Assembly: GCA_000091205.1 (NCBI GenBank)
Contig: AP006496.2
Direction: 5' to 3' (one strand)
Source: Cyanidioschyzon merolae
Lineage: Eukaryota
DNA: 64,000 bases
In this document: positions 1-64,000 of the stretch, piece by piece
Numbering within the stretch: position 1 is the first letter of the stretch
Layout of the letters: every line of letters begins with the position of its first letter
Program-made: the position numbers and the translations under genes
The notes under the pieces: generated by a model
Seen by the model: only the letters and a program-made list of their open reading frames with translations
Databases searched by the model: none
What the model was told of the DNA's origin: nothing

Positions 1-1529
1 GAACACTTGCCGTCTTTGCCACTGTACTCTCGTCATCGTCCTGTTGGGCAAACACTGTTCCTGACCCATTTCCCCTCCTCTGCTTCTTTATTTGATCTTC
101 TCCGTTCGGCTTTAGTCGACAAGAGGATTTTTTCGTTCTTTTCCGGCAGTCGGCGATGTCGGGCCTCGAAAATCCTCGGCGTCCATGTCCATACCTTCTC
201 CTTCGGTTTCTTATTTCTTCAAATCAACGCACTTGCTTATGCCCTTAGATGAAGACATTCCCTGCGGGAGAAGGGCTTGCGGACGGCAGACATGGTATGC
301 CCCACTGTGTCGCCGTGTGCTGAACGCTTCAGCGATTCGCCCAGTGCAGCGATTATTGCGTTTCACGATAGAAAACACTCCTTCGATGGCATTGAAGCAC
401 GTAGAGCACCGAGGAAGGAAAAGCAGCTCTATCCCTATAGAACCGGCAAAATCCCGAACGCAAGGGGAATGGTGAAATGTCACCTGACTTCAGGGAGAAG
501 CCTTCAGTGATTTGGCAAAGCGAGTGTGATTGTGTGAGCCTTCTCTACGAGAAAGACTGCGGCCGCCAAAAGAATCCGCTGCATCTAGAATCGATGATGA
601 TTTCCGAGTTATCTTCGAGTTCGATCGGATATTCAACGGGCTCGCTGCTCCTGGACTATCCGAGCACGCTCCGACCGTATCATCCAAAGGAAGTCGCATC
701 GATTGAAGAAACAAACCGACGTCTCTCTGCTGCATATCGATACTACCTATCCAGGCACGTTGTTGTAGTTACGATTTCGGTGGAAGATGGCCGTGCGTGG
801 AACTGGACCCCATTTTTGCGACTGTATCCCAGTATTTTTAGGACAACAGGAACAAGCTATCGAGAAACAGAGACGCCCATGGTGGCTACTTTAGTCGCTT
901 TCGCTTTCAGTAAAGTCATCGACGAGTCATTTTCTACCATTGGCGGCAAGCACGCAATAAGAATACCCGTTTTTGGCGCGGAGCGCATATGCTTCTTTCT
1001 TTCCGTGTTCCTATATCATCTCTGTATTGTTGCATGACTGATCTGAAGGAGAAAAGTAGTCCTCCTTGAGCTGTTCAGTGCAGAATATATCCTACATGCA
1101 ATTCGTCTAGGATATATACAGTACATTCCAGCATGATTTCGATCCCATCCTATACATCGCAGCTGGGTTGGAGCGTAAATGAGTTGAGACACTTTAGGAG
1201 GCAGTACTGACGCGCGCTTCGGTCCCTGCACTTCCCTATTTATCTAGGCTTGTTCCAGATATACAGCCTCGACACTCAACGTGCACCAGTGAGAACTTAC
1301 GGATGCGTACTTATTTTCATGATTCTCCGGCATAGTTTCGGAGTCACTTTTTCGAGGCCTTACTGCTAGAACGCTTTGCGACGCCCTCGAACAAAGATGC
1401 GTGAATTAAGCGATATCGTTAATCAGTAGGTACTTACCAGATTGTACCCCCTTCTTTCCTTACGTGTAGCACCCTCAGATGACGCATGCTCCAAGTTCAC
1501 AGTCGTTCTATTGTAAGGCAACTCGTTGG

Positions 1530-2660
1530 CGCAACAATGCGCGCTGCTGAATTGAAGAGGAGGAGAAATTCTCCACTTCGTCCATGGTCGAGCTCATTGC
1601 ATGCATATGCTTAGAGTTCACTGAAATATTCGTGTGAAATAATGAATCCCGTTTGAGACGCAAATCCTTTCCTCATTGCAACCATAGACAAAACGGCATT
1701 CCACAATAGCGCGACGCCTCTCAACGGATATGTTCTCGGATGCTTCCGTTTCTTTTCTTTGCGTGGTAAAGGGTTCTGGACTCCGGCTTGAGTCATCGTA
1801 GCGATCGCTATTCGTGCAGAGTGCGTTTCCGCTGTATTCGAAATGTGCGTAGGGAGGAGTCGACGTTTCTTGACTTGATCTCGAGTCTAGATTTTCCTCA
1901 TGGTACGTTTTTCACCATGGACAGCATCGCGTCCCATAAACTCTCTTCTGTTCGAAAAACAGCAGAGAACGGAGGGTGAGTCATCATATTCAACCCCATT
2001 TATTCTGCATCTATCAAACCGATAGAGGACGTCATCGGGGCCGTGAAATGAAGCAGATGGAGAGATTTCGAATGGGACAACTGCACCTAGTTATGCTGCG
2101 GACGGATTACCCGGCGAGGGGATCGTCCAGAAGAAGCCCACGATCGAAGAGCACGACACCAGGCGTGAATACCAAGGGGCTCATCGCGAGGAGCCCTCTT
2201 TACCCGCCGAGGGCCTGTACCAAGCGATGAAGCAAGCATTCACGCGTCACGTGACGGTCCTCAGAGGAGGAGAAGGTCCAAATGATATATAGGAACACCT
2301 TAGCAGGTTCAAGGGCGCCCGTACGCGGGACGCACCGAGCCTGCACACAGAGAAGATGAAAATAGGAAGCGAAACGAAGATCGCATCTTGGGCCAGTCCA
2401 TTTCATCGTTCGACAGCAACTCGGAATCTAGAAATCAGATCTTGAACGCTGCCACCGATACCCTTCGACTGCTGACAACGCTGCTGGAGGGAAAGGAAAG
2501 ACCGGCGTATTTAAAGCCAAAGGTCAGCGAAGCGGAAAGGAGGCTGTCGCAGAATTATCCCCCAACGACTAATGTTCGTGGCAATGGGAAGAGACCCAAA
2601 ATTTAGTTTCTACACCCGAGTCAGCTGACTGGACCGGTTCCACTTTATTCTGAAATAGGT
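1530..2660 (+). mobile_element. Miniature, internally deleted TnpB/Fanzor-like derivative (family 2, copy a)
   Basis: 5-prime block caacaatgcgcgctgctgaattgaag, shared with the other family-2 copies. Mid block ...gacaaaacggcattccacaatagc. 3-prime remnant RNQILNAATDTLRLL (degenerate D-x-NAA-x-NIL RuvC-III motif) at about 2430. Conserved tail ...gtggcaatgggaagagacccaaaatttag...tacacccgagtcag...ttattctgaaatagg ending at about 2655. Confidence 0.6.
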
Positions 2661-2859
2661 GTGAAGCGATGCTCACTTTGGATGAAGTTTAAGGAAACTG
2701 ACCGCTCGTTGCGTCGGGGCGATGGATCTTTGTCGACGCCTTCCACGACCGAAAAACCAACCAAGCCCACAACCACTGCTTCAATGAATAGCGCAACGAA
2801 CGCTCTGCAATCAGCAATTCAAAGAACACCACACCTCATCCGTCACTACATAGAGAAAC

Positions 2860-4287
2860 TCACTGTCCACATCCCGGAACAGAGGGCGCGAAGCCTATGG
2901 ACGAATTCTCGCGATTAAAGACAGTTGTAAAACGCCGGAGGACAAGGTCGCCAATCACAACAAGTGCACCTGTGGGCGAGAGAACCTCTAGGCCCAAGCA
3001 ATAGTACAGCTCTCCAGCGAGTTCCACTCTTATTAGATATGTGTCGCGCGAGATGTTCAGCGTCGCGTCACTGTCGAATCTTATTGTTATGTCCGGGAAA
3101 CTACGGTATGCGGCATCCGAGAGGAGCGTACAGCTAGGTGCCTCCGACCAGAACCTGCTATGGCACAGGTGGGCGTCAGCTGCACAGACAACTGACTTGA
3201 TTTCCTGAATCACTTTGGTGAATGCTTCGCCACCTAACGCCATAAGCGTTGTGCCAGAGTCGAAGACCACTGGATCGGCATATGAGCGCAAGTTGGATCC
3301 ATTTGGGCCAACACGGAACTCCTTGACGCTGGCTGCATAATATGGGACAAGGCTCCGAGGAAGATACCGTACCCAAGAGTAGGGTCCCCGTCGAAAACGC
3401 GTGTCCGCCTCTGCGCCGAGAATGAGAGCGCCACCGGTATCCGATAGGCAAATACTAAAGATATTCCTCGCAACCACGCCCTCCTCGAACATGATGTCGA
3501 ACAGCGGTTTCGGGCATGATGGAGAGCATGCTGCTTCCTGGAATGCGAGCCCCCAAATGCCACCCACATTGCGCCGTTCGAACGTTGGAGAGTCATACAA
3601 AATCGCCGTGTAAAATGCTTTTCGAACGCTCAGCCCTGCACCGGGCAAACTCACAGGGCCTTGATGCAACGCTCCAAACACGTAGGAACCGTCCGCATAC
3701 GACAATATCATGCCGCAGCTTTCAGGATCAAGAAACGAGCAGCATGCTTCGTTCCTGCGAGAGCATGCTCCACAGAGCGCGCTGCAAGTCCCCGATAGAC
3801 ACACGCTGGAGTCGCTGCAGGGAACCCTGGTGGCATTCCAGTCCGATAATCGTATAATGCCGTCACTCCGCGGACAGTCTAGGCATCGTGACACTGCGAA
3901 GGCCAGGTTGGCGCTCCCCGTGTCAATCTGAACGCCAATCTCCTGACCATCTACACCCAACCGGGCGTAGTATTCACCAAGTGGAAGAAGCTCGCCGTGT
4001 AGCGGCTCAACGGCGCCAGCGCGGAATACCGCAGCCGCAGAGGCCCGCTGCACCGCTGGAGCAAAGTTCGCTCCGCCTGCACTCGAACCAAGCGCACCCT
4101 CGAGCCCGGCCCGCACGTGCTGGTACTTGAGCAAAGCGGGCCGCACTTCGGCAACTTTCTGGTGGCGTTTCTCGAGGGGTAGCACCCGTGTTGCTGCAGC
4201 GGCCGCAAGAGTCAGCGCCTCACAGAGCATCACTGCCCATAAGAGAACGGCCAACACCAGCCGCACAGCGCTACTAGTCAAGTGCAT
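2860..4287 (-). CDS. Pepsin-like (A1 family) aspartic protease, secreted or vacuolar
   Basis: Both catalytic motifs are present: VQIDTGSANLAF (DTGS) and VVFDSGTTLMAL (DSGT), with the conserved flap and Cys-rich regions. The track ORF 2860..4464 was trimmed to the in-frame ATG (cat at 4285-4287), which precedes a hydrophobic signal peptide MHLTSSAVRLVLAVLLWAVML. Confidence 0.8.
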   Translation of the reverse strand: MHLTSSAVRLVLAVLLWAVMLCEALTLAAAAATRVLPLEKRHQKVAEVRPALLKYQHVRAGLEGALGSSAGGANFAPAVQRASAAAVFRAGAVEPLHGELLPLGEYYARLGVDGQEIGVQIDTGSANLAFAVSRCLDCPRSDGIIRLSDWNATRVPCSDSSVCLSGTCSALCGACSRRNEACCSFLDPESCGMILSYADGSYVFGALHQGPVSLPGAGLSVRKAFYTAILYDSPTFERRNVGGIWGLAFQEAACSPSCPKPLFDIMFEEGVVARNIFSICLSDTGGALILGAEADTRFRRGPYSWVRYLPRSLVPYYAASVKEFRVGPNGSNLRSYADPVVFDSGTTLMALGGEAFTKVIQEIKSVVCAADAHLCHSRFWSEAPSCTLLSDAAYRSFPDITIRFDSDATLNISRDTYLIRVELAGELYYCLGLEVLSPTGALVVIGDLVLRRFTTVFNRENSSIGFAPSVPGCGQ

Positions 4288-4765
4288 GATAACTGATGCA
4301 GAGAGGCTTAAGTTCAGAAAGCTATGACGCCCAGTAACGTGAAGCGTCACGATGAAGCAATCGTATGAGAGAAAATACAGTATGCTACATCGGCGAGATG
4401 CGCTGAATCCGGCACTTGTGGCGCACACTATACGACCAGATTTGTATTGCTGCTGCAGAATCACTGTAGGCGTGCTGGTGATCCGCGGCGAGGGCGTCAG
4501 GGCATGATCACCTTTTGAGAAAACTATGTAATCAAATGTATCAAGCGGACAGGTGCAAATCGATCACAGACAGCATCCTAGGAGCCTCTAGTTTGATGCG
4601 ATTCCCTTTCTGAACATTTATGGAGTCTCCTGTACTAAACGAACCCAGCCTCAGAGCGCTCCGATCGCATTCCGAGGAGGCATTCCAGCTGACTGCGGAC
4701 GTAAAAGCAGGTATATTGCCGCACTGTATGCACATTCGTCGCTGTTTCTGACTCAGAGGCTGCGG

Positions 4766-5695
4766 ATGGGAACTGCACACGAGTCACTTGTTGTCGCAAC
4801 CTGGGAGTTCTCGCAAAGCGGAGTCGAAAGCTGTTTTGACTGCCTTCGGAAAGGTGGAAAACCGCTCGACGCAGTTGAAACTGGCATACACGTTGTAGAA
4901 CTCGAACCGACTGTGACCTCAGTCGGATACGGAGGCCTGCCGAACGCGAACGGCGAACTAGAGCTCGACGCAGCCATCACGGACGGTGCCCACTTCGGGG
5001 CTGTGTTTGCTTTGAGGGGATATCGCAGCGCGATCGGGATCGCTCGGGGAGTTCTGGAGCGCAGCGAGCATACGGCACTAGCGGGCAACGGCGCTGTGAA
5101 CTTTGCCCAGGAAGTTCTCGGTGAAGCACCCTTGCCCGATTCGGAGCTGCTAACCGAACACGCTCGACGCCGTCTGGCGGAATACCGAGCCGGCAGGTTC
5201 CAAGGACGGCCCAATGAATCGCATGACACCGTAGGGATGATAGCGGCTCAAAGCACAGGTGATATTGCCGCCGGCTGCGCCACTTCGGGATACCCGTTCA
5301 AGCGACCCGGCCGAGTGGGCGACTCACCGCTACCCGGCGGCGGACTTTTCTGTGAATCGGGGCTGGGGGCGGCGGTAGCTACTGGTGATGGTGACGACCT
5401 CATGCGTCTGTGCCCGACGCATCTCATTGTCGAACTCATGCGAAATGGACAGAGTCCCCAGCGCGCATGTGAAGAGGCCGTTCAGCGGGTCATGAGATAC
5501 CGTGAGCAGACAGGTCGAGATTGCCGTGGCGCGTTCATTGCCGTGCGCTGTGATGCCCTCGCTTGGGGTGCACATGCGACGCACGAAGGCTTCGTGGTTG
5601 CCCATGCCGATGGTCGACGCATGGATCAATCATTGCTTATACCTGTTGAGGTACCCGAAGCGAGGAACAAGCCCTGGCGACGCGTCTGTGTCTAG
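4766..5695 (+). CDS. Isoaspartyl peptidase / L-asparaginase (Ntn-hydrolase, plant-type asparaginase family)
   Basis: The autoproteolytic and nucleophile motif HDTVGMIA is present. GRVGDSPLPGGG and GDGDDLMRL blocks are typical of asparaginase_2 / glycosylasparaginase. The start is a true ATG at 4766. The last ~20 codons lie inside a 93-bp tandem repeat. Confidence 0.8.
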   Translation: MGTAHESLVVATWEFSQSGVESCFDCLRKGGKPLDAVETGIHVVELEPTVTSVGYGGLPNANGELELDAAITDGAHFGAVFALRGYRSAIGIARGVLERSEHTALAGNGAVNFAQEVLGEAPLPDSELLTEHARRRLAEYRAGRFQGRPNESHDTVGMIAAQSTGDIAAGCATSGYPFKRPGRVGDSPLPGGGLFCESGLGAAVATGDGDDLMRLCPTHLIVELMRNGQSPQRACEEAVQRVMRYREQTGRDCRGAFIAVRCDALAWGAHATHEGFVVAHADGRRMDQSLLIPVEVPEARNKPWRRVCV

Positions 5696-5900
5696 GCTTG
5701 CCGATGGTCGACACATGAATCCTGCATTGCTTGTATCTGTTAAAGTACCCGAGGCGAGGAACAAGCCCTGGCGACGCGTCTGTGTCTGGGCTTGCGGATG
5801 GTCGACACGTGAATCATGCATTGCTTGTACCTGTTGAAGTACCCGAGGCGAGGAACAAGCCCTGGCGACGCATTTGTGTCTAGGTTTGAGCCGCGTAATG
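5631..5900. repeat. Tandem repeat, about 93-bp unit x about 2.9 copies
   Basis: Units begin at about 5631, 5725 and 5817 (cattgcttatacctgttgaggtacccgaagcgaggaacaagccctggcgacgcgtctgtgtctaggcttgccgatggtcgacacatgaatc...). They are about 90 percent identical. The first unit contains the asparaginase stop codon. Confidence 0.85.
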
Positions 5901-6785
5901 TGGGGTCAGTATCTTTCATGGTGCAAGATCGATGCATCAAACCTGAATCCTAAGCTGCATGAGAATTATCTGCAACCGAAAACAGGAGCTCCGTTCATGT
6001 ATGTATGCTTCCACGTTGCGCACGCAGCAAAGCAGTCGTACAGCTCGGAACAGAGAATGGGTCCGTCCAGAGATCATTCCGGTGCGTCTGCAAGCGTAGG
6101 TGCTCACTGCACCGCCGGAAACACGAACGATGCTGTCGCGTTTTAGAGACAGAACGGCCTTTCGTCGCCATGACGGGCGTCGACTCAAAGCATGTGGCGT
6201 CGATGCATCTGTGACGCAATGCTGCCGCATACAATCATTCTCTCGAGGGTTCCGTGCTTTGCTGTGTGCTTCCTTCTGTAAAGCGTTCAGAATATGCATG
6301 GCATCTCGCGATATACCGGTGGACTTTTTCAGCAACACTTCGAGAGCGCCGTTCCGCCTGATGGAGCGGCAGCTCACAATTTGCACACGGGACGCTCACA
6401 CGAGAATTACGACGTTCATGAACTCAGAAGCGCGAGCATCCGATCAACCGCGAAAACCCTACGTTTACAAGCGCGTTGTTCCCTAAGGAATTGATCCGCT
6501 GAGTTTGGCACAGATGGCTCCGCCAAAGTTTATTCATCGCTTCTACGGACTAGCCTCTGCGAGTGTGTTATATTAAAAGGCTAGGTGGCGTGATTTATGA
6601 TCCAAATGCGTCACAGGAACGTCCTGTAATGAGGACGACTCTGCATCCTGTGCGGAAACGCGGCACGCGCTTCTGCATGAGGCACTATTCGTGCACGTTG
6701 CCCGCGCACGTGTCGTCTCGAAAAGGCCACCCTGACGCTGAGACGAGCATGTGGCAACGGCGGGAGCGGCACGCACCACCCATCC

Positions 6786-7412
6786 TCATACCTTGCGCAG
6801 AATGGATGACGGATATCCCGACGGAGCTTTCAATACTGCTCGAGCGTAGAGCGCTCCACTGAGAACGGTGGTGGACCCCACGACCCAGCAGAGCGCCTGC
6901 AGAACAGGGTCGTCATCACCGGTACCCATTGCTGCTCCCAAACTCGCATACGAGATGGTGCAGAACTGCCCGAAAGTATTCAGCTTGCTGATAAACAGCG
7001 GCGCTACTCGATATGGCCAGGCGTCGCTGCTCTGCGAACGCGCAGGTTGCCCAACTGCGGCGTCCCGACGACGCGCTTCACGATAGAGCTTCACTGCAAA
7101 GTAGGCTCCACCCAGGATGAGGAGCGAGTCTCGAGCCAGAAACACACCGACAAGCCCAAGCGGGAGGACACCCTTCGCACTCAGGGCAGCAGCCGTTGCA
7201 TTGATCACTACTTTGTCCGCCACGGGGTCGAGTATGGACCCCAGCGTCGTCACCTTTTGGTACTTTCTGGCCAAGTATCCGTCCAGAACGTCGCTAACAC
7301 CTGCTGCTGCTACGGCCAAGGCAGCTATACTATAGTAATCGTTTACTATTAGGCCCCCAATAACAGGCGCCGTCACAAGTCGAGCCAGAGAAACCAGGTT
7401 TGCGGCGTGCAT
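6786..7412 (-). CDS. CDP-alcohol phosphatidyltransferase, cardiolipin-synthase-like (eukaryotic CLS type)
   Basis: CDP-OH phosphotransferase motif DGYLARKYQKVTTLGSILDPVADKV (D-G-x2-A-R...G-x3-D-x3-D). The N-terminus NLVSLARLVTAPVIGGL resembles the CRLS1 start. ATG verified at 7410-7412. Confidence 0.8.
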   Translation of the reverse strand: MHAANLVSLARLVTAPVIGGLIVNDYYSIAALAVAAAGVSDVLDGYLARKYQKVTTLGSILDPVADKVVINATAAALSAKGVLPLGLVGVFLARDSLLILGGAYFAVKLYREARRRDAAVGQPARSQSSDAWPYRVAPLFISKLNTFGQFCTISYASLGAAMGTGDDDPVLQALCWVVGSTTVLSGALYARAVLKAPSGYPSSILRKV

Positions 7413-7454
7413 GGCAAGAGCTTCGAACGATAGCTATCCGCGTTCGGGATCGCA

Positions 7455-7880
7455 CGTGGAATAGAAATGCCGTGTAGATGCTTCGATAATAGGCGATACT
7501 TTGGAGGATCCGTTGTCGATGCATCGATAATGAGCGATGCTTTGAAGGATGCCGTGTAGGTGCTTCGATAATAGGCGATACTTTGGAGGATCCGTTGTCG
7601 ATGCATCGATAATGAGCGATGCTTTGAAGGATGCCGTGTAGGTGCTTCGATAATAGGCGATACTTTGGAGGATCCGTTGTCGATGCATCGATTATGAGCG
7701 ATGCTTTGAAGGATGCAGTATAGATGCTTCGATAATAGGCGATACTTTGGAGGATCCGTTGTCGATGCATCGATAATGAGCGATGCTTTGAAGGATGCAG
7801 TATAGATGCTTCGATAATAGGCGATACTTTGGAGGATCCGTTGTCGATGCATCGATAATGAGCGATGCTTTGAAGGATGC
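7455..7880. repeat. 82-bp minisatellite, about 5 copies, plus a degenerate relic at about 7960-8035
   Basis: The string cttcgataat recurs at 7481, 7563 and 7645 (period 82). The unit is gcttcgataataggcgatactttggaggatccgttgtcgatgcatcgataatgagcgatgctttgaaggatgccgtgtaggt. It is rich in ATCGAT and ATGCAT palindromes. Every frame on both strands is open across it, so the track ORFs 7330..8055, 7373..7939 and 7692..8042 are repeat artefacts. Confidence 0.9.
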
Positions 7881-10659
7881 TGGAATCTGGAGGGAAACAG
7901 CTTGCTCTGCCGTGCTTGGTGCCCACAGAAGTTCCGCATGGAACAGAACTGCCGTGCCGATACATCGATTGCGAGCGACGCTTTGAGGGATTATGTGCGG
8001 TTTTATGGTGTAATGTCGATGCATCGAAACAAGCATATCCAAAAGTCCTGTTCAAGGGCTGGAAGCATCAGACTCCAGCAGCGAGGTCGCTACAGCAGCA
8101 ACGAGCGTTATCTCTTTGGCAATATCGCAGAGAGAGCAGGGTGTTACCTAGTATGTTCTCCTCAGCAAAAGGTGTGGCCAACTGTTGCTGGGCTCTATAT
8201 AATGCCCTGAGCACATGGTGAACTCGCGTCTCGCCACAGGAGGCACTTTCTTGAATGTCTTGGTTTTCGTATGACACGTTAAGGCTGGCAAGTTTCGCTG
8301 TAGTACATCAACTTTCGACCCCCTTTAGTCTCCACGCGAGCGTTCCGAGTCCACCATAGGGAGCTACGATGCGAATAGGTCGTACGACTCCTGTCCAATG
8401 CTGTAGGATGGAGGGACCTCTGTTAGAACGCCGCCGAAGACTCCCATACGACCTCTTAACAAGGGACGTTGACAGCACCGTGGTTGGAGCGCGACGACTG
8501 TCAGAGCACCAACGGTGTTCTTCATTGAGAAGTTGCAGAACAAGTTCAGCACCGCAGTATTCACAGAGAGTGCTCGACGAGCTCTGTCAAGGACGCTTCT
8601 CCACTCGGAACTGATGCACTGGGCTGGCCGCCGCTAGCACGGTCCGAGCGGCACGGGCATCTGTGCAAGCCGCTCGATCCAACAATCCTACACTACAAAA
8701 CATGCAATCTGTACGCTTACGTCATCCGTAGAAGGCACCAGACCGCGCCTTGAAATGCTGTCCTATGTGGTGACTCACTCGCACATTTTGCCAGCAACAA
8801 GGCGGCTCCGATGCATGTAGTGAATCCGCTCAATGAGGACACTTCGATGGTGTTCGCTGGCCCTTGTATGCAGGTAAGCGTGCAGCTCGAAATGGAAGCC
8901 TTTCCCTGCCGGTCTGTGAACATGATAGCTCAATGCATACGCCATCGATTTCAGGAGGATATTGCAAATCGGCTACAGGAACGGCATCGCGAACCCAAGG
9001 AGCAACAGGCGGGTCAGTATGACCGGAAACAGCAGCGCACGTCCATGGCCCTCCTCCCGGGAGCGCTGGACTGTTTAGAGGTGGGATTTTCGCCTCGCGT
9101 TTATTCTGCCGTGGGTCTTTCCAATAGTTGTGCCGCTATCTTGTCTTTACCGCGCAGTATAGAGCGAAACTATGCGCGCCCGGCAGGGTTACTATACAGG
9201 TTGGGTCGTTCGCACTCACCTGGGTATGCGTTGCCTACACAAAGTACGGAGCGCATCCACGAGTGTCTCCGAAGCGGGTGCCGCAGTTCGTTTTTTTCGA
9301 ACGGCATTGCAAGTATCCTGTGCTTCATCCGATCGAAAGCACCATCCGCGAACACCTTGTGATACTGGTCTCTATCACTCAACCGATCAGTTCCATACGG
9401 AAGCGCTGTATAAAAATCAGCGCGAACAGCGTCTGGGGTTCAAAGTCGTTAAAGGGTCGGCCCCTCTCAAAAATTCACTGAATGACTGCAGCTCAATGAA
9501 TCTGACTGAGTTTTCAGTTGCCTACGACCAGAGCGCAAGCAGGTCTTTCACAGTGACGAGCGTGCTGTTTCCAAAACCATCAAGGATCATCTTGTGGATT
9601 CTTTCTTCCCCGGGAGGCCGTCGAGCGGAAACTGTGGAGCGTTGCTTTAGCGATGCGTGGGTATTCCCAAAGGAACACGTACCACCATACCAGAATAAGC
9701 ACTGATGTGATTATCGCTGAGTATGGACGGAATGGTAACAGGCACCAAGAAAATGTGATGCAAGCTTCACCAAAAAGCAAAATAGTCCACGGCTGGCACC
9801 AGGGAGGTTTCAGTGCTCGGTAAACTTGCAGAGCATCCTGAGCAGCTGCACGAACTGTGCGACGCCGGAGCGGAGGTTCACGTAGCTGCAAATGTAGGTG
9901 GGTAGAGCCCCGTGACTTGCCACGGCACCTCAGAGACAGCCGCTTTACAGGACATCTCAGCCGTTTTAGGCGGGCACAAGCCTTTGGAACATATGAGGTT
10001 CGGTGAGCCGCACAGTCTGCAACAGCGAACCCGAAAAACAGCGTCCACGGCATGCTTTCACAGCGCACTATCTGGCTGCCTTCCGGAGCGAATGGAAGCC
10101 CTGAGTACTCAATTCGAGTACTGTTCCCACTTCTGTTCCCAGCTTGTCTGACAAAGCCAAGAACGCCTCCTGTAACGCATTCAACGAGCAAGGTAAATGC
10201 TCCAACGCTTCGGAGCGAGGCAGGACGTGCTCCTCAAACGCTTTTTTTCACCTAAAGCTAGTGGAGCTCGTCGAGTGAAATTATGCTCTACAGCGGCAGC
10301 GTCTACGCCGCTGTAAACCTTAAAATAAACCGACCTCTGTGGTTAACAGGTTTCGCTTACGTAAAGATGCACAGGCAAGCGCAGCGTCCCGAAGCAAAAA
10401 CGTTCCAGAACTCTAATATATGCTCAGCAGTTGTTGGTATCGGATGGATCCTGCCGTAGTGCAAGCAGTCCGCACTTTGGGATTCTTTGATCGCGGCCTC
10501 AGTGTCCGAAGTGACGCTGGACCGAATCTTTTCTCTTCAAGCAGCACATAATCGAGTAGTGAACATGTTCCATAGCTAGTCTGTCTGCAGCCGCGCTGTC
10601 TGCATTCGACACGACTCGGGCAGAAAGCCTCTACACCTATGTCAGAGTACAACAGAACA

Positions 10660-11700
10660 AGCCCACTCATCTATCTCGGGTGTCTACACTAGAATATGGG
10701 TCTTCCGACCGCCATCAACATTAGCCTCTGCAGTTTTTTTCTGTGACAGCTTCCTTTTCCATTCTTGTCTCCGGCTTCAAACGCACAGGTCTTTCGCTTC
10801 TCTACAGCTCGGTTCACAGCAGCCGAAGGATGTTTACGGCAATGTGCAAGTCCCGATTTCGCCGTTTCAGGTCGCTGTCTAGGCCTTTCATCAACAGACC
10901 GAAGTTGCTAACTACACATTGCTTGTCACTTTGATCTTCTTCGTATACTACCTTGGTGTGCACTTTTCTGTGGCGACGCGTGGCTGTCGTCAGGTGTTCC
11001 CATTTGTCCACCATAGCTTCTCATCCAAGGGCCGCTCTGTAGCACGTGAACGCCTGCTCGATGTCTCGGTACATGCCGTTGTGAGGTACACAGAGATCGA
11101 CACGATGCATTTCTCCGTTTCCGCGCATGGTACCGCACTTAACGATACAAGGCTTCTTCTGTACGATCCTTCAGCGAGGGACTTGTGCGCTACACATGCG
11201 GAAGCGCACGCAGTGCCATTCTGTTGAGGTTTCGTGGAACGCGATGTTGTCTATGGCGAAACACGGACCGTAACGAAAATCCAGGCTAGAGAAGGAGTCG
11301 AGGACCTTCGATCTGTGTACACTCCTTTCGTGCAAAGCGGTGAAGCGTTCTCCACTATAATTGATCGCTGCGACAACTCAAGTCCGAGTCCAAGCCCCTT
11401 TTTCATGCAAACAGAAGAGAAAGGGGCCCCTGGGAGCATATCCCGTAAGTGCTATCATGCTGTTGATGTCGAATGCCGTTTCTTCGATGGCTACATGGAA
11501 AGTAGGATACGTCTTTCGAAGGAAGTCGATTATTTGGCATGAGAAATTTAGTGAACGGTCCGCATTAGCTTGTGAACAAGTTGTCAAGGGACAACGTCGA
11601 GTTCGTTTCATCGTCAATCCAGCGACCCGCATTGCTGCGCTTTCAGTCTGCTTTGAAACAGAAATAGAACGGTTTGAGAATCCGTAATTTGAACATGCTT
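10660..11700 (-). mobile_element. Miniature TnpB/Fanzor-like derivative (family 2, copy b)
   Basis: On the minus strand: 5-prime block gcaatgcgggtcgctggattgacgatg. Mid block FHVAIEETAFD (track ORF 11378..11632). 3-prime remnant KRRNRDLHIAVNILRLL (track ORF 10814..11014). Conserved tail ctaatgttgatggcggtcggaagacccatattctag...agacacccgagatag. Confidence 0.6.
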
Positions 11701-12105
11701 CGCGTAAGAACAGGGAAAGAGTGTAGGCTCATGCGTATGAGTTTGATATGATATCGTTCATGTTTACGAATCCTTCTTCAAGGGCATCGCAACGTATCTT
11801 ATTTCCGGTGACGTAAAGAATTCAAGCGGCAGAGCCTCGGAGCCGTTCCAGAAGGACGACCGAGAATCCTGAAACTACGTTTGCATCCGTAAACCCTTAT
11901 TGATGCTCTTCAATTATAGAGGCTTTTGCATCTACGAAAAGTTTGAGAAAAATCGAAAGAGAACAATAAAGCGTGCCGTTCTTTATTCCATCTCAATTTA
12001 ACCGAAGTCCAGTGGCTGCGGGCTTGCAAGTAGCGTCGTGCGTTTGTCCAGCCTCGGTTACGCTGTTCGTCGCTGCAGTGCGTTTGGTTGGTGAGTGTTT
12101 TTTCC

Positions 12106-13344
12106 ATGCCGACGCTAGAAACCGTCAGTACAGAGGCGTTGGTGCAGCGCGGCATCACGCTCTTTCGAAAGTGCTTTCCAAACTCTGGGGAACCAACTGT
12201 CGCGAGCGCCGCACCGGGCCGTGTGAACCTCATTGGCGAGCACACGGACTACAACGAGGGCTTCGTGCTACCTATGGCACTCGAGGACCGTGAAACCGTT
12301 TTTGTGGGAACCTCTTTCCTGGACTCAGGCTTTGGGTCCCTTCCAAGGGCACGCCTGGTTTCCGAGCTTTGTCCTGACCAGCCTGTGGAGTTCGCGCTTC
12401 GAAACATATCTCCAGGAGAGGCGTACGCTGGCCCGGCCTGGGCAAACTATATTCGAGGAATGGTCGCTCAGTTTCTGGAGCGATCTGTGCGGGTGCCGTC
12501 TTTTGACGCAGTCGTGGTGTCGGAGGTGCCGCTCGGAGGTGGAGTCTCGTCGTCCGCTGCGCTAGAGATGGCGTGCGCGGTTTTTCTCCAGGAGATAACA
12601 GGTGTTTCCCTCGACCCAGTGGAGCGTGCTCGCATGGGTCAGCGGGTAGAGCATTTATATGCCGGTGTGCCCAGCGGTATCATGGATCAGCTGATCTCCG
12701 CTGCAGGCGTCGCAGGTTCGGCGCTCCTGATCGACTGCCGGACCTTGGAAACACGAGCGATCCCTCTGGATGACCCAGAGATGGTTATTGTTGTTGTGAA
12801 TAGCAACGTGAAGCATTCTCTAGCGGACGGGGAGTATGGGCGAAGGCGAAGAACATGCGAGCAGGCGGCAGCGGCCTTGAATGTCGCTTCACTGCGCGAT
12901 GCGACTAGAGAGCAGCTCGAGGCGAGTCGGACGCGAGGTATTTTGGGTCCACCCGAAGAGAAAGTCTACGAGCGAGCGCTCCACGTGATTGAGGAAAACA
13001 ACAGGGTCCTGCATGCTGTGAGCGCTCTCCAGGAGCGCGACTACGTGCGCTTCGGAAAACTCATGTACGAGAGTCACGAGTCGCTTCGGACCAACTACCA
13101 AGTGAGTTGCGATGAAATCGATGCTCTTGTGGAGATAGCTCGCCAAGTGCCCGGAGTCTACGGCAGCCGCATGACGGGAGGCGGTTTTGGCGGATGCACG
13201 GTGACGCTTGTACGTGCGGACGCGGTAGCGATGCTCCTTGAACGTATTGAGGCACTTTATCCGAAGCGCACTGGAAAGCATCCGACTAGCTTCATAAGCA
13301 AACCCGGTCCTGGTTCACGGCCGCTGGCGATTGAACACTCCTAG
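12106..13344 (+). CDS. Galactokinase (GHMP kinase family)
   Basis: Galactokinase signature GRVNLIGEHTDYNEGFVLPMAL. GHMP ATP-binding motif PLGGGVSSSAALE. C-terminal SRMTGGGFGGCTV block. The track ORF starts with TTG at 12088; the first ATG is at 12106. Confidence 0.9.
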   Translation: MPTLETVSTEALVQRGITLFRKCFPNSGEPTVASAAPGRVNLIGEHTDYNEGFVLPMALEDRETVFVGTSFLDSGFGSLPRARLVSELCPDQPVEFALRNISPGEAYAGPAWANYIRGMVAQFLERSVRVPSFDAVVVSEVPLGGGVSSSAALEMACAVFLQEITGVSLDPVERARMGQRVEHLYAGVPSGIMDQLISAAGVAGSALLIDCRTLETRAIPLDDPEMVIVVVNSNVKHSLADGEYGRRRRTCEQAAAALNVASLRDATREQLEASRTRGILGPPEEKVYERALHVIEENNRVLHAVSALQERDYVRFGKLMYESHESLRTNYQVSCDEIDALVEIARQVPGVYGSRMTGGGFGGCTVTLVRADAVAMLLERIEALYPKRTGKHPTSFISKPGPGSRPLAIEHS

Positions 13345-13374
13345 GAACGTAAGGCGAGCTATACGCTTCGTCGT

Positions 13375-16300
13375 TTACCAGACATCCCCAAAGCGCCCGA
13401 GAATAGTTTGCGCTTCGGTGATGTCCTTCTGGACTTTTCGCCGCCGGTAAAATATCGGACAGTCGCCGTTACTGCAGAGCACGTCCTGGATACAAGAACC
13501 CATACACTCCTGGCACTGTGTCCATAGCGCGCTGAACAGCTGCTCGAGCTCTGCTGTCTGCTTGAGATGACGCAGATACGTCTCCGCCTCAAAGTCCCTG
13601 CAGTGTTCGCAGAGGGCACTTCCTTTGAGGCCTCGTTTCTGTAACTCGGCCTCATTGATGCCGGCGCGGCAGCGGACACACTGGAGGCGGAACTTTGCAA
13701 ACTTCATAATGCCGCTTCCGGTTCTCGGCGTTGCGACTTGGATACTGCGAGTATGCGCGCCGCTGAAGAGCGTCTCTGGTCTTTTCATGACCGCAGAAAA
13801 AATGCGCTCAAGGGGTTTTCGCAGCATATTTTCTAGGTAGTAGTGAGCATCGATGGGGATGCTGTTCTCGAGAACGTATATCGGGTCCTCAGCACGGGTG
13901 TAGGCCTTTTCGTTCTTTGTTGCTCCCTTGATAATGACGTACGGAACCCGATCGCCCAAGGACGGGGCAGAGCCTGAGTCGCGTTTCCGCAACTTCTCCA
14001 CCAGGAAAACGTGCGCCTGCTTGGCTTCGTAGTCAGTTGTGGCTCGAGTCAGCGTCTTGGAGACAACCAGCAGGGAGAGATCGATACGGTTTTGCAGCAA
14101 ATCGGACACGATCTTCTTCACAAACTCGATCGCTCCGTCCACATCCTGCTCAATAAGCAACTTCTGTAGCACGGTGTCCACCACGTTCGCGACAAGCCGG
14201 CAATTGTCGCGCCGCACGGACTCGATGCCTTTGCAGTCCATCTTATCGTGCCGCTCGAGTCTCGTCCAGTAGAGACCAGCGTAGCGTTTCTTTGAAATCA
14301 GCAGATACGGATAGTACACTTTTTCGAACTCCAGTCTAACAGGAGGCGGAAAGATGTTTGTCAGCTGCTTTGCGGCTTCGCGGCCGAGCTCCATCACCTG
14401 TTCCAGAGTCGCGTGATCGTTGAATTTGACCATCACTGAGTCCGTATCGCCATAGATCACCTCGGCACCCGGATAGAGCCGCTCGACCGTGCTCCTCGTT
14501 AGTTCAATCATATTGCGGCCGTACGACGTGACAGAGGCTGAAATCTCCATGCAGGGCAGCTTACCCACGGAGGCTCCCGTGAACCCGTATACAGCGTTTG
14601 CCGATATTTTCAACGCAAGTTGGCGGCCATTCAGAACCTCTCGGAGAAACGGATCCGTCGCGTTTTGCATGTCCCTCTTTGCTGCCTTCCGCGATGCCAG
14701 AAACTCCTCGAGCATCTCACTGAGAATGCCCTTACGTACGGACGGTTTCACAAAGCAGTGGCCCAGAGGCGTGCGGATGTAGTCGTCAGGTTTCAGCTTC
14801 GGGACATCCGACTCGTGCACGAGTGTCGAATAGCAGAGATTGTAAGCCATCATGATGGAGGGATACAGCGAGGCGAAGTCCATGGTGGCTATTGGTGTTC
14901 GGTAGAAGCCCTTCTTTGGCTCGATCACCGTGGCGCCCTCGTACTGCGGACCGCCGTCGCCACTGCGCCCCCCAGCTTCCGTGCGGGGCAGGTCAGGGAC
15001 GAGCAGGTCAGCTTCGTGCGCCTTGCGGTGCAGGAGCGACACAACTTTCACCATGTGACCCCGGCTGAGCAACCAGTCCAGCGGAACACCAGTCACACGA
15101 GCGAGCTCCATATAGTTCGTCAACGACATGAGCTTGTCCATCAGCCGCAGCGGTAGATAGGCATCTTTGAGGCAATAAACCGCAAGACGTCGCCGCGTAT
15201 GCTCGTTACCTGCCTGCAAATCGGTGATGATAGAGTAATGGACGTCCTCCTTCTGTTCGTTGAGGAACTCTGATGACACCGAGTTCAGCGAATACGAGCG
15301 CAGCTTGTGATCGCGAATGATCACCTGCAGCATGTCCATGATGACTCGACCCTCAATGGAGAACGTCATGCTCTCGTGCGTACCAAAAGCGCTCGATGAA
15401 AGACGCGTCCGACGCATGGTTGTGCGTTCGCGACATATACGTCCCAGGTAGGGGAAGCGACTCGCACCAATTGCAGACGCTCTATTCAAAAGGTAGGGTA
15501 GATCAAAATTCACAATATTGTATCCTGTAATGATATCTGGATCGGCAGCAACCAGAAAGTTCCGAAAGCTCTGCAAAAGCTCCTGTTCGCGGTTGAGGGA
15601 AATCACCTGCACACCGGCGACTGGTGCACAGGAGCCGAGCGTGAAGATAGCGCGCACGAGAGGCTCCGTCTTCCCGTACTCCCCGAGGTGACAGCCTATT
15701 TGGATGACGCTGTCATTTTCGGGTTCTGGGAAGATTCCTTTTCTTCCAGCGCACTCGATGTCGAACGAGAGTATTCTAAACGCAGCCGTTCGCAGCCACT
15801 CCCCGCTGGGTGGGTGGCACACCACTGATTGCCAGTGTGCTTCGGCAACGATCTGCGCATAACTCGGGCTCAGCGCATTCGAGACCACTGTATAGGAACC
15901 AGCAGGTACTTCGATCCACGAGCAGCCCATCATTTTGGTATCGATCATGAAGCGCAGCACGAAGTCGACTGATGACTCGAACACATCGAACACGCGACCC
16001 AAGACAGAGCCCTGACTGAGCAGTCCTGCCGCCACGCGCACCAGGTCTGGAGTACGCACGGTAATGCGCAGGAACTCGCTATCGTCTTCGCCCGGCTTGT
16101 AGTACAAGACGGAGCGGCGTCGAACCCGCTCGACACCCAGGATACAATCCCCGGAGCAGTCGGCAACGCGGCCCATTGTTCGGCACTTGTGCTCCAGTTC
16201 GGCTCGAAGTTCGCCAAGAGCGCCGTCCCCGAAACCCTTCGGCGCCGATGCATAGAAGTACGGAGCAAAGCCCTGCACACACAGGAGCACAGACTCGCCA

Positions 16301-16629
16301 CTCAGCGTAACACCGTAGACACGAACCGTTGTGTGCGGCTCAGCAGCGCGATGCCGCTCTACCACATAGTCGCATGTCACCTGGTTAAATAAAAGCGATT
16401 CGGAGGCACTCAGGAGGCTCGTCCGAGCAGCAGGGCGACCGCAAAGCCGCCTGAAGAACTCGATAGACTCTTGGTCCGTCTCGTGACCCGAGAGCGCGCC
16501 CCCGGTCGTTTCCAACACAGGCTCACAATTCGTAAGGTAAGCCGCCTCATCGACGTCTACCTCAAAGCTGTCATCATCGAGAGCATCGTTCGGTTCGTAG
16601 GGATCCGGCGAGAACTGCTGCGGCACCAT
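13375..16629 (-). CDS. POLD1: DNA polymerase delta catalytic subunit (family B), 1084 aa, single exon
   Basis: Exonuclease motifs: FDIECAG (Exo I), YNIVNFDLPYL (Exo II), YCLKDAYL (Exo III). Polymerase motifs: DFASLYPSIM (A), KISANAVYG (B), YGDTDSVMV (C). C-terminal CysA/CysB zinc modules (CEHCRD...CQECMGS...CSNGDCPIFY). ATG verified at 16627-16629. Confidence 0.95.
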   Translation of the reverse strand: MVPQQFSPDPYEPNDALDDDSFEVDVDEAAYLTNCEPVLETTGGALSGHETDQESIEFFRRLCGRPAARTSLLSASESLLFNQVTCDYVVERHRAAEPHTTVRVYGVTLSGESVLLCVQGFAPYFYASAPKGFGDGALGELRAELEHKCRTMGRVADCSGDCILGVERVRRRSVLYYKPGEDDSEFLRITVRTPDLVRVAAGLLSQGSVLGRVFDVFESSVDFVLRFMIDTKMMGCSWIEVPAGSYTVVSNALSPSYAQIVAEAHWQSVVCHPPSGEWLRTAAFRILSFDIECAGRKGIFPEPENDSVIQIGCHLGEYGKTEPLVRAIFTLGSCAPVAGVQVISLNREQELLQSFRNFLVAADPDIITGYNIVNFDLPYLLNRASAIGASRFPYLGRICRERTTMRRTRLSSSAFGTHESMTFSIEGRVIMDMLQVIIRDHKLRSYSLNSVSSEFLNEQKEDVHYSIITDLQAGNEHTRRRLAVYCLKDAYLPLRLMDKLMSLTNYMELARVTGVPLDWLLSRGHMVKVVSLLHRKAHEADLLVPDLPRTEAGGRSGDGGPQYEGATVIEPKKGFYRTPIATMDFASLYPSIMMAYNLCYSTLVHESDVPKLKPDDYIRTPLGHCFVKPSVRKGILSEMLEEFLASRKAAKRDMQNATDPFLREVLNGRQLALKISANAVYGFTGASVGKLPCMEISASVTSYGRNMIELTRSTVERLYPGAEVIYGDTDSVMVKFNDHATLEQVMELGREAAKQLTNIFPPPVRLEFEKVYYPYLLISKKRYAGLYWTRLERHDKMDCKGIESVRRDNCRLVANVVDTVLQKLLIEQDVDGAIEFVKKIVSDLLQNRIDLSLLVVSKTLTRATTDYEAKQAHVFLVEKLRKRDSGSAPSLGDRVPYVIIKGATKNEKAYTRAEDPIYVLENSIPIDAHYYLENMLRKPLERIFSAVMKRPETLFSGAHTRSIQVATPRTGSGIMKFAKFRLQCVRCRAGINEAELQKRGLKGSALCEHCRDFEAETYLRHLKQTAELEQLFSALWTQCQECMGSCIQDVLCSNGDCPIFYRRRKVQKDITEAQTILGRFGDVW

Positions 16630-17089
16630 AGCTGGACGGCAGCAACGAGGCTTTTCAAAAAGATGCCGGTGGCGGCGCTCGTTCCGCTGCTGCGCAATGG
16701 CTTGGCGGCAGTGGCGGCTATACTCGTGTCAGATGAAAATAGAATACGAAAATACTTGCTTTGTTCTTAACTTTCGATTTTTCTTCCGGACTTTCTAGAT
16801 CCACAGACTCGGCATACGAATCACAGCAATAGGGGCTTCCGGATAAACATCTGCTTTTAGAAGTCTGGTTCTTCTTCCCGGAGTGGCTCATTCGACTCTT
16901 TGGCGCTGGAACTCGTTACATTACCGGAATCAAACTGATTCGCGACGCCCTCTAAAAAGGGTTTCTAAATAACCGATATCATGATCGAATTTTTACGTAA
17001 AAAACTCCACGCTTCTCGATTCTTTAGGAATGGCGTGCTCAAATCAGACTTTACTCAAGTTTTCCGCTTTCTGTATCAAGGAAACTTGA

Positions 17090-19215
17090 TGGTGCAGCGA
17101 TGCGCGCTGCTGGATAGGTCAGGAAACGTAATCGGCATCGTCACTCGACGATTTCTTCGCAAGCTCCTGCAGAAAGTTCATCGAAATCCTCATATCAAGC
17201 AACGGATTCCGTTCGCACGACGAAGCCTCCTCGTATCGTTGTTCGCAACGAAACGGCATTTGTCAGCAGCCTGATACCCCTCACGTGATATGCTCCCTGA
17301 GGTTGCGCTTTCTTTTGTCTGCACAGAAAAGCACCACAGACTCGTGCCTAAGTCATTCTAGCGACGGCCCCCAGTACAAAGTGTTTCACCGCTTTGCCAA
17401 GGGAGCATAGACTGATAGAAATCCTCGACTTCTTCGCCGGGGAGGTCTATGAGCGGAAAAGTACGCATTGCGACTCTGAACCATCTCAGCGTCATCTCTC
17501 TCGGCGCGTGATTGAGTCGTTGACGTAAAAGTGAATGCACGAGGACGTAGTCATCAGCCTGGACGACGTGAAGGTTCTCTCTGTGACAGGTGCTTCTTCG
17601 CAGATCATAGGCTCGTCGGATGAAAAGACAGTGAGAAGCCTCAGTCGAGTACCTCCCAAAGGAGACGATGGCGAGAAGATGATGGATCTGGCGCCTTCGA
17701 GTAACCCGCCAACGAGAGCGATTCTACACTTTCGCATCTGAATTGATGCTCCGCAGCTCCCGTAGGGGAGAGATCTTCTCCAGTTTTGAACGCACTTACG
17801 GGTCGCTGCTACGACAACCTCGATTCGCGACTTTTTCGCTTCATTGTGGAGATGAATGCCTGTGCAAAGGCGGCGTAGATGCGTTCGAGGCTCTAAAAGT
17901 AGCGTGGAAGAAGAATAGTAGCTGATTGATAGCATGGAGTTCATGAAGCGGATCGCGTACACGTCGTCCAAAGATTCGGCGGAACTCTTGAGTCGCTGCA
18001 GGAAAGCCAAGCGACGGAAGGCAGAGAAAACTGCGAATGGGAAGAGAAGGGGACGAACGAGACGGCCTCGGTGCGACGAAGAGGCGCGGTGTCCTTCCTC
18101 GAGATTGATGGTGTGGGAGTAGGCATCATGATCAATAGCGAACGTCTTGCAACCGTCCGACCTGAGACGAGCCCCTGATCCCAAGAGGAATCACGCCGTG
18201 GAGCAAGGAGGTATACAGAAGTGTGGCCTCGCGAACTTGGCCTCCATAGCGATTTGCATCGGTCTGGACCCAGAGAGAGCGAACCTCCACACCTGTGCTT
18301 TCATGAGTTTCGAAGAAAAACCCGATTCACCTGGGATAATCGACGACTTACTGGAAGCTCGAATTCCGTCCTATTCGTGTTTCAACTACAATCTTAGGTC
18401 CTAAGCGTGTGCCTAGCATCTTCGTCTCAGCAAACGGGAGCAAACTAGAAAATAGTTCGACCAGCAGGCAAGTGATACGGAAGGGCGTCACAGGCTCCTT
18501 AGCCGCAATGTCGCAATTGAGTGGACCATGTGGAAACTGTGCCCATGACTGTATATATTTCTTCAATGACCGTTACCCTGGTAGGCACGTTTTGTGGGGA
18601 GGGCACTCAGGAACCAAACAGCATGCAGGGACGCCGACTGTGAGCTATTGAATGGACCAGCGTGTGCTTGCACCTGCTGCGGACGGAGTGCTCTAGGATG
18701 GGACCTTTCAAAAGAAGTACCTGATCGTAGAGTACGGTTGTGGGCACGAAACTGGCAGAGGGCATCGAAGAAAGCCCTTTGTAGCCATGAGGAACGCGTC
18801 TCGAGCGGTGAAACAAGCGCTCATGCATTACAGGACGGCTCGCAGCGATGGAGCTGTTGTGTAGAGGTGTGAAAAACTGGCCACAGCCAATTTTCAACGC
18901 CGCCAAGGCCACAACTATGCTATTTACAAATATGATGGAAATGACAAGCGGAGCGGAAATTGCAGCTTCCTTCTGTGCATGAAGTACGTCGAAAACAAGC
19001 GCAAGCAGCGAAATCCTGACCTTCATATTGCTATGAGCATCCTCCAACTGCTCATAACCGAGCTGCAGGGCAGCGAGAGACCGCCATATTTGACGTTCGC
19101 AGAAGAGCGAGAGGAAAAGGAATCTTTCGCTAAAATGTCCCGTAAATGCTCTTGTCAATGACAATAGGAAGAGATCCAAACTTAAGAGTGGACGGCTATG
19201 CTCTGAGATCTGTCC
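17090..19215 (+). mobile_element. TnpB/Fanzor-like derivative (family 2, copy c), longer, with two tandem 3-prime (RuvC-III) segments
   Basis: 5-prime gcgatgcgcgctgctggataggtcagg, encoding QRCALLDRSGNVIGIV. This resembles RuvC-I DPGNTNIITIA of family 1. Mid block aaacggcatttgtcagcagc. A first RuvC-III-like stretch PIFNAAKA at about 18890, a second RNPDLHIAMSILQLL at about 19010. Tail tgtcaatgacaataggaagagatccaaacttaag. Confidence 0.5.
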
Positions 19216-19328
19216 CATTTTATTCGAACGTGGGTGTGGGCTTTGAAAACGGCGCTGGCAACAGTGCTACCGGGAGAAGCATCTGCCGCGCTAAGTAAGA
19301 GCTTTTGGCGGGTTCACTTGAGGCCGGC

Positions 19329-20360
19329 ATGGTGTCGGTAACTGTGCGCCTGCGGGACCCCCGGGGAACCAGGGTCTTGCAGATCGATGAGAACCAAACT
19401 GTGGAAGGATTGAAGGCGCTTCTCAAGGAGCAGACCGGTTTGAAGTCGTTCCGGATACTGCGGGGCTTTCCACCAAACCTGCTGATCGCAGCGCCTGAGG
19501 AGCGAGTCGGCAACGTGTTGGAAAGCGGTGACCTTCTTACTATCGAGGCCGCACAGCAGCAGGAGCAGGACGTTTATAGCGCCGCCAGTGGTAGCGGTAG
19601 TGCCGGCAGTAGTGGTTTTGGTGCCTATGGCGCTGATCGTAGTATACACGACCCGGCTTGCCAGGAAGCGTCCACGCAGGCCGGCCCCAGCCCGGTACGT
19701 TCAGCAGTCGCGTCACCACACAGGCCGCTTGCAGCGACAGCGCCGAGCTTTGAACGCGTCGTGGTCCCCGATGACAACAGTTGCCTCTTTCGGGCGGTCG
19801 CGTTTGTGTTGAAACAGCTGCTGGGAGGCATCGAATTGTTACCGGAAGAGCTCCGAGAGCTGGTCGCCCAGGCAGTTGCGGCCGATCCTTGGACCTACAA
19901 TGATGCTGTTCTTGGTAAAACGAATGAGGAATATCAGGACTGGATTAAGCGCCCAACGAGCTGGGGCGGAGCTATCGAGCTTGGCATATTTGCGAATCAT
20001 TTTGGAGTACAGATAGCGAGTTTTGATGTTCGGACAACTCGAATGGATGTTTTCGGCGAAGCTGCAGCGTATCCATCCCGCGTATATCTCTGCTACGACG
20101 GCATCCACTACGATCCTCTGGCGCTGCGGTCCCACCCAGACGAGTCCACAGACGACCTTTTAACCGTATTTCCCAGTAGTGACGGCGAATCAGAGGCGCT
20201 AGCAGCCGAGCTGATTCAAACGCTGCACGCGAGCCGTTCCTTCACAGACACAGCAAACTTTCTCGTCACATGTCGAGAATGCGGAGCCCAGCTTCGCGGT
20301 GAGGCGGGAGCTCTCGAACATGCACGCAGCACTGGACACGCAGGCTTCATCGAGCAATGA
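19329..20360 (+). CDS. OTU1/YOD1-type deubiquitinase (ubiquitin-like N-terminus, OTU domain, C-terminal C2H2 zinc finger)
   Basis: Ubiquitin-like start MVSVTVRLRDPRGTRVLQIDENQTVEGLKALL. OTU catalytic Cys box VPDDNSCLFRAV. His box YDGIHYDPLA. C-terminal C2H2 finger CRECGAQLRGEAGALEHARSTGH. The track ORF begins with TTG at 19305; the first ATG is at 19329. Confidence 0.85.
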   Translation: MVSVTVRLRDPRGTRVLQIDENQTVEGLKALLKEQTGLKSFRILRGFPPNLLIAAPEERVGNVLESGDLLTIEAAQQQEQDVYSAASGSGSAGSSGFGAYGADRSIHDPACQEASTQAGPSPVRSAVASPHRPLAATAPSFERVVVPDDNSCLFRAVAFVLKQLLGGIELLPEELRELVAQAVAADPWTYNDAVLGKTNEEYQDWIKRPTSWGGAIELGIFANHFGVQIASFDVRTTRMDVFGEAAAYPSRVYLCYDGIHYDPLALRSHPDESTDDLLTVFPSSDGESEALAAELIQTLHASRSFTDTANFLVTCRECGAQLRGEAGALEHARSTGHAGFIEQ

Positions 20361-20651
20361 GTGAAGGGCGCGGCGGCGCATATGCGCCCTTTCAGCGATC
20401 ACCGTCGTATAGCGAGACCAAATCCACAAATTTTCCTGCAGCAGTACAAGGCAGCGATTCACAAGAATCAGTATTGTGGACATACTCGATCGCTCACCCC
20501 GCAGAGATATTGGGTCGCGCTCAGTCGAGTGGCGAGCGCGTTCTTCCCGTCTGCGACCTCGTTGTAGACAGGTACCGCCGCTGGGGCAAGCACCCGCGTG
20601 ATTCTGGTTCTGGATTCGTGATTCTTTTTCCAGCGCAGAGGTAGATTGGAG

Positions 20652-21803
20652 TCAAGCTCGGAAGTCGAGACCCATTTGGCGATAGAGCACAGGGTTTTCG
20701 TCCCATTTGCGGCACTTGATCAAGGTCAGAAGATGAACACGCCTGCCGAGAAGACGCTCCAGCTCCATTCGTGCCTTGACACCGATGGATTTTATGCGAA
20801 CTCCACCAGCGCCGGTGACTATAGCCTTCTGGCTCTGACGTTTGACGTAAATAACGCATCCAATGACCACGGAGCCGTCTTCTTTTGATTCCCACCGCTC
20901 CGTTTCTACCGCGCACTCGTACGGCAGCTCCTGGCGCAGCTGCAGGTACAGTTGTTCGCGCACCACCTCCGCTGCTAGCAGGCGCTCGGGTATATCGGTG
21001 AGTTGCTCACGATCGTAGTGCCATGGCCCCAATGGTGCTAGCTCCGCGATGCGCCTGCGTAGTTCGAAGACGCCCTCTCCAGTCCGGGCGGAGATCTGGT
21101 GGACTTCACGGATCCGTTCAGGGCCTCCCATTTCATGTAGAAGACCATCGCGGACGGCATCCAAGTCTTTACGGGGGATCAGATCGATCTTGTTCACAGC
21201 AAGAAGGATAGGCGTTTTCGCTAGCTCTTCTTTGTCGATCCTGGAAAGCCTCTCAGCGATGCTCGTTTCAGCATGACTCAGCTTGCGGAAATGATGATAG
21301 CGGTTCCCATCGAGCATGACAAGCACAATGTCGGCGCCTCTGCTCGCTTCCCAGGCACTTTTTACCATAGCTTGGTCAAACTTCCGCTTCGGCAGAAATA
21401 CGCCAGGGGTGTCGATAAACACAATCTGTGCATGGAGCGTTTCCTCGATGGCAATGCCCCTTACCTGGAACCTCGTCGTCTGCACCTTCGGCGACACAAT
21501 TGCCACCTTGCTGCCCACCATGGCGTTCACCAAGGTCGACTTCCCGGTATTCGACGGACCAAGAATCGACACGAAGCAGCAGCGCGATTCTGGAGCGACG
21601 CTGAGGTCCCCCCGACGGGTTTCGCTCGCCTCCAGGTCCGACCTCCCTTCGCCTCGGACTTTAAGGACGCCTCCAGGGTGTCGCTGCGGTCGTAGGAACC
21701 GACTCCCCCGCACCGGCACAACTCGTGAAATGCAAAGAAACTTGTTTTTCGATTGCCGATACGGGAACCCGAGAAGCAGTCCGGACGCTTGCAGAAACAT
21801 CAT
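20652..21803 (-). CDS. Era-like GTPase with C-terminal KH domain, probably organelle-targeted (ERAL1-like)
   Basis: G1 GPSNTGKST, G3 DTPG, G4 NKID. Era-type KH domain (VIGCVIYVKRQSQKAIVTGAGGVRIKSIG). The track ORF starts with TTG at 21962; the first ATG is MMFLQ at 21803/21800. The region upstream of G1 looks like a targeting presequence. Confidence 0.8.
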   Translation of the reverse strand: MMFLQASGLLLGFPYRQSKNKFLCISRVVPVRGSRFLRPQRHPGGVLKVRGEGRSDLEASETRRGDLSVAPESRCCFVSILGPSNTGKSTLVNAMVGSKVAIVSPKVQTTRFQVRGIAIEETLHAQIVFIDTPGVFLPKRKFDQAMVKSAWEASRGADIVLVMLDGNRYHHFRKLSHAETSIAERLSRIDKEELAKTPILLAVNKIDLIPRKDLDAVRDGLLHEMGGPERIREVHQISARTGEGVFELRRRIAELAPLGPWHYDREQLTDIPERLLAAEVVREQLYLQLRQELPYECAVETERWESKEDGSVVIGCVIYVKRQSQKAIVTGAGGVRIKSIGVKARMELERLLGRRVHLLTLIKCRKWDENPVLYRQMGLDFRA

Positions 21804-21842
21804 AGAGGTCAGAAGGCTAAATGTGCTGGGCGCCGTACACGC
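21804..21842. promoter_or_regulatory. Very short divergent intergenic segment between the first ATGs of the Era and prenyltransferase genes
   Basis: Era's first ATG (minus strand) is at 21803. The prenyltransferase's first ATG (plus strand) is at 21843. The extended ORFs of the two genes overlap over 21753-21962. This is inferred from ORF geometry only. Confidence 0.35.
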
Positions 21843-23159
21843 ATGAGCGATCGGCTTCGGACAATGCGAACGCGTCAAGGCCCTAGCATCCACTTGGCTC
21901 AGCTGCTGGCTAGTTGTATGTTCATCGTTTCCGCAACATGTTGCTCCTTGGGGAAGAGACAAGCACGCTCCTTTCTAGGACGCTGTTGGAAGGGGACTGG
22001 TGCCGGATGTGCGTTCCGCAGTGGGAACTGCGGCCTCAGAGCTGCGACAGGGTGCTCGTTGCGGGCCTGCAGCTCCGAGTTGGATGCCAGCTCCGACGCA
22101 GTCAGGGCTGGGGACAACTTCGGGCAACGAGCCAGCGACGCTGATCAGGGCCGCCCTGTGCACCAAGTAGGCCGTCAAACGGAAGGCGAGCGCTTCGCGG
22201 TCCGCCGTGCACTGCGCGTTTTTCTCAAGTTCACTCGCCCGCATACGATGTTAGGAAGTGCGGTTTCCATCTGCTCGCTTTCCTTGATGGGAAGCGTATC
22301 TGCCGGGCAGGCTCTAGGTGCAGCCACTTTACCACTTTGGACTCAACTTTTTCCAGTCCTTCTTGTGGGTCTCGTGCCAGCGCTCTTGATGAACATTTAT
22401 ATCGTCGGTCTGAATCAACTGTGTGATATTCCAGTTGACCGTGTGAACAAGCCTTACTTGCCCCTAGCAAGCGGAGAGCTATCGGTTCCCGCTGCAGTTT
22501 CCCTCGTAGGTATGTGTCTTCTGGGATCGTTTAGCCTAGGCTTCTGGCTTCCACAGAGCACCGCGGCCCTACGTTTTGCACTTGTCGCAAGCTGCATCCT
22601 AGGGACGTTATACTCGTTGCCACCGATTCGGTTGAAGCGTTTCCCACTGCTGGCGTCGCTCTGCATTCTAGTCGTAAGAGGTGCGGTCGTGAACATTGGT
22701 TTTTACTTGCACGCGCGCTCAGCTGTCATGTCGCTGAGAGGCCCATGGCTAGCAGAACTTTCCCCACTGATCAAGTTCACGACGGTGTTCTTTGCTGCGT
22801 ACGGGATCGTGATTGCGTTAATGAAAGATATTCCCGATGCGAAAGGTGATAACCAGCATCAACTCAGCAGTTTCACGCTTCAGTTCGGAGAACGGAACAT
22901 CTTCCGCTTTTGCGTCACGATGTTGATCTTCATGTTCATCGCTGGCGGTATATTTTGCATGTCGTCGGCGCTCGCGACGGTCCCGCGGCATCGAGCATTT
23001 GCGGCAGGCGGTTTTCACTTCGTTGCTGCTGCTTGGCTGCGGTGGAGATCGAGAGCCTCCATGATGGAAGCGCATCGTAGCGAGGTGGTGTACAACTTTT
23101 ACATGGACATTTGGAAGCTCTTTTATCTCGAATATGTAGTTCTACCTCTACTGCTTTAA
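21843..23159 (+). CDS. UbiA-family prenyltransferase, homogentisate phytyl/solanesyl-transferase-like (plastid tocopherol/plastoquinone pathway)
   Basis: DRVNKPYLPLASGELS matches the NKPxLPLASGE motif of HPT/HST enzymes. There is a second Asp-rich motif region (KDIPDAKGD) and about 8 predicted TM helices. The N-terminal Arg/Ser-rich extension is consistent with a transit peptide. The track ORF begins with TTG at 21753; ATGs are at 21843, 21861 and 21918. Confidence 0.8.
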   Translation: MSDRLRTMRTRQGPSIHLAQLLASCMFIVSATCCSLGKRQARSFLGRCWKGTGAGCAFRSGNCGLRAATGCSLRACSSELDASSDAVRAGDNFGQRASDADQGRPVHQVGRQTEGERFAVRRALRVFLKFTRPHTMLGSAVSICSLSLMGSVSAGQALGAATLPLWTQLFPVLLVGLVPALLMNIYIVGLNQLCDIPVDRVNKPYLPLASGELSVPAAVSLVGMCLLGSFSLGFWLPQSTAALRFALVASCILGTLYSLPPIRLKRFPLLASLCILVVRGAVVNIGFYLHARSAVMSLRGPWLAELSPLIKFTTVFFAAYGIVIALMKDIPDAKGDNQHQLSSFTLQFGERNIFRFCVTMLIFMFIAGGIFCMSSALATVPRHRAFAAGGFHFVAAAWLRWRSRASMMEAHRSEVVYNFYMDIWKLFYLEYVVLPLLL

Positions 23160-26100
23160 GCTCCGCGGGCCGCGTGCTTTCCGTACTGGAGCCAGTGCCT
23201 CCTAAGAAGATCGCACTAGTTGATCGAACCCTCGGAAGCGCACATGCTATCTAGGGAAGCATCGGTCCATCTTATAAAGCCTAGAATCAAAGCCTTCTCT
23301 GCGAGTCATGCATGCAGACGAATTTGAAAATTTCAGCCAAATCCAATTGGTGCGCGAGACGCAACGCGAAAGGCTAACATCGCTAATTCGACCAAAACTT
23401 TGAAAATGAAATCCTGACAGGGGCGCTTCATAGGGTAGACGGAGAGCCGCCGGTGCCTGCCACAAACTGTACGGGGATTCCAGTCTCATTCTGCGCGTTT
23501 TTCATAATCTCGCCACGAGCATTCCGTTTTCCACTAGCTCCTGGCTGGCGGGGCACCAGAATGCAGGTTACCCACCGCGCGTTACCATATTCCAGTAACT
23601 GCTCGCTCAGATATTGTAGTGTGTGGCTGTTCGTCAAGCAGTCGCAGGCCAAATGCCCCCTGGTCACGTTCCTTCACTGCTCAGTATGTGAACGATAGCG
23701 CGTATGGTTCGAGTCGAGAATATTCATGCGATCCTGCGTGGCGCGTTGCAACACTACTTTCGGGTCAGGCTGACATTGTTTAATAACATGCACGCTCTGT
23801 TTCTGCCTTTCGATTGCTTTTCCAAATTTTTTCAGATACTTAGGCTCGGCATTCGAATTGCCGTCATAGGGCTTATGGATTCAGGTTTCGTTTTAGGATT
23901 CTTCGTCGTCTTTTCAGTGCGGCTCCTTCGGAGATTTGCGAATGGAGCTTGCGTTTTCATAGGAATCAAGATGATTCGCGACGAATCCGAATTGCAGTTC
24001 GTAAAAAACCGACACGATCTCCAATTGATACCAACATGTCTCCATTGTTCTCCTGCCCTTACGTGTAGCATGGGCAAGTCAGGCATTCTTCTCGTTTTCG
24101 ATGTTTCTGTTTCACGGCAAATTGTGGGCGCAACGATTCGCACCGGCGGAGTGGCGAGGAAAAATACTTGACGTCTTCCCTTGACTAATGGTACACAGGC
24201 TCATGCCAAAGGTTCACTGAACTTGTAACGTCAAACATTTGACTCTCTTCGAGAGACAAATCCATCTCTCGAAGTGACCGCGAAGATGCAGTATTCCAGC
24301 GCAGCAAATTACATTCACGGGATACGATCCCATAGGCTCCTGTCTCATTTGTTTGAATCGGTAAGGGTCTTGGACTGGGCTTGAGTCATCTTAGCGATTG
24401 GCTCCAGTGGAGAGTGCGTAACCATTTTGCGCGAAGGAAGCGGGATTGGATCGAAGCATGTCGACTTGATCTCCAGCCTTTTTGATCCTTCCAGTTCGAG
24501 TTGCGTCATGCCCAACATCGCATCCGACAAATCCTCATTGGAACGGAAAGGCGTGCACTTGGGCGTGCAGCAGTCAGAGTGCTCGCAAAGTGGACGAGAA
24601 AGAATCCCGTGCTCGTAGGGTACGGTACTAGTTGCGGAAAGAGAGGGAGGCATCGAAGTGGACATCCTGTACTCGTCAAGGGCATGCACCGAAAGTCGAC
24701 GTAGACGCTCACACTCCACTAAGCGACACTCGGAGGCGGATTCGTGGTGAAACAGTGGAGAATCCTGACCACAGCCATGTTTCACCTGTTCGGAAGGTGC
24801 AACAATGCTGGATTCAAATACGATGAATGTGCCAAGCGAAGCGGGGACCGTAGCTTGCACATGTGATAAAAATGAGGCGAAAACAGCTGGAAAATCTATA
24901 TCGTTGCCTGAGCGCAAGTGTGGAAACACTTCGACTGCTCGTAACAGAGCTCGGGAAAAAGGAAAGCATTGCGAATTTAAAGCCTGAGATGAGAATGAGA
25001 GAAAATGGAAGCAGCCGCAGGAATGGTTCCCAACAAAGCTGACTTTGATGACAGTGGGAAGATATCCATACTTTATTGTGTGAGTCTTCTAAGTATAAAA
25101 GACTGGTTCGATTGTATTCTGGTATAGGTGTTGTACTGCTGCGCGGTCGGGCGTGGCGTGCAGAAATCGAATTTCGCTTGCTGTTCCGGAATCCGCGATT
25201 GGCGAAATAACTCAGGACGAATTTCGATTTCTTGAAATTCAATTTTGACGCATGCCGCGCGACCGCGAAACCGGCCTCCGCTTAGTCGGGCAGTGGTTCG
25301 ATCCGCGTGTCGCGGCTTCGGATGTCTAGTTGCCCGTGTACGGCGCCCTCGCTCCAACACTGATGCAGCCCGGTGCTTGTAAATGGTTGCGCAGTCCTTC
25401 GAATGCATCCGTGCCACTGCCCGGAATCCGCTTAGCGCATGGGTGCTAGTTTGCAATCTGGTATCGGTGTGTCAACGCAGGTCGCAGCGCTGGAATTGGT
25501 AGTTTTGCGCCTGCTTCTGTACATGCAGATGTCCTTAACGAGTAGAGCGAACTCTTGTTTCAGAAGTTCTACTTTCTAAAGGCGAATGCCTTGCGCGGAT
25601 CGGCGCTCCCAAACTTAAATCTCCGTCCTAAATTCCCTGGAAAACTCATATTTTCAAGTAAAGAGTTTCCCGTATAGAGATTTCATGTAATATGCCACGC
25701 GTCGTGTGGGTTGAAGGTACGGCGACTATCCCCATTGTTGCTCGATGAGCTGCGCTTCGGTTTCCTTCTATCTGTTATACTAAGATTCAGTATGTTTCAT
25801 GCTCCAAGGGCGCAGCGGACTCCGAGGAACGCAGTTGGAGCGTTGGAGAGTAGAGATCGAGCTCTTCGTGTCATGGGGGCCGTATGAGTCGCGGGTTTCA
25901 CATGCACGGCGCTCGCTGTACTGCGTAGTAGCTGCACCTTACCAACCAACGCATTAATCGGTCGAATTCGGGGGCAGCGGGATGCTTTATGGTTGGGAAT
26001 CGATGAGACTAAGCAGAGATTTCGTGGAAACGCGTTTGTAAACTGAGCCCAGGGAAGCAACCACCTGAGCACCTCGCCAAATACTCAACGTTCCACTGTT

Positions 26101-26991
26101 TCTAGACAAGAAATCGCCTCGGGATTGGACGCTTGATCTATCCAGCGACTATCCGAGAGCCAAGCCTAACACTGGTTGTTGGAGCGATGCTGGATGATGT
26201 GCCGCAGCCTCGGTCGCCACGCACAGAGACAGAAAGGCCCCACAGCGCCTCTACGGTTCTCGACGGGATACAGCCACACCGAAACGAGACGCAACGGTCT
26301 GATTTCCTTAAGCCGGCGATGCATGTTCTCAGAAAAAGCGGGAGAATCGGAACATTAATCGTAGAGCATTCATTGCATTCTTTCCATTGCTTCCTTGATT
26401 CTTCCCTGACTGCATGCCGTCTTCTACTGAGACGCAGAAAGTCTATCGGTTATTGCGTCTCCGGCCATTTCTGATTCTGCACGGCGCGGTCTCCGAAGGA
26501 AAGCGACTCCATAGTATGCAAGGAACTCGACGCATTCATGGATCCCCGAAGAGAGAGAAACTGAGTCTTTGAATCTAAAACTGACACGGTATCGGCGTAC
26601 TATAAAGAAAGAGATTCCGGTTGCCGAACCCGGGGAGCCGCTGAGCTGCTGAGCTGCTTCGACTTTTTGCTCGCAGCATCCGCGCACTATCGTGGTTACT
26701 GAATGAAGACTTTTAGGCGCTTGATAACGAAAAGATTCGATACATCGATGCTTATGAGTACTATGTGCGCCTGTACTTTAAACACTTGTTTTCGTAGCAC
26801 GCTTTCCTGGCGTTCAGAGACTTCAGCCGTTTACAAGTGCGCCAGCAATGCGTTCGAAACCGTTACAACACAAAAAAAACAGAAAGCAACGCCGATATTG
26901 ATCTCTCGCCCGACGGATACTCTGCGCGGATGCCGTACGAGACATGCGTCCGTCGACACCGTTCGATTGCCGCGGCGCACACTTTCATTCA

Positions 26992-27954
26992 TCAGCCAAT
27001 TATAATCTTGCCATCATCTGTGAATGAATATGTTGGAACTTCAAGATTCAACGGAGCTGGACCTTTCCGCACTCGCCCGCTAACGTCGTAATGACTGCCA
27101 TGGCACGGGCAGAAGAATCCACCCCAGTCGCCAGCGTTTGCGATTGGAACGCATCCCAGATGGGTGCACACGCCAACTACCACGAGCCACTCCGGGTTGA
27201 TGGCTCTTGAGGCGTCGGTCTCGGGGTCCCGCAGCGGAGCATTATCATCACGTCGAGCAGCCTCGATCTCCTCTGGTGTGCGATGCCGAATCATCACAGG
27301 TTTCCCGCGCCATTTGATCGTCGCGGTTTGGCCCAACGGGACAGCCGACAGGTCGACTTCGACCGTACCAAGCGCAAGCACATCCGCAGAGGCGCTCATG
27401 GTGTAGATAAACTTTAAGAGCAGAACACGCACAGCTGAAGCAGCGACAAGCTTCGCCGACCCAAGCATCATATATGTGAAAGCCCGCCTGGTCGGATCGC
27501 CACGAGGTAACAAGTGAGGCTCTCGAAAGTACTCGTCCGCGTACCCAACAGGCAAAGCGGTCGACTGCGGTGCGCGACTGGCGACGGCCCCGTCGCCAGC
27601 CAGGGGCGCGACGCTATCCGAGCTTGAACTCGTGAGCGCCGCGCGCTGTGACTTTCGCAGCGCCTCAGCCGCCAGAAGTGCACCATTCTGCACCGAACTC
27701 AGATGAGATGATGAAGTTTCCGGGCTGCTTAACCGCAAACCTGCGCATGTTACCGAACTTGACAGCAACCTCGCTGTCGCTGCTGCCTCGTAGAGGAGTC
27801 GGCGTTCTGGACCACAGCGCACTGGCTCGTTTGCAGCGCGGGGCGCCTCCACAGCGCAGAGCCCCACGCAGCCTAAGAACCCAGAGCGAGAAAGGATGTG
27901 CGTAGTTTGTACGCTTCGTCGAAAGGCTCTTAGAAGCGCAGCTGTCGTCTGCAT
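26992..27954 (-). CDS. Rieske iron-sulfur protein of the mitochondrial cytochrome bc1 complex
   Basis: Box I CTHLGCVP and box [11 protein letters not shown]. The C-terminus [18 protein letters not shown] is the mitochondrial type. The N-terminal presequence is [18 protein letters not shown] verified at 27952-27954. Confidence 0.9.
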
Positions 27955-28053
27955 TAGTGAACTGCTTCTAAAACGCTGACAAGAAACGCGACGCTGTGCG
28001 TTGCTCGCGCGAACGGATCGCCGCCGACGGCGCAGAACGGCTTGGGATATGCT
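27955..28053. promoter_or_regulatory. Putative bidirectional promoter, about 99 bp, between the Rieske and COX19 start codons
   Basis: The two genes are head-to-head with their ATGs 99 bp apart. Both encode respiratory-chain-related proteins. Confidence 0.4.
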
Positions 28054-28470
28054 ATGACGACCTCGAACGCACTGAGCGGTGGGAAGCCGTCACGGCCATC
28101 CCCGCCTGAGAAGGGCTCTTTTCCGCTAGACCGCGAAGGGCTATGTGCAGACTTTGCCCGGGCTGTGATTCGGTGCCTGCGGGAGCGCGAGGGCCGGACA
28201 GCGGCGTGCCGCGGTGAAGAGCTGGCCTATCTCGAGTGTCGCATGAATCACGGTTTAATGACCCCGGAGAGCCCGGCAGATCTTGGCTTCGATGAAGAAA
28301 ACGACAGAGCACTGTCTGCTGTTAATGAGCGTGATGATGGTAAGGAGCAACTGAAAGTCTCAGACGGGGCATACGTCGCTGGCTTGCGGTACCATCGCAG
28401 CAGGCGGCGCCATCGAGAGCAGGAGGGTCAGCGGCCGGGTTCGTCTAGAGAAGAGTCCCCCGAGGGATAG
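28054..28470 (+). CDS. COX19: COX19 cytochrome c oxidase assembly factor (twin CX9C, CHCH fold)
   Basis: [15 protein letters not shown] is followed by [11 protein letters not shown] and [11 protein letters not shown] (two CX9C pairs), then CRMNHGLM. This is the canonical COX19 pattern. The track ORF starts with TTG at 28042; the ATG is at 28054. There is a long acidic, Arg-rich C-terminal tail. Confidence 0.85.
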
Positions 28471-28623
28471 GAGGTCCTCGTGTTTGGCCTTTTCTGGCCC
28501 AATACGGGTAGGTGAACAGCCGCGACGAACCGCGGAGACGGGTAATGGCGTTCGCCCGGTGATAAATGTCCGCCGAACAGGGTTCGCAGGGTACCTCGCG
28601 TCTGGAGGTGCGCTCTATGGCTT

Positions 28624-30693
28624 TTATGGCACATATACCATATTCGAGGCGTTTCCGCTGGTGTATCCATCGTTTGTGAAGTTGCTCTCACTAGCCTGGA
28701 CTCCGTATAAGAGCGATCGCAGCAAGCTGTCTGTGCTGGCTTGTGCATCGTCGAGTGTTCGCTGCCCAGCAGTTTGAATTGAAGTCGAGCCTACACCGTC
28801 GCGACCCTCTCGGTGAACATCGTTACGCCCCCACTGTTGATTGTTTTCTCTGCTGCTCATTTCAAGTTTTGCTCCGGTTTCCACCGCATCCTGCGGAAAT
28901 CGTGGCGGAGTGCAACTTGTGCACACGGCGGGCGGCTTTGAATACGCGACGCATGCTGCATCGCATGCATTGGCAACTGCAGTCCGAGGCTCAAACGATT
29001 CTGGAGCAAGTGCTGATTCGCTGTCACCGCAGGCACTTATCCATGCATATTGGAGGCGGATGTGGCTCGGTGAACCGCACAACCGATGGATTTCTGACAC
29101 GAGGAGCTGCTCACCTTCGTCGCTCCTACGCATCCAATGTCCGAGTCCGTTTGCCCGCGCCATGCGGCATGCATTCGCGTTCCAGAGCTCGTCAAATTCA
29201 GCTGTTCCGGTCCGGTAAGCCTCGTCGGTACACACCCGTAGGCGGAGCAAATGGGCAGGCGGTAGTTGTTCCCGCATCTCATTTGAGGTTTGCACAGAAG
29301 ATGCGATACAGGATGCCCATTTTTCTGCGAGATGGTCGAACACTGCAGCGAATCTTTTCTTCAAGCGAAGCGTGAGGAGGATGCGAGGGTTGCGGTTCCA
29401 CTGCTCAAGTTTGATTTCTTCAGGACTCCTTGGCAACGGCACGATTTGCAGACTGACTTCCATGTTCAAATTTTTGCCATCGCGAGTATTCGTGAGCGCC
29501 TTGCGAAGTATGCGATCTGGTTCGATATCAACCATGTGCCCAGGCTCCGTATGATGGCTATCTCTTTCGCGGAGCGCGGCGTAGGCCCCGGCACCGGCGC
29601 GGTTCAGCCATGCAGCGCTTGATTCCGGCCTGGCGCTGGCTGCCGTTTCTGCTGTAGGTTCTTGTCGCAGTAGGCTCAAAAGCGCAGCGGCCCAGCTGCA
29701 GGCATCGGACGTCGACGCGCACTTACCGAATGCGGTGGCGGTTTGGTCAGCGATGGAACGGACGCCGTCCTTGTTTTGGATGCCTCTGGTTTCCAGCTGC
29801 CTAGCGGCGAGTAGAGTGCGAATTTGCAGATCCGGCTGTAAAACGCGGTCGAATAAGTGCATGGATTCGGCTATTTCTGCTATCTCCGGGCTAATCATAG
29901 CTGCTCGTTTGACTGGATCGATTGCCCTCCGAAGACATCGATGAAAAACTCCTGTCACCTGGGATGCTGATCTTGTACGAATGATGCGAGCCATAGCCTG
30001 GAAGTCGCGCCCCACCTGCAGAAGCGCTTTGTAAAACATTTCTATTTCATGCTCGCTCCAGACGCCGATGTTAACGGATGGCGCCCCGTCCGTCTTTGGC
30101 AGATGTTTCGTGCCATCCGATGCAAGCTCGGAGGCCGTAGTGGCGGCTCGTGCCGCTGCTGGAGACCTGTGCGCAGCAGTGACTTCCTGGCGCTTTAGGC
30201 CCGCTCCTCGCCACCGCATCCATCCGGCCGATCTCTTCCACGTGCTTCCAGCGGTTCCAGCACCTTGCATATCCGGTCTCAGTGAAGAACCGGTCCCAAA
30301 ATTGGCATTGTTGCTGTTCTCTGTGCGCGGAAGGGCAGCGACTCTGGTTAATCCTGGCGCAGGGTGATCTCTGCTTGTCCCCTCTATCGCAAGACACCAG
30401 TCCGTGCCAGTATCAGAGCCTAGCTTCTGCACTGCTCCGCCTGTTTGGGTATGCCCGAGCAGCGTACTGCTTCCGAAAAGCAGCGAGGGCAACTGATGGA
30501 GGCTCAAACCTTTATCGAGCCCTAGACCAAACAGACTTCCATTGGAGTTCCCGAGCTGCGCTACCCATGGCGAGAGTGACACTGTTCCGAGTTCCTCCGC
30601 AGCCCGCGTGCCAGTTTCGAGCTCGGGAATATTTCTCCCAGCTTCAGCGAGATACGTCTGTGTACCTCTGCGTCCCAAGGCAGTTGAGTCCAT
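28624..30693 (-). CDS. SANT-domain protein, Bdp1 (TFIIIB B-double-prime)-like
   Basis: WSEHEIEMFYKALLQVGRDFQAMARIIRTRSASQVTGVF fits the extended SANT domain of Bdp1 (W-S-x2-E-x3-F-Y-x-A-x2-Q-x-G-x-D-F...R-T/S-x2-Q-V). The rest of the protein is low-complexity. ATG verified at 30691-30693. The product assignment is tentative. Confidence 0.5.
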   Translation of the reverse strand: MDSTALGRRGTQTYLAEAGRNIPELETGTRAAEELGTVSLSPWVAQLGNSNGSLFGLGLDKGLSLHQLPSLLFGSSTLLGHTQTGGAVQKLGSDTGTDWCLAIEGTSRDHPAPGLTRVAALPRTENSNNANFGTGSSLRPDMQGAGTAGSTWKRSAGWMRWRGAGLKRQEVTAAHRSPAAARAATTASELASDGTKHLPKTDGAPSVNIGVWSEHEIEMFYKALLQVGRDFQAMARIIRTRSASQVTGVFHRCLRRAIDPVKRAAMISPEIAEIAESMHLFDRVLQPDLQIRTLLAARQLETRGIQNKDGVRSIADQTATAFGKCASTSDACSWAAALLSLLRQEPTAETAASARPESSAAWLNRAGAGAYAALRERDSHHTEPGHMVDIEPDRILRKALTNTRDGKNLNMEVSLQIVPLPRSPEEIKLEQWNRNPRILLTLRLKKRFAAVFDHLAEKWASCIASSVQTSNEMREQLPPAHLLRLRVCTDEAYRTGTAEFDELWNANACRMARANGLGHWMRRSDEGEQLLVSEIHRLCGSPSHIRLQYAWISACGDSESALAPESFEPRTAVANACDAACVAYSKPPAVCTSCTPPRFPQDAVETGAKLEMSSRENNQQWGRNDVHREGRDGVGSTSIQTAGQRTLDDAQASTDSLLRSLLYGVQASESNFTNDGYTSGNASNMVYVP

Positions 30694-31295
30694 TTCAAGC
30701 GTGATCCTCAGTCTGTGCTAAACCGCAAAAGACAGTCTTCGCACTTGAGTGCGTGTCGAAGTACAGAGCACCCTATGACACCCCGTCGACCAAGACACAG
30801 AACTGCGAATACGATTCACAAACAACAGATCCAGAAACAAAACCCCCGACACCCAAACGAGCAACAACCAAGCAAGTTCCAACTACAGGGGTGTTGAATG
30901 CGAAGCGCCGCCCCTACTACCGCACACCGACACGCTTGAACGGCTCATCGAGCGTATGGCGCGCAGTCGACGCCTGCAGGCACCGAAGGCGCGCCAACTG
31001 CGCCTGATGCATCGGAAGCCCCATGAGGCAGTGCCCTCTGGCGGTAGCGGCATCGACGCCATGCCCCAGATGCAGCGCATCGCCGCCTGCGGCCAAATGG
31101 AAGCCGTTGCACGCATGCATTCACGCACGCACGCACGCATGCACGGTACGCCATGCGTGCCGTCCGGATTTCGAATTCGATTCCCGCCATGCTGCCATGT
31201 CCGAAGCGCTTACGTCACGCGGCAGCATTCTATCTGGGTACCTTTACAGCGCTTTGACTGGTTGCAGCGGGTGACCTGTTTGTTCCTTGCGGAAC

Positions 31296-33164
31296 ATGGC
31301 TTGTGTTCAAGGCACGTTTGGTTACCGTTCCGGAACGAATGAGGGATCCGCGGCGAGCGAGCAGATCTGCTGTTTTGCCGGAGAGGCGGCTGTTGTGCTC
31401 AGCGCGCTGCAGCAGGCGCTGCGCGATCGGCTGCTGAGACAGGCTGAAACGATAACGGACTCGGGGCCGCAGGCTGCAGGCGTCGGTGCTAGTGCGGTGC
31501 CGGAAGGGCTCGGGCACGACGTTGCTGGTCGAGTAGCTGCGCAGCTTGACCTTGGTGATCTCGATCCTGAGCAGCGGCGTTTGTTTTTGGAACGTTTGGT
31601 GGAGCACCAGCGGCGGTTTGTGCAGTATGCGCAAAGAGAGTTAAGCGAGAAAGTTGCGAAGATTCAGTCAGTCTATCCTTACCTATGCCACGAGGAGTGT
31701 GTTGCTGCGATGAACCTGATATCTGAAGAGCGCAGGGAGCTTGACGACAACATTGCCGTGCTCGGCGTGGAGGATGAGGCCGTGACTCGTCTTGCGGATC
31801 GCGGTTTCGAGTTGGTGGTGCGACAGGAGGTCGCTTTCCGGTATATGAAGGAGGTCTCCGCTGCGGCAGCGAGTGGAGGTGCCCTAGCACCAGGACCACC
31901 TCTCGATGCGAGAGCCGGCGGGAGCGGTATGAGGCGCAAGCCGTCCAACCGGGGAACATCGAGGAAGTCGAACAGCGAGCTCATGCTCGAAGGGGTTCGC
32001 ATCGGGCGCAGGCAAGATGGTCGCTTATGCCTGGACGAGGCTCTGCGAAGGATGCAGCAAACGGGGAGCTTTGATGGCTGGAGTGAGGCTCGGATCAAAG
32101 CTTGGCTCAACAAGGATGCGAATCCGAATGCGTATTATTACCGATTTAACGACCCTGGAGAAGAGCAGCGAAACGGCAAGTGGACCAAGCAGGAACACGA
32201 GCGCTTCATGCAGCGACTGAAAGAATGCCACATCGGAGAGAACTACGAGTGGGGAATCTTCTCGATGGCACTGCCTGGGCGGGTCGGGTACCAGTGCAGC
32301 AACTATTACCGCACTCTCCTCAAGAGGGGCATTGTGAAAGATGATAACTACTACTTCAACGAGAAGGGTGAACCCAAGTTTCGTTTCAAAACCAAGAGCG
32401 GTGTCCAGTTGACGTCAGACGAAAACGGAACTAGCTGTGCCGTTTCCAATGCTGCCAGAGTCGCTACGAAACGCAGCGGCCAGCGCCGCCTGGCGAAGCG
32501 AAAACAATCTCTCTGGGACTCGGACGATTCGGACTCTGCCGCCGATGACGACGAGACTGAATACGTTCCGAACCATGCCGTGTCTGCGCAGTCTGTTCGC
32601 CGCTCGGCGCGGTCGCGAAGGATAGTCAACTACGCCGATGTGGAGGACGGGGCGCCTGCAAATGCTGGCGAAATGGAGATGCATCCGGATGGTACCGCTG
32701 CTGTTGGGTCCGGCACGAACCCTAAGCGATCGCGACGGGATACGGAATCAGGTGCTCCGAACAATGAGTTACGGATGATATCCCAAGTTACCGCATCTGC
32801 CTCAGATTCTGGCGAATCATCTTTGCGCTCGAGTTTGAAAGACAGTTCGACGCCGTCCGAGTATTCAGACAAGGCCGGAGCTCTGTGCGAACTCAATGGG
32901 AACGAATTCCGTTCGAGATCTCATGCACGAGATTCGGACAACCCGCTTCCCGACTTTATCGATGTCATTACAATGGAGCCCGTACGTCGACCAGCGATAT
33001 CCCCATCGGGGCACGTATTAGGCTATTTAACCTGGAGGCGACTTCTTCAGCAACACCCCCGAAACACATGTCCATTCACGAAGAAGCCACTTCGACTTGC
33101 TGACTTGACGCTGCTCACGCATGAAAACATCCACGAGTACACACACCGCATTGTTGGTCGATGA
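31296..33164 (+). CDS. Myb/SANT-like plus C-terminal U-box protein (putative E3 ligase of unusual architecture)
   Basis: Myb-like repeat WTKQEHERFMQRLKECHIGENYEWGIFSMALPGRVGYQCSNYYRTLLKRG. The C-terminal DFIDVITMEPVRRPAISPSGHVLGYLTWRRLLQQHPRNTCPFTKKPLRLADLTLLTHENI matches the U-box consensus. The track ORF starts with TTG at 31287; the ATG is at 31296. Confidence 0.65.
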   Translation: MACVQGTFGYRSGTNEGSAASEQICCFAGEAAVVLSALQQALRDRLLRQAETITDSGPQAAGVGASAVPEGLGHDVAGRVAAQLDLGDLDPEQRRLFLERLVEHQRRFVQYAQRELSEKVAKIQSVYPYLCHEECVAAMNLISEERRELDDNIAVLGVEDEAVTRLADRGFELVVRQEVAFRYMKEVSAAAASGGALAPGPPLDARAGGSGMRRKPSNRGTSRKSNSELMLEGVRIGRRQDGRLCLDEALRRMQQTGSFDGWSEARIKAWLNKDANPNAYYYRFNDPGEEQRNGKWTKQEHERFMQRLKECHIGENYEWGIFSMALPGRVGYQCSNYYRTLLKRGIVKDDNYYFNEKGEPKFRFKTKSGVQLTSDENGTSCAVSNAARVATKRSGQRRLAKRKQSLWDSDDSDSAADDDETEYVPNHAVSAQSVRRSARSRRIVNYADVEDGAPANAGEMEMHPDGTAAVGSGTNPKRSRRDTESGAPNNELRMISQVTASASDSGESSLRSSLKDSSTPSEYSDKAGALCELNGNEFRSRSHARDSDNPLPDFIDVITMEPVRRPAISPSGHVLGYLTWRRLLQQHPRNTCPFTKKPLRLADLTLLTHENIHEYTHRIVGR

Positions 33165-33169
33165 AACAT

Positions 33170-34873
33170 CTAGCACCTGAGATCTTGGATCTCTCGCTCA
33201 AGACCTGCAATCGTTCTCTCTAGGATGCGTTTCTCACTTCGACGCAAACGCACAGAGAGTCGCTGCTTGCGCGAGAGAAGCTGCGCCATGGACTTGTCTT
33301 TGAGCGCAGCATCGTCTTCATCGGCGGAAGTCGGATACGCTTGAAGCGCAATCTTACACGCTTGGAGCAGAGCGCTCTTCGCTGCGATTTCATTTTCTCG
33401 ATTTACCGGTTGCGCGACATCGATCTGCTCGAGATCCGAATATCCCGCCGCATCTTGTTCGGTAAGCGAGGCGAATCGCAAAAGCTGCATAAGTTCCAGC
33501 GGATATCGGTCAGCGTACAGGGGGAAGCATTCCGGCTTATCCGGATCGCGCCCACAAGCTAAAAGAAACGATCGTTTCCGGTCGAGAAGCCCAGCACCCG
33601 CGGCCTCTGATCCGGAGAGTGACACGCAGACCTCAACTGAGTTGTATGGGTTGCGGTCCGATACGAAGCCGTAGAGCAAAAGAAGCTCAGCATTGGATTT
33701 TTGACCGTAGGAAACATACACTTGTTCGAATTTGTCGTAAAAGCGGTCTGCATATGCAACGACTTCTCGCTGGGCGTCTTCGCGATAATGGGAAGAGTCT
33801 GTGTTCGCGACTGCGCCGGCATCGTCGCTATTCGGGGCCAGGAATCGTTGCCACCATTGACCGCGCTTTTGTTTCGAGGAAGCGCGAAAAGCGTACGGGA
33901 ACGCTGCGGTGCGGGCATCAATAAACGAAACGCAGAACGCCGAATGATTCGCAAGGTCCGCGTATGGAACCAGCGCGAGCATACCATTCTCCGCCGGAAG
34001 TGAAACCGCCCTTGAGAACAAGACTCCGAAAGCCCAGAGGAAACGCTCCAGGCGAAAGGCACCCTCTAAATCAAAGATATGCGGATGTCGTCGATACAAA
34101 CGTTCGCACGCTTCTGCATATTCCCGCTCGACTTTGGATCGGAGTGCGCGAGCGGACAATAGCGTTGGGCTTCCCTGCAACCACTGCATCTCGTCCTCTG
34201 CCCAGAGCCAAAGGGCATCCAGTGGATCCATCGACAGGGACTCGGCAGGCTCTGCCCCTTTGAATTCCCACGGCACGGGTGGCAGGATGTCGAGGTAAGG
34301 TCCCCAGAAGGAGCCTGGCCCTCGTCCACTCTTTTTCCATGACTCGTCAAGCCCTCTTTCATAGAGAAGAAGTGTAGCAAGCGCAAAAAACTCCTCCTCG
34401 TCTGCAAGCTCGGGAACATTGAGGGCGGCGAACCGCCGCACTGCGACATCCTTTGTGAAGCACAGATGAAACGGAACTTGAAAGAGAACTTCGCCGGCCT
34501 GGATGTCGCGACGAGCAAGGAAACCGCGTCCAGCCGGCTCGCTTTCGATTAGCGTCTGCTCTGCGACAACGAGCGGATGCGATGCTCGCCCCCAGGTCGC
34601 CTTATCTGACACAAAAACCTCGTTCGCAGCGAGCCATTTAACAAAGGCCTCCAGGCGCGAACTCGTCTTGCTCGCTCCGGGCATCTCTGCAACAGCTCGA
34701 AGCTCTCTGCGCCATCGCTTGCTTCGAGCAGCCCTAAAGAACTCCGTGGGTCTCGAGTGCCTCCCCGCAGAGAAGCGCGCCCTGTCGTTGCTCCGCCAAA
34801 GCGAAGAGCGTTGCTGTATGCCAACTATGCTGCTCCCGTGGCAGCCACCCGCTGGTGCAAATGCGCACACCAT
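33170..34873 (-). CDS. SET-domain protein-lysine methyltransferase, Rubisco-LSMT/SETD3-like, likely plastid-targeted
   Basis: SET core with ALVPYADLANHS (NHS motif) and a Rubisco-LSMT-like substrate-binding C-terminus. The track ORF starts with TTG at 34891; the first ATG is at 34873, with an alternative at 34684. The N-terminus is transit-peptide-like. Confidence 0.75.
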   Translation of the reverse strand: MVCAFAPAGGCHGSSIVGIQQRSSLWRSNDRARFSAGRHSRPTEFFRAARSKRWRRELRAVAEMPGASKTSSRLEAFVKWLAANEVFVSDKATWGRASHPLVVAEQTLIESEPAGRGFLARRDIQAGEVLFQVPFHLCFTKDVAVRRFAALNVPELADEEEFFALATLLLYERGLDESWKKSGRGPGSFWGPYLDILPPVPWEFKGAEPAESLSMDPLDALWLWAEDEMQWLQGSPTLLSARALRSKVEREYAEACERLYRRHPHIFDLEGAFRLERFLWAFGVLFSRAVSLPAENGMLALVPYADLANHSAFCVSFIDARTAAFPYAFRASSKQKRGQWWQRFLAPNSDDAGAVANTDSSHYREDAQREVVAYADRFYDKFEQVYVSYGQKSNAELLLLYGFVSDRNPYNSVEVCVSLSGSEAAGAGLLDRKRSFLLACGRDPDKPECFPLYADRYPLELMQLLRFASLTEQDAAGYSDLEQIDVAQPVNRENEIAAKSALLQACKIALQAYPTSADEDDAALKDKSMAQLLSRKQRLSVRLRRSEKRILERTIAGLEREIQDLRC

Positions 34874-35226
34874 ACCACTAACAGACAGCAAAACGCTGTG
34901 AAACGAGTCCTAATCGTTTACAATAACAGGGAGCTGCCGCAGTTGCGAACGCTTCCACTCGTGCAACAACCTCCAGCGTCGAAAAAAGTACTGTGTGCAC
35001 CTCCAGGCGATGAATCGCGTCACGACTGAACCGCAGCGCGGCTGCTGGAAAAAACAGCCGCGCACTATTTTACCGATACAGCGTGGTCGCTCGTGCATCT
35101 GCGCATAACTGGGATGCATGTACCACCGACATGGAGGACGTCAATCGAGTCTAAACGTCGTGCTCTGAGAGGCTGCATGTTATGGCTTGCACGGGCATCC
35201 AGCGGCGATCCGGTGCATAACGAGCG

Positions 35227-36066
35227 TCAGTCGCGTTCTGATAGGCGATGAAGCACTCCATCCACTTCCTGCTCGGTCAGGACCCGGAAGCGCTTCTTCT
35301 CTTTGGTCACGATGGCAATTTCCAGGTCGGAGGGCTTGAGCTCGGCGCTCGTGACGGACTGAAGTGCGCCGATCGCAAGCTCCAGCGTCTCGTCGTCCGA
35401 GAGCGGTATGTCGCAGAGTGGTGCACCGTATCCTGCCTGCACCGCAGCTCCTGATACGGCAAGCCGATCGCGCTGCTCTTCACTGAGCTCTTCTTGTTTC
35501 TCTCGCAACCGTTTCTCCAGCCAATTCTGGGCCTCAACATCTTTCGCCCCGGCGGCACATGCGCGGTATCCGATGCAGTAGCCGGCTGGATCAACCTTAT
35601 AGAGACGTGGTCCACTGTAGCCGCCCTCGTGATCATCCCAGCCCAGGAAGAGCAGCGTCACCCCAAGCGGGCGCATATACGCGTGCTGTGTGTACACCTG
35701 GTTGATGTCCGCAAGCCGCGTCGCCAGATACGACACGGGCGCCTCGTAGCCGTTCTCGTAGCGAAACTCCGAGGCCTCCGCACGAAGTCGTTGAACCTGC
35801 GCTCTTCCGTCTGTAGCCAGGCCAGCAAACACCACACCGTGCTGCTCCGATATTCGCGCAGCGCTCGACACCGAGTCCGGCTCCACAAGACGATCCGGCA
35901 GCTTCCGCTGAACTGCCACACACACACACTGCGTGCCCCGAACTGCAACCGCCGTTGTGCCCGGTAGCTTCACCGCCTTGAAGGCGTATTCTACTTGGAA
36001 CAGCCGTCCTTCAGGTGAAAACACGGTTATATGCCGGTCATAGCCGGCACTAGTCCCGCGACTCAT
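35227..36066 (-). CDS. 20S proteasome subunit alpha type-6 (alpha1)
   Basis: MSRGTSAGYDRHITVFSPEGRLFQVEYAFKAVK is almost identical to the PSMA6 N-terminus. The track ORF extends upstream to 36234, but the conserved start is the Met at 36064-36066. Confidence 0.9.
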   Translation of the reverse strand: MSRGTSAGYDRHITVFSPEGRLFQVEYAFKAVKLPGTTAVAVRGTQCVCVAVQRKLPDRLVEPDSVSSAARISEQHGVVFAGLATDGRAQVQRLRAEASEFRYENGYEAPVSYLATRLADINQVYTQHAYMRPLGVTLLFLGWDDHEGGYSGPRLYKVDPAGYCIGYRACAAGAKDVEAQNWLEKRLREKQEELSEEQRDRLAVSGAAVQAGYGAPLCDIPLSDDETLELAIGALQSVTSAELKPSDLEIAIVTKEKKRFRVLTEQEVDGVLHRLSERD

Positions 36067-37089
36067 CACGCGTTTTACGTCTTCCACTATGAAGCGGGCC
36101 TCGTGCAACTGTAGCTGAAGTTCGCAGCGGCGTAGTGCACGAGACATCCGCGCTGAATCTTCGCCATGACGATTTCTGATGACAAAACGTTCACATTGAC
36201 CATGGATCGCAGGGTGCGAGATGGATATTGGCATTCTGGAAAACGTTCATCATGCTGGATCCTACCTCCGATATCCATTACTTAAACTTCTTCTCGAATT
36301 TACTGGTCGCTTCACACGATCCATCGAGCGCCGAGTGCCTGTTTTGAGCTCCAGCTAAAGCGCCCAAACCGCCAATGCTGAAGCAGCACGGAGACAGAAC
36401 AGCTTTGCCATGCTACAGAGGGCATCGGCTCGAGAAGTGTTTCATCCGACACGGGGTCGAGATTCATTATCATTCTGGGAGCCTGCAAGCTGTGCTGATA
36501 GATCTACTGCCTGCGGCAGCGGGAAGCGATTTACAAGGAGTCCAGTGCGACCGATGCGACGCCCAAACGCACCCTACCTGCCCCTTATCCAAGAATAAAA
36601 TACGTTGCGGACGAGCAGCTCAAGACGCTCCACTGCACCTGCCACCGAGGGTAGCATGAAGCACCAGTCCGGCAGACTCAGCCGGCTCGCGGGACTTTCC
36701 GACTAGAATGTAAAAGTTCGACAATATGGAAACCTATTCCCCGTTCAACGTTTATCCTAGAGGGGAACGAAATTGTTATCTTGGCGCTAGTTAGTGGTCA
36801 GTTTCTGTTCTTTGTTCTATAGAGCGCAGTCGATATGCGTACATACAAATCTGGCATGCATGAGACACGAGGCGCATCTCGCCGTTGAAAGGAAACACGA
36901 TCCTTACCACTAGTTGACTTGTTGCTCTATTGGGCATGTTGCATTTGCGTTGAAGTCGTAGCAAAGAAAGTTTTCAGTTCAATCGTATTTCAAACCGCAA
37001 GCAAGCATATTCTAGTGTTTTTCGGTGTTTATAACAGAAGTGTTCGAAGCGGGTTCGTTTTCAAAAAAAAAGAAAAGTTATCGAAATGG

Positions 37090-39320
37090 AAAGGGAGGAC
37101 CCTGGAGGGCCAGTATCGCTGGTTGGCGGAAGAAACCAAAAGCATGACGGAGCAAAGAGGTACAAGAGAAGACGAGGAAGCATAAGGGGGAGACCCGACG
37201 TTAATGGCTGCACGAAAGACGACACCACGACAAGAAGTTGGTGAAAGCCTGTCTTCTGAGACATATCAAGAGCCCGTACTACCAAAAGTTGCAAAAGGCT
37301 GTCAGAAAGCCTGTCAAGTCGTACTCCACGAGTGTGGGTGACGTTTCTTTAAGACTGATGCGTATGGCGAGAGATCTGTATCGCGAATTGCTGCACATGG
37401 AAAGATTCGGGTTCCGTAAGAGTTTTTCAACAGGATCTTCACCAGCTACCTGATGGCTGGAACAGGGAAAACGTCTTGGAGAGACGAGCGAGTGCACGTC
37501 CTCCAGGAAAACTTCGCGGAGTACCGCTTCAACGGTACGTCATACAAGGATGACTCGCATATTTACGAATACGGGGTGATGAAGTACCTCACGAACCTGA
37601 AGAACCACATGATCGTGCGCCTCGAACGCTTCATGGTACGCTCTTTCTTTGCACTCTACCCGGGACTGTCTCGCAAAGGGATATGGGCCATCATCCACGG
37701 TATCACGAAAGATCGTCATCATGAACAGTAGATAGAATTCATCGACAAGAAGAAATCACACAGGAGAAAGAATCAGGGTTATGTAATATGTGTGGCTATT
37801 CAAGAGCACCGTTCGGTCCTGGAGCTTGTCAACCCACAGTGGGAGTATCAGATATGAAAAAAGATGAAGAAAGATGTCATCTCCTCATCCTGCGCTATGT
37901 CGTGTTTTTGAATCGAGAACTCGAACGCAAGGCAGAGATGGATCAGGATATGGAAGAAAATGAAGCGTCGGTGGAACGGAATGCTATGCCTTTGAAGAAG
38001 ATCTTCTATGTCGTTCCGCTATGCAACACCAAGTCACATTTTGTGACGATCGACTCCAGAATCTTTTACGGCGTCATGAAGGAGATCCGCTCGGAGTTCG
38101 ATGTAAGCAGGTAGGAGTTCACTGGCAAAAACTGGGAGACGTACTGGAAGAATACCTTCCATTTCAAACGTCTCAAAACGAGCAAGCAAGGGCTATTCAC
38201 GGAGATCACCGAAACCGATGGAGTATCCATTTGCGCACACTATAGTCGCTTGAAGGCGGATCGTCCTATTGTGTTTTCGGCTTCGCCCTCGCTGAAGCAT
38301 GAAGATGAGAGGGAAGCAGGCCATAAGACGAAGGAGATGCAAGAGAACGACTCCCTGGTCAGCGCAGATCCTGGGAACACGAATATCATAACCATCGCGG
38401 CACGCAAGTGTCGGGAAGATGGTATCGACGGCAACTTACGTCACAAAGACATGCGTCTTTTGAAGTTCTCAAGAGCGAGATACTACCGAGAATCGGGAAT
38501 AATGAATTGGAGGAGGAAAAGTGAGAAATGGAATGCAGGAGTGAGGGAGCAACTGGAAGCGATCAGCCAGGTGACTAGCCATGGGGCGGACTTCAAAGCT
38601 TACCTAGAGTTCATAGAAACTCAAGCTGCTCATTACGAGGAGCTGCGGAAAGAGTACACAAAGCCCCCGCGGGCTCGTCTGCTTATGAACTTGTACTGTG
38701 GGTAGCAGCGTGCATTTGCCAAACTTTTCAATCAGATGAGCACCCTCAAGGAGGTCAAGAGTCAAAGACTCGTAGTAGCTTATGGAGCACGGCGCTGGAG
38801 GCCCAACAGAAGAGCATACCAGCTCTATCAACGAGAGCGTACAAGGAGTGCGCCATTCGTTTCGTCACGGTACCGATAGATGAGTTTCGAACGACCTATG
38901 TGCACCACGAGCTGGGGTGCCTGCTCCAGAGGATCGAGATGCAGTGAAGGCAGCGGAGCCCTGAGGATATAGAAAAGTACGGAGAGCTCACAGAGAAGGA
39001 TGTGGAGTAGAGAGCACGAGTTCGAGGACGACTTGCCCCAGAGAGTACAACCAGCGGCGGCAATAAACGCATGGATTTTGTGAAGCTTGAATTGAACACC
39101 TCCCTCAATGGCAGACGATGTGTGGTATTGAAGACGAGACCCGCCGAGCTGACGCGATCCAACTTTGTGGGCAGCCTGTCAGGTTCGAACCGTACAAGGG
39201 AAAGCCAATGCCGATGGCAAGGCGCCGGCCAAAATAGGCGGGAGGCGTCTGCAGGTGGTTGTGTATATATAGACTCTCTCGTCGGTATGTATTCGCCATG
39301 ACGATGAGAATCAACAGCAC
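37090..39320 (+). pseudogene. Fanzor/TnpB-like (RuvC-type RNA-guided nuclease) element, family 1, copy 1. Frameshifted, and the RuvC-III Asp is lost.
   Basis: Coding pieces lie in frames 2/1/0/2/0/2 (track ORFs 37238.., 37453.., 37788.., 38021.., 38250.., 39071..). RuvC-I SADPGNTNIITIAARKCREDGIDGNLRHKDMRLLKFSRARYY at about 38360. RuvC-II-like RFVTVPIDEFRTTYV at about 38850. The position homologous to RuvC-III reads LELNTSLNG, where copy 2 has NRDFNAATNI. It is paralogous along its whole length to 59440-61620. Confidence 0.7.
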
Positions 39321-40167
39321 TTCTCCCTGCGATTCGCTTGGCTACAGGAGCGGTAGTTTGAGGAACTTTGGAGATGAAGATAGTTGGAAATAAAGGGAGC
39401 AATGGCATCCGAGGTGGCGCCAAATTTATCATGGCTACTGAATGAAGGATTTGTGCAGTCTGCGGATGCTGGTGGATGCGGCTGCTCGTGGTAGCACAGT
39501 TGAAACGAAGTTCAGCTGTACAGCGACGGCGCATCGGCCTCGAGTCCCGTCATTCGTGCAAGGCTTCAAGCTTTCAGAGCTCGAATTCGAAAATGATTAC
39601 TAGGTCCCAGTGATCCCTGTTTTTATGTGACGGGCCTATCGGTGAAGACGACAACGCATAGCGGCTTCAGCTGACTGTCCGCCTGCGCTGCCAACAACCT
39701 GTTGCAGGCGCCTGTTACGTGCGAGCAACGTTCTCGTTGAGATTGCGGGCGATCTTTCACCAGCGGTAAGCAGGGCGTTGCGTCTCCTGTGTTGCAAGCT
39801 CGCCATGTCCAGCGGGTTCTGAGACAGAGCACTGGCTGCATAGCGCTGCAGTTGAGAGACGGAACCTGTCTCAAGTTGATCGCGTGCGCCTTAGCGCTGT
39901 ACCGCAGGCAATGCAGTTGGAGTATTTGTCGCCCGGTAGCTGGCGACAGCCGCAGCATTTGTCCCGAGCTCGTTGCACCGGCGAGATGCGCACCCCAAAA
40001 CTCGTGCGCTAGATTAGGATTTCGCACTTGTTTCGATCACTCCACTCTGGAAACAAGGAGTGCGAAAGCAGGTAACACAAGAAGGTCTTTGTAATGTGTC
40101 ATGATCGATGCGTGGAATGTACACAGGCATGCGAGCTCGGGCATGCCTGGTGATTCTAACCGGTTTC

Positions 40168-41142
40168 TTAGTCTGAATCCGAAGCAGAGCTTTCGCTATC
40201 GTCGTCCCCTTCATCGTCCGCGGGCACCTCTCGGTTACGCAGCTCCAACTCTTCCATGAGATTCGACAGCAGGCGATCATCGCGCTCGCTCACGACGCGG
40301 GGAGCAACTTTCACTACGCATTTGCCCCGACGGGCTTCAATCTCATTGCGGATGACTTCGATGACCTTCGCAAGCGCTTCCAGGCCTTCTTGCCGCTGTA
40401 GCGCACTCGTTGTGAGTATGTACGTTGGCGGCGCTAACAGACGAATTTTCACGGAATTCGACGTCTGCGTGATGCACTCAGTGCCAAGGCGCAATGCCTC
40501 TTTGATAGCGTCGATACCCTCAAAGTCGAAACAAGTGACATCAATATCGGCTCTAATTTTCGTCGCCTGCGGAGTAAGCTTTCGACGAATGCTCTTCAGT
40601 AGCTCCTCCTTCTCCTCGGGACCAATATCCAGAGAGCCCAGCACCGAAGATACGTTCGCCTCGACGGCCACGGGGTTGTCAATGTTCCCGTCGGCCACCA
40701 TGAGGCGAAAGGCGTCGAACGCATGGCCATATTTGCGGTAGAGCGGCCAACCTACGCGCTTGTAAAGATCTTCTAGGTCTACTCCAACAGATTCAGCAGT
40801 GTGCCGCATGATCGAGTGCACAGTGCGCGACTTGGACCATTTTTCCTCCATTTTCTGCACGTCCTCGGGAGAGACGCGCCGCTTGCTTAAGTCGATGTAT
40901 CCCTTCTCCTGATCAACACGTACAACCATACAAACCTCCTGCCTGCCAACACGAAGAAGCCGGTTGATCGAACGTATTCTTCGCCTTGAAACTTCACTCA
41001 GCATAATCATGCCTTGGCAGTCTGCGTACTCGGGGAGTGTCACGTACGCGCCCATTTCTTGGATGTCTCGCACAACTGCTATTACGAGATCGTCGGGGTC
41101 TGGAAAGGGATTCTCGTACATACGACATTGCAGATTCACCAT
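40168..41142 (-). CDS. Translation initiation factor eIF2 alpha subunit
   Basis: S1 domain, plus the regulatory phospho-site context IMLSEVSRRRIRSINRLLRVGRQE (equivalent to human LSELSRRRIRSI, Ser51). The N-terminus MVNLQCRMYENPFPDPDDLV matches eIF2-alpha. ATG verified at 41140-41142. Confidence 0.9.
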   Translation of the reverse strand: MVNLQCRMYENPFPDPDDLVIAVVRDIQEMGAYVTLPEYADCQGMIMLSEVSRRRIRSINRLLRVGRQEVCMVVRVDQEKGYIDLSKRRVSPEDVQKMEEKWSKSRTVHSIMRHTAESVGVDLEDLYKRVGWPLYRKYGHAFDAFRLMVADGNIDNPVAVEANVSSVLGSLDIGPEEKEELLKSIRRKLTPQATKIRADIDVTCFDFEGIDAIKEALRLGTECITQTSNSVKIRLLAPPTYILTTSALQRQEGLEALAKVIEVIRNEIEARRGKCVVKVAPRVVSERDDRLLSNLMEELELRNREVPADDEGDDDSESSASDSD

Positions 41143-41699
41143 CCTGGACGTAGCCTGAGCCTCGAACCCAAGCTCTGTGGCCTTTGTTCCTATGCTCGTC
41201 CGTTTGCAGGCTGTCTCGAATGCGACGACCGCTTATACGCAGCGCAGCGGGAGCTGGACTGTATTGATATGTAGGAATATGTACTTATGCGAATACTTCA
41301 TGACAAGAGTAAAAGAAGTTGGACACAAGCAATGCGCATCGACGGCTTGCGAGCGATGTACTCGACCCTCGTTCACAAAAAATGCAGCACTGAACTGCTC
41401 GCTCTGATCATGTATTTCGAAATTTTCCATAATTTTTTGGATGAGCAGCCTCAAACTTCGCAGCAGATCAATAGGGACGTACTGACTCAAACGCGGATTG
41501 AGGAAACTCACCCGTCTTTTCAATGTGGCCTCTTCGATCACTTGCCACTGAATTTCGTTACGTCACGGGAATTAAGATGATTCGAATTACCCCAAAAAAG
41601 GTCCCTGTAATAAAGGATAGCATTACCCGTTTCATACGCACAAGCCTCCACTCCTCGCCTTTTTACGTATAGATGCTCAAATCACGTGTTGTTTTAATT

Positions 41700-42700
41700 T
41701 GCGACTTTTTCATCGCAACTCGTGTGCGCTGCCACTCGAGCCGCAGTATTGGCGACACAAAACAGTGAACGCTGTCCCTTGACGTCTTCAGCACATGCTC
41801 ATGCCGAAAGTTCTCTGAAATTTTCATGTCAAGTAATTGATTACTTTCGAGAAACACTTACTCCTCACTTCGTGGCTCTCGACAAAACGGCATTCGACAG
41901 CAGCATACTACTTCAAATGGGATCTGCTTCCACAAGATTCTGCGTCTTCCTACTACAAGGAATATGGTCATAGACGGTGCTTGCAGTCATTGCGGCAATC
42001 CCTTGCACTGAAGAGCTCGCCACCGCATCAGTAGAAGAGGATTAGACGAGTCGAAATTTCCCGACTTGATATCGAATCTGTATTGTGCTTCCGTTGTTAT
42101 TTTTACTATGGAAAACATCGCGTCCGAAAAGTAGTCTGTTGAATGTAACAGTGTGCACCTGTGTGAGCAGGGGACAGAGTAGTTGTCGAAGGGATCGCGC
42201 AGAAGCAGCTCGTCCTTGTAGGGTGCGGCACTGGTGGCTGAAACGGAGGAGGTCATAGAGGGATGTCCCCTGTACACGTCAAGGGCGTATACTGACATGA
42301 AGTAAACGTTCATGCGCCACCGGTCGACGCTCGGAAGATGAGATCTGGTGAACATATGTGTACAACTCACCACAGCAATGCATCAGCGCTGCGAAGGGTG
42401 CGTCATAGCTGTATCCATAGAAGATGAAAATGGCAAGAAATGCATAGATTCTTACTTCCGCATGTACGTGAATTGTGCCGGCAATATCGGACAGCGATTA
42501 AACCAGGACCTGAACGCTGGCATCAACCTCCTTTAAGCACTGACAACGGAGCTCGAGGGTAAGGATAGGCCGGCATTTTTGAATCCAGATACAAGAGAGA
42601 GGAAAATGAAGCAGACTCAGAAAAAGCACGAATGGTTTGTGTTGATGGCAAAGGGAAGAAAACAAAACATTAGAATGCACGCCTGAGCTACCTAGGAAGG
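41700..42700 (+). mobile_element. Miniature TnpB/Fanzor-like derivative (family 2, copy d)
   Basis: Mid block SLKFSCQVIDYFRETLTPHFVALDKTAFD (track ORF 41722..41973), about 75 percent identical in nucleotides to copy b. 3-prime VIAVSIEDENGKKCIDSYFRMYVNCAGNIGQRLNQDLNAGINLL (track ORF 42348..42536; the RuvC-III motif DLNAGINLL is preceded by Cys residues). Tail ctgacaacggagctcgagggtaaggataggccggca...tgttgatggcaaagggaagaaaacaaaacattagaatg...cacgcctgagctacctagg. Confidence 0.6.
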
Positions 42701-44280
42701 AATGTTCCCGCTTCGTGTGTCATGGTTGTATTCGTCGCTCATTTGCGTTGCAGTTGGAGTTCAAGACGCCCACGGTGCGCCTTGTTGCTGCCAAAATGAG
42801 TTGAACCGCGAGCCACTGACCTAAACAATAGACCTGGGAATGCAATGGCGAGCGCTGGACTTCTGGGTGTGCCGCTCGACTGGAGCGCTTGGGGCATGCG
42901 CCACGCAAGCGCGCATCATCGACGGGGCGGCACTTTGTTCACTGGGTATTAGAAGTGTTGCAGCTTTCCGCTATAGGTCCGGTGAGGAAGCCACGACGCC
43001 CTTAAACGTTGAAGTGCAGTCCAAGAGGCGGAGATGTGAGCACAGGTGCTAGCGTGTTCAGAAGAAACTGGGCCCCGGCGCTAACCTTCCGGGACGCGGT
43101 AGACGTCCATCGCGACGAGCATCCGATCCGCATGGACTCGACCAAGACAACATATAGCGCAGCGGTCTGAAAAACGCGTTCTGGATCCCCATGCACTGTA
43201 ATGCCGTGTGAGAATCTCGGGCGAACCGATGTCTCTACTTGTGAATCAGAATATATGCGCCCTTAGATTGGTACTGGGGTTGCAATTCGTCGGCAGAAAG
43301 TGACGCTTTCGCCCCAGAGATGCACTGCAACCAATAATGCGACTCTAGTGGAGTCGCTTTTTCTCTGCATGACGACTGCAGCAGCGGCGGAGAATCCAAT
43401 GTTGCAGCAAGCGCCCGCTATTGGCTAGGTACAAGGAGAGTTGACGGATGAATCGAAGCGCGTTCCGCCGACCGCCTTTGAATGATGGATAGCTATCTAG
43501 TGTATGAGCAGTACAGAAGGATATGGGAAGCAGCAGCCTGGAAAAGTACTTTATCGAACAATGGTTCGTTGAACGCTGGTACCCGTCCGGCGATGCGTAG
43601 GATACCGCATGACTGAATCGCCGAAAGAATATATGTTGTTGTCATTCTCCTCCCTTTTCTTTGTGAACTGCGGGTTCGTCCGTCTTGGAGAATCCCACAC
43701 ACAGGTCAAGCATTTCTCCAGACTCAAGTCTCTTTCGGCGAAACAAATACGAGTGCTGTCTATGTTAGGAGTTCGCGTTTCAGTGCGATATCAAAAATGT
43801 TCTAGTCAAGTGGCGACGATTTGACACAGAAACCTGCTTTATTCTTTCTCCATACGTGTCTCCTCAATACCTTTCATGTCAAGGGCATGAAACTTCAAAT
43901 CCTCTGACTAGATTGATAGTACTTGCGAGAGAACACATGCGGTTGAATGAATTTACGAATTGGCAATCTTGTGTGCAGTGTGCGATGAGCTCTACTCGGG
44001 ATGAAAGCCCTTCAGGATAGGGACCCTGAGATGCGCAGCTCATCCACCTGCTGCCCACAGAATGACTGACTTAAAGAGGTGAGGCAGTTTTTCGCAAGAT
44101 AGCGATGGCTGCATATAGTCCTTCCAGGATCTTCCTCCAATCTATAGGAAACATTCCCTTTGTTGGACACAGGCGAGAAACACAGATAAAAGAAAAAGGG
44201 TCTGATCATACACGCATACCGGAACTCATTCGTCTAGATACACCAATGCAAGCACCAGAGAACGCCATCTACTTCTTCTA

Positions 44281-45576
44281 TCATTCGGCTTTGCGCACTT
44301 CGTCGGCCAATGAAGGCTTCGGTTCCGCCGTTTGAACTGACCACGGGACACGGCCCGGTACCTGGTCTTCAACAGAATCGTCCACACCGTCGTTCGCATG
44401 GGCATCGCTTGCGCTTAATATATCTGTACGGCTCTGCACCTGGGATTCGACAAGGTTCGGTAACTCTCCACCGCGGACTGCCTCTCGTCTCTTGGGTGCA
44501 ACGCTCGAAACCGGTCGCTCTGGCAACGATGGACCGATTCGAGGGCGCAAACCCGCCACAGCACCTCCGTCGGGGCGGCTTCTGCCAAACCCCACAGTTA
44601 GCGAATCCTCAGCTCGAGCGCTTGGCGTATCTTCCACCGAGAGCGTCCCGGGTGCATCGGTCGCATGCCATGCAGAGCCGCTGGCTCTATCTGTCTCGAG
44701 CTGCCACGGCGTCTCTATCTCAAGCGAAACTTGATCATTGTCGAATGGAGCTGTTGTGTCATGTTGCCGCAGCCAGTGCTCAATCTCGTCGCGACGAATA
44801 CTCTGTTGGAGGATTTTCATTGCCCTCTCCGTAAGCAGACCCGCACCAGTGCGCCCTGGCCCGGCCATGGGAGCGTCTTCATTCGCGGCAAGTTCCGGCG
44901 ACGACGCTCCGTCCGCAAGTTCGCCAGACTCCGCGGCCGTACTTGAGTAGTTTGGGCTGCTGCCAACGAGCTCCAGGGACTGCTTCGCATCCTGGAGAAT
45001 GAAGCGAATCTCGTTCGCCATAGCAGAGCGTGGGCCAAGAGCAAGCAGGTCCTCCAGGCAGTACGTGCCGGTGCGCTGGGCTCCATAGTAAGCCCCTATC
45101 AAGGTGCCACACGTCACGAGGACGCCTCTCCTCCAGGCGGGGGCTCGATCCGCTCTAGTCACTCTGGAAGCAGCGCTGTGCGGAAGTGTTTGTGATCCCT
45201 CAGGATGCGGTCCGGCATCGGCAGCAGGGCCGCTGCTCGGAGACCCACCGGTTTCGCCGAATCCCGACCTGCCTAGCGAGTCAGGCGCGACAGACCCAGA
45301 GGATCTACTCTGCCAACCCCCGCCGTTTCTGCCAAGTGGACTCTGGCGCCATAGGTTAAACCGCAGGAGGCCAAGAGCGCCCCAGCTTGTGCTCAACGGC
45401 CGCGAAAGGAAAAGCCACGCTATTACGGCCGCTGCTCCTCCTCCGAAAAAGGCGCTTCGTAGCGCTTTCGAGCGACACTTTTCCAAGGTCTCACGCTCCT
45501 CTGGACTGGGAGAATACTTGTTCCTGATTATTCGCGCCTGCAGCTCAGCGTAAACCAGCTGCTCGACGGCGCCCAT
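44281..45576 (-). CDS. Hypothetical low-complexity (Ser/Pro/Ala/Gly-rich) protein with one predicted TM segment
   Basis: Long ORF. The first ATG is at 45576 (the track ORF starts with TTG at 45591). One hydrophobic segment, AFFGGGAAAVIAWLFL. The antisense strand also carries a 174-aa ORF, so the coding strand is uncertain. Confidence 0.3.
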   Translation of the reverse strand: MGAVEQLVYAELQARIIRNKYSPSPEERETLEKCRSKALRSAFFGGGAAAVIAWLFLSRPLSTSWGALGLLRFNLWRQSPLGRNGGGWQSRSSGSVAPDSLGRSGFGETGGSPSSGPAADAGPHPEGSQTLPHSAASRVTRADRAPAWRRGVLVTCGTLIGAYYGAQRTGTYCLEDLLALGPRSAMANEIRFILQDAKQSLELVGSSPNYSSTAAESGELADGASSPELAANEDAPMAGPGRTGAGLLTERAMKILQQSIRRDEIEHWLRQHDTTAPFDNDQVSLEIETPWQLETDRASGSAWHATDAPGTLSVEDTPSARAEDSLTVGFGRSRPDGGAVAGLRPRIGPSLPERPVSSVAPKRREAVRGGELPNLVESQVQSRTDILSASDAHANDGVDDSVEDQVPGRVPWSVQTAEPKPSLADEVRKAE

Positions 45577-46639
45577 ACAAGCTGTCGACAACTCACGATA
45601 GCAGCGACACGATACTCCTCTGCGCCAGCGTCAGGTATAAAAATGGAACGCTGTATTTCCGTTACGTTTATGCATGTCGCGTTTTCCGTGCATTTTTAGA
45701 TACATAGCCTTGGCATTGGAAACGCAGGTATATGTGCTTACAGATTCATACGAAGTTCTAGGATTCTCGGTTGTGTTCTCAGAGTGGCCCCTTCGACACT
45801 GCAGCTGGAATTCGATTCGTCACCCTGGTTCAAGATGATTCACGATAGCATCGAACAAGGGTTCATAAAATAACCGATGTATTATATGATGCTTTTGTGT
45901 AGGCTTCAACTCTTCTCCTTTGCTTATGTGCAGCACGCACAGATAACAACTTCTGCAAGCTTTTTACCTTTTCGTTTGAAGGGAGCACGTTGATGCAGCC
46001 ACTCCTGCCAATAGATTGACGAGGAAACCTATGAATTGACCTAGTCCCTTGACGATATTTTCACGAGATCATCCCGAACGTTCAATGCATTCATCACGCC
46101 AAAAAAATTGATTCCTTTCAAAACACGGATGCTCCGATCTGTATCGTCACCTGTGATTTTTGGAATTCGACATTTGCTTGATTCCAGTCTGGGGATATGA
46201 TCCCAAACGCTCCCTGTCTCTTCTGGTTGAGTGGATAAGAGTGTTGGACTTTGACTTGATTCACAGCAGTGATTGCTTTCCGAGGCGAGTGCGTCACCGT
46301 CTCTCATATCGGTAGCGTCGACGAACCGAAAATTCTCGAGTTGTTCTCAAGCCCTGGTTTTCCATCATGTACTCGTTCAGTAATCGACAATATCGCATTC
46401 CACAAATCCACTATCGACAAGAACAGCGGACGTTTCCGCGTTCAGCATACAGATTGGTCGCCAAGGGGATCCTTTTGAAGAAACCCGTGAGCGCAGGATG
46501 CGACACCGATAGCGGAAACGGTGGAAGGAATCGAGGGTAGTCTGCTAAAGCCTTCGACGCCATATATTTGACGATGAAGCAAGCGTTCGCTCGCCACAGT
46601 GCGAAGCTTGGAGCAGGATCTTTGGTGAATACATATGGG

Positions 46640-47010
46640 AACACCTGTCGACCGTCAACTGTCAACGCTGCGAACAGCTAACCGGGGGATGCATCCAATG
46701 AAGATGCAATTGGAGAGTGAAGCGCATATCGCAATTTCCGCCTGCGCAGGAAATATACCGACAACAGCTGGAAACAACTCCATTGGGAATTTAAGGCTGC
46801 CATGAACATGCTTTCAGTGCAGAAAATGGAGCTGGAGGTGAAGCAGAGGACGGTGTATTTAGAGCCTTGAATAAGGAAGAAGAAAAGGAATCAGTCGCAG
46901 ACAAGGCCCATAGATACTTTCGTTGATGACAATGGGAGGAGGCCCAAACTTTAGAATGTATGCCCGAGTGAGCGTAATGGGGTGCTTCGAATTAATTCTG
47001 AAATAGGCAT
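46640..47010 (+). mobile_element. 3-prime terminal fragment of a TnpB/Fanzor-like element (family 2, copy e)
   Basis: Tail cgttgatgacaatgggaggaggcccaaactttagaatgtatgcccgagtgagcg...ttaattctgaaataggcatc, homologous to the tails of copies a, b and d. Degenerate NAA-like stretches at about 46665 and about 46775. Confidence 0.5.
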
Positions 47011-47175
47011 CTAGGGCCGTCCTTTCCATGAGATCAAATCGATGATGGACCGAACGAGCGACACAAAATGGGATCCACTTCGGTGCCTGTGTTCTCCGAG
47101 AGAGCGTGATCGGTAGCCTCCTGAGGTCCATTTCAACGCTCTCATTTCCATGCAGCATGATCCAGCCGCATCACA

Positions 47176-47310
47176 GGGATCCCCTAAAGCGCGTTGGTGT
47201 TCATGACATTTTATCGATGGACCTACCTGGGATCCCCTGCACTGCGCATTGATGTTCATGACATTTTAGCGATGGACCTCCCTGGGATCCCCTGCAGTGC
47301 GCTTTCGATG
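47176..47310. repeat. Tandem repeat, about 55-bp unit x about 2.4
   Basis: gggatcccctgcactgcgcattgatgttcatgacattttagcgatggacctccct is repeated; it starts about 165 bp after the copy-e terminus. Confidence 0.8.
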
Positions 47311-47593
47311 ATCTGCTGCGGAAGGCTTGCTCTCCGGGCTAGACCCCGGCAGGCTGCGATTTCGGTATCATGTAAGATCTATGAACCTTAACGGTTCCCC
47401 CTGGATGTGTGCGAGATACCAGAGCAATCATCTGAGATCATGGTTCCTTGTGCTATACTGAAGCCTATGCGAAACTCCAGTGGATGATGTCCCCGGAAAA
47501 TAGAAACCAAATCGCTGCGAAGCAGAAAAATCGACATGGCGCGAACGCAGACAAGCGATTCGAACAGACTGCACAAGCCAGACTCGACTCGCT

Positions 47594-50344
47594 ATGTGGC
47601 TTCGTACGGTCCGCGGCAAAGCGAATCGCCGGCAGCATGAACAGCAACTAGCGCCTCAGCAGACGGAATCTGCACTCTTGAATGCACTTACCGTGCGGGA
47701 CGAAGGTGAGCGGGGAGTTTCGAAACAGGGGACAGCCACGGCGGACCCTAGCGACGCGGAGCGTCAACTGCGGCTTGCGCTTGCAGCCTCTCAGCAGGAA
47801 GTATCCGTGCTGCAACGGGTCCTTCGCGATATGGAGATAGACCAGTCTAGAAAAGTGGCTTCTGCTCGGCATACCTGGCGCCCTGGAGAGTCGCGAGCAC
47901 CCGACAGTAGGCGTTCGGGTCGCGAGGAGCTGCGCGCGGTGACGCTGGAACTTCAGGAGCTGCGCGAGCGAAACGCACAACTCGAGAGGGAAATCGAGCG
48001 CGCTCATAGCAAAGACGGGCAGCTCGTACAGCGGACCTCCGATGACGGCTATGTTCGCCAGATGCGGGCGCGCCTGCGGCAGAAGGAGGCTATTATGGAG
48101 GCCGAACGAGAACGTTTCCAGTGCCTTGAGCGCGAGCACCGACAGCTCCAGAAAGAGACCCTGGCATTGCAACAGGACACCGAGCTCCTTTTGAATGAAT
48201 ACGAATCAGCCCAGCAGATCATTCTTTCGTTGCGGAAAGAGCTGAAACACTACGCTCTGCAGGAGCAGCACCAATCGATACCTGAGGCCCGCAAGCGAGA
48301 CGCACCCGCACAACAGCTCAAAGCGGGAGGTCCACATGAAAGAGGCAAAGCTCACGCACTTAAGGATTTCGCGCAACAGGAGGTAGGTTCAGCTAGCGTT
48401 TTAGATCATATGATGCAACCGATGCTGGAGAAGGAGTTCGGAGAAGAGTGCATTCGTTGCGAGCGGTGTGGTGCGCGCATGCGGCTTCCGGTGTGCAATA
48501 TCCGGAGTGCTGGTGCCACCGCGGATGTTCCGACAAGAGATACGACACAGACTGGAGCACACAACAAGTTCTCGCAGGAGGCTCCAAGTGAGCAGAAAGA
48601 GAATCCGCAAGGTCAGTGCCCAGAAGCGGGATCTTCTCTGGGTCCGCAGGATATCCGGAGTTGTTCCGCAACGGATCCGACGCCACCGCCACCGCCACCG
48701 CCACCACCACCGCCAACATCCCTGGGTGCACAGGCTGGACGATTGAGCGGGCAAGAGGTGGAAAGTGCAGGGGGTCCGCCGCCACCGCCACCACCGCCGC
48801 CACCGCCACCACCGCCGCCACCGCCGCCACCGCTGCATGATGCTCCCAAAAGCATACAGAATGAAGAAAAACATTTCGTACGAAAGTCGGGTTCTATGGA
48901 TGCGCTCCAACCGCGAAAACCGCCCATCCATCCCCGGGTGGAAATGCGGAGTTTCTTCTGGAAGCGCATTATTCTACCGGCTAGCAGCTCTAGCAGATCT
49001 TCCAATGATCAAGCAGCGAACAAACCAGATGAGACGATCTGGTCCCAGATTCACGAAGTACCTTTCGATCTCGATGAATTTGAGAGTCTTTTTGCTCGCA
49101 AACCACCCAGCAAAAATAAGCAAGCAGTCATTCCAGGAAATGGGTCAGAGAAGACGATGCCACTCCAGGGCAATCGGGATCAACGTTCCCGAGCATTGGA
49201 CCAGTCTTCGGTGTTGTTGGAGCACTCGGGCTTGTTGAATGCATCGTCCTCTGGTACTGGATCGCGACGGACTGCCGCAGATGAGCCCGCTCTTTTGGAT
49301 CCGAAGCGAGCGCATCTTATAGGCTTGCTCACTGCATCGCTGCCGCCTATAGAGCGCGTCAAAGAGGCCTTGCTGCGTATGGACGAGCAGGCTCTCAGTC
49401 GTGGAGATTGCGATGCGCTAATGAAAATCATTCCAACGGACGAGGAGGCATCCAGGTTGTTGCAGGTCCATCCGGGCCGTGCTCTGAACAAAACCGAGCA
49501 GTATCTGCGGGAGCTCGCGAGACTCAGGTCTGCTCCGATCCGACTACGGGCCCTGATCTACCGGCAGTCATTTGAGGAGCGCGCTGAACAGATTCTAGCA
49601 CCACTGGAGACCATTCAAACGGCATGTCGTTCCATTCGCTCTTCCGATGCGTTGCGGACGATTCTAGCGGTTATGCTTTCGCTGGGAAACTACATGAACG
49701 GCGGCACCAGTCGCGGGCAAGCCGACGGGTTCGAGTTGATATCCGCTCTCGACAAGCTCGGAGACACCAAGGCGCTTGATGGCCAAATGACGCTTCTGAC
49801 TTACGTTGCGTGCATCTGTGGGCGATTTTTTGCCGAAGAACGACCACCAAATGATTCTCGCGGCGAGCAGCGCAGGGCAGGGCAGCGCACAAACACCGAT
49901 GGCGAGTGCAAAGCTCTTTCATCGTTGGAGAAACTCCAGCGTTCGTGCCGCGCTGCCGCGCGGGAGTCGCTCAAAGACGTTCAGACTGAGGTAGCTGGAA
50001 TGCGAACTGAACTGGAGGCTCTTCTTGATTCGATCCATTTGGCGGTCAACGACACTAAACAGTGTCCTCGAGGCAGCTCAGATGCTCACGAAAACAGTCA
50101 ACTCGCACATTGCATGGAAGCGTTCGCGCGGGAAGCCCGAGAGGCGCTCCATGATATTCAGGAAACGGTGCGACTGGCTGTTCAGGAGTACCAACGTACC
50201 CTCCGCTTTCTGGGTTACAGCTCTGCAGAGGCCCAGTCCATCCAACCGGAGGAATTCTTTGGACCGCTCAGTCGTTTTCTGGAGAGGTTTCGAAATTGCC
50301 TCGGTGGGCGCCTCACCAGGAAAGAAGCCGTAACAGGCAGGTAA
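47594..50344 (+). CDS. Formin (FH1 polyproline tract plus FH2 domain), 916 aa, single exon
   Basis: N-terminal coiled coil. FH1 PPPPPPPPPPPTSLGAQ...GGPPPPPPPPPPPPPPPPPPPLHD at about 48660-48840. FH2 blocks RKPPIHPRVEMRSFFWKRI and LLDPKRAHLIGLLTASLPP...IIPTDEEASRL. ATG at 47594. Confidence 0.85.
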   Translation: MWLRTVRGKANRRQHEQQLAPQQTESALLNALTVRDEGERGVSKQGTATADPSDAERQLRLALAASQQEVSVLQRVLRDMEIDQSRKVASARHTWRPGESRAPDSRRSGREELRAVTLELQELRERNAQLEREIERAHSKDGQLVQRTSDDGYVRQMRARLRQKEAIMEAERERFQCLEREHRQLQKETLALQQDTELLLNEYESAQQIILSLRKELKHYALQEQHQSIPEARKRDAPAQQLKAGGPHERGKAHALKDFAQQEVGSASVLDHMMQPMLEKEFGEECIRCERCGARMRLPVCNIRSAGATADVPTRDTTQTGAHNKFSQEAPSEQKENPQGQCPEAGSSLGPQDIRSCSATDPTPPPPPPPPPPPTSLGAQAGRLSGQEVESAGGPPPPPPPPPPPPPPPPPPPLHDAPKSIQNEEKHFVRKSGSMDALQPRKPPIHPRVEMRSFFWKRIILPASSSSRSSNDQAANKPDETIWSQIHEVPFDLDEFESLFARKPPSKNKQAVIPGNGSEKTMPLQGNRDQRSRALDQSSVLLEHSGLLNASSSGTGSRRTAADEPALLDPKRAHLIGLLTASLPPIERVKEALLRMDEQALSRGDCDALMKIIPTDEEASRLLQVHPGRALNKTEQYLRELARLRSAPIRLRALIYRQSFEERAEQILAPLETIQTACRSIRSSDALRTILAVMLSLGNYMNGGTSRGQADGFELISALDKLGDTKALDGQMTLLTYVACICGRFFAEERPPNDSRGEQRRAGQRTNTDGECKALSSLEKLQRSCRAAARESLKDVQTEVAGMRTELEALLDSIHLAVNDTKQCPRGSSDAHENSQLAHCMEAFAREAREALHDIQETVRLAVQEYQRTLRFLGYSSAEAQSIQPEEFFGPLSRFLERFRNCLGGRLTRKEAVTGR
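48655..48840 (+). repeat. CCN-rich imperfect hexanucleotide array (ccaccg/ccgcca) encoding the formin FH1 polyproline tract
   Basis: Runs of ccgccaccgccaccgcc. The antisense ORFs full of G/A repeats (48393..48830, 48613..49005) are artefacts of this array. Confidence 0.85.
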
Positions 50345-50402
50345 GCCATGTGGTTCAGCGCGATCCATCTCCGCAGTAGCAATGCTCGCTGCTGAGCGGC
50401 GT

Positions 50403-50957
50403 TCACTCGTATTGTTTTCGTTTTTCTTTAGACAAGAGCGTAATCCTTTGGATGCACAGCGTTCCATGAGGAATCTCGGTACATGCCTTGAATCCTCCCT
50501 TGCAAACATCGTACAGGGCGAGCGCCGCAGCAGCAGCGCCCGTCAACGCCTCCATTTCCACTCCAGTCTTAGCAGTTGCCGAAACCTGGACGCGTATTCT
50601 AACGCTGAGTGTCTGAGGATCGGGGTCCAGCTCCACGTTGACCATGTCGAGGGGTAGCGCCGGGTGACACAGCGGGACGAGCGTGCTCGTTTGCTTTGCT
50701 CCTTGAATCCCGGCGAGTCGCGCGACAGCAAAAGCGTCCCCCTTGGGAAGCGCGCCTTGGAGCAGAGCAGTGAAGACGCCTTGGTCGCCGATATTCAGGC
50801 TCGCTTCTGCCTGGGCCTTTCTAAAACAGGCTTCCTTAGTACTAATATCCACCATGCGCGCTTCTCCGCGCTCATTCAGGTGAGAGAGCACCGAATAACG
50901 CCTCAGGCTTTGTCGCAAGGAGCCGAACGTCCCTGCGAACGCCCAGTGCCGGAGCAT
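50403..50957 (-). CDS. MoaC, cyclic pyranopterin monophosphate synthase (molybdenum cofactor biosynthesis)
   Basis: LSHLNERGEARMVDISTKEACFRKAQAEA and LVPLCHPALPLDMVNVELD...GVEMEALTGAAAAALALYDVCKG are MoaC hallmark blocks. ATG verified at 50955-50957. It is convergent with the formin: the formin stop at 50344 and the MoaC stop at 50403 are 59 bp apart. Confidence 0.9.
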   Translation of the reverse strand: MLRHWAFAGTFGSLRQSLRRYSVLSHLNERGEARMVDISTKEACFRKAQAEASLNIGDQGVFTALLQGALPKGDAFAVARLAGIQGAKQTSTLVPLCHPALPLDMVNVELDPDPQTLSVRIRVQVSATAKTGVEMEALTGAAAAALALYDVCKGGFKACTEIPHGTLCIQRITLLSKEKRKQYE

Positions 50958-51893
50958 ACTAGTCGAGGTTTTCGATCAGTTTCCGCAGTGCAAGTGCCTG
51001 CCAGCAAAGTCCTCCGCCCCTACCCAATCTGGCTTCTCGGTCAGGCCAAGGGCGACACAGAACCCGATACTCCAGGCAGCTGGCAAGCTTCTCAGCCAGG
51101 TTTCTTCCAGCAGTGTAAGTCCGTAGCGCCGGGTAACGGTCCTTTGGTCGCCGCTGCTCGCGTTACGCTAGGGGAGCACGCACCAACTGGCAAGTATACC
51201 AGCGGTACGCACCGCAGAAAGTGTGCGCCGTTGTTTTTGATCGACCCGCTCTGTGATGGATCGGACTGACCAGACGAAGCTCTCTATGCTACGCGTCAAG
51301 CTCCGTCTCTGTAGCTAACTTCGAATAAAGCGCATCCAAGAAAAACGAATCTGGCGGGGAAACTCACAAGTCGCAGATCGAAAGCATGTATTCTGGACGG
51401 CGCTCGGGGTGCAGTACCATTTGCATAGAGCATCGCATGCTCAACGTGCCGAGCCGTACACCTAGGCTCTGCAGCAGGCTTTATTGCTCGTTCAGCAGCA
51501 CAAGTGCATCCACTTGCTTCGTGCGAGGAGGGAGCATCCCTCACGCATAGAGCGGCGTTTGAGCGCATGATGCGGTGCTAACTTATAGCGCGTCACCGCT
51601 TCACAGGATACCGTATAGGAGCATGACACGGGTGCATCCCTGCTCATGAGACTGACTTTACTGACTCGTGTCCGTGCTGGTCGCTGATTTGCGGCAAGCA
51701 TCCCACTGACAAGGGTTCTTCGAGTTTTTCTCCATCGAATGTCGATGGATATTGATAGCGCCTTTCTGTGGTGTGGTGCGAGACGAGGTGCAAACTCGGC
51801 CTGTCCCCTTTAAACTGGGGGCGTTTTCGTGGACCTATGAATTTGGAACCTCCGGAGACGGGTATCTAGATGAAATAGGCAACTGAAGGATGT

Positions 51894-51918
51894 GACGCGA
51901 CGCGACGCGACGCGACGC
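51894..51918. repeat. (GACGC)5 microsatellite
   Basis: gacgcgacgcgacgcgacgcgacgc is seen directly. Confidence 0.9.
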
Positions 51919-52402
51919 CACAAAGATATGAGCATCCGTCCTCAGCCCTCATGTGCTTTATGCGGCCGCTGGAGATCCGCTTTTGCGATAAGGCATTTCG
52001 GAACCTTTTCATCGTATTCGAGTTGAGCCTGTATTATGCACGTGTTGTTCGTGCCCGCCTGGAGATACACACATGTGTTGGCAGAAACGAGGAGTGCTTG
52101 TACCAAATGCCCTGAACGGAGCGACGCACCGCCTGATCCTCTACAGCTTTGTTCAGGTACAAGCACTCCTGCGTTTACGCCAACACATGCACAGCTGCTC
52201 TGCATGCGTGGCATCAGGGATTTGCGGTGAGTCAGACGCAGACCCCCGGTGTCAAGAGGCGCTCGCAGGGCAAGCTAATCCTTCCGGGGCTGAGCTCTGG
52301 TACCATCGCGCGGTCGTAAACGCGGATGCCTCTGCGTCCAGGGTCTTCTCAGAAGACGATCATTCAACTAGGTCTCTTTCTCAGTGCCTGTCGTCGCCAC
52401 GT

Positions 52403-54031
52403 TCATGTTACGGAAGCGTTCCCTGAAGGCACGCTCCATTGCGCGGACCTGATGAGACCGCGGCTCTCAAGCATAGAGGATAGTGCTCGATGCAGTTCAA
52501 GCTGTTCCTGGAAGCTCAGGTCCGCGATATAGGCAAGTAAGTTTCCCACGTCTGGTGCCGAGACACTAACCGCGTTGAGTCGGTACACAAAAGTGAAAGC
52601 GCCCATGAGAAGCTGGCAGTCCATGCGGTCCGTTACTCCACCATGGCCGGGAATCAGGTCCGCGAAATCCTTCACTCGGAAGGCCCGCTTAACGCCTGAG
52701 GCAAAGAATCCCCCAAATGGCCCCAAAGTCGAGGCAAATGCCGCTAGCACCATCCCATGAATGATGATCGGTTTGATCAACAGAACGTCACGCTTGAGAA
52801 ACGGTCGAGCCCAGCTGGGAACCGCAAAAGGCTGGGGAAGAAACGTCGGCGGGACACTGCAGTGGAGCGGTGGATCCGGCCGAAGGATATCGCAATCGCC
52901 AAAATCAGTCTTGGGACAGACCATGTACTCAAAGCGTGAGAGGTGATGGGTGAGCAGAATACCGGCAACGAAAGTGAAAATGGCGCCCCCGATGTAGCCC
53001 TCCCAGGTTTTTTTCGGCGACAGCGCGGTCAATCGTGTGCGGCCGAAAAAGAACCCCACACAATAGGACATGATATCGTTAGTGATGATCATCAGTGCCG
53101 GCAGCAGAAACCAGATGAGACCCTCTTTGATGTTGAAGATGATGAAGTTCGCCTGCGCAACGACCACTAAAAGCAGCATAAGCATACGAGCGAACTCATT
53201 CAGCTGGTGGCGATAGCATCCCGGGCGGAGTGAGAGCACAAACATCATGAAGCCGATAAGGAAGAGCCAAAACGAGACGAACGTATGGTGCATGAGTAAG
53301 AATACGAGCGGTCGCTTTGTCATGAACGCGAATCTCTTGTCGTAAAAGTGACTCAGCGTGCGTTTCCCGTAAATGAAGTACATCGCACTAAGCAGGAACC
53401 ATGTATTGATCGTCCGAAAGAGCGGAATGCGGCGTTTGCTGGCCTGCAGATATCCAATGGAAAGCACTTCCTTCGCAATGAGTGCTTGCAGCACAAAGAC
53501 CATCAAGGCAACTTTCTGGTGCCCCAGGTAGACAATGCGAGTGAAAATCGTGAGCATGACGAGCGTAAAAACCGCTCTGACTGCAAAAGAGCGCAGTTTC
53601 TGAAGTAACCCGTCGCTTTTCGCGCGGACTTCCCTAAGGCTGTGTCCTCCGCGCAAACCCTGGAGGGCAGTGCTTCCGTCGCCGGTTGCTGTGTCGACTG
53701 GTCGGCTCCGAACGCGCCTCTGCTCCCAGGGGAGCGCCTGTCTGCGGAGGCTGCCAGGAGGCGTGCTTTCGCCAGCTTCCCAAGCGTGTTCAGCAGTACG
53801 TGTGTGCAACTTGCGTGCCGAATAAGGTGTTTCGACTTCCGGCTGGCGCCTGTGCTCGTTCGTTTCGGCGGTGTCGTCCGTGTCCGAGCCGCTCGTCGTG
53901 TCCGGCTCCGTTTCTGAGCAGATGTGCAGACTCTGGTTTACGAAAGCTTTCGGCACCTGGGACAGCTCCTTTCTGCCATTTCGTGTTCGACGAGCTTCCA
54001 TGCCAGCAGCGTCCGGTCCTCCGCTGCGCAT
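52403..54031 (-). CDS. Phosphatidate cytidylyltransferase (CDP-diacylglycerol synthase)
   Basis: CDS signature GHGGVTDRMDCQLLMGAF, plus a multi-TM body. The track ORF starts with TTG at 54067; the first ATG is at 54031. There is a long hydrophilic N-terminal extension. Confidence 0.85.
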   Translation of the reverse strand: MRSGGPDAAGMEARRTRNGRKELSQVPKAFVNQSLHICSETEPDTTSGSDTDDTAETNEHRRQPEVETPYSARKLHTRTAEHAWEAGESTPPGSLRRQALPWEQRRVRSRPVDTATGDGSTALQGLRGGHSLREVRAKSDGLLQKLRSFAVRAVFTLVMLTIFTRIVYLGHQKVALMVFVLQALIAKEVLSIGYLQASKRRIPLFRTINTWFLLSAMYFIYGKRTLSHFYDKRFAFMTKRPLVFLLMHHTFVSFWLFLIGFMMFVLSLRPGCYRHQLNEFARMLMLLLVVVAQANFIIFNIKEGLIWFLLPALMIITNDIMSYCVGFFFGRTRLTALSPKKTWEGYIGGAIFTFVAGILLTHHLSRFEYMVCPKTDFGDCDILRPDPPLHCSVPPTFLPQPFAVPSWARPFLKRDVLLIKPIIIHGMVLAAFASTLGPFGGFFASGVKRAFRVKDFADLIPGHGGVTDRMDCQLLMGAFTFVYRLNAVSVSAPDVGNLLAYIADLSFQEQLELHRALSSMLESRGLIRSAQWSVPSGNASVT

Positions 54032-54948
54032 CTCGTGAGTTCCGTACCAAAAGCAGGCAGCTCCCAAGTGCCCAGTCGCCGTAGGGCGATCAGTCCGCCA
54101 CCTTTGTCAGAGGCCAAGCCGCTGGCTCGTGTTCTCTCGTAGCCAGCGGAGCGCCTACAGCGTTTCCTAGCAGGGCACCGAGCGTCCTGAACGTCTCCGC
54201 AAACTTTCAGAGTTGTGGGAGCTCAGTCTGGTACCTATACAAGTGCTTACGAATGCGTACGGGTGTGCTTCAGCTACGAATGCGCGTGAGAGCAACCGCG
54301 AGTAATGCGCTGCGCTTCCTGGACTGGACAGGAAGCTGCGTTAAGAAGCCGTTTGGGAAAGCGTTATTAAATTTTGCTGTGTTTCAGTATCGTGGAGCTT
54401 TTGAGTTCCACCATTTAATGAAGAGACTTTATGGAGCCGTTTAGGGTACAAGTATCACCAGAACCGGATCAAAAACACACAATAAGGTGTTCGGTACTGG
54501 GAGCTCTACACTGACCACGCGTGGAAAACACATAGCGGGTAGCTGCTCACGGGTTCGGGCGTGTCTCGTTACCCGAATGCTGACATGGCTTGCAACTATT
54601 TTTCAGAGGTGTTGGGGAACCGAACCTAGCGTGTGGGGCTCGCGTGGCTGGCGCTGTCGTGGTGCGCCGCTTCAAGGGCGCTCTGCTTGATGTTCGCTTT
54701 GCGTAACGGGTCCTCTGTCCATAGGTTCGCTCTTCGGTTCGTGGTGCCCTGGGCGAGCGCCGATAGCCGTTAGCGTCGCTAGAGCACGTACGAGTATTAC
54801 TCAGGGAACGTGTATGCAACCGTCAGGGCAACGCTTCGCCGACAAGACTGCTGCTCCCTCAAGGTGTTTGGGCGCCTTCCCGTAGCCGATGCAAATGCTC
54901 CCCGCAGCCGTTCTCCACCGTCATTCTAAACGGATCTGTTTGTGCAGA

Positions 54949-55066
54949 ATATGCAGGCATGCACATTGTCGCATGCTTTTACATGCCTGGAAGATTCACT
55001 TTGAGCTATATATGCAGGCATGCACATTGTCGCATGCTTTCAGCACTGCAAACTCTACATACATGC
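54949..55066. repeat. Direct repeat of about 59 bp, 2 copies
   Basis: atatgcaggcatgcacattgtcgcatgcttt... occurs at 54949 and again at 55008. Confidence 0.75.
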
Positions 55067-55431
55067 ACGAGAGGTTCCTCATCTCGCGGTGCATAGAGGC
55101 GACCGCTTAGCAGTATGCCTTGTGTATATCGATGTCATTATTTTGTGTGTCCGTCAATTGCGGTCCTCTGCCTTACTTGCAACCTCCGAGAGGTTAGCCA
55201 CGAAGAAGTGGTATCGTGCGCATGCACTGCTCAGTTTGGCGTTCCTGGACCTCACCTATTCAAGGATGCATCGTCACAGTCGCGGAAGTATTCGCAGAGG
55301 CGGATAATTTGAGGCACTGTACCCGGCAGCTACTGGGTGTCCAGTAGCGCGGGGTTCCGCCTTCTGTCACAACACTCCAATGGATCGTTGCAATGTCGGA
55401 GGCGTTGGTGCTAGCTCCGTCAGCGTATCGC

Positions 55432-56022
55432 TCAGTGTCTGGGGTATTTCGCTAGTTTTGTTGCCGGAGGGTTATCTCCTGCATCCATCAGAGCACACTG
55501 GATTTCGGGCTGTGGGTCCCTGACTGCATGCATCTCTTGCATGAGAATGAGACGCTCAGCGCGTAGTTCAGCAAGCCGCTGCTCGAGGCTAGCTATGCTA
55601 TCCTGCAGGCGTAGTTCTGAGAGTTCGCTGCCCCCGAAACAGGAGCTTACAACTTTCTTCATTCTCGGAAAATATTCGAGCAGAAGCGCATCCTTCAGTC
55701 GCTCCAACTCCCGACGCTTTTCCCGCAGCATCAGAGCGCTGACCTCGTCAGCACGTTGCTGCCAAGAAGCAGCGTCATCTGCACGTTCGTCTCCATCCGA
55801 GGGTTCTCTACCAGATTGTTCACGAGCAAGTTCCAACTCCGGTACGGTGTCTACGTGCAGGGTGTCGAGTGCAAGCTCTAAGGCACGCGCCACTCTGGGC
55901 AGGAAGCAGAAAGCGCTCAAGATGTCTTCTGTAACCAGCTCACCGCGAGTTTCTAGCCGGGACAGCGCTTCTGCGAGAGCAGCCGGCTGGCTCTGCGACC
56001 ATTGCTGGCTCCCAGCTTCCAT
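55432..56022 (-). CDS. Hypothetical coiled-coil protein (196 aa)
   Basis: ATG verified at 56020-56022. Heptad-like Leu/Glu/Arg-rich segments. No family-specific motif recognised. It is divergent from the Maf gene, with about 210 bp between the ATGs. Confidence 0.35.
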   Translation of the reverse strand: MEAGSQQWSQSQPAALAEALSRLETRGELVTEDILSAFCFLPRVARALELALDTLHVDTVPELELAREQSGREPSDGDERADDAASWQQRADEVSALMLREKRRELERLKDALLLEYFPRMKKVVSSCFGGSELSELRLQDSIASLEQRLAELRAERLILMQEMHAVRDPQPEIQCALMDAGDNPPATKLAKYPRH

Positions 56023-56232
56023 TTACGTATCGATGAAGGCCTCCAAAACGAGGGTCTTGCGTTAGCAGCGAGCTCGAAAGCGTACAAACAAGTACATTCC
56101 ACGTCGACGGAGCGGTAGCGCCAGCATCCCAGTGCTGTTGCAGCTGGCAGTGCCCTTGAGCCGTACGCAGCGAGCTGCAAAGAACCTCCTTTGCACGTTC
56201 TTGGAAAGGTGAGCGACTGTAGGCGCGTGGGC

Positions 56233-56877
56233 ATGATCTTGCATAAACTGGAGTACTTGCGGAAGAAAACTATCTTGCTAGCGAGTCAATCGCCACGAAG
56301 GAGAGAGATCTTGCGTCTACTAGGTTTAGAGCCTGTCGTCGTGCCGTCCGGATTCGATGAGGAGTCTCTTGACAAAGGAGTCTTTGTAACGCCAGCGGCA
56401 TACGCAGAAGAGAACTCCCGACGAAAAGCATTCGCGGTCTTGGAAAAGCTGAAAGACCGGAACGCGTTGAAAGTGGAAACGGAGCCGCTGAAACCGGACT
56501 TTATCGTGAGCAGCGATACGATCGTCGTCCTGGACGGGCATATACTGGAGAAGCCAACGGACGAAGGCGACGCCTTTCGAATGCTCCAGCTTCTATCGGG
56601 ACGCAAGCACTTGGTCATCTCCGCGGTTACAGTGCTGAATGTCATTAACCTAGAGAGCCGTACCTTCCACATGGAAACTGAGGTTGAGTTTGCGGAACTG
56701 ACGCCCGAAGAGACCTGGGCATATATTCGGACTGGGGAACCCATGGACAAGTCCGGCGCCTACGGCATCCAAGGATACGGTGGTGCTCTGGTTCGTCGGA
56801 TCGAAGGCGACTTCTTCTGCGTCATGGGGCTGCCCATGCATGAATTCTGTAAAGTGCTGTCAGAAATGCTGGATTAA
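56233..56877 (+). CDS. Maf-like nucleoside-triphosphate pyrophosphatase
   Basis: LLASQSPRRREILRLLGL, IVSSDTIVVLDGHILEKP and SGAYGIQG are Maf-family motifs. The track ORF starts at 56191; the conserved start is MILHKLEY at about 56233. Confidence 0.8.
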   Translation: MILHKLEYLRKKTILLASQSPRRREILRLLGLEPVVVPSGFDEESLDKGVFVTPAAYAEENSRRKAFAVLEKLKDRNALKVETEPLKPDFIVSSDTIVVLDGHILEKPTDEGDAFRMLQLLSGRKHLVISAVTVLNVINLESRTFHMETEVEFAELTPEETWAYIRTGEPMDKSGAYGIQGYGGALVRRIEGDFFCVMGLPMHEFCKVLSEMLD

Positions 56878-57339
56878 GATGACGGCTCACTAGGATGCAG
56901 TTCTTGAACGTGCTCCGTGCCGCATGCCGCTAGAAGTACGCAACCTGTTTGGGATAGGTTCACGAAGAAGTTATGCTCCCGAAATGTTCGCCTGTGCTGG
57001 CGTCTGTGACTTGTTTTCTCTTGCACAGGCGCTTAGAGTCATAAGTATGTTTGTTTCCGTCTGTAATAAGTCAAATTAGTGCGATTGTGGAAGCTGCCTT
57101 CATTGCAATGCCCTCGACGTGAGAGGCTCCTTGCCGGAGGCTGATTCCGAACGACACGCTGCTTGGTCACGATCCTGGAATACGCAGTGTGTGTAGATGA
57201 TTGCAGGCTCCATTTTCGGCTGTTTCATATATGCGACAGAAGGCGCTGGGCATGACGAGGTCTTGCAATGACCCAAATGGCGCACCTGAACGATCTCCGG
57301 ATTGTAAACCGCTCCTCGGGGCTTCCGTGCTCGCTGCAG

Positions 57340-57730
57340 ATCCATAAAGCGTAACTACAGAGCACTTAGCATCTGTTGCACGAGTAGGAAACTGGATGGA
57401 ATGCTCCACTCCAACCTGCGGCGATGCAGCACAGCAGATCCAGATACAATATTTGCAGGACATTTCGCGTCAAGTGCACAGGTAGGAAACTGAAAAGAGT
57501 GCTCCGCTCCAACCTGCGGCGATACAGCACATCAGATACAGGTAGAGTCTTTGCAAGACATTTCGCGTCAGTTGCACAGTTAGGAACCTGACAAGAGCAC
57601 TCCACTCCAGCGAACCGCAATGCAACACAGCAGATCCAAATAAGTCTTTGCTGGACATTTCGCGTCAAGTACACAGATAGGAACCTGAGAAGAGCGCTAC
57701 GCTCCAGCGTGCTGCACCGCAGCCCGAGCT
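57340..57730. repeat. Tandem repeat, about 96-bp unit x about 4
   Basis: The unit (gacatttcgcgtcaagtgcacaggtaggaaactgaaaagagtgctccgctccaacctgcggcgatacagcacatcagatacaggtagagtctttgcaa) recurs four times at 80-90 percent identity. It lies between the convergent Maf and 57925-59115 genes. Confidence 0.85.
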
Positions 57731-57924
57731 CTATACACGAGATACGCGCTGAAGCGAGGCTCCCGAGCACATCCAGAGCTACTAGCGACTGTCCAGGGCC
57801 CACCGGACGTCGATGCGTCACTAGGATTAGACAGGTCCGCGGGAATTGAACATTTAATCGAAGATCAATGGTTCCGATTTCATCTCGACTTTATGATTGC
57901 CAGGAAGTGGTGCGTTAATCGCGA

Positions 57925-59115
57925 TTACATAAGCGCTTCGGGCTCTTCCAGCTCCATCAGCTTCGCGCACAAGGACGGCACAACCTGTGCAGGCCAGAGA
58001 CCCTCGACGATTCGCTCCCTACCGAGCAGGATCAAGCGTAGGTCGTAACTGTAGGGGCTGCCCGAGGCGCCTAGCCACATCAAACTGCTCTCGAACTCGG
58101 CAACAATTCTGCTGCTTTCTCCGTCAGACGCGTTCCACGAAATTCGCTCCTTACAAAACCCATCCCCCGAATGCACGGGTACACCTTGCGCGGTGGGTTT
58201 CGACGCCACGCCATTCATTATATCGCCCATTTTGTACTGTAGGGCCTGCACCAGCCTCCGAAAATGCCGGAATTCCTCGCGCGAGAGTGCAATCGTCCAA
58301 TGATCATCGCCCACGAGAGCACAGTCAGACGGCGGTGCCGCGGGATCGTGGCCGATCTTGAAACCTGGCCCGCTGAAAACATACTGGGGACGTACGCCTC
58401 GCGGTGCCGAATGATCGCCATCGCGTACTATAAGCGAGCAGCAGCCATTGATATCGCACTCCACGATCATTTGCGCAGGCTCACTTTTCTGGATTGGGAG
58501 CTCCATGGCAGGAGCAGAGTATTCATCGCCTTGCAGTTGCTGCCCCATTTCGTCCAGATTTGGAGTCGACGCTGCTGTGTAGGTTACGCTGTTTGCATAG
58601 TCGTCACCGGCATCGTTCAGGCCCGTCCGAGGAAGCTGGTACCAGCCGGTAGTGTCCTGCTCGGGCTCGACAAACAGCTCCGCATCGGAGACCGCAACTT
58701 TCCTTCCGACTTGCGCGCGAACTGCCTCTTGTCCGGACGCCGCCTTGCCCTCTTCTGGGCGCATCTTTGCCCGCACCTCTTGCAGCAGCTCGTCGAGCTG
58801 TGAGCGCAAATCGTCCAGTGCTTTCATCGCCTGCTTGCGCATCCGCTCCCTTCGTTCGCTGATTGCCCTCAGCTCAGCCTTAAGCTGCTCCTGTGTCTTC
58901 CGCGGCCGCATAGGAAGCACGCTGGGAATATCCGCATGCGACTCGCCTGAATCGCTGGACGGTATCGAAGACGACTCCTGGAGCGTTATCAGCGGTGCCG
59001 TCGCGCCACGGCGTCGCCTGCCGGTGCCCTTAGCATCGACCCTGGAGCTTGATCTCGCTGCCACGGCAACCGAGGGACACAGACTCCAGGCACCGGGATA
59101 CGCAAAACCAATCAT
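57925..59115 (-). CDS. Hypothetical protein, 396 aa (N-terminal coiled coil, Cys-containing C-terminal region)
   Basis: Long ORF. ATG at 59113-59115 (the track start at 59121 is GTG). No recognised domain; it contains ECDINGCCSLIVRDGDHSAP. The real gene status is uncertain. Confidence 0.4.
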   Translation of the reverse strand: MIGFAYPGAWSLCPSVAVAARSSSRVDAKGTGRRRRGATAPLITLQESSSIPSSDSGESHADIPSVLPMRPRKTQEQLKAELRAISERRERMRKQAMKALDDLRSQLDELLQEVRAKMRPEEGKAASGQEAVRAQVGRKVAVSDAELFVEPEQDTTGWYQLPRTGLNDAGDDYANSVTYTAASTPNLDEMGQQLQGDEYSAPAMELPIQKSEPAQMIVECDINGCCSLIVRDGDHSAPRGVRPQYVFSGPGFKIGHDPAAPPSDCALVGDDHWTIALSREEFRHFRRLVQALQYKMGDIMNGVASKPTAQGVPVHSGDGFCKERISWNASDGESSRIVAEFESSLMWLGASGSPYSYDLRLILLGRERIVEGLWPAQVVPSLCAKLMELEEPEALM

Positions 59116-59439
59116 AAGCACAAAAATAAACGCGTATCTCTGCGCAGCTCAGAGAAACTCCAACGGTGTCACCGCTTGCAGCAGCGAATCGAGGAGAGTT
59201 TTCTCGGAATGAACTGCGAACGTGCACCGGGTCGCGACGGTGCTCAGCTGGAAGTCGCCGCCGCCGCCGCCGCCGTGCTGCACATCTGAATGGATTGACG
59301 GGCGATACAGGATGTTGTTGTGGTACAGTCTTTCATCTCCATTGTGTTCCATCCCCGGGGTTCTTGTTATCAAATGCTTTTCGCAGTTTATAGCAGATTC
59401 GGCACAAGTGCGTTCATTTAAAAGAAGTACAAATTCCAA

Positions 59440-61620
59440 AGGAGCGGTACGGACATGGAAGTCTAGGATCCTGGAGGGTCGATGTCGGCGCCTGCTGGAA
59501 AAAGCACGGAATACAATGCCGAGCTCAGAGGACCAAGAGAAGATGAAGAGGCAAAAGCAGGAGGTCCGACGTCAACAGCAATTCGAAAGGCTAGACTGTG
59601 AAGAGATTGTAGTGGAAGCCAGTCTTCATCGACATATCAATGATCCGCACAAGCGAAATATGCAAGAGGCCATCAGAAACCGTATCGCGTCGTACTCTAC
59701 GAGTGTTTGTATCGCTTCTCCAGGAATAATCCGTTTGGTGAGGGAGATGGATCACGACGTGACGGAGATCAAAACAGTCGAGGTTTCGGGGGAATTTTTC
59801 GACAGGACCTTTATTCGTTACCTGATGGTTGGCACAGGGGAAATGTCGAGGAGAAATGAGCGAGTGCAAGCCCCGCACGAAAATCATGCTGAATAACGCT
59901 TCAACGGTACTAGATATAGGGACACTGGCGAATCTACGAATACGGCGTGATGGACAACATCACGAACCTGAAGAGCCATATGACCGTGAACCTCAAACGC
60001 TTCATGATACGCTCCATCTTTGCGTTCTTCCCTGGCCTGTCTCGCAAGCGGACATGGGCCATCATCGATGTCAGCATGAACGATCGTCGGAACGAAGAGG
60101 AGATCGAAATTGTCGGTAAGAAGACGCCACGCAAGAGAAAGAATGAAGCTTCTGTAATCCGCGCGACTATTCATGAGCACCGTGCGGTCTTGGGTCTTGT
60201 AAATCCAACAGAAAAGGTAACAGATACAAAAAAGACGCTATCCCCTCATCCTGCGCTGTTTCGTCCTCCTGAACCGAGAGCTCGAACGCAAGCCCGATAT
60301 GGAGCAGCGTGCGGAAGAAAAAGCAGAGTCGGTGGAACGGAAGGTTTCCCTACTTGGGAAGCGCTTCGGCGTCGTTCTGTTGTGCAACATAAAGTCATGT
60401 TTCATGAGTATCGATTCCAGCGTCCTTTACGGTATTATGAGGGATATGTGTCCGGAGTTCTTTATCAGCAACAAGGAGTTTACAGGTCAAAACCGGGAAA
60501 CTTATTGGAGAAATAGATTCGATTCAAGCGTTTCAACACGAGCAAGAAAAGGGTACGCACGGGGCGATCGAAACCGATGTATTAGCCATGCGTGTGCACT
60601 ATCAGCGCTTAACGGCAGATTGTCCAGTTCCGTCGTCGGCTTCGCCCTCGGCGAAGCACAAAAAGAAGAAGGCGGGCCCTGGAACGTATAATCCCCCGGA
60701 GAACAACTTTGTCGTCGGCGTGGGCCCGGAGAACAAGGATATCATGAGCATCGCTGTGTCCAAGTGTGGGGAGGATGGTATCGACGGCAACTTATGCCAA
60801 AAAGACATGCATCTTTTAAAGCTATCGAGAGCGAAATATTACAGAGATTCTGGGGTATTTAATGCGAGGAAACTAATTGAGATATGGAACTCAGGAGTAA
60901 AGGAGCATCTGGAAGCGATCAGCAATGTAACGCTCCGCGGAGTGTACTTTCGAGTTTTTCCGGAATTCATGGAAACCCAAGCTGCTCATTACGAGGAGCT
61001 GCGGAAAGAGTACACAAAGCCGCGTTGGGCTCGTCAGCGTATGAACCTGTACAGACTGAAGCAGCACGCACTCGCCGACTTCCTTAATCTGTTGACCGCC
61101 CTCAAGGAGGACAAGAGTCAAAGGCTTTTATTGGCACACGGAGCAGGGAACTGGGCGTCCAAAAAAGGGAGCATACGAGCTCTATCGGCACGAGCGGACA
61201 TGGAGTGCGCACTGCGTTTTGTCACAATATCGATACATGAGTTCCGAATAGCGTACGTGCTCGATGGGCTGGAGTGTACACTTCAGAAGGTCGATACGGA
61301 CAGAAGCCAGCCGAGCGTTTCGGAGACAGAAAAGTCCGGAGAGCGGACAGAAGAGCAAATGGAACGGAGGGCACGAGTTCGGGGAATCCTTGCATATTTG
61401 AGTACAGCCAGCGGCAATGCTGGAAAGAGTCGGTGAATCGAGACTTCAACGCCGCCACCAATATCAGGAAATGTGCGGTGCTGGAGAAGAGACCCCAGGA
61501 GCTGACGCGATCCAACTTTGTCGTGCAGCCTATCAGGGTCGAAGTGTACAAGTAGCTGAAGACGATAGCAGCGGGCCAGTCAAAATAGGCCGTAAGGCGC
61601 CTGCGCGTTGGTATGAATTT
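59440..61620 (+). mobile_element. Fanzor/TnpB-like (OrfB-type, RuvC nuclease) element, family 1, copy 2. Frameshifted, and the RuvC-I Asp is lost.
   Basis: Coding pieces are track ORFs 59222.., 59947.., 60299.., 60588.. and 61274... RuvC-I position GVGPENKDIMSIAVSKCGEDGIDGNLCQKDMHLLKLSRAKYY at about 60720. RuvC-II-like RFVTISIHEFRIAYV at about 61200. Cys cluster plus RuvC-III CIFEYSQRQCWKESVNRDFNAATNI at about 61430-61480. The stop is at 61555, followed by a conserved non-coding tail. Confidence 0.75.
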
Positions 61621-62756
61621 ATCCAACACGGCCGAGAGAAAGTTTTCGTTTCACTGAGCGTTTGTGAAAGTTGTGTGGCTTTGTTGACGGGCGCATGGTT
61701 GCTTTCTTGCAAAGTGGCGCGTTTCCGCTCAACGGCAAGCTATGGAGTTGGACGGCGTCTCCTAAAGGGAGGCCTCTTCGCTGCGAGCGGACCCGGAAGC
61801 TGTCGTGGCGTAGAGGCCGTGGCTCCTGGTCGGTGCGGGCGTCGCACTCGGGCGAGACGGACCCACGACTGGTGCAACTTGGTGGAACAGACCGCACAGG
61901 AACCTCAGGCGACCACGAAAGGTTGCTGTGGGAGGCGTTAGAGCGCGACGTGAGCGAAGCTGAAACCGTAGGTAAGCTTCCACAGCCTTTGAGGACAGAG
62001 CTTTTGTCGAAAATAAGGGAATTTGTAGAAGAGGTAGCGCAGCGTCAGTCAGTGCACGATCTGAAAAGTGCGGATTTCGCACTTAAGGATGAGGCCCTAG
62101 CGCCCGACAGTCAGTGGCAGCTCGTTGAACCTAACGAACCGTCGGACGCGGTTCGCTCCACCCAGCCCAGGCGTGCATCGAGTTTTGGGCCGGCTGCTGA
62201 CTGCCTCACACAAAGCCCGCGAGATCGGCTCGCTTCTCAGCCCGGAGGCGCGGACTTTAATCAAAACGGCCAAGAACGCCTTGCAGGCATCAATACCTCA
62301 GGCGTGGACAGCCCTGAGAAAAGGTCAGTGTGTCCGCCCACTGCCGTACACAGAAGGAGCACTGTTTCCGTTCACGCGGAAGAGTGGACTTGGTCAGATG
62401 ATAGCGCGTACGACCCGGTTGATGGAGCGAATGAATACAGACCCGAACAACAACTCAACTCTGATACGCCAAACCCGATACGAGGGAGTGCAAAAGACCC
62501 CTCTGAAAGAGATATCAAAGCCCAGGAGTCCGCGCACCACGCTACCGAGGATCGAGAAATCCTCTCAGAATTGTCGGAAGTCGAGCATGCCAACGACGAT
62601 CGTACCCTGGACACACGCGATGCGTATGGGCGGATGCAGCAGCGCTTGCGCCCAGCGTCACGCACGCAAATGCGCATGGATGTGCCTGGCAACGACACGC
62701 AGCGCGCGCGCGAAGATGCACGAATCGGCCCCGAGCAGCCTGTGTCGCAAGCATCG

Positions 62757-64000
62757 ATGCGCCCTGGGAAACGCTATCGACGGCGAACTGGGAACGGGAC
62801 ACGTGTCGGGATAGCGACCCCCGAGCCGGAGCAGCCTCCGGCATCGCGCGCCCTGCCAGAGCGGCTCGCGAAAGATGCCCATGACTCCGCAACGGATGAG
62901 GAAGTCTTCAGGCTGGCCCGAATGTATTATGCTCAGTTTCGAGGGATGCTAAGTCTCGCACTTCGAGAGGTATCGGAGTGCAACGCTGAACGGTGGAATC
63001 GACGCGAGAGGCTCACGAGTCGTCTCCGCTCGACCCTGGAGGGTGCCATCGCGCTTCTGGGAGAAGCGGGCACCGAAAGACTCGTGACTACCAATGACAT
63101 GAACGATCTGCTGAGCTGCCTCGCGGGGCTGCGTTTCCTCGACGAGCTGGAGGAGGTCCTCGAACTGATGGAGTCGCGAAATATTCCACGTGACAATCGC
63201 ACGTATACCCTCGTGCTAGACGCCCTCTGCAAGGCGAAGCGCATTGATACCGCCATCGATATATTTGAGAACTATGTGGTTCGTGGGGCCGCCCAGGATG
63301 GAGCACCCTGCGGCGGTCGGCATCAACGCGCTAGTCGAGTGCATCCTACCCTTGTGATGTACAATATACTTATTGGGGGCTGCGCACGGACCCTGCGTCT
63401 GGACAAGGCGTTTGAGTTTTTCGAACGCCTACAGAGTCCTCCTGACAACTTTTCGCCGGATACCCATACATACTGCGCTCTTCTGGATGCCTGCGCTAGG
63501 TGCAGTAACACGGAGCTCGCGCTGCACGTCTTTGAAGAAATCGAGCGCAAGGGCGAGCAGATAGACAGTGCGGTGTACGGAGCTCTGCTCGCGGCAGTTG
63601 CCCGCTCTGGAGACCGTCGCCTCGCGTTCGCTGTTCGCGGACTCATGCGACGCCGTGGCCTTGCTCCGACGACTGCGGTGTTTGCCAACTTGATGGAGCT
63701 CTGTGCGGCGGATGGGGACTATTTAAGCGGCTTTGCACTTCTCCGGGAGATGCGGGCCTGGGGTAGGGATCCCACGCATCCCATTTACGTGAATCTCATG
63801 AATGCCTGTGGACGCAGTGGCCAACCAGAGTACGCAATGGCGGTTCTGGACTTGATGAAGTCGAATGGCGTTGCTCCATCGGAGTCAGCGTACTGTGCTC
63901 TTATCGACGCCTGGGCGCGCATCAAGCGCCTTGATCGAGCGTTCGGAGTCTGGAGAGATATGCGAGCCGGCGGCTTTGAGCCGCGGCTGCGTACGGCGAG
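62757..64000 (+). CDS. Pentatricopeptide-repeat (PPR) protein, 5-prime partial. The ORF runs off the window end.
   Basis: The reading frame stays open from a TGA at about 62505 to the end of the window, so the ORF track cannot list it. The first in-frame ATG is at 62757 (MRPGKRYRRR...). There are at least six PPR-like 35-aa units, for example TYTLVLDALCKAKRIDTAIDIF, VMYNILIGGCARTLRLDKAFEFF, THTYCALLDACARCSNTELALHVF, AVYGALLAAVARSGDRRLAF, HPIYVNLMNACGRSGQPEYAMAVLDLM and SAYCALIDAWARIKRLDRAFGVW. The exact start is uncertain. Confidence 0.65.
   Translation, partial: MRPGKRYRRRTGNGTRVGIATPEPEQPPASRALPERLAKDAHDSATDEEVFRLARMYYAQFRGMLSLALREVSECNAERWNRRERLTSRLRSTLEGAIALLGEAGTERLVTTNDMNDLLSCLAGLRFLDELEEVLELMESRNIPRDNRTYTLVLDALCKAKRIDTAIDIFENYVVRGAAQDGAPCGGRHQRASRVHPTLVMYNILIGGCARTLRLDKAFEFFERLQSPPDNFSPDTHTYCALLDACARCSNTELALHVFEEIERKGEQIDSAVYGALLAAVARSGDRRLAFAVRGLMRRRGLAPTTAVFANLMELCAADGDYLSGFALLREMRAWGRDPTHPIYVNLMNACGRSGQPEYAMAVLDLMKSNGVAPSESAYCALIDAWARIKRLDRAFGVWRDMRAGGFEPRLRTA

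Follow-up and report, generated by a model that had tools for sequence, protein, structure and literature searches.

Two independently decayed copies of the Fanzor1-carrying element CMe-1A on chromosome 14 of Cyanidioschyzon merolae

The DNA analyzed here (the window, 64,000 nucleotides) comes from chromosome 14 of Cyanidioschyzon merolae 10D, with four of its proteins matching strain 10D entries exactly. It contains two long copies and one short fragment of CMe-1/CMe-1A, a published C. merolae family with an intact consensus and a Fanzor1 (TnpB-like) nuclease gene (Bao and Jurka 2013, Mobile DNA 4:12; PMC3627910). According to that paper, CMe-1A has approximately 150 genomic copies, each ~80% identical to the 3,169-bp consensus, and encodes a protein of 734 aa in a gene that is a single exon in the CMe-1 consensus; the element has no TIRs, its TSDs could not be determined, and its 5' 635 bp constitute TE-N2_CMe (PMC3627910). 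We placed both window copies codon by codon on the 734-aa consensus. In the following feature list, element boundaries are from blastn and global alignment, residues from the codon mapping, and the direct repeat from a repeat search.

73-242, minus strand: third, short CMe-1 fragment, from the start of the Fanzor ORF (consensus 856-1017, 77% identity)
36160-36173, plus strand: TTCGCCATGACGAT, 5' member of a perfect 14-bp direct repeat, candidate TSD of copy 1
36177-39291, plus strand: copy 1, full-length dead CMe-1A element (consensus 1 to ~3100)
36177-36812, plus strand: 5' non-coding module of copy 1, TE-N2_CMe-like (consensus 1-635; the alignment begins with consensus 1-2 at 36177/36178)
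37086-39277, plus strand: Fanzor1 ORF remnant of copy 1 (consensus codons 1-734), with 9 in-frame stops and ~12 frameshifting indels
38367-38369, plus strand: RuvC-I D431 of copy 1, kept (GAT in SADPGNTNI)
38882-38884, plus strand: alternative RuvC-II glutamate E603 of copy 1 (DEFRT), kept (GAG)
39086-39091, plus strand: RuvC-III R671-D672 of copy 1, changed to Leu-Glu (CTT GAA; NRDFNAAINI to KLELNTSLNG)
39235-39237, plus strand: TAG of copy 1 at consensus codon 721, common with copy 2
39292-39305, plus strand: 3' member of the 14-bp direct repeat
59311-61693, plus strand: copy 2, 5'-truncated dead CMe-1 element (consensus ~765/785 to 3169), without the TE-N2 module
59455-61624, plus strand: Fanzor1 ORF remnant of copy 2, with 4 in-frame stops and ~8 frameshifting indels
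60723-60725, plus strand: position 431 of copy 2, Gly (GGC; GADPGNTN to GVGPENKD)
61239-61241, plus strand: alternative glutamate E603 of copy 2, kept (GAG)
61439-61444, plus strand: RuvC-III R671-D672 of copy 2, kept (CGA GAC in VNRDFNAATNI)
61586-61588, plus strand: TAG of copy 2 at consensus codon 721, common with copy 1

When the published consensus was compared with the window by blastn, consensus positions 2 to 3021 matched 36178-39190 with 80.5% identity (80.2% for copy 1 in a global alignment), and positions 785 to 3020 matched 59323-61543 with 77.7% identity (77-79% for copy 2 overall). Both copies have the ~80% nucleotide similarity to the consensus along the element, the host is that of the published family, and two copies and a fragment in one 64-kb window agree with its multicopy nature. 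Copy 1 spans the consensus and copy 2 its positions 785-3169, and their identities of 77 to 80.5% are the divergence typically reported for CMe-1A (PMC3627910). As published for the family, the copies lack TIRs (no inverted repeat linking the ends of copy 1 was found in 36100-39450), and copy 1 begins with the TE-N2_CMe-like module. The 5' module is absent from copy 2, as it is from many metagenome copies, which begin near consensus 640-690. The first-pass annotation had described a decayed Fanzor-like element at 37090-39320; these coordinates agree with the ORF remnant, but the element is 3.1 kb long and begins ~900 bp further upstream, so that the whole non-coding module lay outside them. 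Apart from this pair of copies, the window has no long dispersed repeat, and the proposed alignment over ~2.2 kb was reproduced: blastn aligned 37241-39198 with 59612-61552 at 72.55% identity over 1,971 columns (E=5e-175), and in the global alignment the similarity extended from ~37080/59450 to ~39245/61600. Since a family of this kind is expected to leave decayed copies with different lesions, the finding has little weight by itself, and the family, its copy number, the ~80% identity, and the intact 734-aa protein have been known since 2013. Its value is a modest one, a precise annotation of two unannotated relics on a C. merolae chromosome.

TnpB of IS200/IS605 elements (for example, ISDra2) and Cas12f each have one RuvC nuclease, which is split, uses a D...E...D triad, and carries an RD motif in its RuvC-III part, and Fanzor1 proteins were established as RNA-guided nucleases in 2023. 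CMe-1 shares the split RuvC, the triad, and the RD motif and is carried on a mobile element (PMC3627910) but, unlike IS200/IS605, has no TnpA partner. In the family alignments the RuvC-I aspartate D431, located in a hydrophobic strand (xxDPG), and the RuvC-III RD motif (NRDxNAAxNI) are conserved. RuvC-II is rearranged relative to TnpB and Cas12f, with Gly at the canonical Glu position (AYGAG strand) and the invariant E of DEFRT approximately 35 residues later. According to Jiang et al. (2023), the rearranged site of Fanzors, also found in TnpB2, has an inert Gly or Pro where the canonical Glu would be and an alternative Glu downstream, and the residues of CMe-1 fit this Fanzor catalytic site. 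In the intact CMe-1 protein, D431, the relocated E603, and D672 (NRDFNAA) would make up one RuvC active site.

The relationship to Fanzor proteins was tested independently of the published assignment with a 12-sequence family profile, for which the sole match in PDB was SpuFz1 of Spizellomyces punctatus (8gkh and 9ce* states; PDB 8GKH, 9CEU-9CEZ) with an E value of 4.6e-5. The alignment pairs the RuvC-I, DE[FY]xTS, and NRD motifs of the two proteins (DPG with DPN, DEFRTS with DEYKTS, and NRDFN with NRDM), at a sequence identity of only ~13-15%. Additionally, the six best Foldseek matches of an AF2 model were all Fanzor structures (SpuFz1, GtFz, and PpFz), with E values of 1e-6 to 2e-4 compared with 0.29 for the next match. 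The model was built from the 12-sequence alignment and had low confidence (mean pLDDT of 54), with TM-scores of 0.23 to 0.33; thus, we used it just for the Foldseek ranking and regard the structural match as supportive only. From profile and predicted structure, the protein is significantly similar to characterized Fanzor proteins, and by analogy with characterized Fanzor1 proteins it would function as a RuvC nuclease. Searches with single sequences and domain libraries did not recognize the protein: phmmer with the single consensus protein retrieved nothing relevant from PDB (a chance match to angiogenin), Pfam gave only a subthreshold 11-residue match of the consensus to Cas12f1-like_TNB (E=0.51), with the TnpB models below their thresholds, and Pfam and NCBIfam gave nothing significant for the ORF fragments. 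For the metagenome homologues, Pfam gave nothing useful, the precomputed label PF26935 (DUF8286) being a weak, uninformative match. The C4 zinc finger between [TS][TS] and RD is part of the strictly conserved Fanzor motif of Bao and Jurka (PMC3627910), and SpuFz1 has the zinc-ribbon cysteines CxxC...CxxxC, whereas CMe-1 has no C4 finger, only His-His...Cys...Cys (TSYTHHELGC...C, without a second CxxC), and its clade relatives have no cysteines there at all. We took the finger as typical rather than defining, since those who described the family count CMe-1 among its members. A large zinc-finger-less Fanzor1 clade in metagenome and other public assemblies is a further lead, again of modest value.

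Both window copies are dead relative to the consensus. In copy 1, codons 23, 42, 114, 218, 346, 543, 624, 645, and 721 are stops, and indels shift the frame near codons 17, 111, 254, 303/305, 575, 698, 711, 714, 722, 728, and 734. In copy 2, the stops are codons 6, 149, 710, and 721, and the frameshifting indels lie close to codons 19, 157, 259/263, 362, 375, 661, and 731. The TAG at codon 721 is the sole lesion that the copies have in common. Every motif quoted in the first-pass annotation was found in the ORF of the respective copy: LVSADPGNTNIITIA in the copy 1 ORF 38250-38705, MDFVKLELNTSLNG in 39071-39301, VVGVGPENKDIMSIA in the copy 2 ORF 60588-61436, and VNRDFNAATNI in 61274-61555. The mapping likewise bears out its statement that each copy lost a different catalytic aspartate, D672 in copy 1 and D431 in copy 2. 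With many private stops and frameshifts and one catalytic aspartate missing in each, neither copy can make the active protein. An intact consensus had been expected to be reconstructable from the pair, and a two-copy patchwork was indeed open for codons 1 to 720 and carried D431, E603, and D672; the protein, however, has 734 aa rather than the proposed ~650 and was already published. The complementary lesions have no special meaning: with 3 catalytic residues in each of 2 copies, an amino acid divergence of 35 to 38% predicts about 2 chance changes among the 6 positions, and 2 were seen.

We are confident in the following explanation: 37090-39320 represents the coding portion of a dead but full-length CMe-1A copy (36177-39291), ~59311/59323-61693 is a second, 5'-truncated dead copy, and both came from a common diverged sublineage, after which they inserted separately and decayed independently. 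A role of the relics as promoter or 5' UTR of neighboring genes would be compatible with this explanation, and we consider it unlikely. Copy 2 has its 3' end at 61693, 1 bp short of the first in-frame ATG (61695, putative start) of a PPR gene ORF that runs to the window end, and the 5' end of copy 1 (36177) is ~110 bp upstream of the start of a proteasome alpha-subunit gene (~36066); however, this evidence is purely positional, and in such a compact genome nearly any intergenic insertion adjoins a gene start.

The divergence of the two copies shows traces of selection on the protein. Over the 2,192 sites shared by the copies, copy 1 is 80.6% and copy 2 is 79.1% identical to the consensus (divergence of 19.4% versus 20.9%), with private branches of 250 and 275 substitutions, respectively. 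The encoded proteins, mapped codon by codon, are 64.8% (copy 1) and 61.6% (copy 2) identical to the consensus and 50.7% identical to each other. The Ka/Ks comparison suggested in the first-pass annotation gave dN/dS values of 0.52 and 0.58 when each copy was set against the consensus and of 0.62 when the copies were set against each other, with 0.35 to 0.45 in the RuvC half, and among 60 non-redundant metagenome copies the RuvC half was most conserved at codon position 2, followed by positions 1 and 3. Additionally, at 106 sites both copies carry the same non-consensus base, where roughly 30 such sites would be expected by chance; these diagnostic substitutions and the codon-721 stop are missing from the published consensus. 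Together, the dN/dS values of 0.5 to 0.6 and the shared differences indicate that part of the divergence predates the death of the copies and arose in a shared, still-selected sublineage. This sublineage had probably diverged from the published consensus under protein-level selection and already carried the stop at codon 721. The pair thus offers some evidence, of modest value, of family diversification under selection.

The alternative that both copies decayed purely neutrally from one master in a star phylogeny, so that divergence equals age and copy 1 is simply older, seems to us quite improbable. It would agree with the larger number of lesions in copy 1 (9 stops and ~12 frameshifts versus 4 and ~8) and with its 8 private stops, close to the ~10 expected if all 250 private substitutions were neutral, while the 3 private stops of copy 2, where ~11 would be expected (Poisson P of ~0.004), suggest a longer functional period for that copy. 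However, the difference in lesion totals, 21 versus 12, is not significant (binomial P=0.16), the nucleotide divergence of copy 1 is not the larger one, and the private pN/pS values, 0.64 in copy 1 and 0.78 in copy 2, point the opposite way. Neutral decay from one master should also give a dN/dS of ~1, and the excess of shared differences, together with the shared stop, points to a common diverged source lineage. Divergence, lesion counts, and pN/pS conflict over the dates of the copies, and the greater age that had been assigned to copy 1 is not established by these values. The proposal of decay from one active ancestor is right about two independently decayed Fanzor-type insertions but oversimplifies their history, in view of the dN/dS values and the 106 shared differences. 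Overall, the first-pass observation was correct but ordinary, and its interpretation was partly supported.

There is next to no chance that a functional Fanzor is still encoded by either copy or by both, with introns or programmed frameshifts accounting for the frame breaks. According to Jiang et al. (2023), Fanzor genes of other eukaryotes did acquire introns, but the consensus gene was published as a single exon, the C. merolae genes in the window are uninterrupted ORFs, the breaks are 1- to 7-bp indels and point-mutation stops located differently in each copy, each copy lacks a catalytic aspartate, and the closest strain copy is built alike; the copy 1 element also occurs in a strain that is 99.25% identical. 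Apart from the stop at codon 721, the breaks are private to each copy, in agreement with the first-pass view that they are independent indels. Equally negligible is an origin of the two regions as host gene paralogs or by segmental duplication rather than by transposon insertion, as could be suggested by just two long copies, both intergenic, in the window, given that the similarity ends at the element ends between unrelated flanks, that the family has ~150 genomic copies in the literature (PMC3627910) and 412 related stretches in metagenome contigs, and that the orthologous sites are empty in relatives.

The spacer between the eIF2alpha and proteasome genes, which holds copy 1, measures ~4.1 kb here versus 914 bp in a Cyanidiococcus-type relative, and the spacer between the DUF1818 and PPR genes, which holds copy 2, measures ~2.8 kb versus 717 bp in Cyanidiococcus yangmingshanensis; no CMe-1 similarity was found in either of the shorter spacers. 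The empty sites were judged from spacer length and absent CMe-1 similarity, the intergenic DNA being too diverged for base-level alignment, and a search for the exact insertion site of copy 1 in the empty site of the relative gave local scores equal to those of shuffled sequence. On these sequence comparisons, Cyanidiococcus-type relatives appear to lack both insertions at the orthologous positions. In the preferred reading, the copies would have entered the C. merolae lineage by separate insertions, later than the Cyanidiococcus split, and then decayed independently.

The element ends provided some further leads of modest value, a candidate TSD and a terminal hairpin. In the Fanzor1/TnpB superfamily, a guide RNA (omega RNA or fRNA) is encoded at the 3' end of the element, and several features of the CMe-1A 3' end bear on this point. 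Of 34 family copies, 31 have a predicted 3'-terminal hairpin (mean z of -1.85). This hairpin comes in two variants of sequence, with a single compensatory pair, and stands out alone, as the whole 3' region of the 34 copies was not unusually stable (mean z of -0.7) and RNAalifold gave no consensus structure for their 3' 100 nt. Rfam had no match in the whole window, and third-codon-position conservation was not clearly raised at the ORF end in the 60 non-redundant metagenome copies. Both window copies have lost the predicted hairpin, and copy 1 has no recognizable counterpart of the final ~70 bp of the consensus, where the terminal hairpins lie. According to Bao and Jurka (PMC3627910), the Chlamydomonas Helitron2-type elements CRe-1/2/3 are non-autonomous carriers of Fanzor1 with terminal hairpins, no TIRs, and variable TSDs of ~7 to 19 bp. 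CMe-1A resembles them in being non-autonomous and free of TIRs, in its predicted 3' hairpin, and in the 14-bp repeat at copy 1, but this clear flanking repeat occurs at one CMe-1A copy only, and the likeness shown does not include Helitron end signatures.

The 14-bp repeat TTCGCCATGACGAT flanks copy 1, whereas no TSDs were determined in the published description. It is the only perfect repeat of at least 14 nt in 36100-39450, and with one mismatch the match grows to 15 of 16 bases, compared with 12 or fewer in cross-locus controls. At eight other full-length metagenome copies, no TSDs above the cross-locus controls were found. A 10-bp repeat at copy 2 (59295-59304 and 61684-61693) was rejected as a TSD, because its 3' member coincides with the terminus of the element itself and matches the consensus end at 8 of 10 bases. 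That the copy 1 repeat is a genuine TSD, the first determined for CMe-1A, and that the element belongs with makers of long, variable-length TSDs such as the Chlamydomonas Helitron2-type carriers is a tentative and rather doubtful suggestion; the grouping is proposed because CMe-1A also lacks TIRs and has conserved 3' hairpins and a T-rich motif at its 5' junctions. If the TSD is true, its perfect preservation would mean that copy 1 was mobilized in trans after its Fanzor gene had decayed.

The window is part of chromosome 14 of the thermoacidophilic red alga Cyanidioschyzon merolae. Its genes are uninterrupted ORFs, and four long ORFs were exact matches to the C. merolae 10D eIF2-alpha, DNA polymerase delta, CMN205C, and Rieske proteins. 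The first-pass annotation had proposed that two stretches, 37090-39320 (copy 1) and 59440-61620 (copy 2), are decayed paralogs of one Fanzor-like element. The two regions proved alike at the sequence level: blastn paired 37241-39198 with 59612-61552 in a single alignment (72.55% identity over 1,971 columns; E=5e-175), and in a global alignment the two matched over about 37080-39245 and 59450-61600. All of the peptide motifs quoted in the annotation were found in ORF fragments of both copies. Self-comparison of the window revealed no further long dispersed repeat. It did show tandem repeats with units of about 82 bp (7467-7880, five units, 96-98% identity), 94 bp (5605-5888), 98 bp (57377-57709), and 53 bp (47176-47310), and a weak inverted similarity, unrelated to CMe-1, between the distant sites 11467-11597 and 41769-41899 (74% over 136 bp).

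Both copies are dead, and they belong to a transposon family described in 2013, with an intact consensus already published. The pair of paralogous relics is real and its initial reading essentially correct, and the finding is an ordinary one. Library searches with the ORF fragments returned nothing, and the longest fragment, used as a database query, matched only metagenome proteins (about 55% identical), which contain GADPGNTNIITIA, VVAYGAGRW, DEFRTSYTHHELGC, and FVNRDFNAAINIR. Bao and Jurka (2013; PMC3627910) described the Fanzor1 protein CMe-1, carried by the C. merolae element CMe-1A, which is present in about 150 copies that each match a consensus of about 3 kb at about 80% identity; some copies are still intact. 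The element is without TIRs, and its 5' 635 bp are 95% identical to the element TE-N2_CMe; the supplement of that paper gives a 3,169-bp consensus with a 734-amino-acid protein encoded by a single exon. Consensus positions 2-3021 aligned to 36178-39190 (80.5% identity) and positions 785-3020 to 59323-61543 (77.7%). Copy 1 is therefore full-length and starts about 900 bp upstream of the interval first assigned to it, while copy 2 is truncated at its 5' end near consensus position 765-785. The further features of the family in the window were as follows.

Features of the CMe-1 family in the window
36177-36812: TE-N2-like 5' module of copy 1, within the full-length element
36160-36173 and 39292-39305: exact 14-bp direct repeat TTCGCCATGACGAT bracketing copy 1
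73-242 (first match 129-234), minus strand: third CMe-1 fragment, start of the Fanzor ORF (consensus 856-1017, 77% identity, local alignment)

The Fanzor assignment was examined with the consensus protein. Against Pfam it gave only a subthreshold match of 11 residues (VNRDFNAAINI) at the end of Cas12f1-like_TNB (E=0.51), and phmmer against PDB returned nothing relevant. A database search with the consensus recovered near-full-length relatives with identities down to 31%, and a profile of 12 such proteins matched exactly one sequence in PDB, the Spizellomyces punctatus Fanzor1 (8GKH and the 9CE* states; E=4.6e-5), with the RuvC-I, DE[FY]xTS, and NRD motifs lining up. An AF2 model built from the same 12-protein alignment was poor (mean pLDDT, 54); the best six Foldseek PDB matches of this low-confidence model were all Fanzors (SpuFz, GtFz, and PpFz; E=1e-6 to 2e-4), and the seventh had an E value of 0.29. 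At the canonical RuvC-II position (AYGAG) the family has Gly, and about 35 residues downstream it has an invariant Glu (DEFRT); this arrangement corresponds to the rearranged Fanzor catalytic site described by Jiang et al. (2023). In contrast, the C4 zinc finger included in the strictly conserved Fanzor motif (Bao and Jurka 2013; PMC3627910) takes a degenerate form in CMe-1 and is missing from its relatives, and no CxxC...CxxC zinc ribbon lay between RuvC-II and RuvC-III in CMe-1 or in any of the 22 aligned relatives. Searched with a profile, 1.84 billion cluster representatives (50% identity) yielded 3,624 relatives at E≤0.001 and 476 at ≤1e-30, many of them 600 to 700 amino acids long. Those checked came mostly from metagenome or Logan assemblies, with one from Haematococcus lacustris, and Pfam TnpB models remained below threshold on the ones tested.

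We mapped both copies codon by codon onto the consensus ORF.

State of the Fanzor gene in the two copies (consensus-protein numbering)
In-frame stops: copy 1, 9; copy 2, 4
Frameshifting indels: copy 1, about 12; copy 2, about 8
Protein identity to consensus: copy 1, 64.8%; copy 2, 61.6%
D431 (RuvC-I): copy 1, kept; copy 2, Gly
E603 (alternative Glu): copy 1, kept; copy 2, kept
R671-D672 (RuvC-III): copy 1, Leu-Glu; copy 2, kept

Each copy has indeed lost a different catalytic aspartate, D431 in copy 2 and D672 in copy 1. Such complementary lesions seem unremarkable and what chance decay would predict, because, at an amino acid divergence of 35-38%, chance alone should alter about two of the six catalytic positions (three residues in each of two copies), and two were altered. 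A patchwork of the two copies was open over codons 1-720, contained all three catalytic residues, and was 82% identical to the published protein. The expected continuous ORF was thus recovered, with a length of about 720-734 amino acids instead of the 650 anticipated. The sole lesion common to both copies was a TAG at codon 721 (39235-39237 and 61586-61588), where both have AAAATAGGC and the consensus has AAAAAGAC, which points to a shared source whose protein was 14 residues shorter than that of the published consensus. When 61 near-full-length metagenome copies were counted in the same way, none was fully intact, and the window copies ranked among the most degraded beside them. A 75-bp in-frame unit (about 25 amino acids, KHEEKKEA.P..QEVQ.NDFVV.A; consensus 2117-2196), directly upstream of the RuvC-I aspartate, is present in one to six tandem repeats across the metagenome copies (for example, at 5220-5596 of locus L023 and 981-1357 of L035) and as a single unit in both window copies.

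Nei-Gojobori dN/dS values were 0.52 for copy 1 and 0.58 for copy 2 versus the consensus, 0.62 between the copies, and 0.35-0.45 in the RuvC half. In that half, conservation among 60 nonredundant metagenome copies was highest at codon position 2 and lowest at position 3 (0.93-0.96 versus 0.81-0.86 over consensus 2201-2800). These results indicate that much of the family's divergence arose with the protein under selection, in agreement with the long-lasting coding capacity remarked on by Bao and Jurka (2013; PMC3627910). Over 2,192 sites, the two copies departed from the consensus in the same way at 106, compared with about 30 expected if independent, and together with the common stop this places both in one sublineage. 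The claim that copy 1 is the older was not established, as the evidence conflicted: copies 1 and 2, respectively, showed 19.4% and 20.9% divergence over shared sites, 250 and 275 private-branch substitutions, private pN/pS values of 0.64 and 0.78, and 21 and 12 lesions (p=0.16). Copy 2 had three private stops, compared with about 11 expected were all private substitutions neutral (Poisson P of about 0.004), a deficit that hints that it was functional for longer.

The 14-bp repeat around copy 1 may be a target-site duplication (TSD). It was the sole perfect repeat of that length there and, at 15 of 16 bases, exceeded every cross-locus control match (at most 12), which makes it a TSD candidate for CMe-1A, for which Bao and Jurka (2013; PMC3627910) could determine no TSDs. 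Flanking repeats of eight other full-length copies did not rise above controls. Copy 1 stops about 70 bp short of the 3' end of the consensus, and the terminal hairpin predicted at the 3' end of most family members (31 of 34 copies; mean z, -1.85) is gone from both window copies. This conserved stem-loop abuts the element's 3' end (for example, in loci L058 and L025) and occurs in two variants, CGTTTTTC-TTTT-GAAAGGCG and CGTCGTTCGA-CTT-TCGAACGGCG, which differ with one compensatory pair. Neither RNAalifold nor Rfam supported a defined RNA, and the hairpin is a candidate part of either a guide RNA or a transposition signal. Beyond the stem-loop at the family's 3' ends lies a GT-rich flank (TTTGTTG or GTGGTGG), and a T-rich motif, GAT-TTCTTTT, which resembles the 3' end, is present at the 5' junctions. 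Two structural forms were seen among the metagenome loci, one with the 635-bp TE-N2-like 5' module and one whose start lies around consensus 640-690. In many members of the latter group, a piece of consensus 84-282 lies inverted about 100 bp upstream, and in some a solo element end (the last 95 bp or so) lies about 750 bp upstream.

Copy 1 occupied the same place in a metagenome contig that matches 10 kb of the window at 99.25% identity. In a Cyanidiococcus-type relative (L090; eIF2-alpha 91% identical) the gene order was as in the window, and the distance from eIF2-alpha to the proteasome alpha-subunit gene was 914 bp (1312-2226), versus about 4.1 kb in the window (36067-40167). Similarly, the DUF1818-PPR spacer that flanks copy 2 was 717 bp in Cyanidiococcus yangmingshanensis (L091; 9284-10000) versus about 2.8 kb (58912-61694). 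No similarity to CMe-1, in DNA or in protein, was seen in either orthologous spacer; thus, both insertions either are confined to the C. merolae lineage or have been lost by the relatives. The spacers had diverged too far for base-level insertion junctions to be recovered. The 3' end of copy 2 (61693) lies 1 bp before the first in-frame ATG of the PPR gene ORF (61695), and the 5' end of copy 1 (36177) about 110 bp upstream of the proteasome alpha-subunit gene start (36066). Because these element ends adjoin gene starts, the relics may be situated in promoter or 5'-UTR sequence of the two genes.

Follow-up and report, generated by a model that had tools for sequence, protein, structure and literature searches.

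The locus of copy d

The DNA analysed here (the window) is a 64 kb stretch of nuclear DNA from Cyanidioschyzon merolae 10D, which contains six short copies, a to f, of an element that we call family 2, and two long Fanzor copies. Of eight window ORFs compared by exact sequence, six are identical to proteins of strain 10D encoded on a contig of 852,727 bp. One of the short copies, copy d (41366..42728, + strand), is a decayed IS630/Tc1-like transposon that has undergone an internal deletion and retains a Fanzor1 tail, and its 5′ end lies about 220 nt from the ATG of eIF2-alpha. An nhmmer search gave bounds of 41314-42735 for this copy. These were refined with the terminal repeats and with the copies from metagenomes, which start at HMM positions 47-62 and end at 1399-1416, so that the element extends beyond 41700-42700, where an initial annotation, made from the sequence alone, had placed it. 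To call it a miniature element, as was done there, is overstated. Copy d is 1.36 kb long, the family-2 elements in general measure 1.36-1.43 kb, and nearly all of this can be recognised as relics of transposase or Fanzor coding sequence. As MITEs we count short elements (typically under ~800 bp) without a coding remnant, and such an identity was rejected for family 2 on its length as well as on its coding relics.

The relic of a 5′ terminal inverted repeat, CCCTCGTTCACAAAAAATGCAGCAC (41366..41390, +), can be aligned to the 5′ ends of three other copies, b, c and f, as well as to the 3′ ends once these are reverse-complemented, and is homologous to the 28-nt terminal inverted repeat (TIR) of the intact metagenome element L011 (TACAACCGTGAAAATTAAAATGGAACAC). 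Its 3′ counterpart, GAATGTTCCCGCTTCGTGTGTCATGGTTG (42700..42728, +), was located by the terminal-repeat alignment and is followed by TA at 42729-42730. Family-2 terminal repeats are imperfect, 17-28 nt long and found at both ends, with the core TCAGAATAAAATGGAAC; they are common to the TIRs of L011 and of a second intact element, L012, and are strongly eroded in copy d. On the 5′ side copies b and d are flanked by GA and copies c and f by TA. The exact 5′ terminus is soft, and in some copies weak similarity is seen about 50 nt further out. Orthologues of this window, sought among the fetched loci in order to date the insertion of copy d, were not found.

Transposase relic and deletion junction

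In the family-2 element the 5′ 60% is what is left of a DDE transposase of the IS630/Tc1-mariner type. In copy d it includes the relic of a helix-turn-helix region (LRSLATEFRYVTGIKMIRITPKKVPVIKDSITRFIRTSLHSSPFYV*MLKSRVV...; 41532..41711, +), recognised by weak matches of the consensus to the Pfam profiles HTH_33, HTH_Tnp_Tc3_2 and HTH_32. The relic of the DDE catalytic core, with internal stops and frame changes, follows at 41716..42131 (+). For this part the consensus matches Pfam DDE_3 (PF13358) with an E-value of 8.3e-7 over profile positions 2-102 of 146, and tblastn of the consensus DDE region against the metagenome loci supports the same assignment. The first catalytic Asp is kept in copy d (VALDKTAFD, 41872-41898), the second is now a Glu (TMEN, 42105-42116) and the third motif is deleted; KPIED is kept only by copy a, and the D-D-E/D triad of copy d is therefore incomplete.

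At 42132..42178 (+), as the comparison with intact L011 reveals, transposase sequence ending just after MDN..HKSS adjoins Fanzor sequence (QRALARAADR...). In L011 the same two points are ~2 kb apart. Copy a possesses 96 additional nt of transposase at the junction (1978-2068), which hold the third DDE motif (KPIEDVIGAVK). The deletion variants seen thus comprise the family-2 form, copy a with its 96 nt, and the metagenome elements L002 and L013 with other breakpoints. In L002 and L004, which are deletion derivatives as well, the Fanzor part starts within ~17 aa of the family-2 breakpoint; we treat this near agreement as either coincidence or shared descent. A search for transposase homologues in one protein index returned no NCBI protein of C. 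merolae among its matches, so that, within the limits of this index, strain 10D has no known annotated transposase that is intact.

The Fanzor1 tail and the 62-aa ORF

The C-terminal relic of a Fanzor1 protein occupies 42179..42626 (+) in two frames and was delimited by tblastn with the metagenome proteins P0068, P0075, P0071 and P0067 and with the L011 Fanzor. Stops lie at 42239, 42303, 42339 and 42534 and the frame shifts at least once, near 42282-42292; the relic is therefore not an uninterrupted ORF. Its longest open stretch is a 62-aa ORF with a GTG start (42348..42536, +), which reads MNICVQLTTAMHQRCEGCVIAVSIEDENGKKCIDSYFRMYVNCAGNIGQRLNQDLNAGINLL and ends with NQDLNAGINLL, exactly as the initial annotation had quoted it. 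When searched against the whole 64 kb window, P0068, from an unrelated metagenome contig, matches 42282-42596 (E 1e-13), P0075 matches 42306-42623 (E 7e-7) and the intact L011 Fanzor matches 42432-42581 (E 2e-5). Because proteins of unrelated metagenome contigs match at 42282-42623, the resemblance of the ORF to TnpB is not due to chance.

The annotation had recognised here a TnpB C-terminal layout consisting of an acidic E, a cluster of cysteines and the D-x-NAG-x-NLL motif. This holds as a statement on ancestry, as the family-2 consensus passes the Pfam profile PF07282 (E 3.5e-8, 33.9 bits, cut-off 26.3), but not as one on function, since copy d itself is decayed. The E in question, that of IEDEN, is not the catalytic Glu. 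The catalytic position is the Q of VQLTT (42360..42374, +), which in copy d replaces the WEHLTT of the consensus and the relatives, and therefore the RuvC-II Glu is now a Gln. In the zinc-ribbon (TNB) relic (42384..42476, +) the ancestral KCHRC...LCMKC has become MHQRC...MYVNC. Of the four ancestral zinc cysteines only two, those of QRC and VNC, are kept; the other two are lost and the remaining cysteines of the ORF are new. In the RuvC-III motif, NQDLNAGINLL (42501..42533, +; ancestral NRDLNAAINIL), the Asp is kept, R is changed to Q and A to G; N-R-D-x-N-x-A is invariant in alignment A2.

The conserved tail noted behind the ORF (42537..42699, +) begins with what remains of the Fanzor C-terminus (ALTTELEGKDRPAFLNPDT...), after which come ~70 nt that do not code for protein; it is real, because homology continues beyond the stop codon of the ORF. 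The RuvC-I Asp (DPG-type) and the WED/REC half were sought in copy d, in all six window copies and in both consensuses and are absent from each of them, the N-terminal Fanzor side of the element being occupied by transposase sequence. A Pfam search with the 62-aa ORF of copy d alone gave no match to the TnpB family, PF07282 included. Copy d is a pseudogene which has lost catalytic and zinc-binding residues, and neither DNA cutting nor guide-RNA binding nor transposition can be expected from it or from its ORF.

Copies and decay of family 2

The six short copies are ~1.4 kb each and 56-62% identical in pairs. Besides copy d they comprise copies a (1187..2667, +), b (10626..12056, -), c (16684..19241, +), e (45568..47017, +) and f (23721..25135, +), the last of which had been overlooked when five short derivatives were counted. 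In addition, a stray transposase fragment is present at 283-486 (-). Copy c is composed of 16684-17440 and 18645-19241, separated by a unique 1.2 kb insertion (17441-18644). This insertion was considered as the missing middle of the element and rejected, as the tblastn extension is unconvincing and the insertion matches nothing else.

The proposed copies could be aligned consistently, and copy d shows 73% identity and 16 indel columns to the six-copy consensus. Both this consensus and one made from 15 copies restore the HTH and DDE_3 regions and a continuous Fanzor C-terminus of ~185 aa, with the RuvC-II Glu in WEHLTT, all four cysteines (CxxC...CxxC) and NRDLNAAINIL. The C-terminal module of TnpB/Fanzor is thereby restored, but the consensus does not reconstitute a short TnpB, as it has neither WED/REC nor the RuvC-I Asp.

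The same short architecture was found at nine further distinct loci on C. merolae-like contigs. Pairwise identity among the 15 distinct loci is 54-62%, and the same locus is 98-99% identical across samples. Divergence is uniform and star-like, with ~0.6 substitutions per site between any two copies, compared with 1-2% between strains. Because of this star-like divergence, family 2 goes back to a single old burst of multiplication, and every copy has drifted neutrally since. A codon-periodicity test on the six-copy alignment gave no clear third-position signal, and therefore there is no ongoing selection. Among the 15 copies the number of stops per copy in the ancestral open frame is 2.9 on the sense versus 2.3 on the antisense strand for the Fanzor part, and 1.9 versus 1.8 for the DDE part.

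Intact relatives in metagenomes

A full parent of family 2 is present in metagenome contigs as an element of ~3.6 kb with inverted repeats of ~28 nt, TA flanks and two intact genes. Both L011 and L012 encode an intact transposase of 326 aa and, downstream, an intact Fanzor1 of 780 aa. The L011 transposase matches DDE_3 (E 4e-28), HTH_33 (E 1e-6) and the NCBIfam IS630 model (E 7e-43), the latter scoring best. The TIRs of L011 and L012 are 28 nt long and 79% complementary, and they contain the core common to family 2 (...AAAATGGAAC). All six 3′ ends of the L011 type end with ...GGTG directly followed by TA, and TA also precedes the 5′ end of L011. In a search for a guide-RNA structure, an RNAalifold prediction for six 3′ regions of the intact type gave a folding term of -37 kcal/mol and a covariation term of -0.5 with three compensatory pairs, the sequences being very similar to each other.

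The independent homologues P0067-P0081 include members with the RuvC-I motif GLDPGRVNLY. A profile of these proteins reached the solved Fanzor1 structures 9cf0 (E 6e-4) and, weakly, 8gkh; phmmer with the L011 Fanzor against the PDB sequences gave no match, so the Fanzor1 structures are reached by the family profile only. In total, the Fanzor profile has 1213 relatives, mostly of 600-850 aa.

Several AT-rich relatives come from brine metagenomes. Between the C-terminal modules of two AT-rich relatives, L002 and L003, dN/dS is 0.08. A selected mini-Fanzor was considered for these modules and rejected: L002 is internally deleted, its Fanzor start (MPSKRS...) adjoining a complete transposase end, and L003 ends at the end of its contig and may be a full-length gene, in which case the ratio may reflect selection on an intact protein. 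Nothing about truncated forms can therefore be read from this value.

Origin of copy d

We are rather confident that copy d is the inert fossil of an internally deleted, non-autonomous transposon composed of transposase and Fanzor1 sequence, which multiplied in one old burst and then decayed neutrally. The parent is an element of ~3.6 kb with TIRs and TA flanks, carrying the gene for a 326-aa IS630/Tc1-mariner-type DDE transposase and, downstream of it, that for a 780-aa Fanzor1 homologue. An internal deletion, starting directly behind the second catalytic Asp of the transposase, took out everything up to the C-terminal ~185 aa of the Fanzor. Internal deletions in DNA transposons usually arise when the gap repair that follows excision is interrupted, and judging from this general behaviour the deletion in family 2 may have arisen in the same way. 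Since both ends were kept, the ~1.4 kb derivative could have been mobilised in trans by the transposase of full-length elements. A single old burst followed and then neutral drift of all copies, with the Fanzor piece as a passenger that never had the RuvC-I Asp.

A more active role of this piece is conceivable but unlikely. The guide RNA of TnpB and Fanzor is encoded by the 3′ end of the ORF together with the sequence up to the right end of the element. Having kept its ends, the 3′ end of the Fanzor gene and the sequence from the stop to the right end, the derivative might have out-multiplied its parent as a parasite that supplied only guide RNA. Such non-autonomous guide RNAs could have recruited Fanzor in trans, for example for re-cutting emptied donor sites, which would favour the retention of the derivative. 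Today's copies are too decayed to show guide-RNA parasitism.

It is improbable, too, that the relic has taken on a regulatory role for neighbouring genes such as eIF2-alpha, as a promoter, an insulator or a non-coding RNA. The genome is very compact, all six copies are intergenic and mostly on the promoter side of genes, the spacer between DNA polymerase delta and an OTU gene is filled entirely by copy c, and the copies have been retained at high divergence with few indels. However, conservation is no higher in any one segment of the element than elsewhere, the divergence being uniform and star-like, and in a gene-dense genome nearly any insertion that survives is intergenic, so the position alone is no evidence.

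It is very hard to believe that the 62-aa ORF, at this length or slightly extended, yields a functional miniature protein of the TnpB/Fanzor type or a zinc-finger peptide. The ORF exists, it retains D-x-N-A-G-x-N and several cysteines, and the dN/dS between L002 and L003 could be quoted in its favour, were L003 not cut off at the end of its contig. But four in-frame stops and a change of frame interrupt the 450-nt relic of copy d, which in addition has lost the Glu and half the zinc cysteines, never had a RuvC-I Asp and matches no TnpB-family profile of Pfam. Codon periodicity is missing and stops are gained at the rate of the non-coding antisense strand. The GenBank protein accessions are consecutive across the gap that holds copy d, which suggests that no gene is annotated there.

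Hardly any weight can be given to a real gene on the opposite strand. Copies d, f and c, three of the six, keep ORFs of 128-203 aa there (41987..42373, 24345..24929 and 18607..19218, respectively, all -), and in the 15-copy consensus the minus strand has an open frame of ~250 codons. Over the Fanzor part, however, the codons of this frame are complementary to, and in register with, those of the sense frame, and where coding DNA is GC-rich a frame of this kind is commonly open. Moreover, the antisense frame gains stops about as often as the sense frame, and the antisense strand of L011 is broken into pieces of 83-139 aa.

Finally, copy d was supposed to belong to one set with the long copies (37094-39172 and 59501-61609). 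Both kinds end in the motif N-x-D-x-N-A-x-x-N-I with an (E/K)RP tail behind it, and the Fanzor of L011 is a distant homologue (E 3e-7, ~25% protein identity) of CMe-1, but a derivation of copy d from the long copies is refuted because there is no nucleotide similarity between short and long copies of the window, neither by BLASTN nor by nhmmer. The long copies represent CMe-1A, with 57-68% identity to the published Fanzor1 CMe-1, which matches only these two in the window by tblastn. CMe-1 is without the CxxC pairs of the family-2 consensus, and no TnpB-family match was found by Pfam for the ORF of the long copies.

Relation to known elements

For C. merolae one Fanzor1 family is given by Bao & Jurka (2013, PMC3627910), and CMe-1A is reported there to be without TIRs, with no transposase described. 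Family 2 resides in the same genome and is also old (CMe-1A is ~80% identical to its own consensus), but it differs from CMe-1A by its TIRs and DDE transposase as well as by its nucleotide and Fanzor protein sequences. Fanzor1 genes are known from Mariner/Tc1 transposons, namely PGv-1, PUl-1 and PUl-4 (Bao & Jurka 2013, PMC3627910), and Fanzor1c is associated with this transposon group (Jiang et al. 2023, PMC10530073). The family-2 parent resembles these elements in its TIRs, its TA flanks, its IS630/Tc1-mariner DDE transposase and its separate downstream Fanzor1 ORF. Unlike them, its transposase fits best to the IS630 model, its Fanzor1 lineage is missing from what the 2013 paper gives for C. 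merolae, and the window copies, heavily decayed, consist of two-thirds of the transposase fused to the C-terminal quarter of the Fanzor.

With prokaryotic TnpB from IS200/IS605 and IS607 elements the ancestral tail shares the RuvC-II Glu, the C4 zinc ribbon (PF07282) and the RuvC-III Asp in RD-NAA-NI. In contrast to these, family 2 resides in a eukaryote and has no TnpA (Y1 or serine recombinase), it is most closely related to Fanzor1 proteins of 600-850 aa, and the entire N-terminal half is missing from the window copies. Ds, which is derived from Ac, deleted P elements and deleted mariner copies are all non-autonomous transposons with internal deletions. As in these, the ends of family 2 are kept, the middle is lost, a transposase made elsewhere would be required and one parent has many variants, but the deletion in family 2 spans two genes and leaves a nuclease tail that resembles a mini-ORF bearing motifs.

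What looked like a tiny TnpB is thus accounted for by a Fanzor1 gene whose broken tail lies inside a dead, internally deleted IS630/Tc1-like transposon, and its apparent link to the long copies is removed. C. merolae is usually described as nearly transposon-free. Family 2 represents a second old Fanzor1-associated family in this alga beside the published CMe-1A, and its six copies fill much of the intergenic DNA of the 64 kb. With ~0.6 substitutions per site between copies versus 1-2% between strains, they provide a dated set of markers for the evolution of the Cyanidioschyzon genome. The intact parent, known from metagenome contigs, is a candidate for an active Mariner-type Fanzor element, and a thermo-acidophilic red alga carries its decayed derivatives.

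Family-2 copies in the window

The ORF at 42348..42536 (+) is present and reads exactly as quoted in the initial annotation, with the end ...YVNCAGNIGQRLNQDLNAGINLL. It lies in copy d, which is an ordinary transposon fossil. Diverged matches to the copy-d region were found by BLASTN at five other places of the window, and iterated nhmmer searches delimited six copies of an element of ~1.4 kb (family 2): copy a (1187-2667), copy b (10626-12056, (-) strand), copy c (16684-17440 plus 18645-19241), copy f (23721-25135), copy d (41314-42735) and copy e (45568-47017). The initial annotation had counted only five short copies, and its span of 41700-42700 for copy d was too short, as this copy reaches well left of 41700. 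The proposed kinship of the copies stands, because a consistent alignment was obtained. All six can be aligned over their whole length with few indels, at a pairwise identity of only 56-62%; copy d shares 73% identity with the majority consensus.

The copies sit in promoter-side intergenic DNA (16630-19304; 41143-41365; 45568-45591). Copy c takes up the whole divergent spacer between the genes for DNA polymerase delta and an OTU-domain protein, copy d begins ~220 nt upstream of the eIF2-alpha ATG, and copy e abuts the start of the ORF 44281-45591. Copy c is split at 17441-18644 by a unique 1.2 kb insertion without a match elsewhere in the window or in 63 retrieved loci. A seventh, isolated relic at 283-486 (-) comprises only the C-terminal part of an IS630-like transposase, around PPYSPWFNPIE, and is matched in tblastn by residues 223-287 of the transposase from the metagenome locus L011 (E 8e-7).

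A Fanzor tail joined to a transposase

One reading frame of the six-copy consensus translates to ...GAVVDIWEHLTTAKCHRCEG...FRLCMKCVDNNWKHRNRDLNAAMNILRLLTTELEGKERPAYL, and a consensus of 15 copies contains a continuous ORF of ~185 aa (MEQRALARAADRVLAEG...PVIVGYGTGRGNGGGHRGEPSVPVKGMYRAMKQAF...WEHLTTAKCHRCEG...LCMKC...RNRDLNAAINIL...ERPAYL...). This Fanzor part passes the Pfam profile PF07282 (Cas12f1-like TNB, formerly OrfB_Zn_ribbon; E 3.5e-8, 33.9 bits against a cut-off of 26.3) and has the RuvC-II Glu, a C4 zinc ribbon and the RuvC-III Asp. Upstream of it there is neither a RuvC-I Asp nor a WED/REC region. What the consensus restores is therefore a C-terminal TnpB/Fanzor module, and the initial idea of a short TnpB is wrong.

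The 5' 60% of the element is read in another frame (...LFGVAPSRLCRWN...PLIVAIDETAFDSSMIPLTGYAPRGS...SVDESKFLDLISSLDFPSGTCFAMDNIASHKSS) and scores above the Pfam cut-off for DDE_3 (E 8.3e-7, 29.4 bits, cut-off 28.6, profile positions 2-102 of 146); Pfam matches to HTH domains are weak. The 5' part is an IS630/Tc1-mariner-type transposase that is truncated after the second catalytic Asp.

Relatives in metagenomes

A search of 5.8 billion proteins with the Fanzor part of the consensus, continued with the top hit, retrieved metagenome proteins only, and no NCBI C. merolae protein was among the homologues found in the Fanzor and transposase searches. Some relatives are C-terminal pieces, while P0075, P0077 and P0080 add IETDGVGVSI and the RuvC-I motif G(I/L)DPGRVNLY. 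A profile of the relatives matches solved Fanzor 1 structures, that of Parasitella parasitica (9cf0) with E 6e-4 and that of Spizellomyces punctatus (8gkh) weakly. In a set of 1.84 billion cluster representatives it detects 1213 relatives, most of them 600-850 aa long and matched in the C-terminal half; the lineage therefore belongs to Fanzor1. In tblastn, external metagenome proteins match all six window copies, including copy d at 42282-42596 (E 1e-13) and 42306-42623 (E 7e-7). Together with the PF07282 match of the consensus, this confirms the TnpB/Fanzor ancestry first proposed for copy d.

AT-rich relatives of the transposase-Fanzor pair occur in L002 (1-1114, GC 0.33) and in L017, L021, L031 and L050 from brine metagenomes. 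With some of these relatives coming from brine samples, the lineage extends beyond the Cyanidiophyceae. Between the Fanzor C-termini of L002 and L003 dN/dS is 0.08.

The parent element and its deletion derivatives

A scan of metagenome contigs gave 53 loci; a tandem arrangement of the transposase with a complete Fanzor was seen in L011/L012 and L015/L016. The L011 element (24-3633 of metagenome contig Ga0209937_1004465; also in L012) has two intact ORFs, encoding a 326-aa transposase (103-1083; DDE_3 E 4e-28, HTH_33 E 1e-6, NCBIfam IS630 E 7e-43) and a 780-aa Fanzor1 (1209-3551), and is bracketed by a TA-flanked, imperfect 28-nt inverted repeat (TACAACCGTGAAAATTAAAATGGAACAC / ...GTGTTCCATTT...GGTGTA). 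In six out of six L011-type elements TA comes immediately after the terminal ...GGTG, and beyond it the sequences differ; the same terminal core is present in the family-2 ends (TCAGAATAAAATGGAAC ... ATAGGTG, then T). L011/L012 is an apparently intact autonomous element and a candidate active Mariner-type Fanzor element.

In the short architecture the transposase runs up to MDN..HKSS and is joined directly to the Fanzor sequence QRALARAADR.... This arrangement was also found at nine further distinct loci, on contigs of GC 0.50-0.56; housekeeping proteins on one of them, L001, cluster at >=90% with C. merolae 10D proteins of another chromosome. Copy a alone retains an extra 96 nt (1978-2068) with the third DDE motif (VIIFNPIYSASIKPIEDVIGAVK) and is an earlier or separate deletion variant. 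L002 combines an entire transposase end with the beginning of Fanzor (MPSKRS...), from where it jumps to NDERYKKKMV.... L013 shows the tandem order of L011 with the DDE core mostly deleted: a single 991-aa ORF (2811-5786) fuses the HTH region of the transposase to an entire Fanzor1, so that L013, too, is an in-frame deletion variant of this two-gene parent.

DNA transposons such as Ac/Ds, P and mariner normally leave a spectrum of internal deletions of one parent, and the various breakpoints of family 2, copy a, L002 and L013 fit with such deletions of one two-gene parent. The short form probably arose from this parent by interrupted gap repair, and would have been moved in trans by the transposase of full-length copies, via the shared inverted repeats, and inserted at TA. 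The Fanzor fragment was probably a passenger without activity. As to a guide RNA in the 3' tail, six closely similar tails of the intact type show almost no covariation (RNAalifold).

Decay of the family and of copy d

No clear codon periodicity was seen in the mismatch rates among the copies. The 15 distinct loci are about equidistant (54-62% identity), while a single locus is 98-99% identical in different metagenomes, which points to one ancient burst and a long period of neutral decay since then. We also considered an antisense gene, as the consensus has an open antisense frame of 250 codons and three window copies have antisense ORFs of 128-203 aa. This was rejected: antisense and sense frames carry 2.3 versus 2.9 stops per copy in the Fanzor part and 1.8 versus 1.9 in the DDE part. 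Since stops were gained equally fast, the open antisense frame is a by-product of coding composition.

Copy d retains relics of the 5' repeat (41366-41390), the HTH (41532-41711) and the DDE region (41716-42131), where VALDKTAFD still holds the first Asp and Glu has replaced the second (TMEN). The deletion junction (about 42132-42178) is followed by the Fanzor relic (42179-42626), which is spread over two frames and interrupted by stops at 42239, 42303, 42339 and 42534. Next come the tail (42537-42699) and the 3' repeat relic (42700-42728), with TA after it at 42729-42730. RuvC-II reads VQLTT in place of the consensus WEHLTT and thus lacks the catalytic Glu; the zinc ribbon, KCHRC...LCMKC in the consensus, now reads MHQRC...MYVNC and has lost two of its four zinc ligands; in RuvC-III NRDLNAA reads NQDLNAG. 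The acidic residue initially taken for the TnpB Glu (IEDEN) falls in a variable insert between the zinc-ribbon halves, and of the cysteine pair read in CEGC one is ancestral and the other new.

The long copies and published Fanzor elements

Two long copies, at 37150-39270 and 59521-61622, share 71.6% DNA identity with each other. They had been regarded as kin of the short ones, but BLASTN and nhmmer found no nucleotide similarity between the two groups in the window. The CMe-1 protein matches both (37094-39172 and 59501-61609, (+) strand) with 57-68% amino acid identity, with frameshifts and stops, and the long copies are therefore pseudogenes of the known CMe-1A. Unlike the family-2 lineage, CMe-1 is without CxxC pairs, and it shares only 25% identity with the Fanzor of L011.

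Fanzor1 and Fanzor2 were described by Bao and Jurka in 2013, who showed capture of Fanzor1 by Mariner and other transposons and listed for C. merolae one family, CMe-1A, a 3.2 kb element without TIRs of which about 150 copies exist, each sharing ~80% identity with the consensus (PMC3627910). Autonomous Mariner/Tc1-Fanzor associations, mainly of Fanzor1c, were reported by Jiang et al. in 2023 (PMC10530073). In C. merolae, family 2 represents a second Fanzor1 lineage, separate from CMe-1A, and the only form of it observed here is a dead derivative with an internal deletion. We found no paper describing it in the literature, Repbase being outside the scope of this search.

C. merolae-like metagenome contigs with family-2 copies also bear CMe-1A-like copies (L001 258-1626; L046 and L049 11-1890), which are about 70-74% identical to the long copies of the window. 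The two old families thus occur together in more than one strain.

Genomic setting

Long unbroken ORFs for DNA polymerase delta, eIF2-alpha, a Rieske protein, a proteasome subunit and others mark the window as eukaryotic. As six out of eight ORFs are identical to C. merolae 10D proteins (BAM81295-BAM81312; exact-sequence match), it is nuclear DNA of C. merolae, a red alga. It also contains four tandem repeats, all in or beside intergenic DNA: one at 7467-7880 (82-nt unit x5, 98% matches, 41-nt sub-period), and others at 5605-5888, 57377-57706 and 47189-47310 (in this order 94-nt x3, 89%; 98-nt x3.4, 80%; 55-nt x2.2).

Follow-up and report, generated by a model that had tools for sequence, protein, structure and literature searches.

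The locus and its host context

The window (the whole stretch of 64,000 nucleotides analysed here) contains ordinary eukaryotic genes, recognised by Pfam across its length, together with two decayed copies of the transposable element CMe-1A, referred to below as copy 1 and copy 2. Seven long ATG-initiated ORFs of the window were looked up and six of them were retrieved from the protein collection. Five match proteins of Cyanidioschyzon merolae 10D exactly, all encoded on one record of 852,727 bp and bearing CMN locus tags (chromosome 14), namely DNA polymerase delta (BAM81299.1), CMN205C, glycosylasparaginase, the Rieske subunit and eIF2-alpha. The sixth, proteasome alpha-1, belongs to the same 90% cluster as the C. 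merolae protein. A formin gene is also found in the window, as is a DUF1818 gene at 57925-59121. The GC content is uniform, with values between 0.48 and 0.59. In view of the host proteins, of the eukaryotic genes recognised by Pfam and of this uniform composition, the element resides in true red-algal nuclear DNA and not in contaminating sequence, an origin that a preliminary description of the locus had named as a possible refutation of its reading. The features of both copies are collected in Table 1.

Table 1. Coordinates of the CMe-1A copies and of their features in the window.
Feature	Position	Strand	Remarks
Copy 1 of CMe-1A, decayed	36173-39257	+	Consensus 2 to ~3088; full length at the 5' end
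5' non-coding module, copy 1	36173-36850	+	Corresponds to the TE-N2_CMe part of CMe-1A; not in copy 2
Copy 2 of CMe-1A, 5'-truncated	59323-61608	+	Consensus 785 to ~3088; blastn, then tblastn and pairwise alignment for the end to ~61608
Degenerate Fanzor1 (CMe-1) ORF, copy 2	59456-61608	+	ATG at 59456; global alignment to consensus CDS 906-3110
RuvC-I remnant, copy 2	60711-60755	+	VVGVGPENKDIMSIA (consensus VVGADPGNTNIITIA); alignment to consensus
Alternative-Glu RuvC-II motif, copy 2	61218-61256	+	FVTISIHEFRIAY (consensus FVTIPVDEFRTSY); Glu codon 61239-61241 kept
RuvC-II/RuvC-III linker, copy 2	61385-61432	+	True frame RGILAYLSTASGNAGK, then +2/-6 indel; consensus RGLLALVSTTSDGKKRMEF
RuvC-III motif, copy 2	61433-61465	+	VNRDFNAATNI (consensus VNRDFNAAINI); Asp codon 61442-61444 kept
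Proximal 3' region kept, copy 2	61466-61608	+	Consensus ~2945-3088; pairwise alignments

Identity with the CMe-1A family

CMe-1A is the one Fanzor1 family listed for C. merolae by Bao & Jurka 2013 (Mobile DNA 4:12), whose Additional files 2 and 3 provide its consensus (3169 bp) and the CMe-1 protein (734 aa). The coding sequence occupies positions 906-3110 of this consensus. Using blastn, segment 59323-61543 of copy 2 was aligned with consensus positions 785-3020 as a single HSP of 2248 nt displaying 77.7% identity (E = 0), and segment 36178-39190 of copy 1 with positions 2-3021, again as a single HSP, at 80.5% identity. These values, obtained over 2.2 kb in copy 2 and 3.0 kb in copy 1, agree with the published description of a consensus of about 3 kb to which each of the about 150 copies in the genome is about 80% identical (Bao & Jurka 2013). 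Both copies thus share the nucleotide similarity of about 80% over most of the consensus that defines membership of the family. When the CMe-1 protein was compared to the window with tblastn, the match in copy 2 was found to reach residue 728 of 734 (window position 61609) by way of five HSPs which switch among three frames and display 57-66% amino-acid identity. The two copies lie on the same strand and are 71.6% identical to each other at the nucleotide level (copy 1 lying at about 37150-39270 in this comparison). The proteins obtained by stitching their frames, each of about 705 aa, are 50% identical to one another.

Segment 59323-61608 of the window is an old, inactivated and truncated insertion of CMe-1A, a non-autonomous DNA transposon of about 3.2 kb from C. 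merolae, and a probability of roughly 95% is attached to this reading. The sole gene of the element encodes the 734-aa Fanzor1 protein CMe-1. Copy 2 is therefore a real but ordinary locus; the family is already known and its consensus has been public since 2013. The preliminary description had proposed a decayed eukaryotic TnpB homologue of the Fanzor type in host nuclear DNA, a proposal borne out by the alignment to CMe-1A, by profile matches restricted to Fanzor1 (see below) and by the host genes around the element. Its further statement that the copy documents a family present in this genome is confirmed by the alignment of both copies with the published CMe-1A. The interval it had delimited, 59440-61620, covers the ORF remnant starting at the ATG well, recognisable homology extending from 59323 to about 61608.

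Relatives in metagenomes

The alignment of the two copies was used for a word-seeded search among 5.8 billion proteins, which returned only 11 relatives, all of which originate from JGI metagenomes. The best of them, P0001, is 752 aa long and displays 46% identity. The only annotation carried by these relatives is PF26935 (DUF8286), marked as weak. On its contig, P0001 is surrounded by eukaryotic genes (GRAM/VASt, aldehyde dehydrogenase and 2OG oxygenase). When 1.84 billion representative proteins were searched exhaustively with an HMM profile of the close family, 963 relatives were identified at E <= 1e-3, including 192 at E <= 1e-30. Many of the 963 are 600-700 aa long and display the motif series DPG, YGGKKR, vPTt.a.kEC, DE[FY]RTT, RGLLWC and NRDLNAAINIRRC.

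At the DNA level, 445 stretches encoding relatives were located by a scan of metagenome contigs and 80 of these loci were fetched. The metagenomic copies have a median identity of 84% to the published CMe-1A consensus. The 3' region is no more conserved among copies than the ORF, identity being 0.79-0.87 throughout. Intact-like loci are limited to 3 out of 81 related metagenomic ones, and two of the three carry the same P0001 gene. Altogether, the CMe-1A-type family looks like an old and largely extinct one in Cyanidioschyzon-like hot-spring algae.

Decay of the coding region

Global alignment of copy 2 to the consensus CDS reveals at least seven frameshifting indels distributed among the three forward frames, near 59504 (+1), 59919 (-1), 60225-60231 (-11), 60523 (-1), 60561 (-1) and 61414/61427 (+2/-6), as well as four in-register stops (TAG 59464, TAA 59894, TAG 61553 and TAG 61586). 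The region is devoid of any long ORF, the longest encoding 282 aa (60588-61436). The ORF had been described as broken across four frames: its broken and decayed state is evident, the frame count being a loose rendering of the lesions listed above. The four peptides quoted at the time do occur on the + strand in the order indicated, GPENKDIMSIAVSKCGEDGIDGN and FVTISIHEFRIAY in ORF 60588-61436 and CIFEYSQRQCWKESVNRDFNAATNI in ORF 61274-61555. In copy 1, alignment to the same consensus CDS reveals six 1-nt deletions and nine in-register stops.

The catalytic motifs can be followed individually in both copies. The RuvC-I sequence reads GADPGNTN in the consensus and SADPGNTN in copy 1, both with the catalytic Asp of DPG, and GVGPENKD in copy 2, where GADPG has been converted to GVGPE and the codon of the catalytic Asp is now GGC (Gly, 60723-60725). 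This loss represents the decay of a family member and is no argument against homology. The RuvC-II sequence is TIPVDEFRTSY in the consensus, TISIHEFRIAY in copy 2 and IDEFRTTY in copy 1. The Asp of RuvC-III, identified by RD followed by NAAxNI, is present in copy 2 and lost in copy 1, which reads VKLELNTSLNG. Copy 1 has accordingly kept DPG and DEF, its NRD being replaced by KLE.

Element ends

The left edge of copy 1 is sharp (36173-36179) and is shared with 19 metagenomic copies. This left terminus of copy 1, mapped independently by means of those metagenomic copies, equals the consensus start CGATGACAAAACGTTTACATTGACC. The 5' module that follows corresponds to the part of CMe-1A that equals a separate element, TE-N2_CMe, to which the 5' 635 bp of CMe-1A are identical (Bao & Jurka 2013). 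The left ends of the copies fall into two classes. A second gene was sought in the 5' module, with no consistent ORF being found. Copy 2 is devoid of consensus positions 1-784, which comprise the TE-N2-like module and more sequence upstream of the ORF; pairwise comparison of the DNA upstream of 59323 revealed no similarity to the CMe-1A consensus.

On the right side, both copies track the consensus to about position 3088 (39257 and 61608 in the window), where similarity ends completely. In contrast, 66 of the 72 metagenomic copies with enough flanking sequence extend to consensus positions 3120-3169. The distal tail module TCGCCACTACTGTACAC was searched across the window with up to 3 mismatches allowed and gave no match. 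As regards the complete CMe-1A termini (left CGATGACAAAACG..., right ...TTTTGAAAGGCG), neither is found in copy 2 and only the left one in copy 1. Truncated CMe-1A members still count as members. TSDs, TIRs and a target motif were sought at the mapped termini and nothing convincing was found, in line with Bao & Jurka 2013, where CMe-1A is reported without TIRs and with TSDs undetermined.

The 3' region and a putative omega-RNA

In characterised Fanzor and TnpB systems, the omega-RNA is encoded at the 3' place considered here and the guide is derived from the flank past the right end of the element (Saito et al. 2023). The 3' region of the consensus built from metagenomic copies folds with -63.6 kcal/mol, corresponding to z = -3.17 relative to shuffled sequences. 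In the predicted fold, a long closing helix encloses internal hairpins and is accompanied by a terminal hairpin. The folded region takes in ~90 nt at the end of the coding sequence and ~60 nt past the stop codon, and its sequence is nearly the same as that of the matching end of the published consensus. Using RNAalifold on 39 tails, a weak consensus structure (-8.3 kcal/mol) was obtained, with compensatory changes in 3 of 19 pairs; this covariation test is low-powered because transposon copies decay neutrally once inserted. Rfam produced no match over 58500-62500. A long-range helix proposed by hand (AGTAGTGG...CCACTACT) was rejected, as it is broken in several copies. An omega-RNA in the 3' region of CMe-1 is putative and only moderately supported by these data.

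In the consensus, the portion of this region that copy 2 has kept (61466-61608) is still coding and makes up the 5' half of the structured putative omega-RNA region. Copy 2 lacks the terminal ~80 nt (consensus 3089-3169), where the putative guide-RNA scaffold would end, and its tail displays no excess stability upon folding (z = +0.16).

These observations bear on whether copy 2 (or copy 1) might still be functional, either by frameshifted or spliced expression or by supplying a regulatory or guide RNA in trans to an intact CMe-1 protein encoded elsewhere. Such a protein may exist, as intact proteins are still encoded by some CMe-1A copies (Bao & Jurka 2013), and of the stretch structured in the consensus, ~140 nt do survive in copy 2. 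Residual function is nevertheless very improbable when set against the seven or more frameshifts and four stops of copy 2, the conversion of its catalytic Asp to Gly, the absence of the last 80 nt, by which the scaffold would be connected to the guide, a tail without excess folding and the disappearance of the 5' upstream region. Introns are very few in C. merolae, which counts against a rescue of copy 2 by splicing. With its ORF broken, its RuvC-I Asp lost and both its 5' region and scaffold end gone, copy 2 is inert: it is a molecular fossil from which no activity is expected. The earlier suggestion that any RNA-guided nuclease system of the window would most likely stem from this locus is implausible, both copies being dead.

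Relationship to Fanzor1

Searches with single sequences, or with a small profile, were negative. Neither the raw ORF pieces nor the frame-corrected proteins had a relevant match in Pfam-A. No match was obtained among PDB sequences by phmmer with the reconstructed copy 2, by hmmsearch with a 13-sequence profile of the close family or with the intact CMe-1 consensus protein alone. When compared to Pfam, intact CMe-1 matched PF07282 only, over 11 residues and below threshold (E = 0.52). The same family (TnpB/Cas12f C-terminal, Cas12f1-like_TNB) touches a sole stretch of copy 2, VNRDFNAATNI, also sub-threshold, and likewise stays below threshold on the wider relatives. An AlphaFold2 model of P0001 computed on the shallow 13-sequence alignment reached a pLDDT of 35 and was unusable. 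A profile search of the reconstructed protein, which the preliminary description had put forward as a check and whose failure it had named as a refutation, came back empty from both Pfam and PDB. As the intact CMe-1 consensus fails in the same searches, this outcome is a false negative.

A family profile was built from 60 full-length members, P0001 and P0002 among them, and compared to all PDB sequences. It matched the Fz1 proteins of Parasitella parasitica (9CF0, E = 3.9e-22), Spizellomyces punctatus (8GKH, E = 2.4e-12) and Guillardia theta (9CER, E = 4.5e-5). The significant matches consist of solved Fanzor1 proteins only, the next best having E = 1.5. The alignments span 300-380 residues and keep DPG, DEFRTS and NRDxNAAxNI in register. 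The Asp of DPG is aligned with DPG, DPN and DPG in the solved Fanzor1 proteins, and the RuvC-II motif with DEFRTS and DEYKTS of PpFz1 and SpuFz1, respectively. Since the intact consensus, searched on its own, has no significant match in Pfam and PDB either, CMe-1 is connected to Fanzor1 transitively, via the family profile.

According to Yoon et al. 2023, Fanzors are told from typical TnpBs by DPG in RuvC-I and by an alternative Glu (Ealt) located just upstream of the zinc-finger position. Typical TnpBs carry D-hydrophobic-G instead, and their canonical Glu lies ~50 residues upstream of the zinc finger. The alternative Glu is found in the consensus (VDEFRTSY), in copy 2 (IHEFRIAY) and in copy 1 (IDEFRTTY), the canonical position reading VVAYGAG or LLAHGAG, without Glu. 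With DPG and Ealt both present, the family consensus thus displays the features that separate Fanzors from typical TnpBs. At the level of sequence comparison, the assignment of the CMe-1 family to Fanzor1, the clade in which Bao & Jurka 2013 had placed CMe-1, is shown.

The zinc-finger position

The Fanzor1 motif published by Bao & Jurka 2013 is [TS][TS]-x-x-C4-x(5,50)-RD. The C4 zinc finger is not found in the CMe-1 family, whose consensus reads TSYTHHELGC...EKC...RGLLALVSTTSDGKKRMEFVNRD and contains no CxxC pair: THHEL occupies the first CxxC position, and LALVSTTS stands in place of the second pair. Parts of the zinc finger survive in more distant relatives (CTSC, GLLWC). CMe-1 was classed as Fanzor1 by Bao & Jurka 2013 nonetheless.

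Four motifs had been reported in copy 2 in the order expected of a TnpB core. The RuvC-I position, RuvC-II and RuvC-III do stand at their family positions, and the Cys cluster (CIFEYSQRQC) preceding RuvC-III proved to be an artefact. Its first Cys (61391-61393) is in the wrong frame, the homologous frame reading RGILAYLSTAS, and its second Cys (61418-61420) is located at the +2/-6 indel junction, where the consensus (linker in Table 1) has no Cys. In the family, VNRDFNAAxNI is preceded by RAKVRGLLALVSTTSDSKKRMEF, which corresponds to the other frame of copy 2, RVRGILAYLSTASGNAGK. As the relatives match that other frame, CIFEYSQRQC is not a family feature.

The negative searches described above could also be taken to mean that the locus belongs to an unrelated protein family (DUF8286) whose RuvC-like motifs arose by chance, with no homology to TnpB or Fanzor. 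Reconstructed proteins and intact consensus alike have no significant match in Pfam-A and PDB as single sequences, the relatives are annotated with nothing else than the weak PF26935/DUF8286, and the canonical C4 zinc finger is absent. This explanation is effectively refuted by the 60-member profile, whose significant matches are limited to solved Fanzor1 proteins, three independent ones, with the three catalytic motifs in register. Together with the published placement of CMe-1 and the DPG and Ealt signature of its consensus, this result leaves it scarcely any credibility. An origin in bacterial, viral or assembly contamination is refuted, no evidence having been found in its favour: the element has host genes on either side and belongs to a finished chromosome, the GC content of the window is uniform, two diverged copies occur within one window, and hundreds of related copies lie on Cyanidiales-like metagenomic contigs with eukaryotic neighbours.

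Proposed mechanism of the ancestral element

RNA-guided, TAM-dependent cleavage of dsDNA has been reported for SpuFz1, GtFz1 and other Fanzors (Saito et al. 2023). From homology with these characterised Fanzor1 and TnpB proteins, we infer how ancestral CMe-1 may have operated. In an active ancestor, the 3' end of the gene and the right end of the transposon would have been transcribed into an omega-RNA to which the CMe-1 protein would have bound, and the sequence located just past this right end would have served as guide. The RuvC site, composed of the Asp of DPG, the alternative Glu of DEFRTS and the Asp of NRD, would then have cut matching DNA beside a target-adjacent motif. Such cutting may have aided the persistence or the spread of the element.

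The few intact CMe-1 genes (candidates being P0001 on loci L001 and L003, locus L026 and the copies noted in C. merolae by Bao & Jurka) could encode active RNA-guided nucleases of acid-hot-spring red algae that operate without a canonical C4 zinc finger and use the structured ~220-nt 3' region (consensus ~2950-3169) as omega-RNA, a tentative proposal that we consider possible but rather doubtful. Were it true, both copies in the window, having lost the last 80 nt, would be guide-less relics.

Significance

Copy 2 itself is unlikely to hold anything new, and the discovery value of the locus is small: the family and its assignment to Fanzor1 date from 2013, the RNA-guided activity of Fanzors from 2023, and the copy is dead. 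The locus is more useful as a calibration case, in which a correct call of a Fanzor relic, made from the letters alone, would fail a check against Pfam and PDB. The Fanzor link surfaced only via a family profile or the literature. The CMe-1 family may be of interest to those seeking Fanzors of thermo-acidophilic eukaryotes, who should turn to its intact members and not to the locus of copy 2.

Comparison with known systems

The copies in the window share with the CMe-1A consensus the host genome, the family and the gene order, and copy 1 also shares the left terminus. No TIRs or TSDs are recognisable in them either. They differ from the consensus, which encodes an intact 734-aa protein, by the destruction of both ORFs and by the absence of positions 3089-3169 from both copies and of positions 1-784 from copy 2.

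With bacterial TnpB (IS200/IS605 and IS607, e.g. ISDra2 TnpB) and Cas12f, the CMe-1 family has in common the RuvC D-E-D nuclease superfamily and, as far as the analogy holds, the principle that the right end of the transposon encodes a guide RNA. Unlike typical TnpB, with its D-hydrophobic-G motif and canonical Glu, CMe-1 has DPG and Ealt, and it is not accompanied by a TnpA partner.

The solved Fanzor1 proteins PpFz1, SpuFz1 and GtFz1 were compared as well. CMe-1 differs from them by the lack of a canonical CxxC...CxxC zinc finger and by an identity too low for detection with single sequences. It resembles all three in the profile similarity over the WED, REC and RuvC regions, in DPG, in the alternative Glu within DE[FY][RK]T[ST] and in the N-R-D of RuvC-III. 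Like them, it is carried by a eukaryotic transposon and has a putative structured RNA region overlapping the 3' end of the gene.

Ends of the copies in the window

The transposon copy 1 is a full-length element of the Fanzor1 family CMe-1A, carrying at its 5' end the module of ~680 bp that resembles the separate element TE-N2_CMe. Its left end (window 36173-36178) is located ~110 nt upstream of the annotated gene for a 279-aa proteasome alpha-1 protein and is contained within a longer ORF of 335 aa (35227-36234, minus strand). Copy 2, which is truncated at its 5' side, begins ~200 bp from the end of the coding region of a 398-aa ORF that carries a DUF1818 domain. The interval between them (59122-59322) matched neither the DUF1818 gene nor the CMe-1A element.

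On the right side, similarity to the consensus stops at position ~3088 in copy 1 and copy 2 alike (the stretches beyond it are window 39258-39350 and 61609-61700, respectively). The terminal ~80 nt, including the closing helix and the last hairpin, are therefore missing from both; the same region is kept in 66 of 72 metagenomic copies. The two copies may belong to a subfamily whose right end differs, or the common endpoint may be a coincidence.

Location of the features in the window and on metagenomic loci
Feature	Location	Strand	Identity to consensus
Copy 1, full-length CMe-1A element	window 36173-39257	plus	80.5%
398-aa ORF with DUF1818 domain	window 57925-59121	minus	
5' module downstream of CMe-1A copy	L050 2563-3213		
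5' module downstream of CMe-1A copy	L067 4728-5342		
5' module downstream of CMe-1A copy	L068 7658-8272		

The family in hot-spring metagenomes

Relatives are encoded by 445 metagenomic stretches, and 3 of the 81 loci examined are intact-like. Many copies (L002-L081, JGI hot-spring contigs) are broken by single-frame stop codons rather than by frameshifts. Their 5' ends fall into two classes, with or without the ~680-bp module. The TE-N2_CMe-like module is also found directly downstream of other CMe-1A copies, a pattern that points to elements arranged in tandem or nested, or to TE-N2 copies that stand alone.

Protein features and domain annotation

In some metagenomic relatives of the CMe-1 protein, namely P0001 (L001 8001-10259), P0008 and P0011, a unit of ~24 aa occurs 2-5 times in tandem; the window copies and the CMe-1 consensus hold a single one. 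The unit reads ..KHEExKEAxPATQEVxDNDFVVxA.. and directly precedes the RuvC-I strand NDFVVGADPG; the strand leading into the catalytic Asp is itself duplicated by the repeat. The sole precomputed annotation of the P0001-P0011 protein family is 'DUF8286' (Pfam PF26935), a domain unreported by our local Pfam-A copy. Part of a Fanzor1 clade therefore appears to be covered by a Pfam domain of unknown function.

A canonical CxxC...CxxC zinc finger is absent in the CMe-1 family between the motif of the alternative RuvC-II Glu (DEFRTS) and RuvC-III. Within residues 598-668 of the consensus (corresponding to window 61218-61432), this part of the nuclease lobe reads THHELGC...EKC...RGLLALVSTTS. Parts of the finger (CTSC, GLLWC) survive in relatives more distant than this family.
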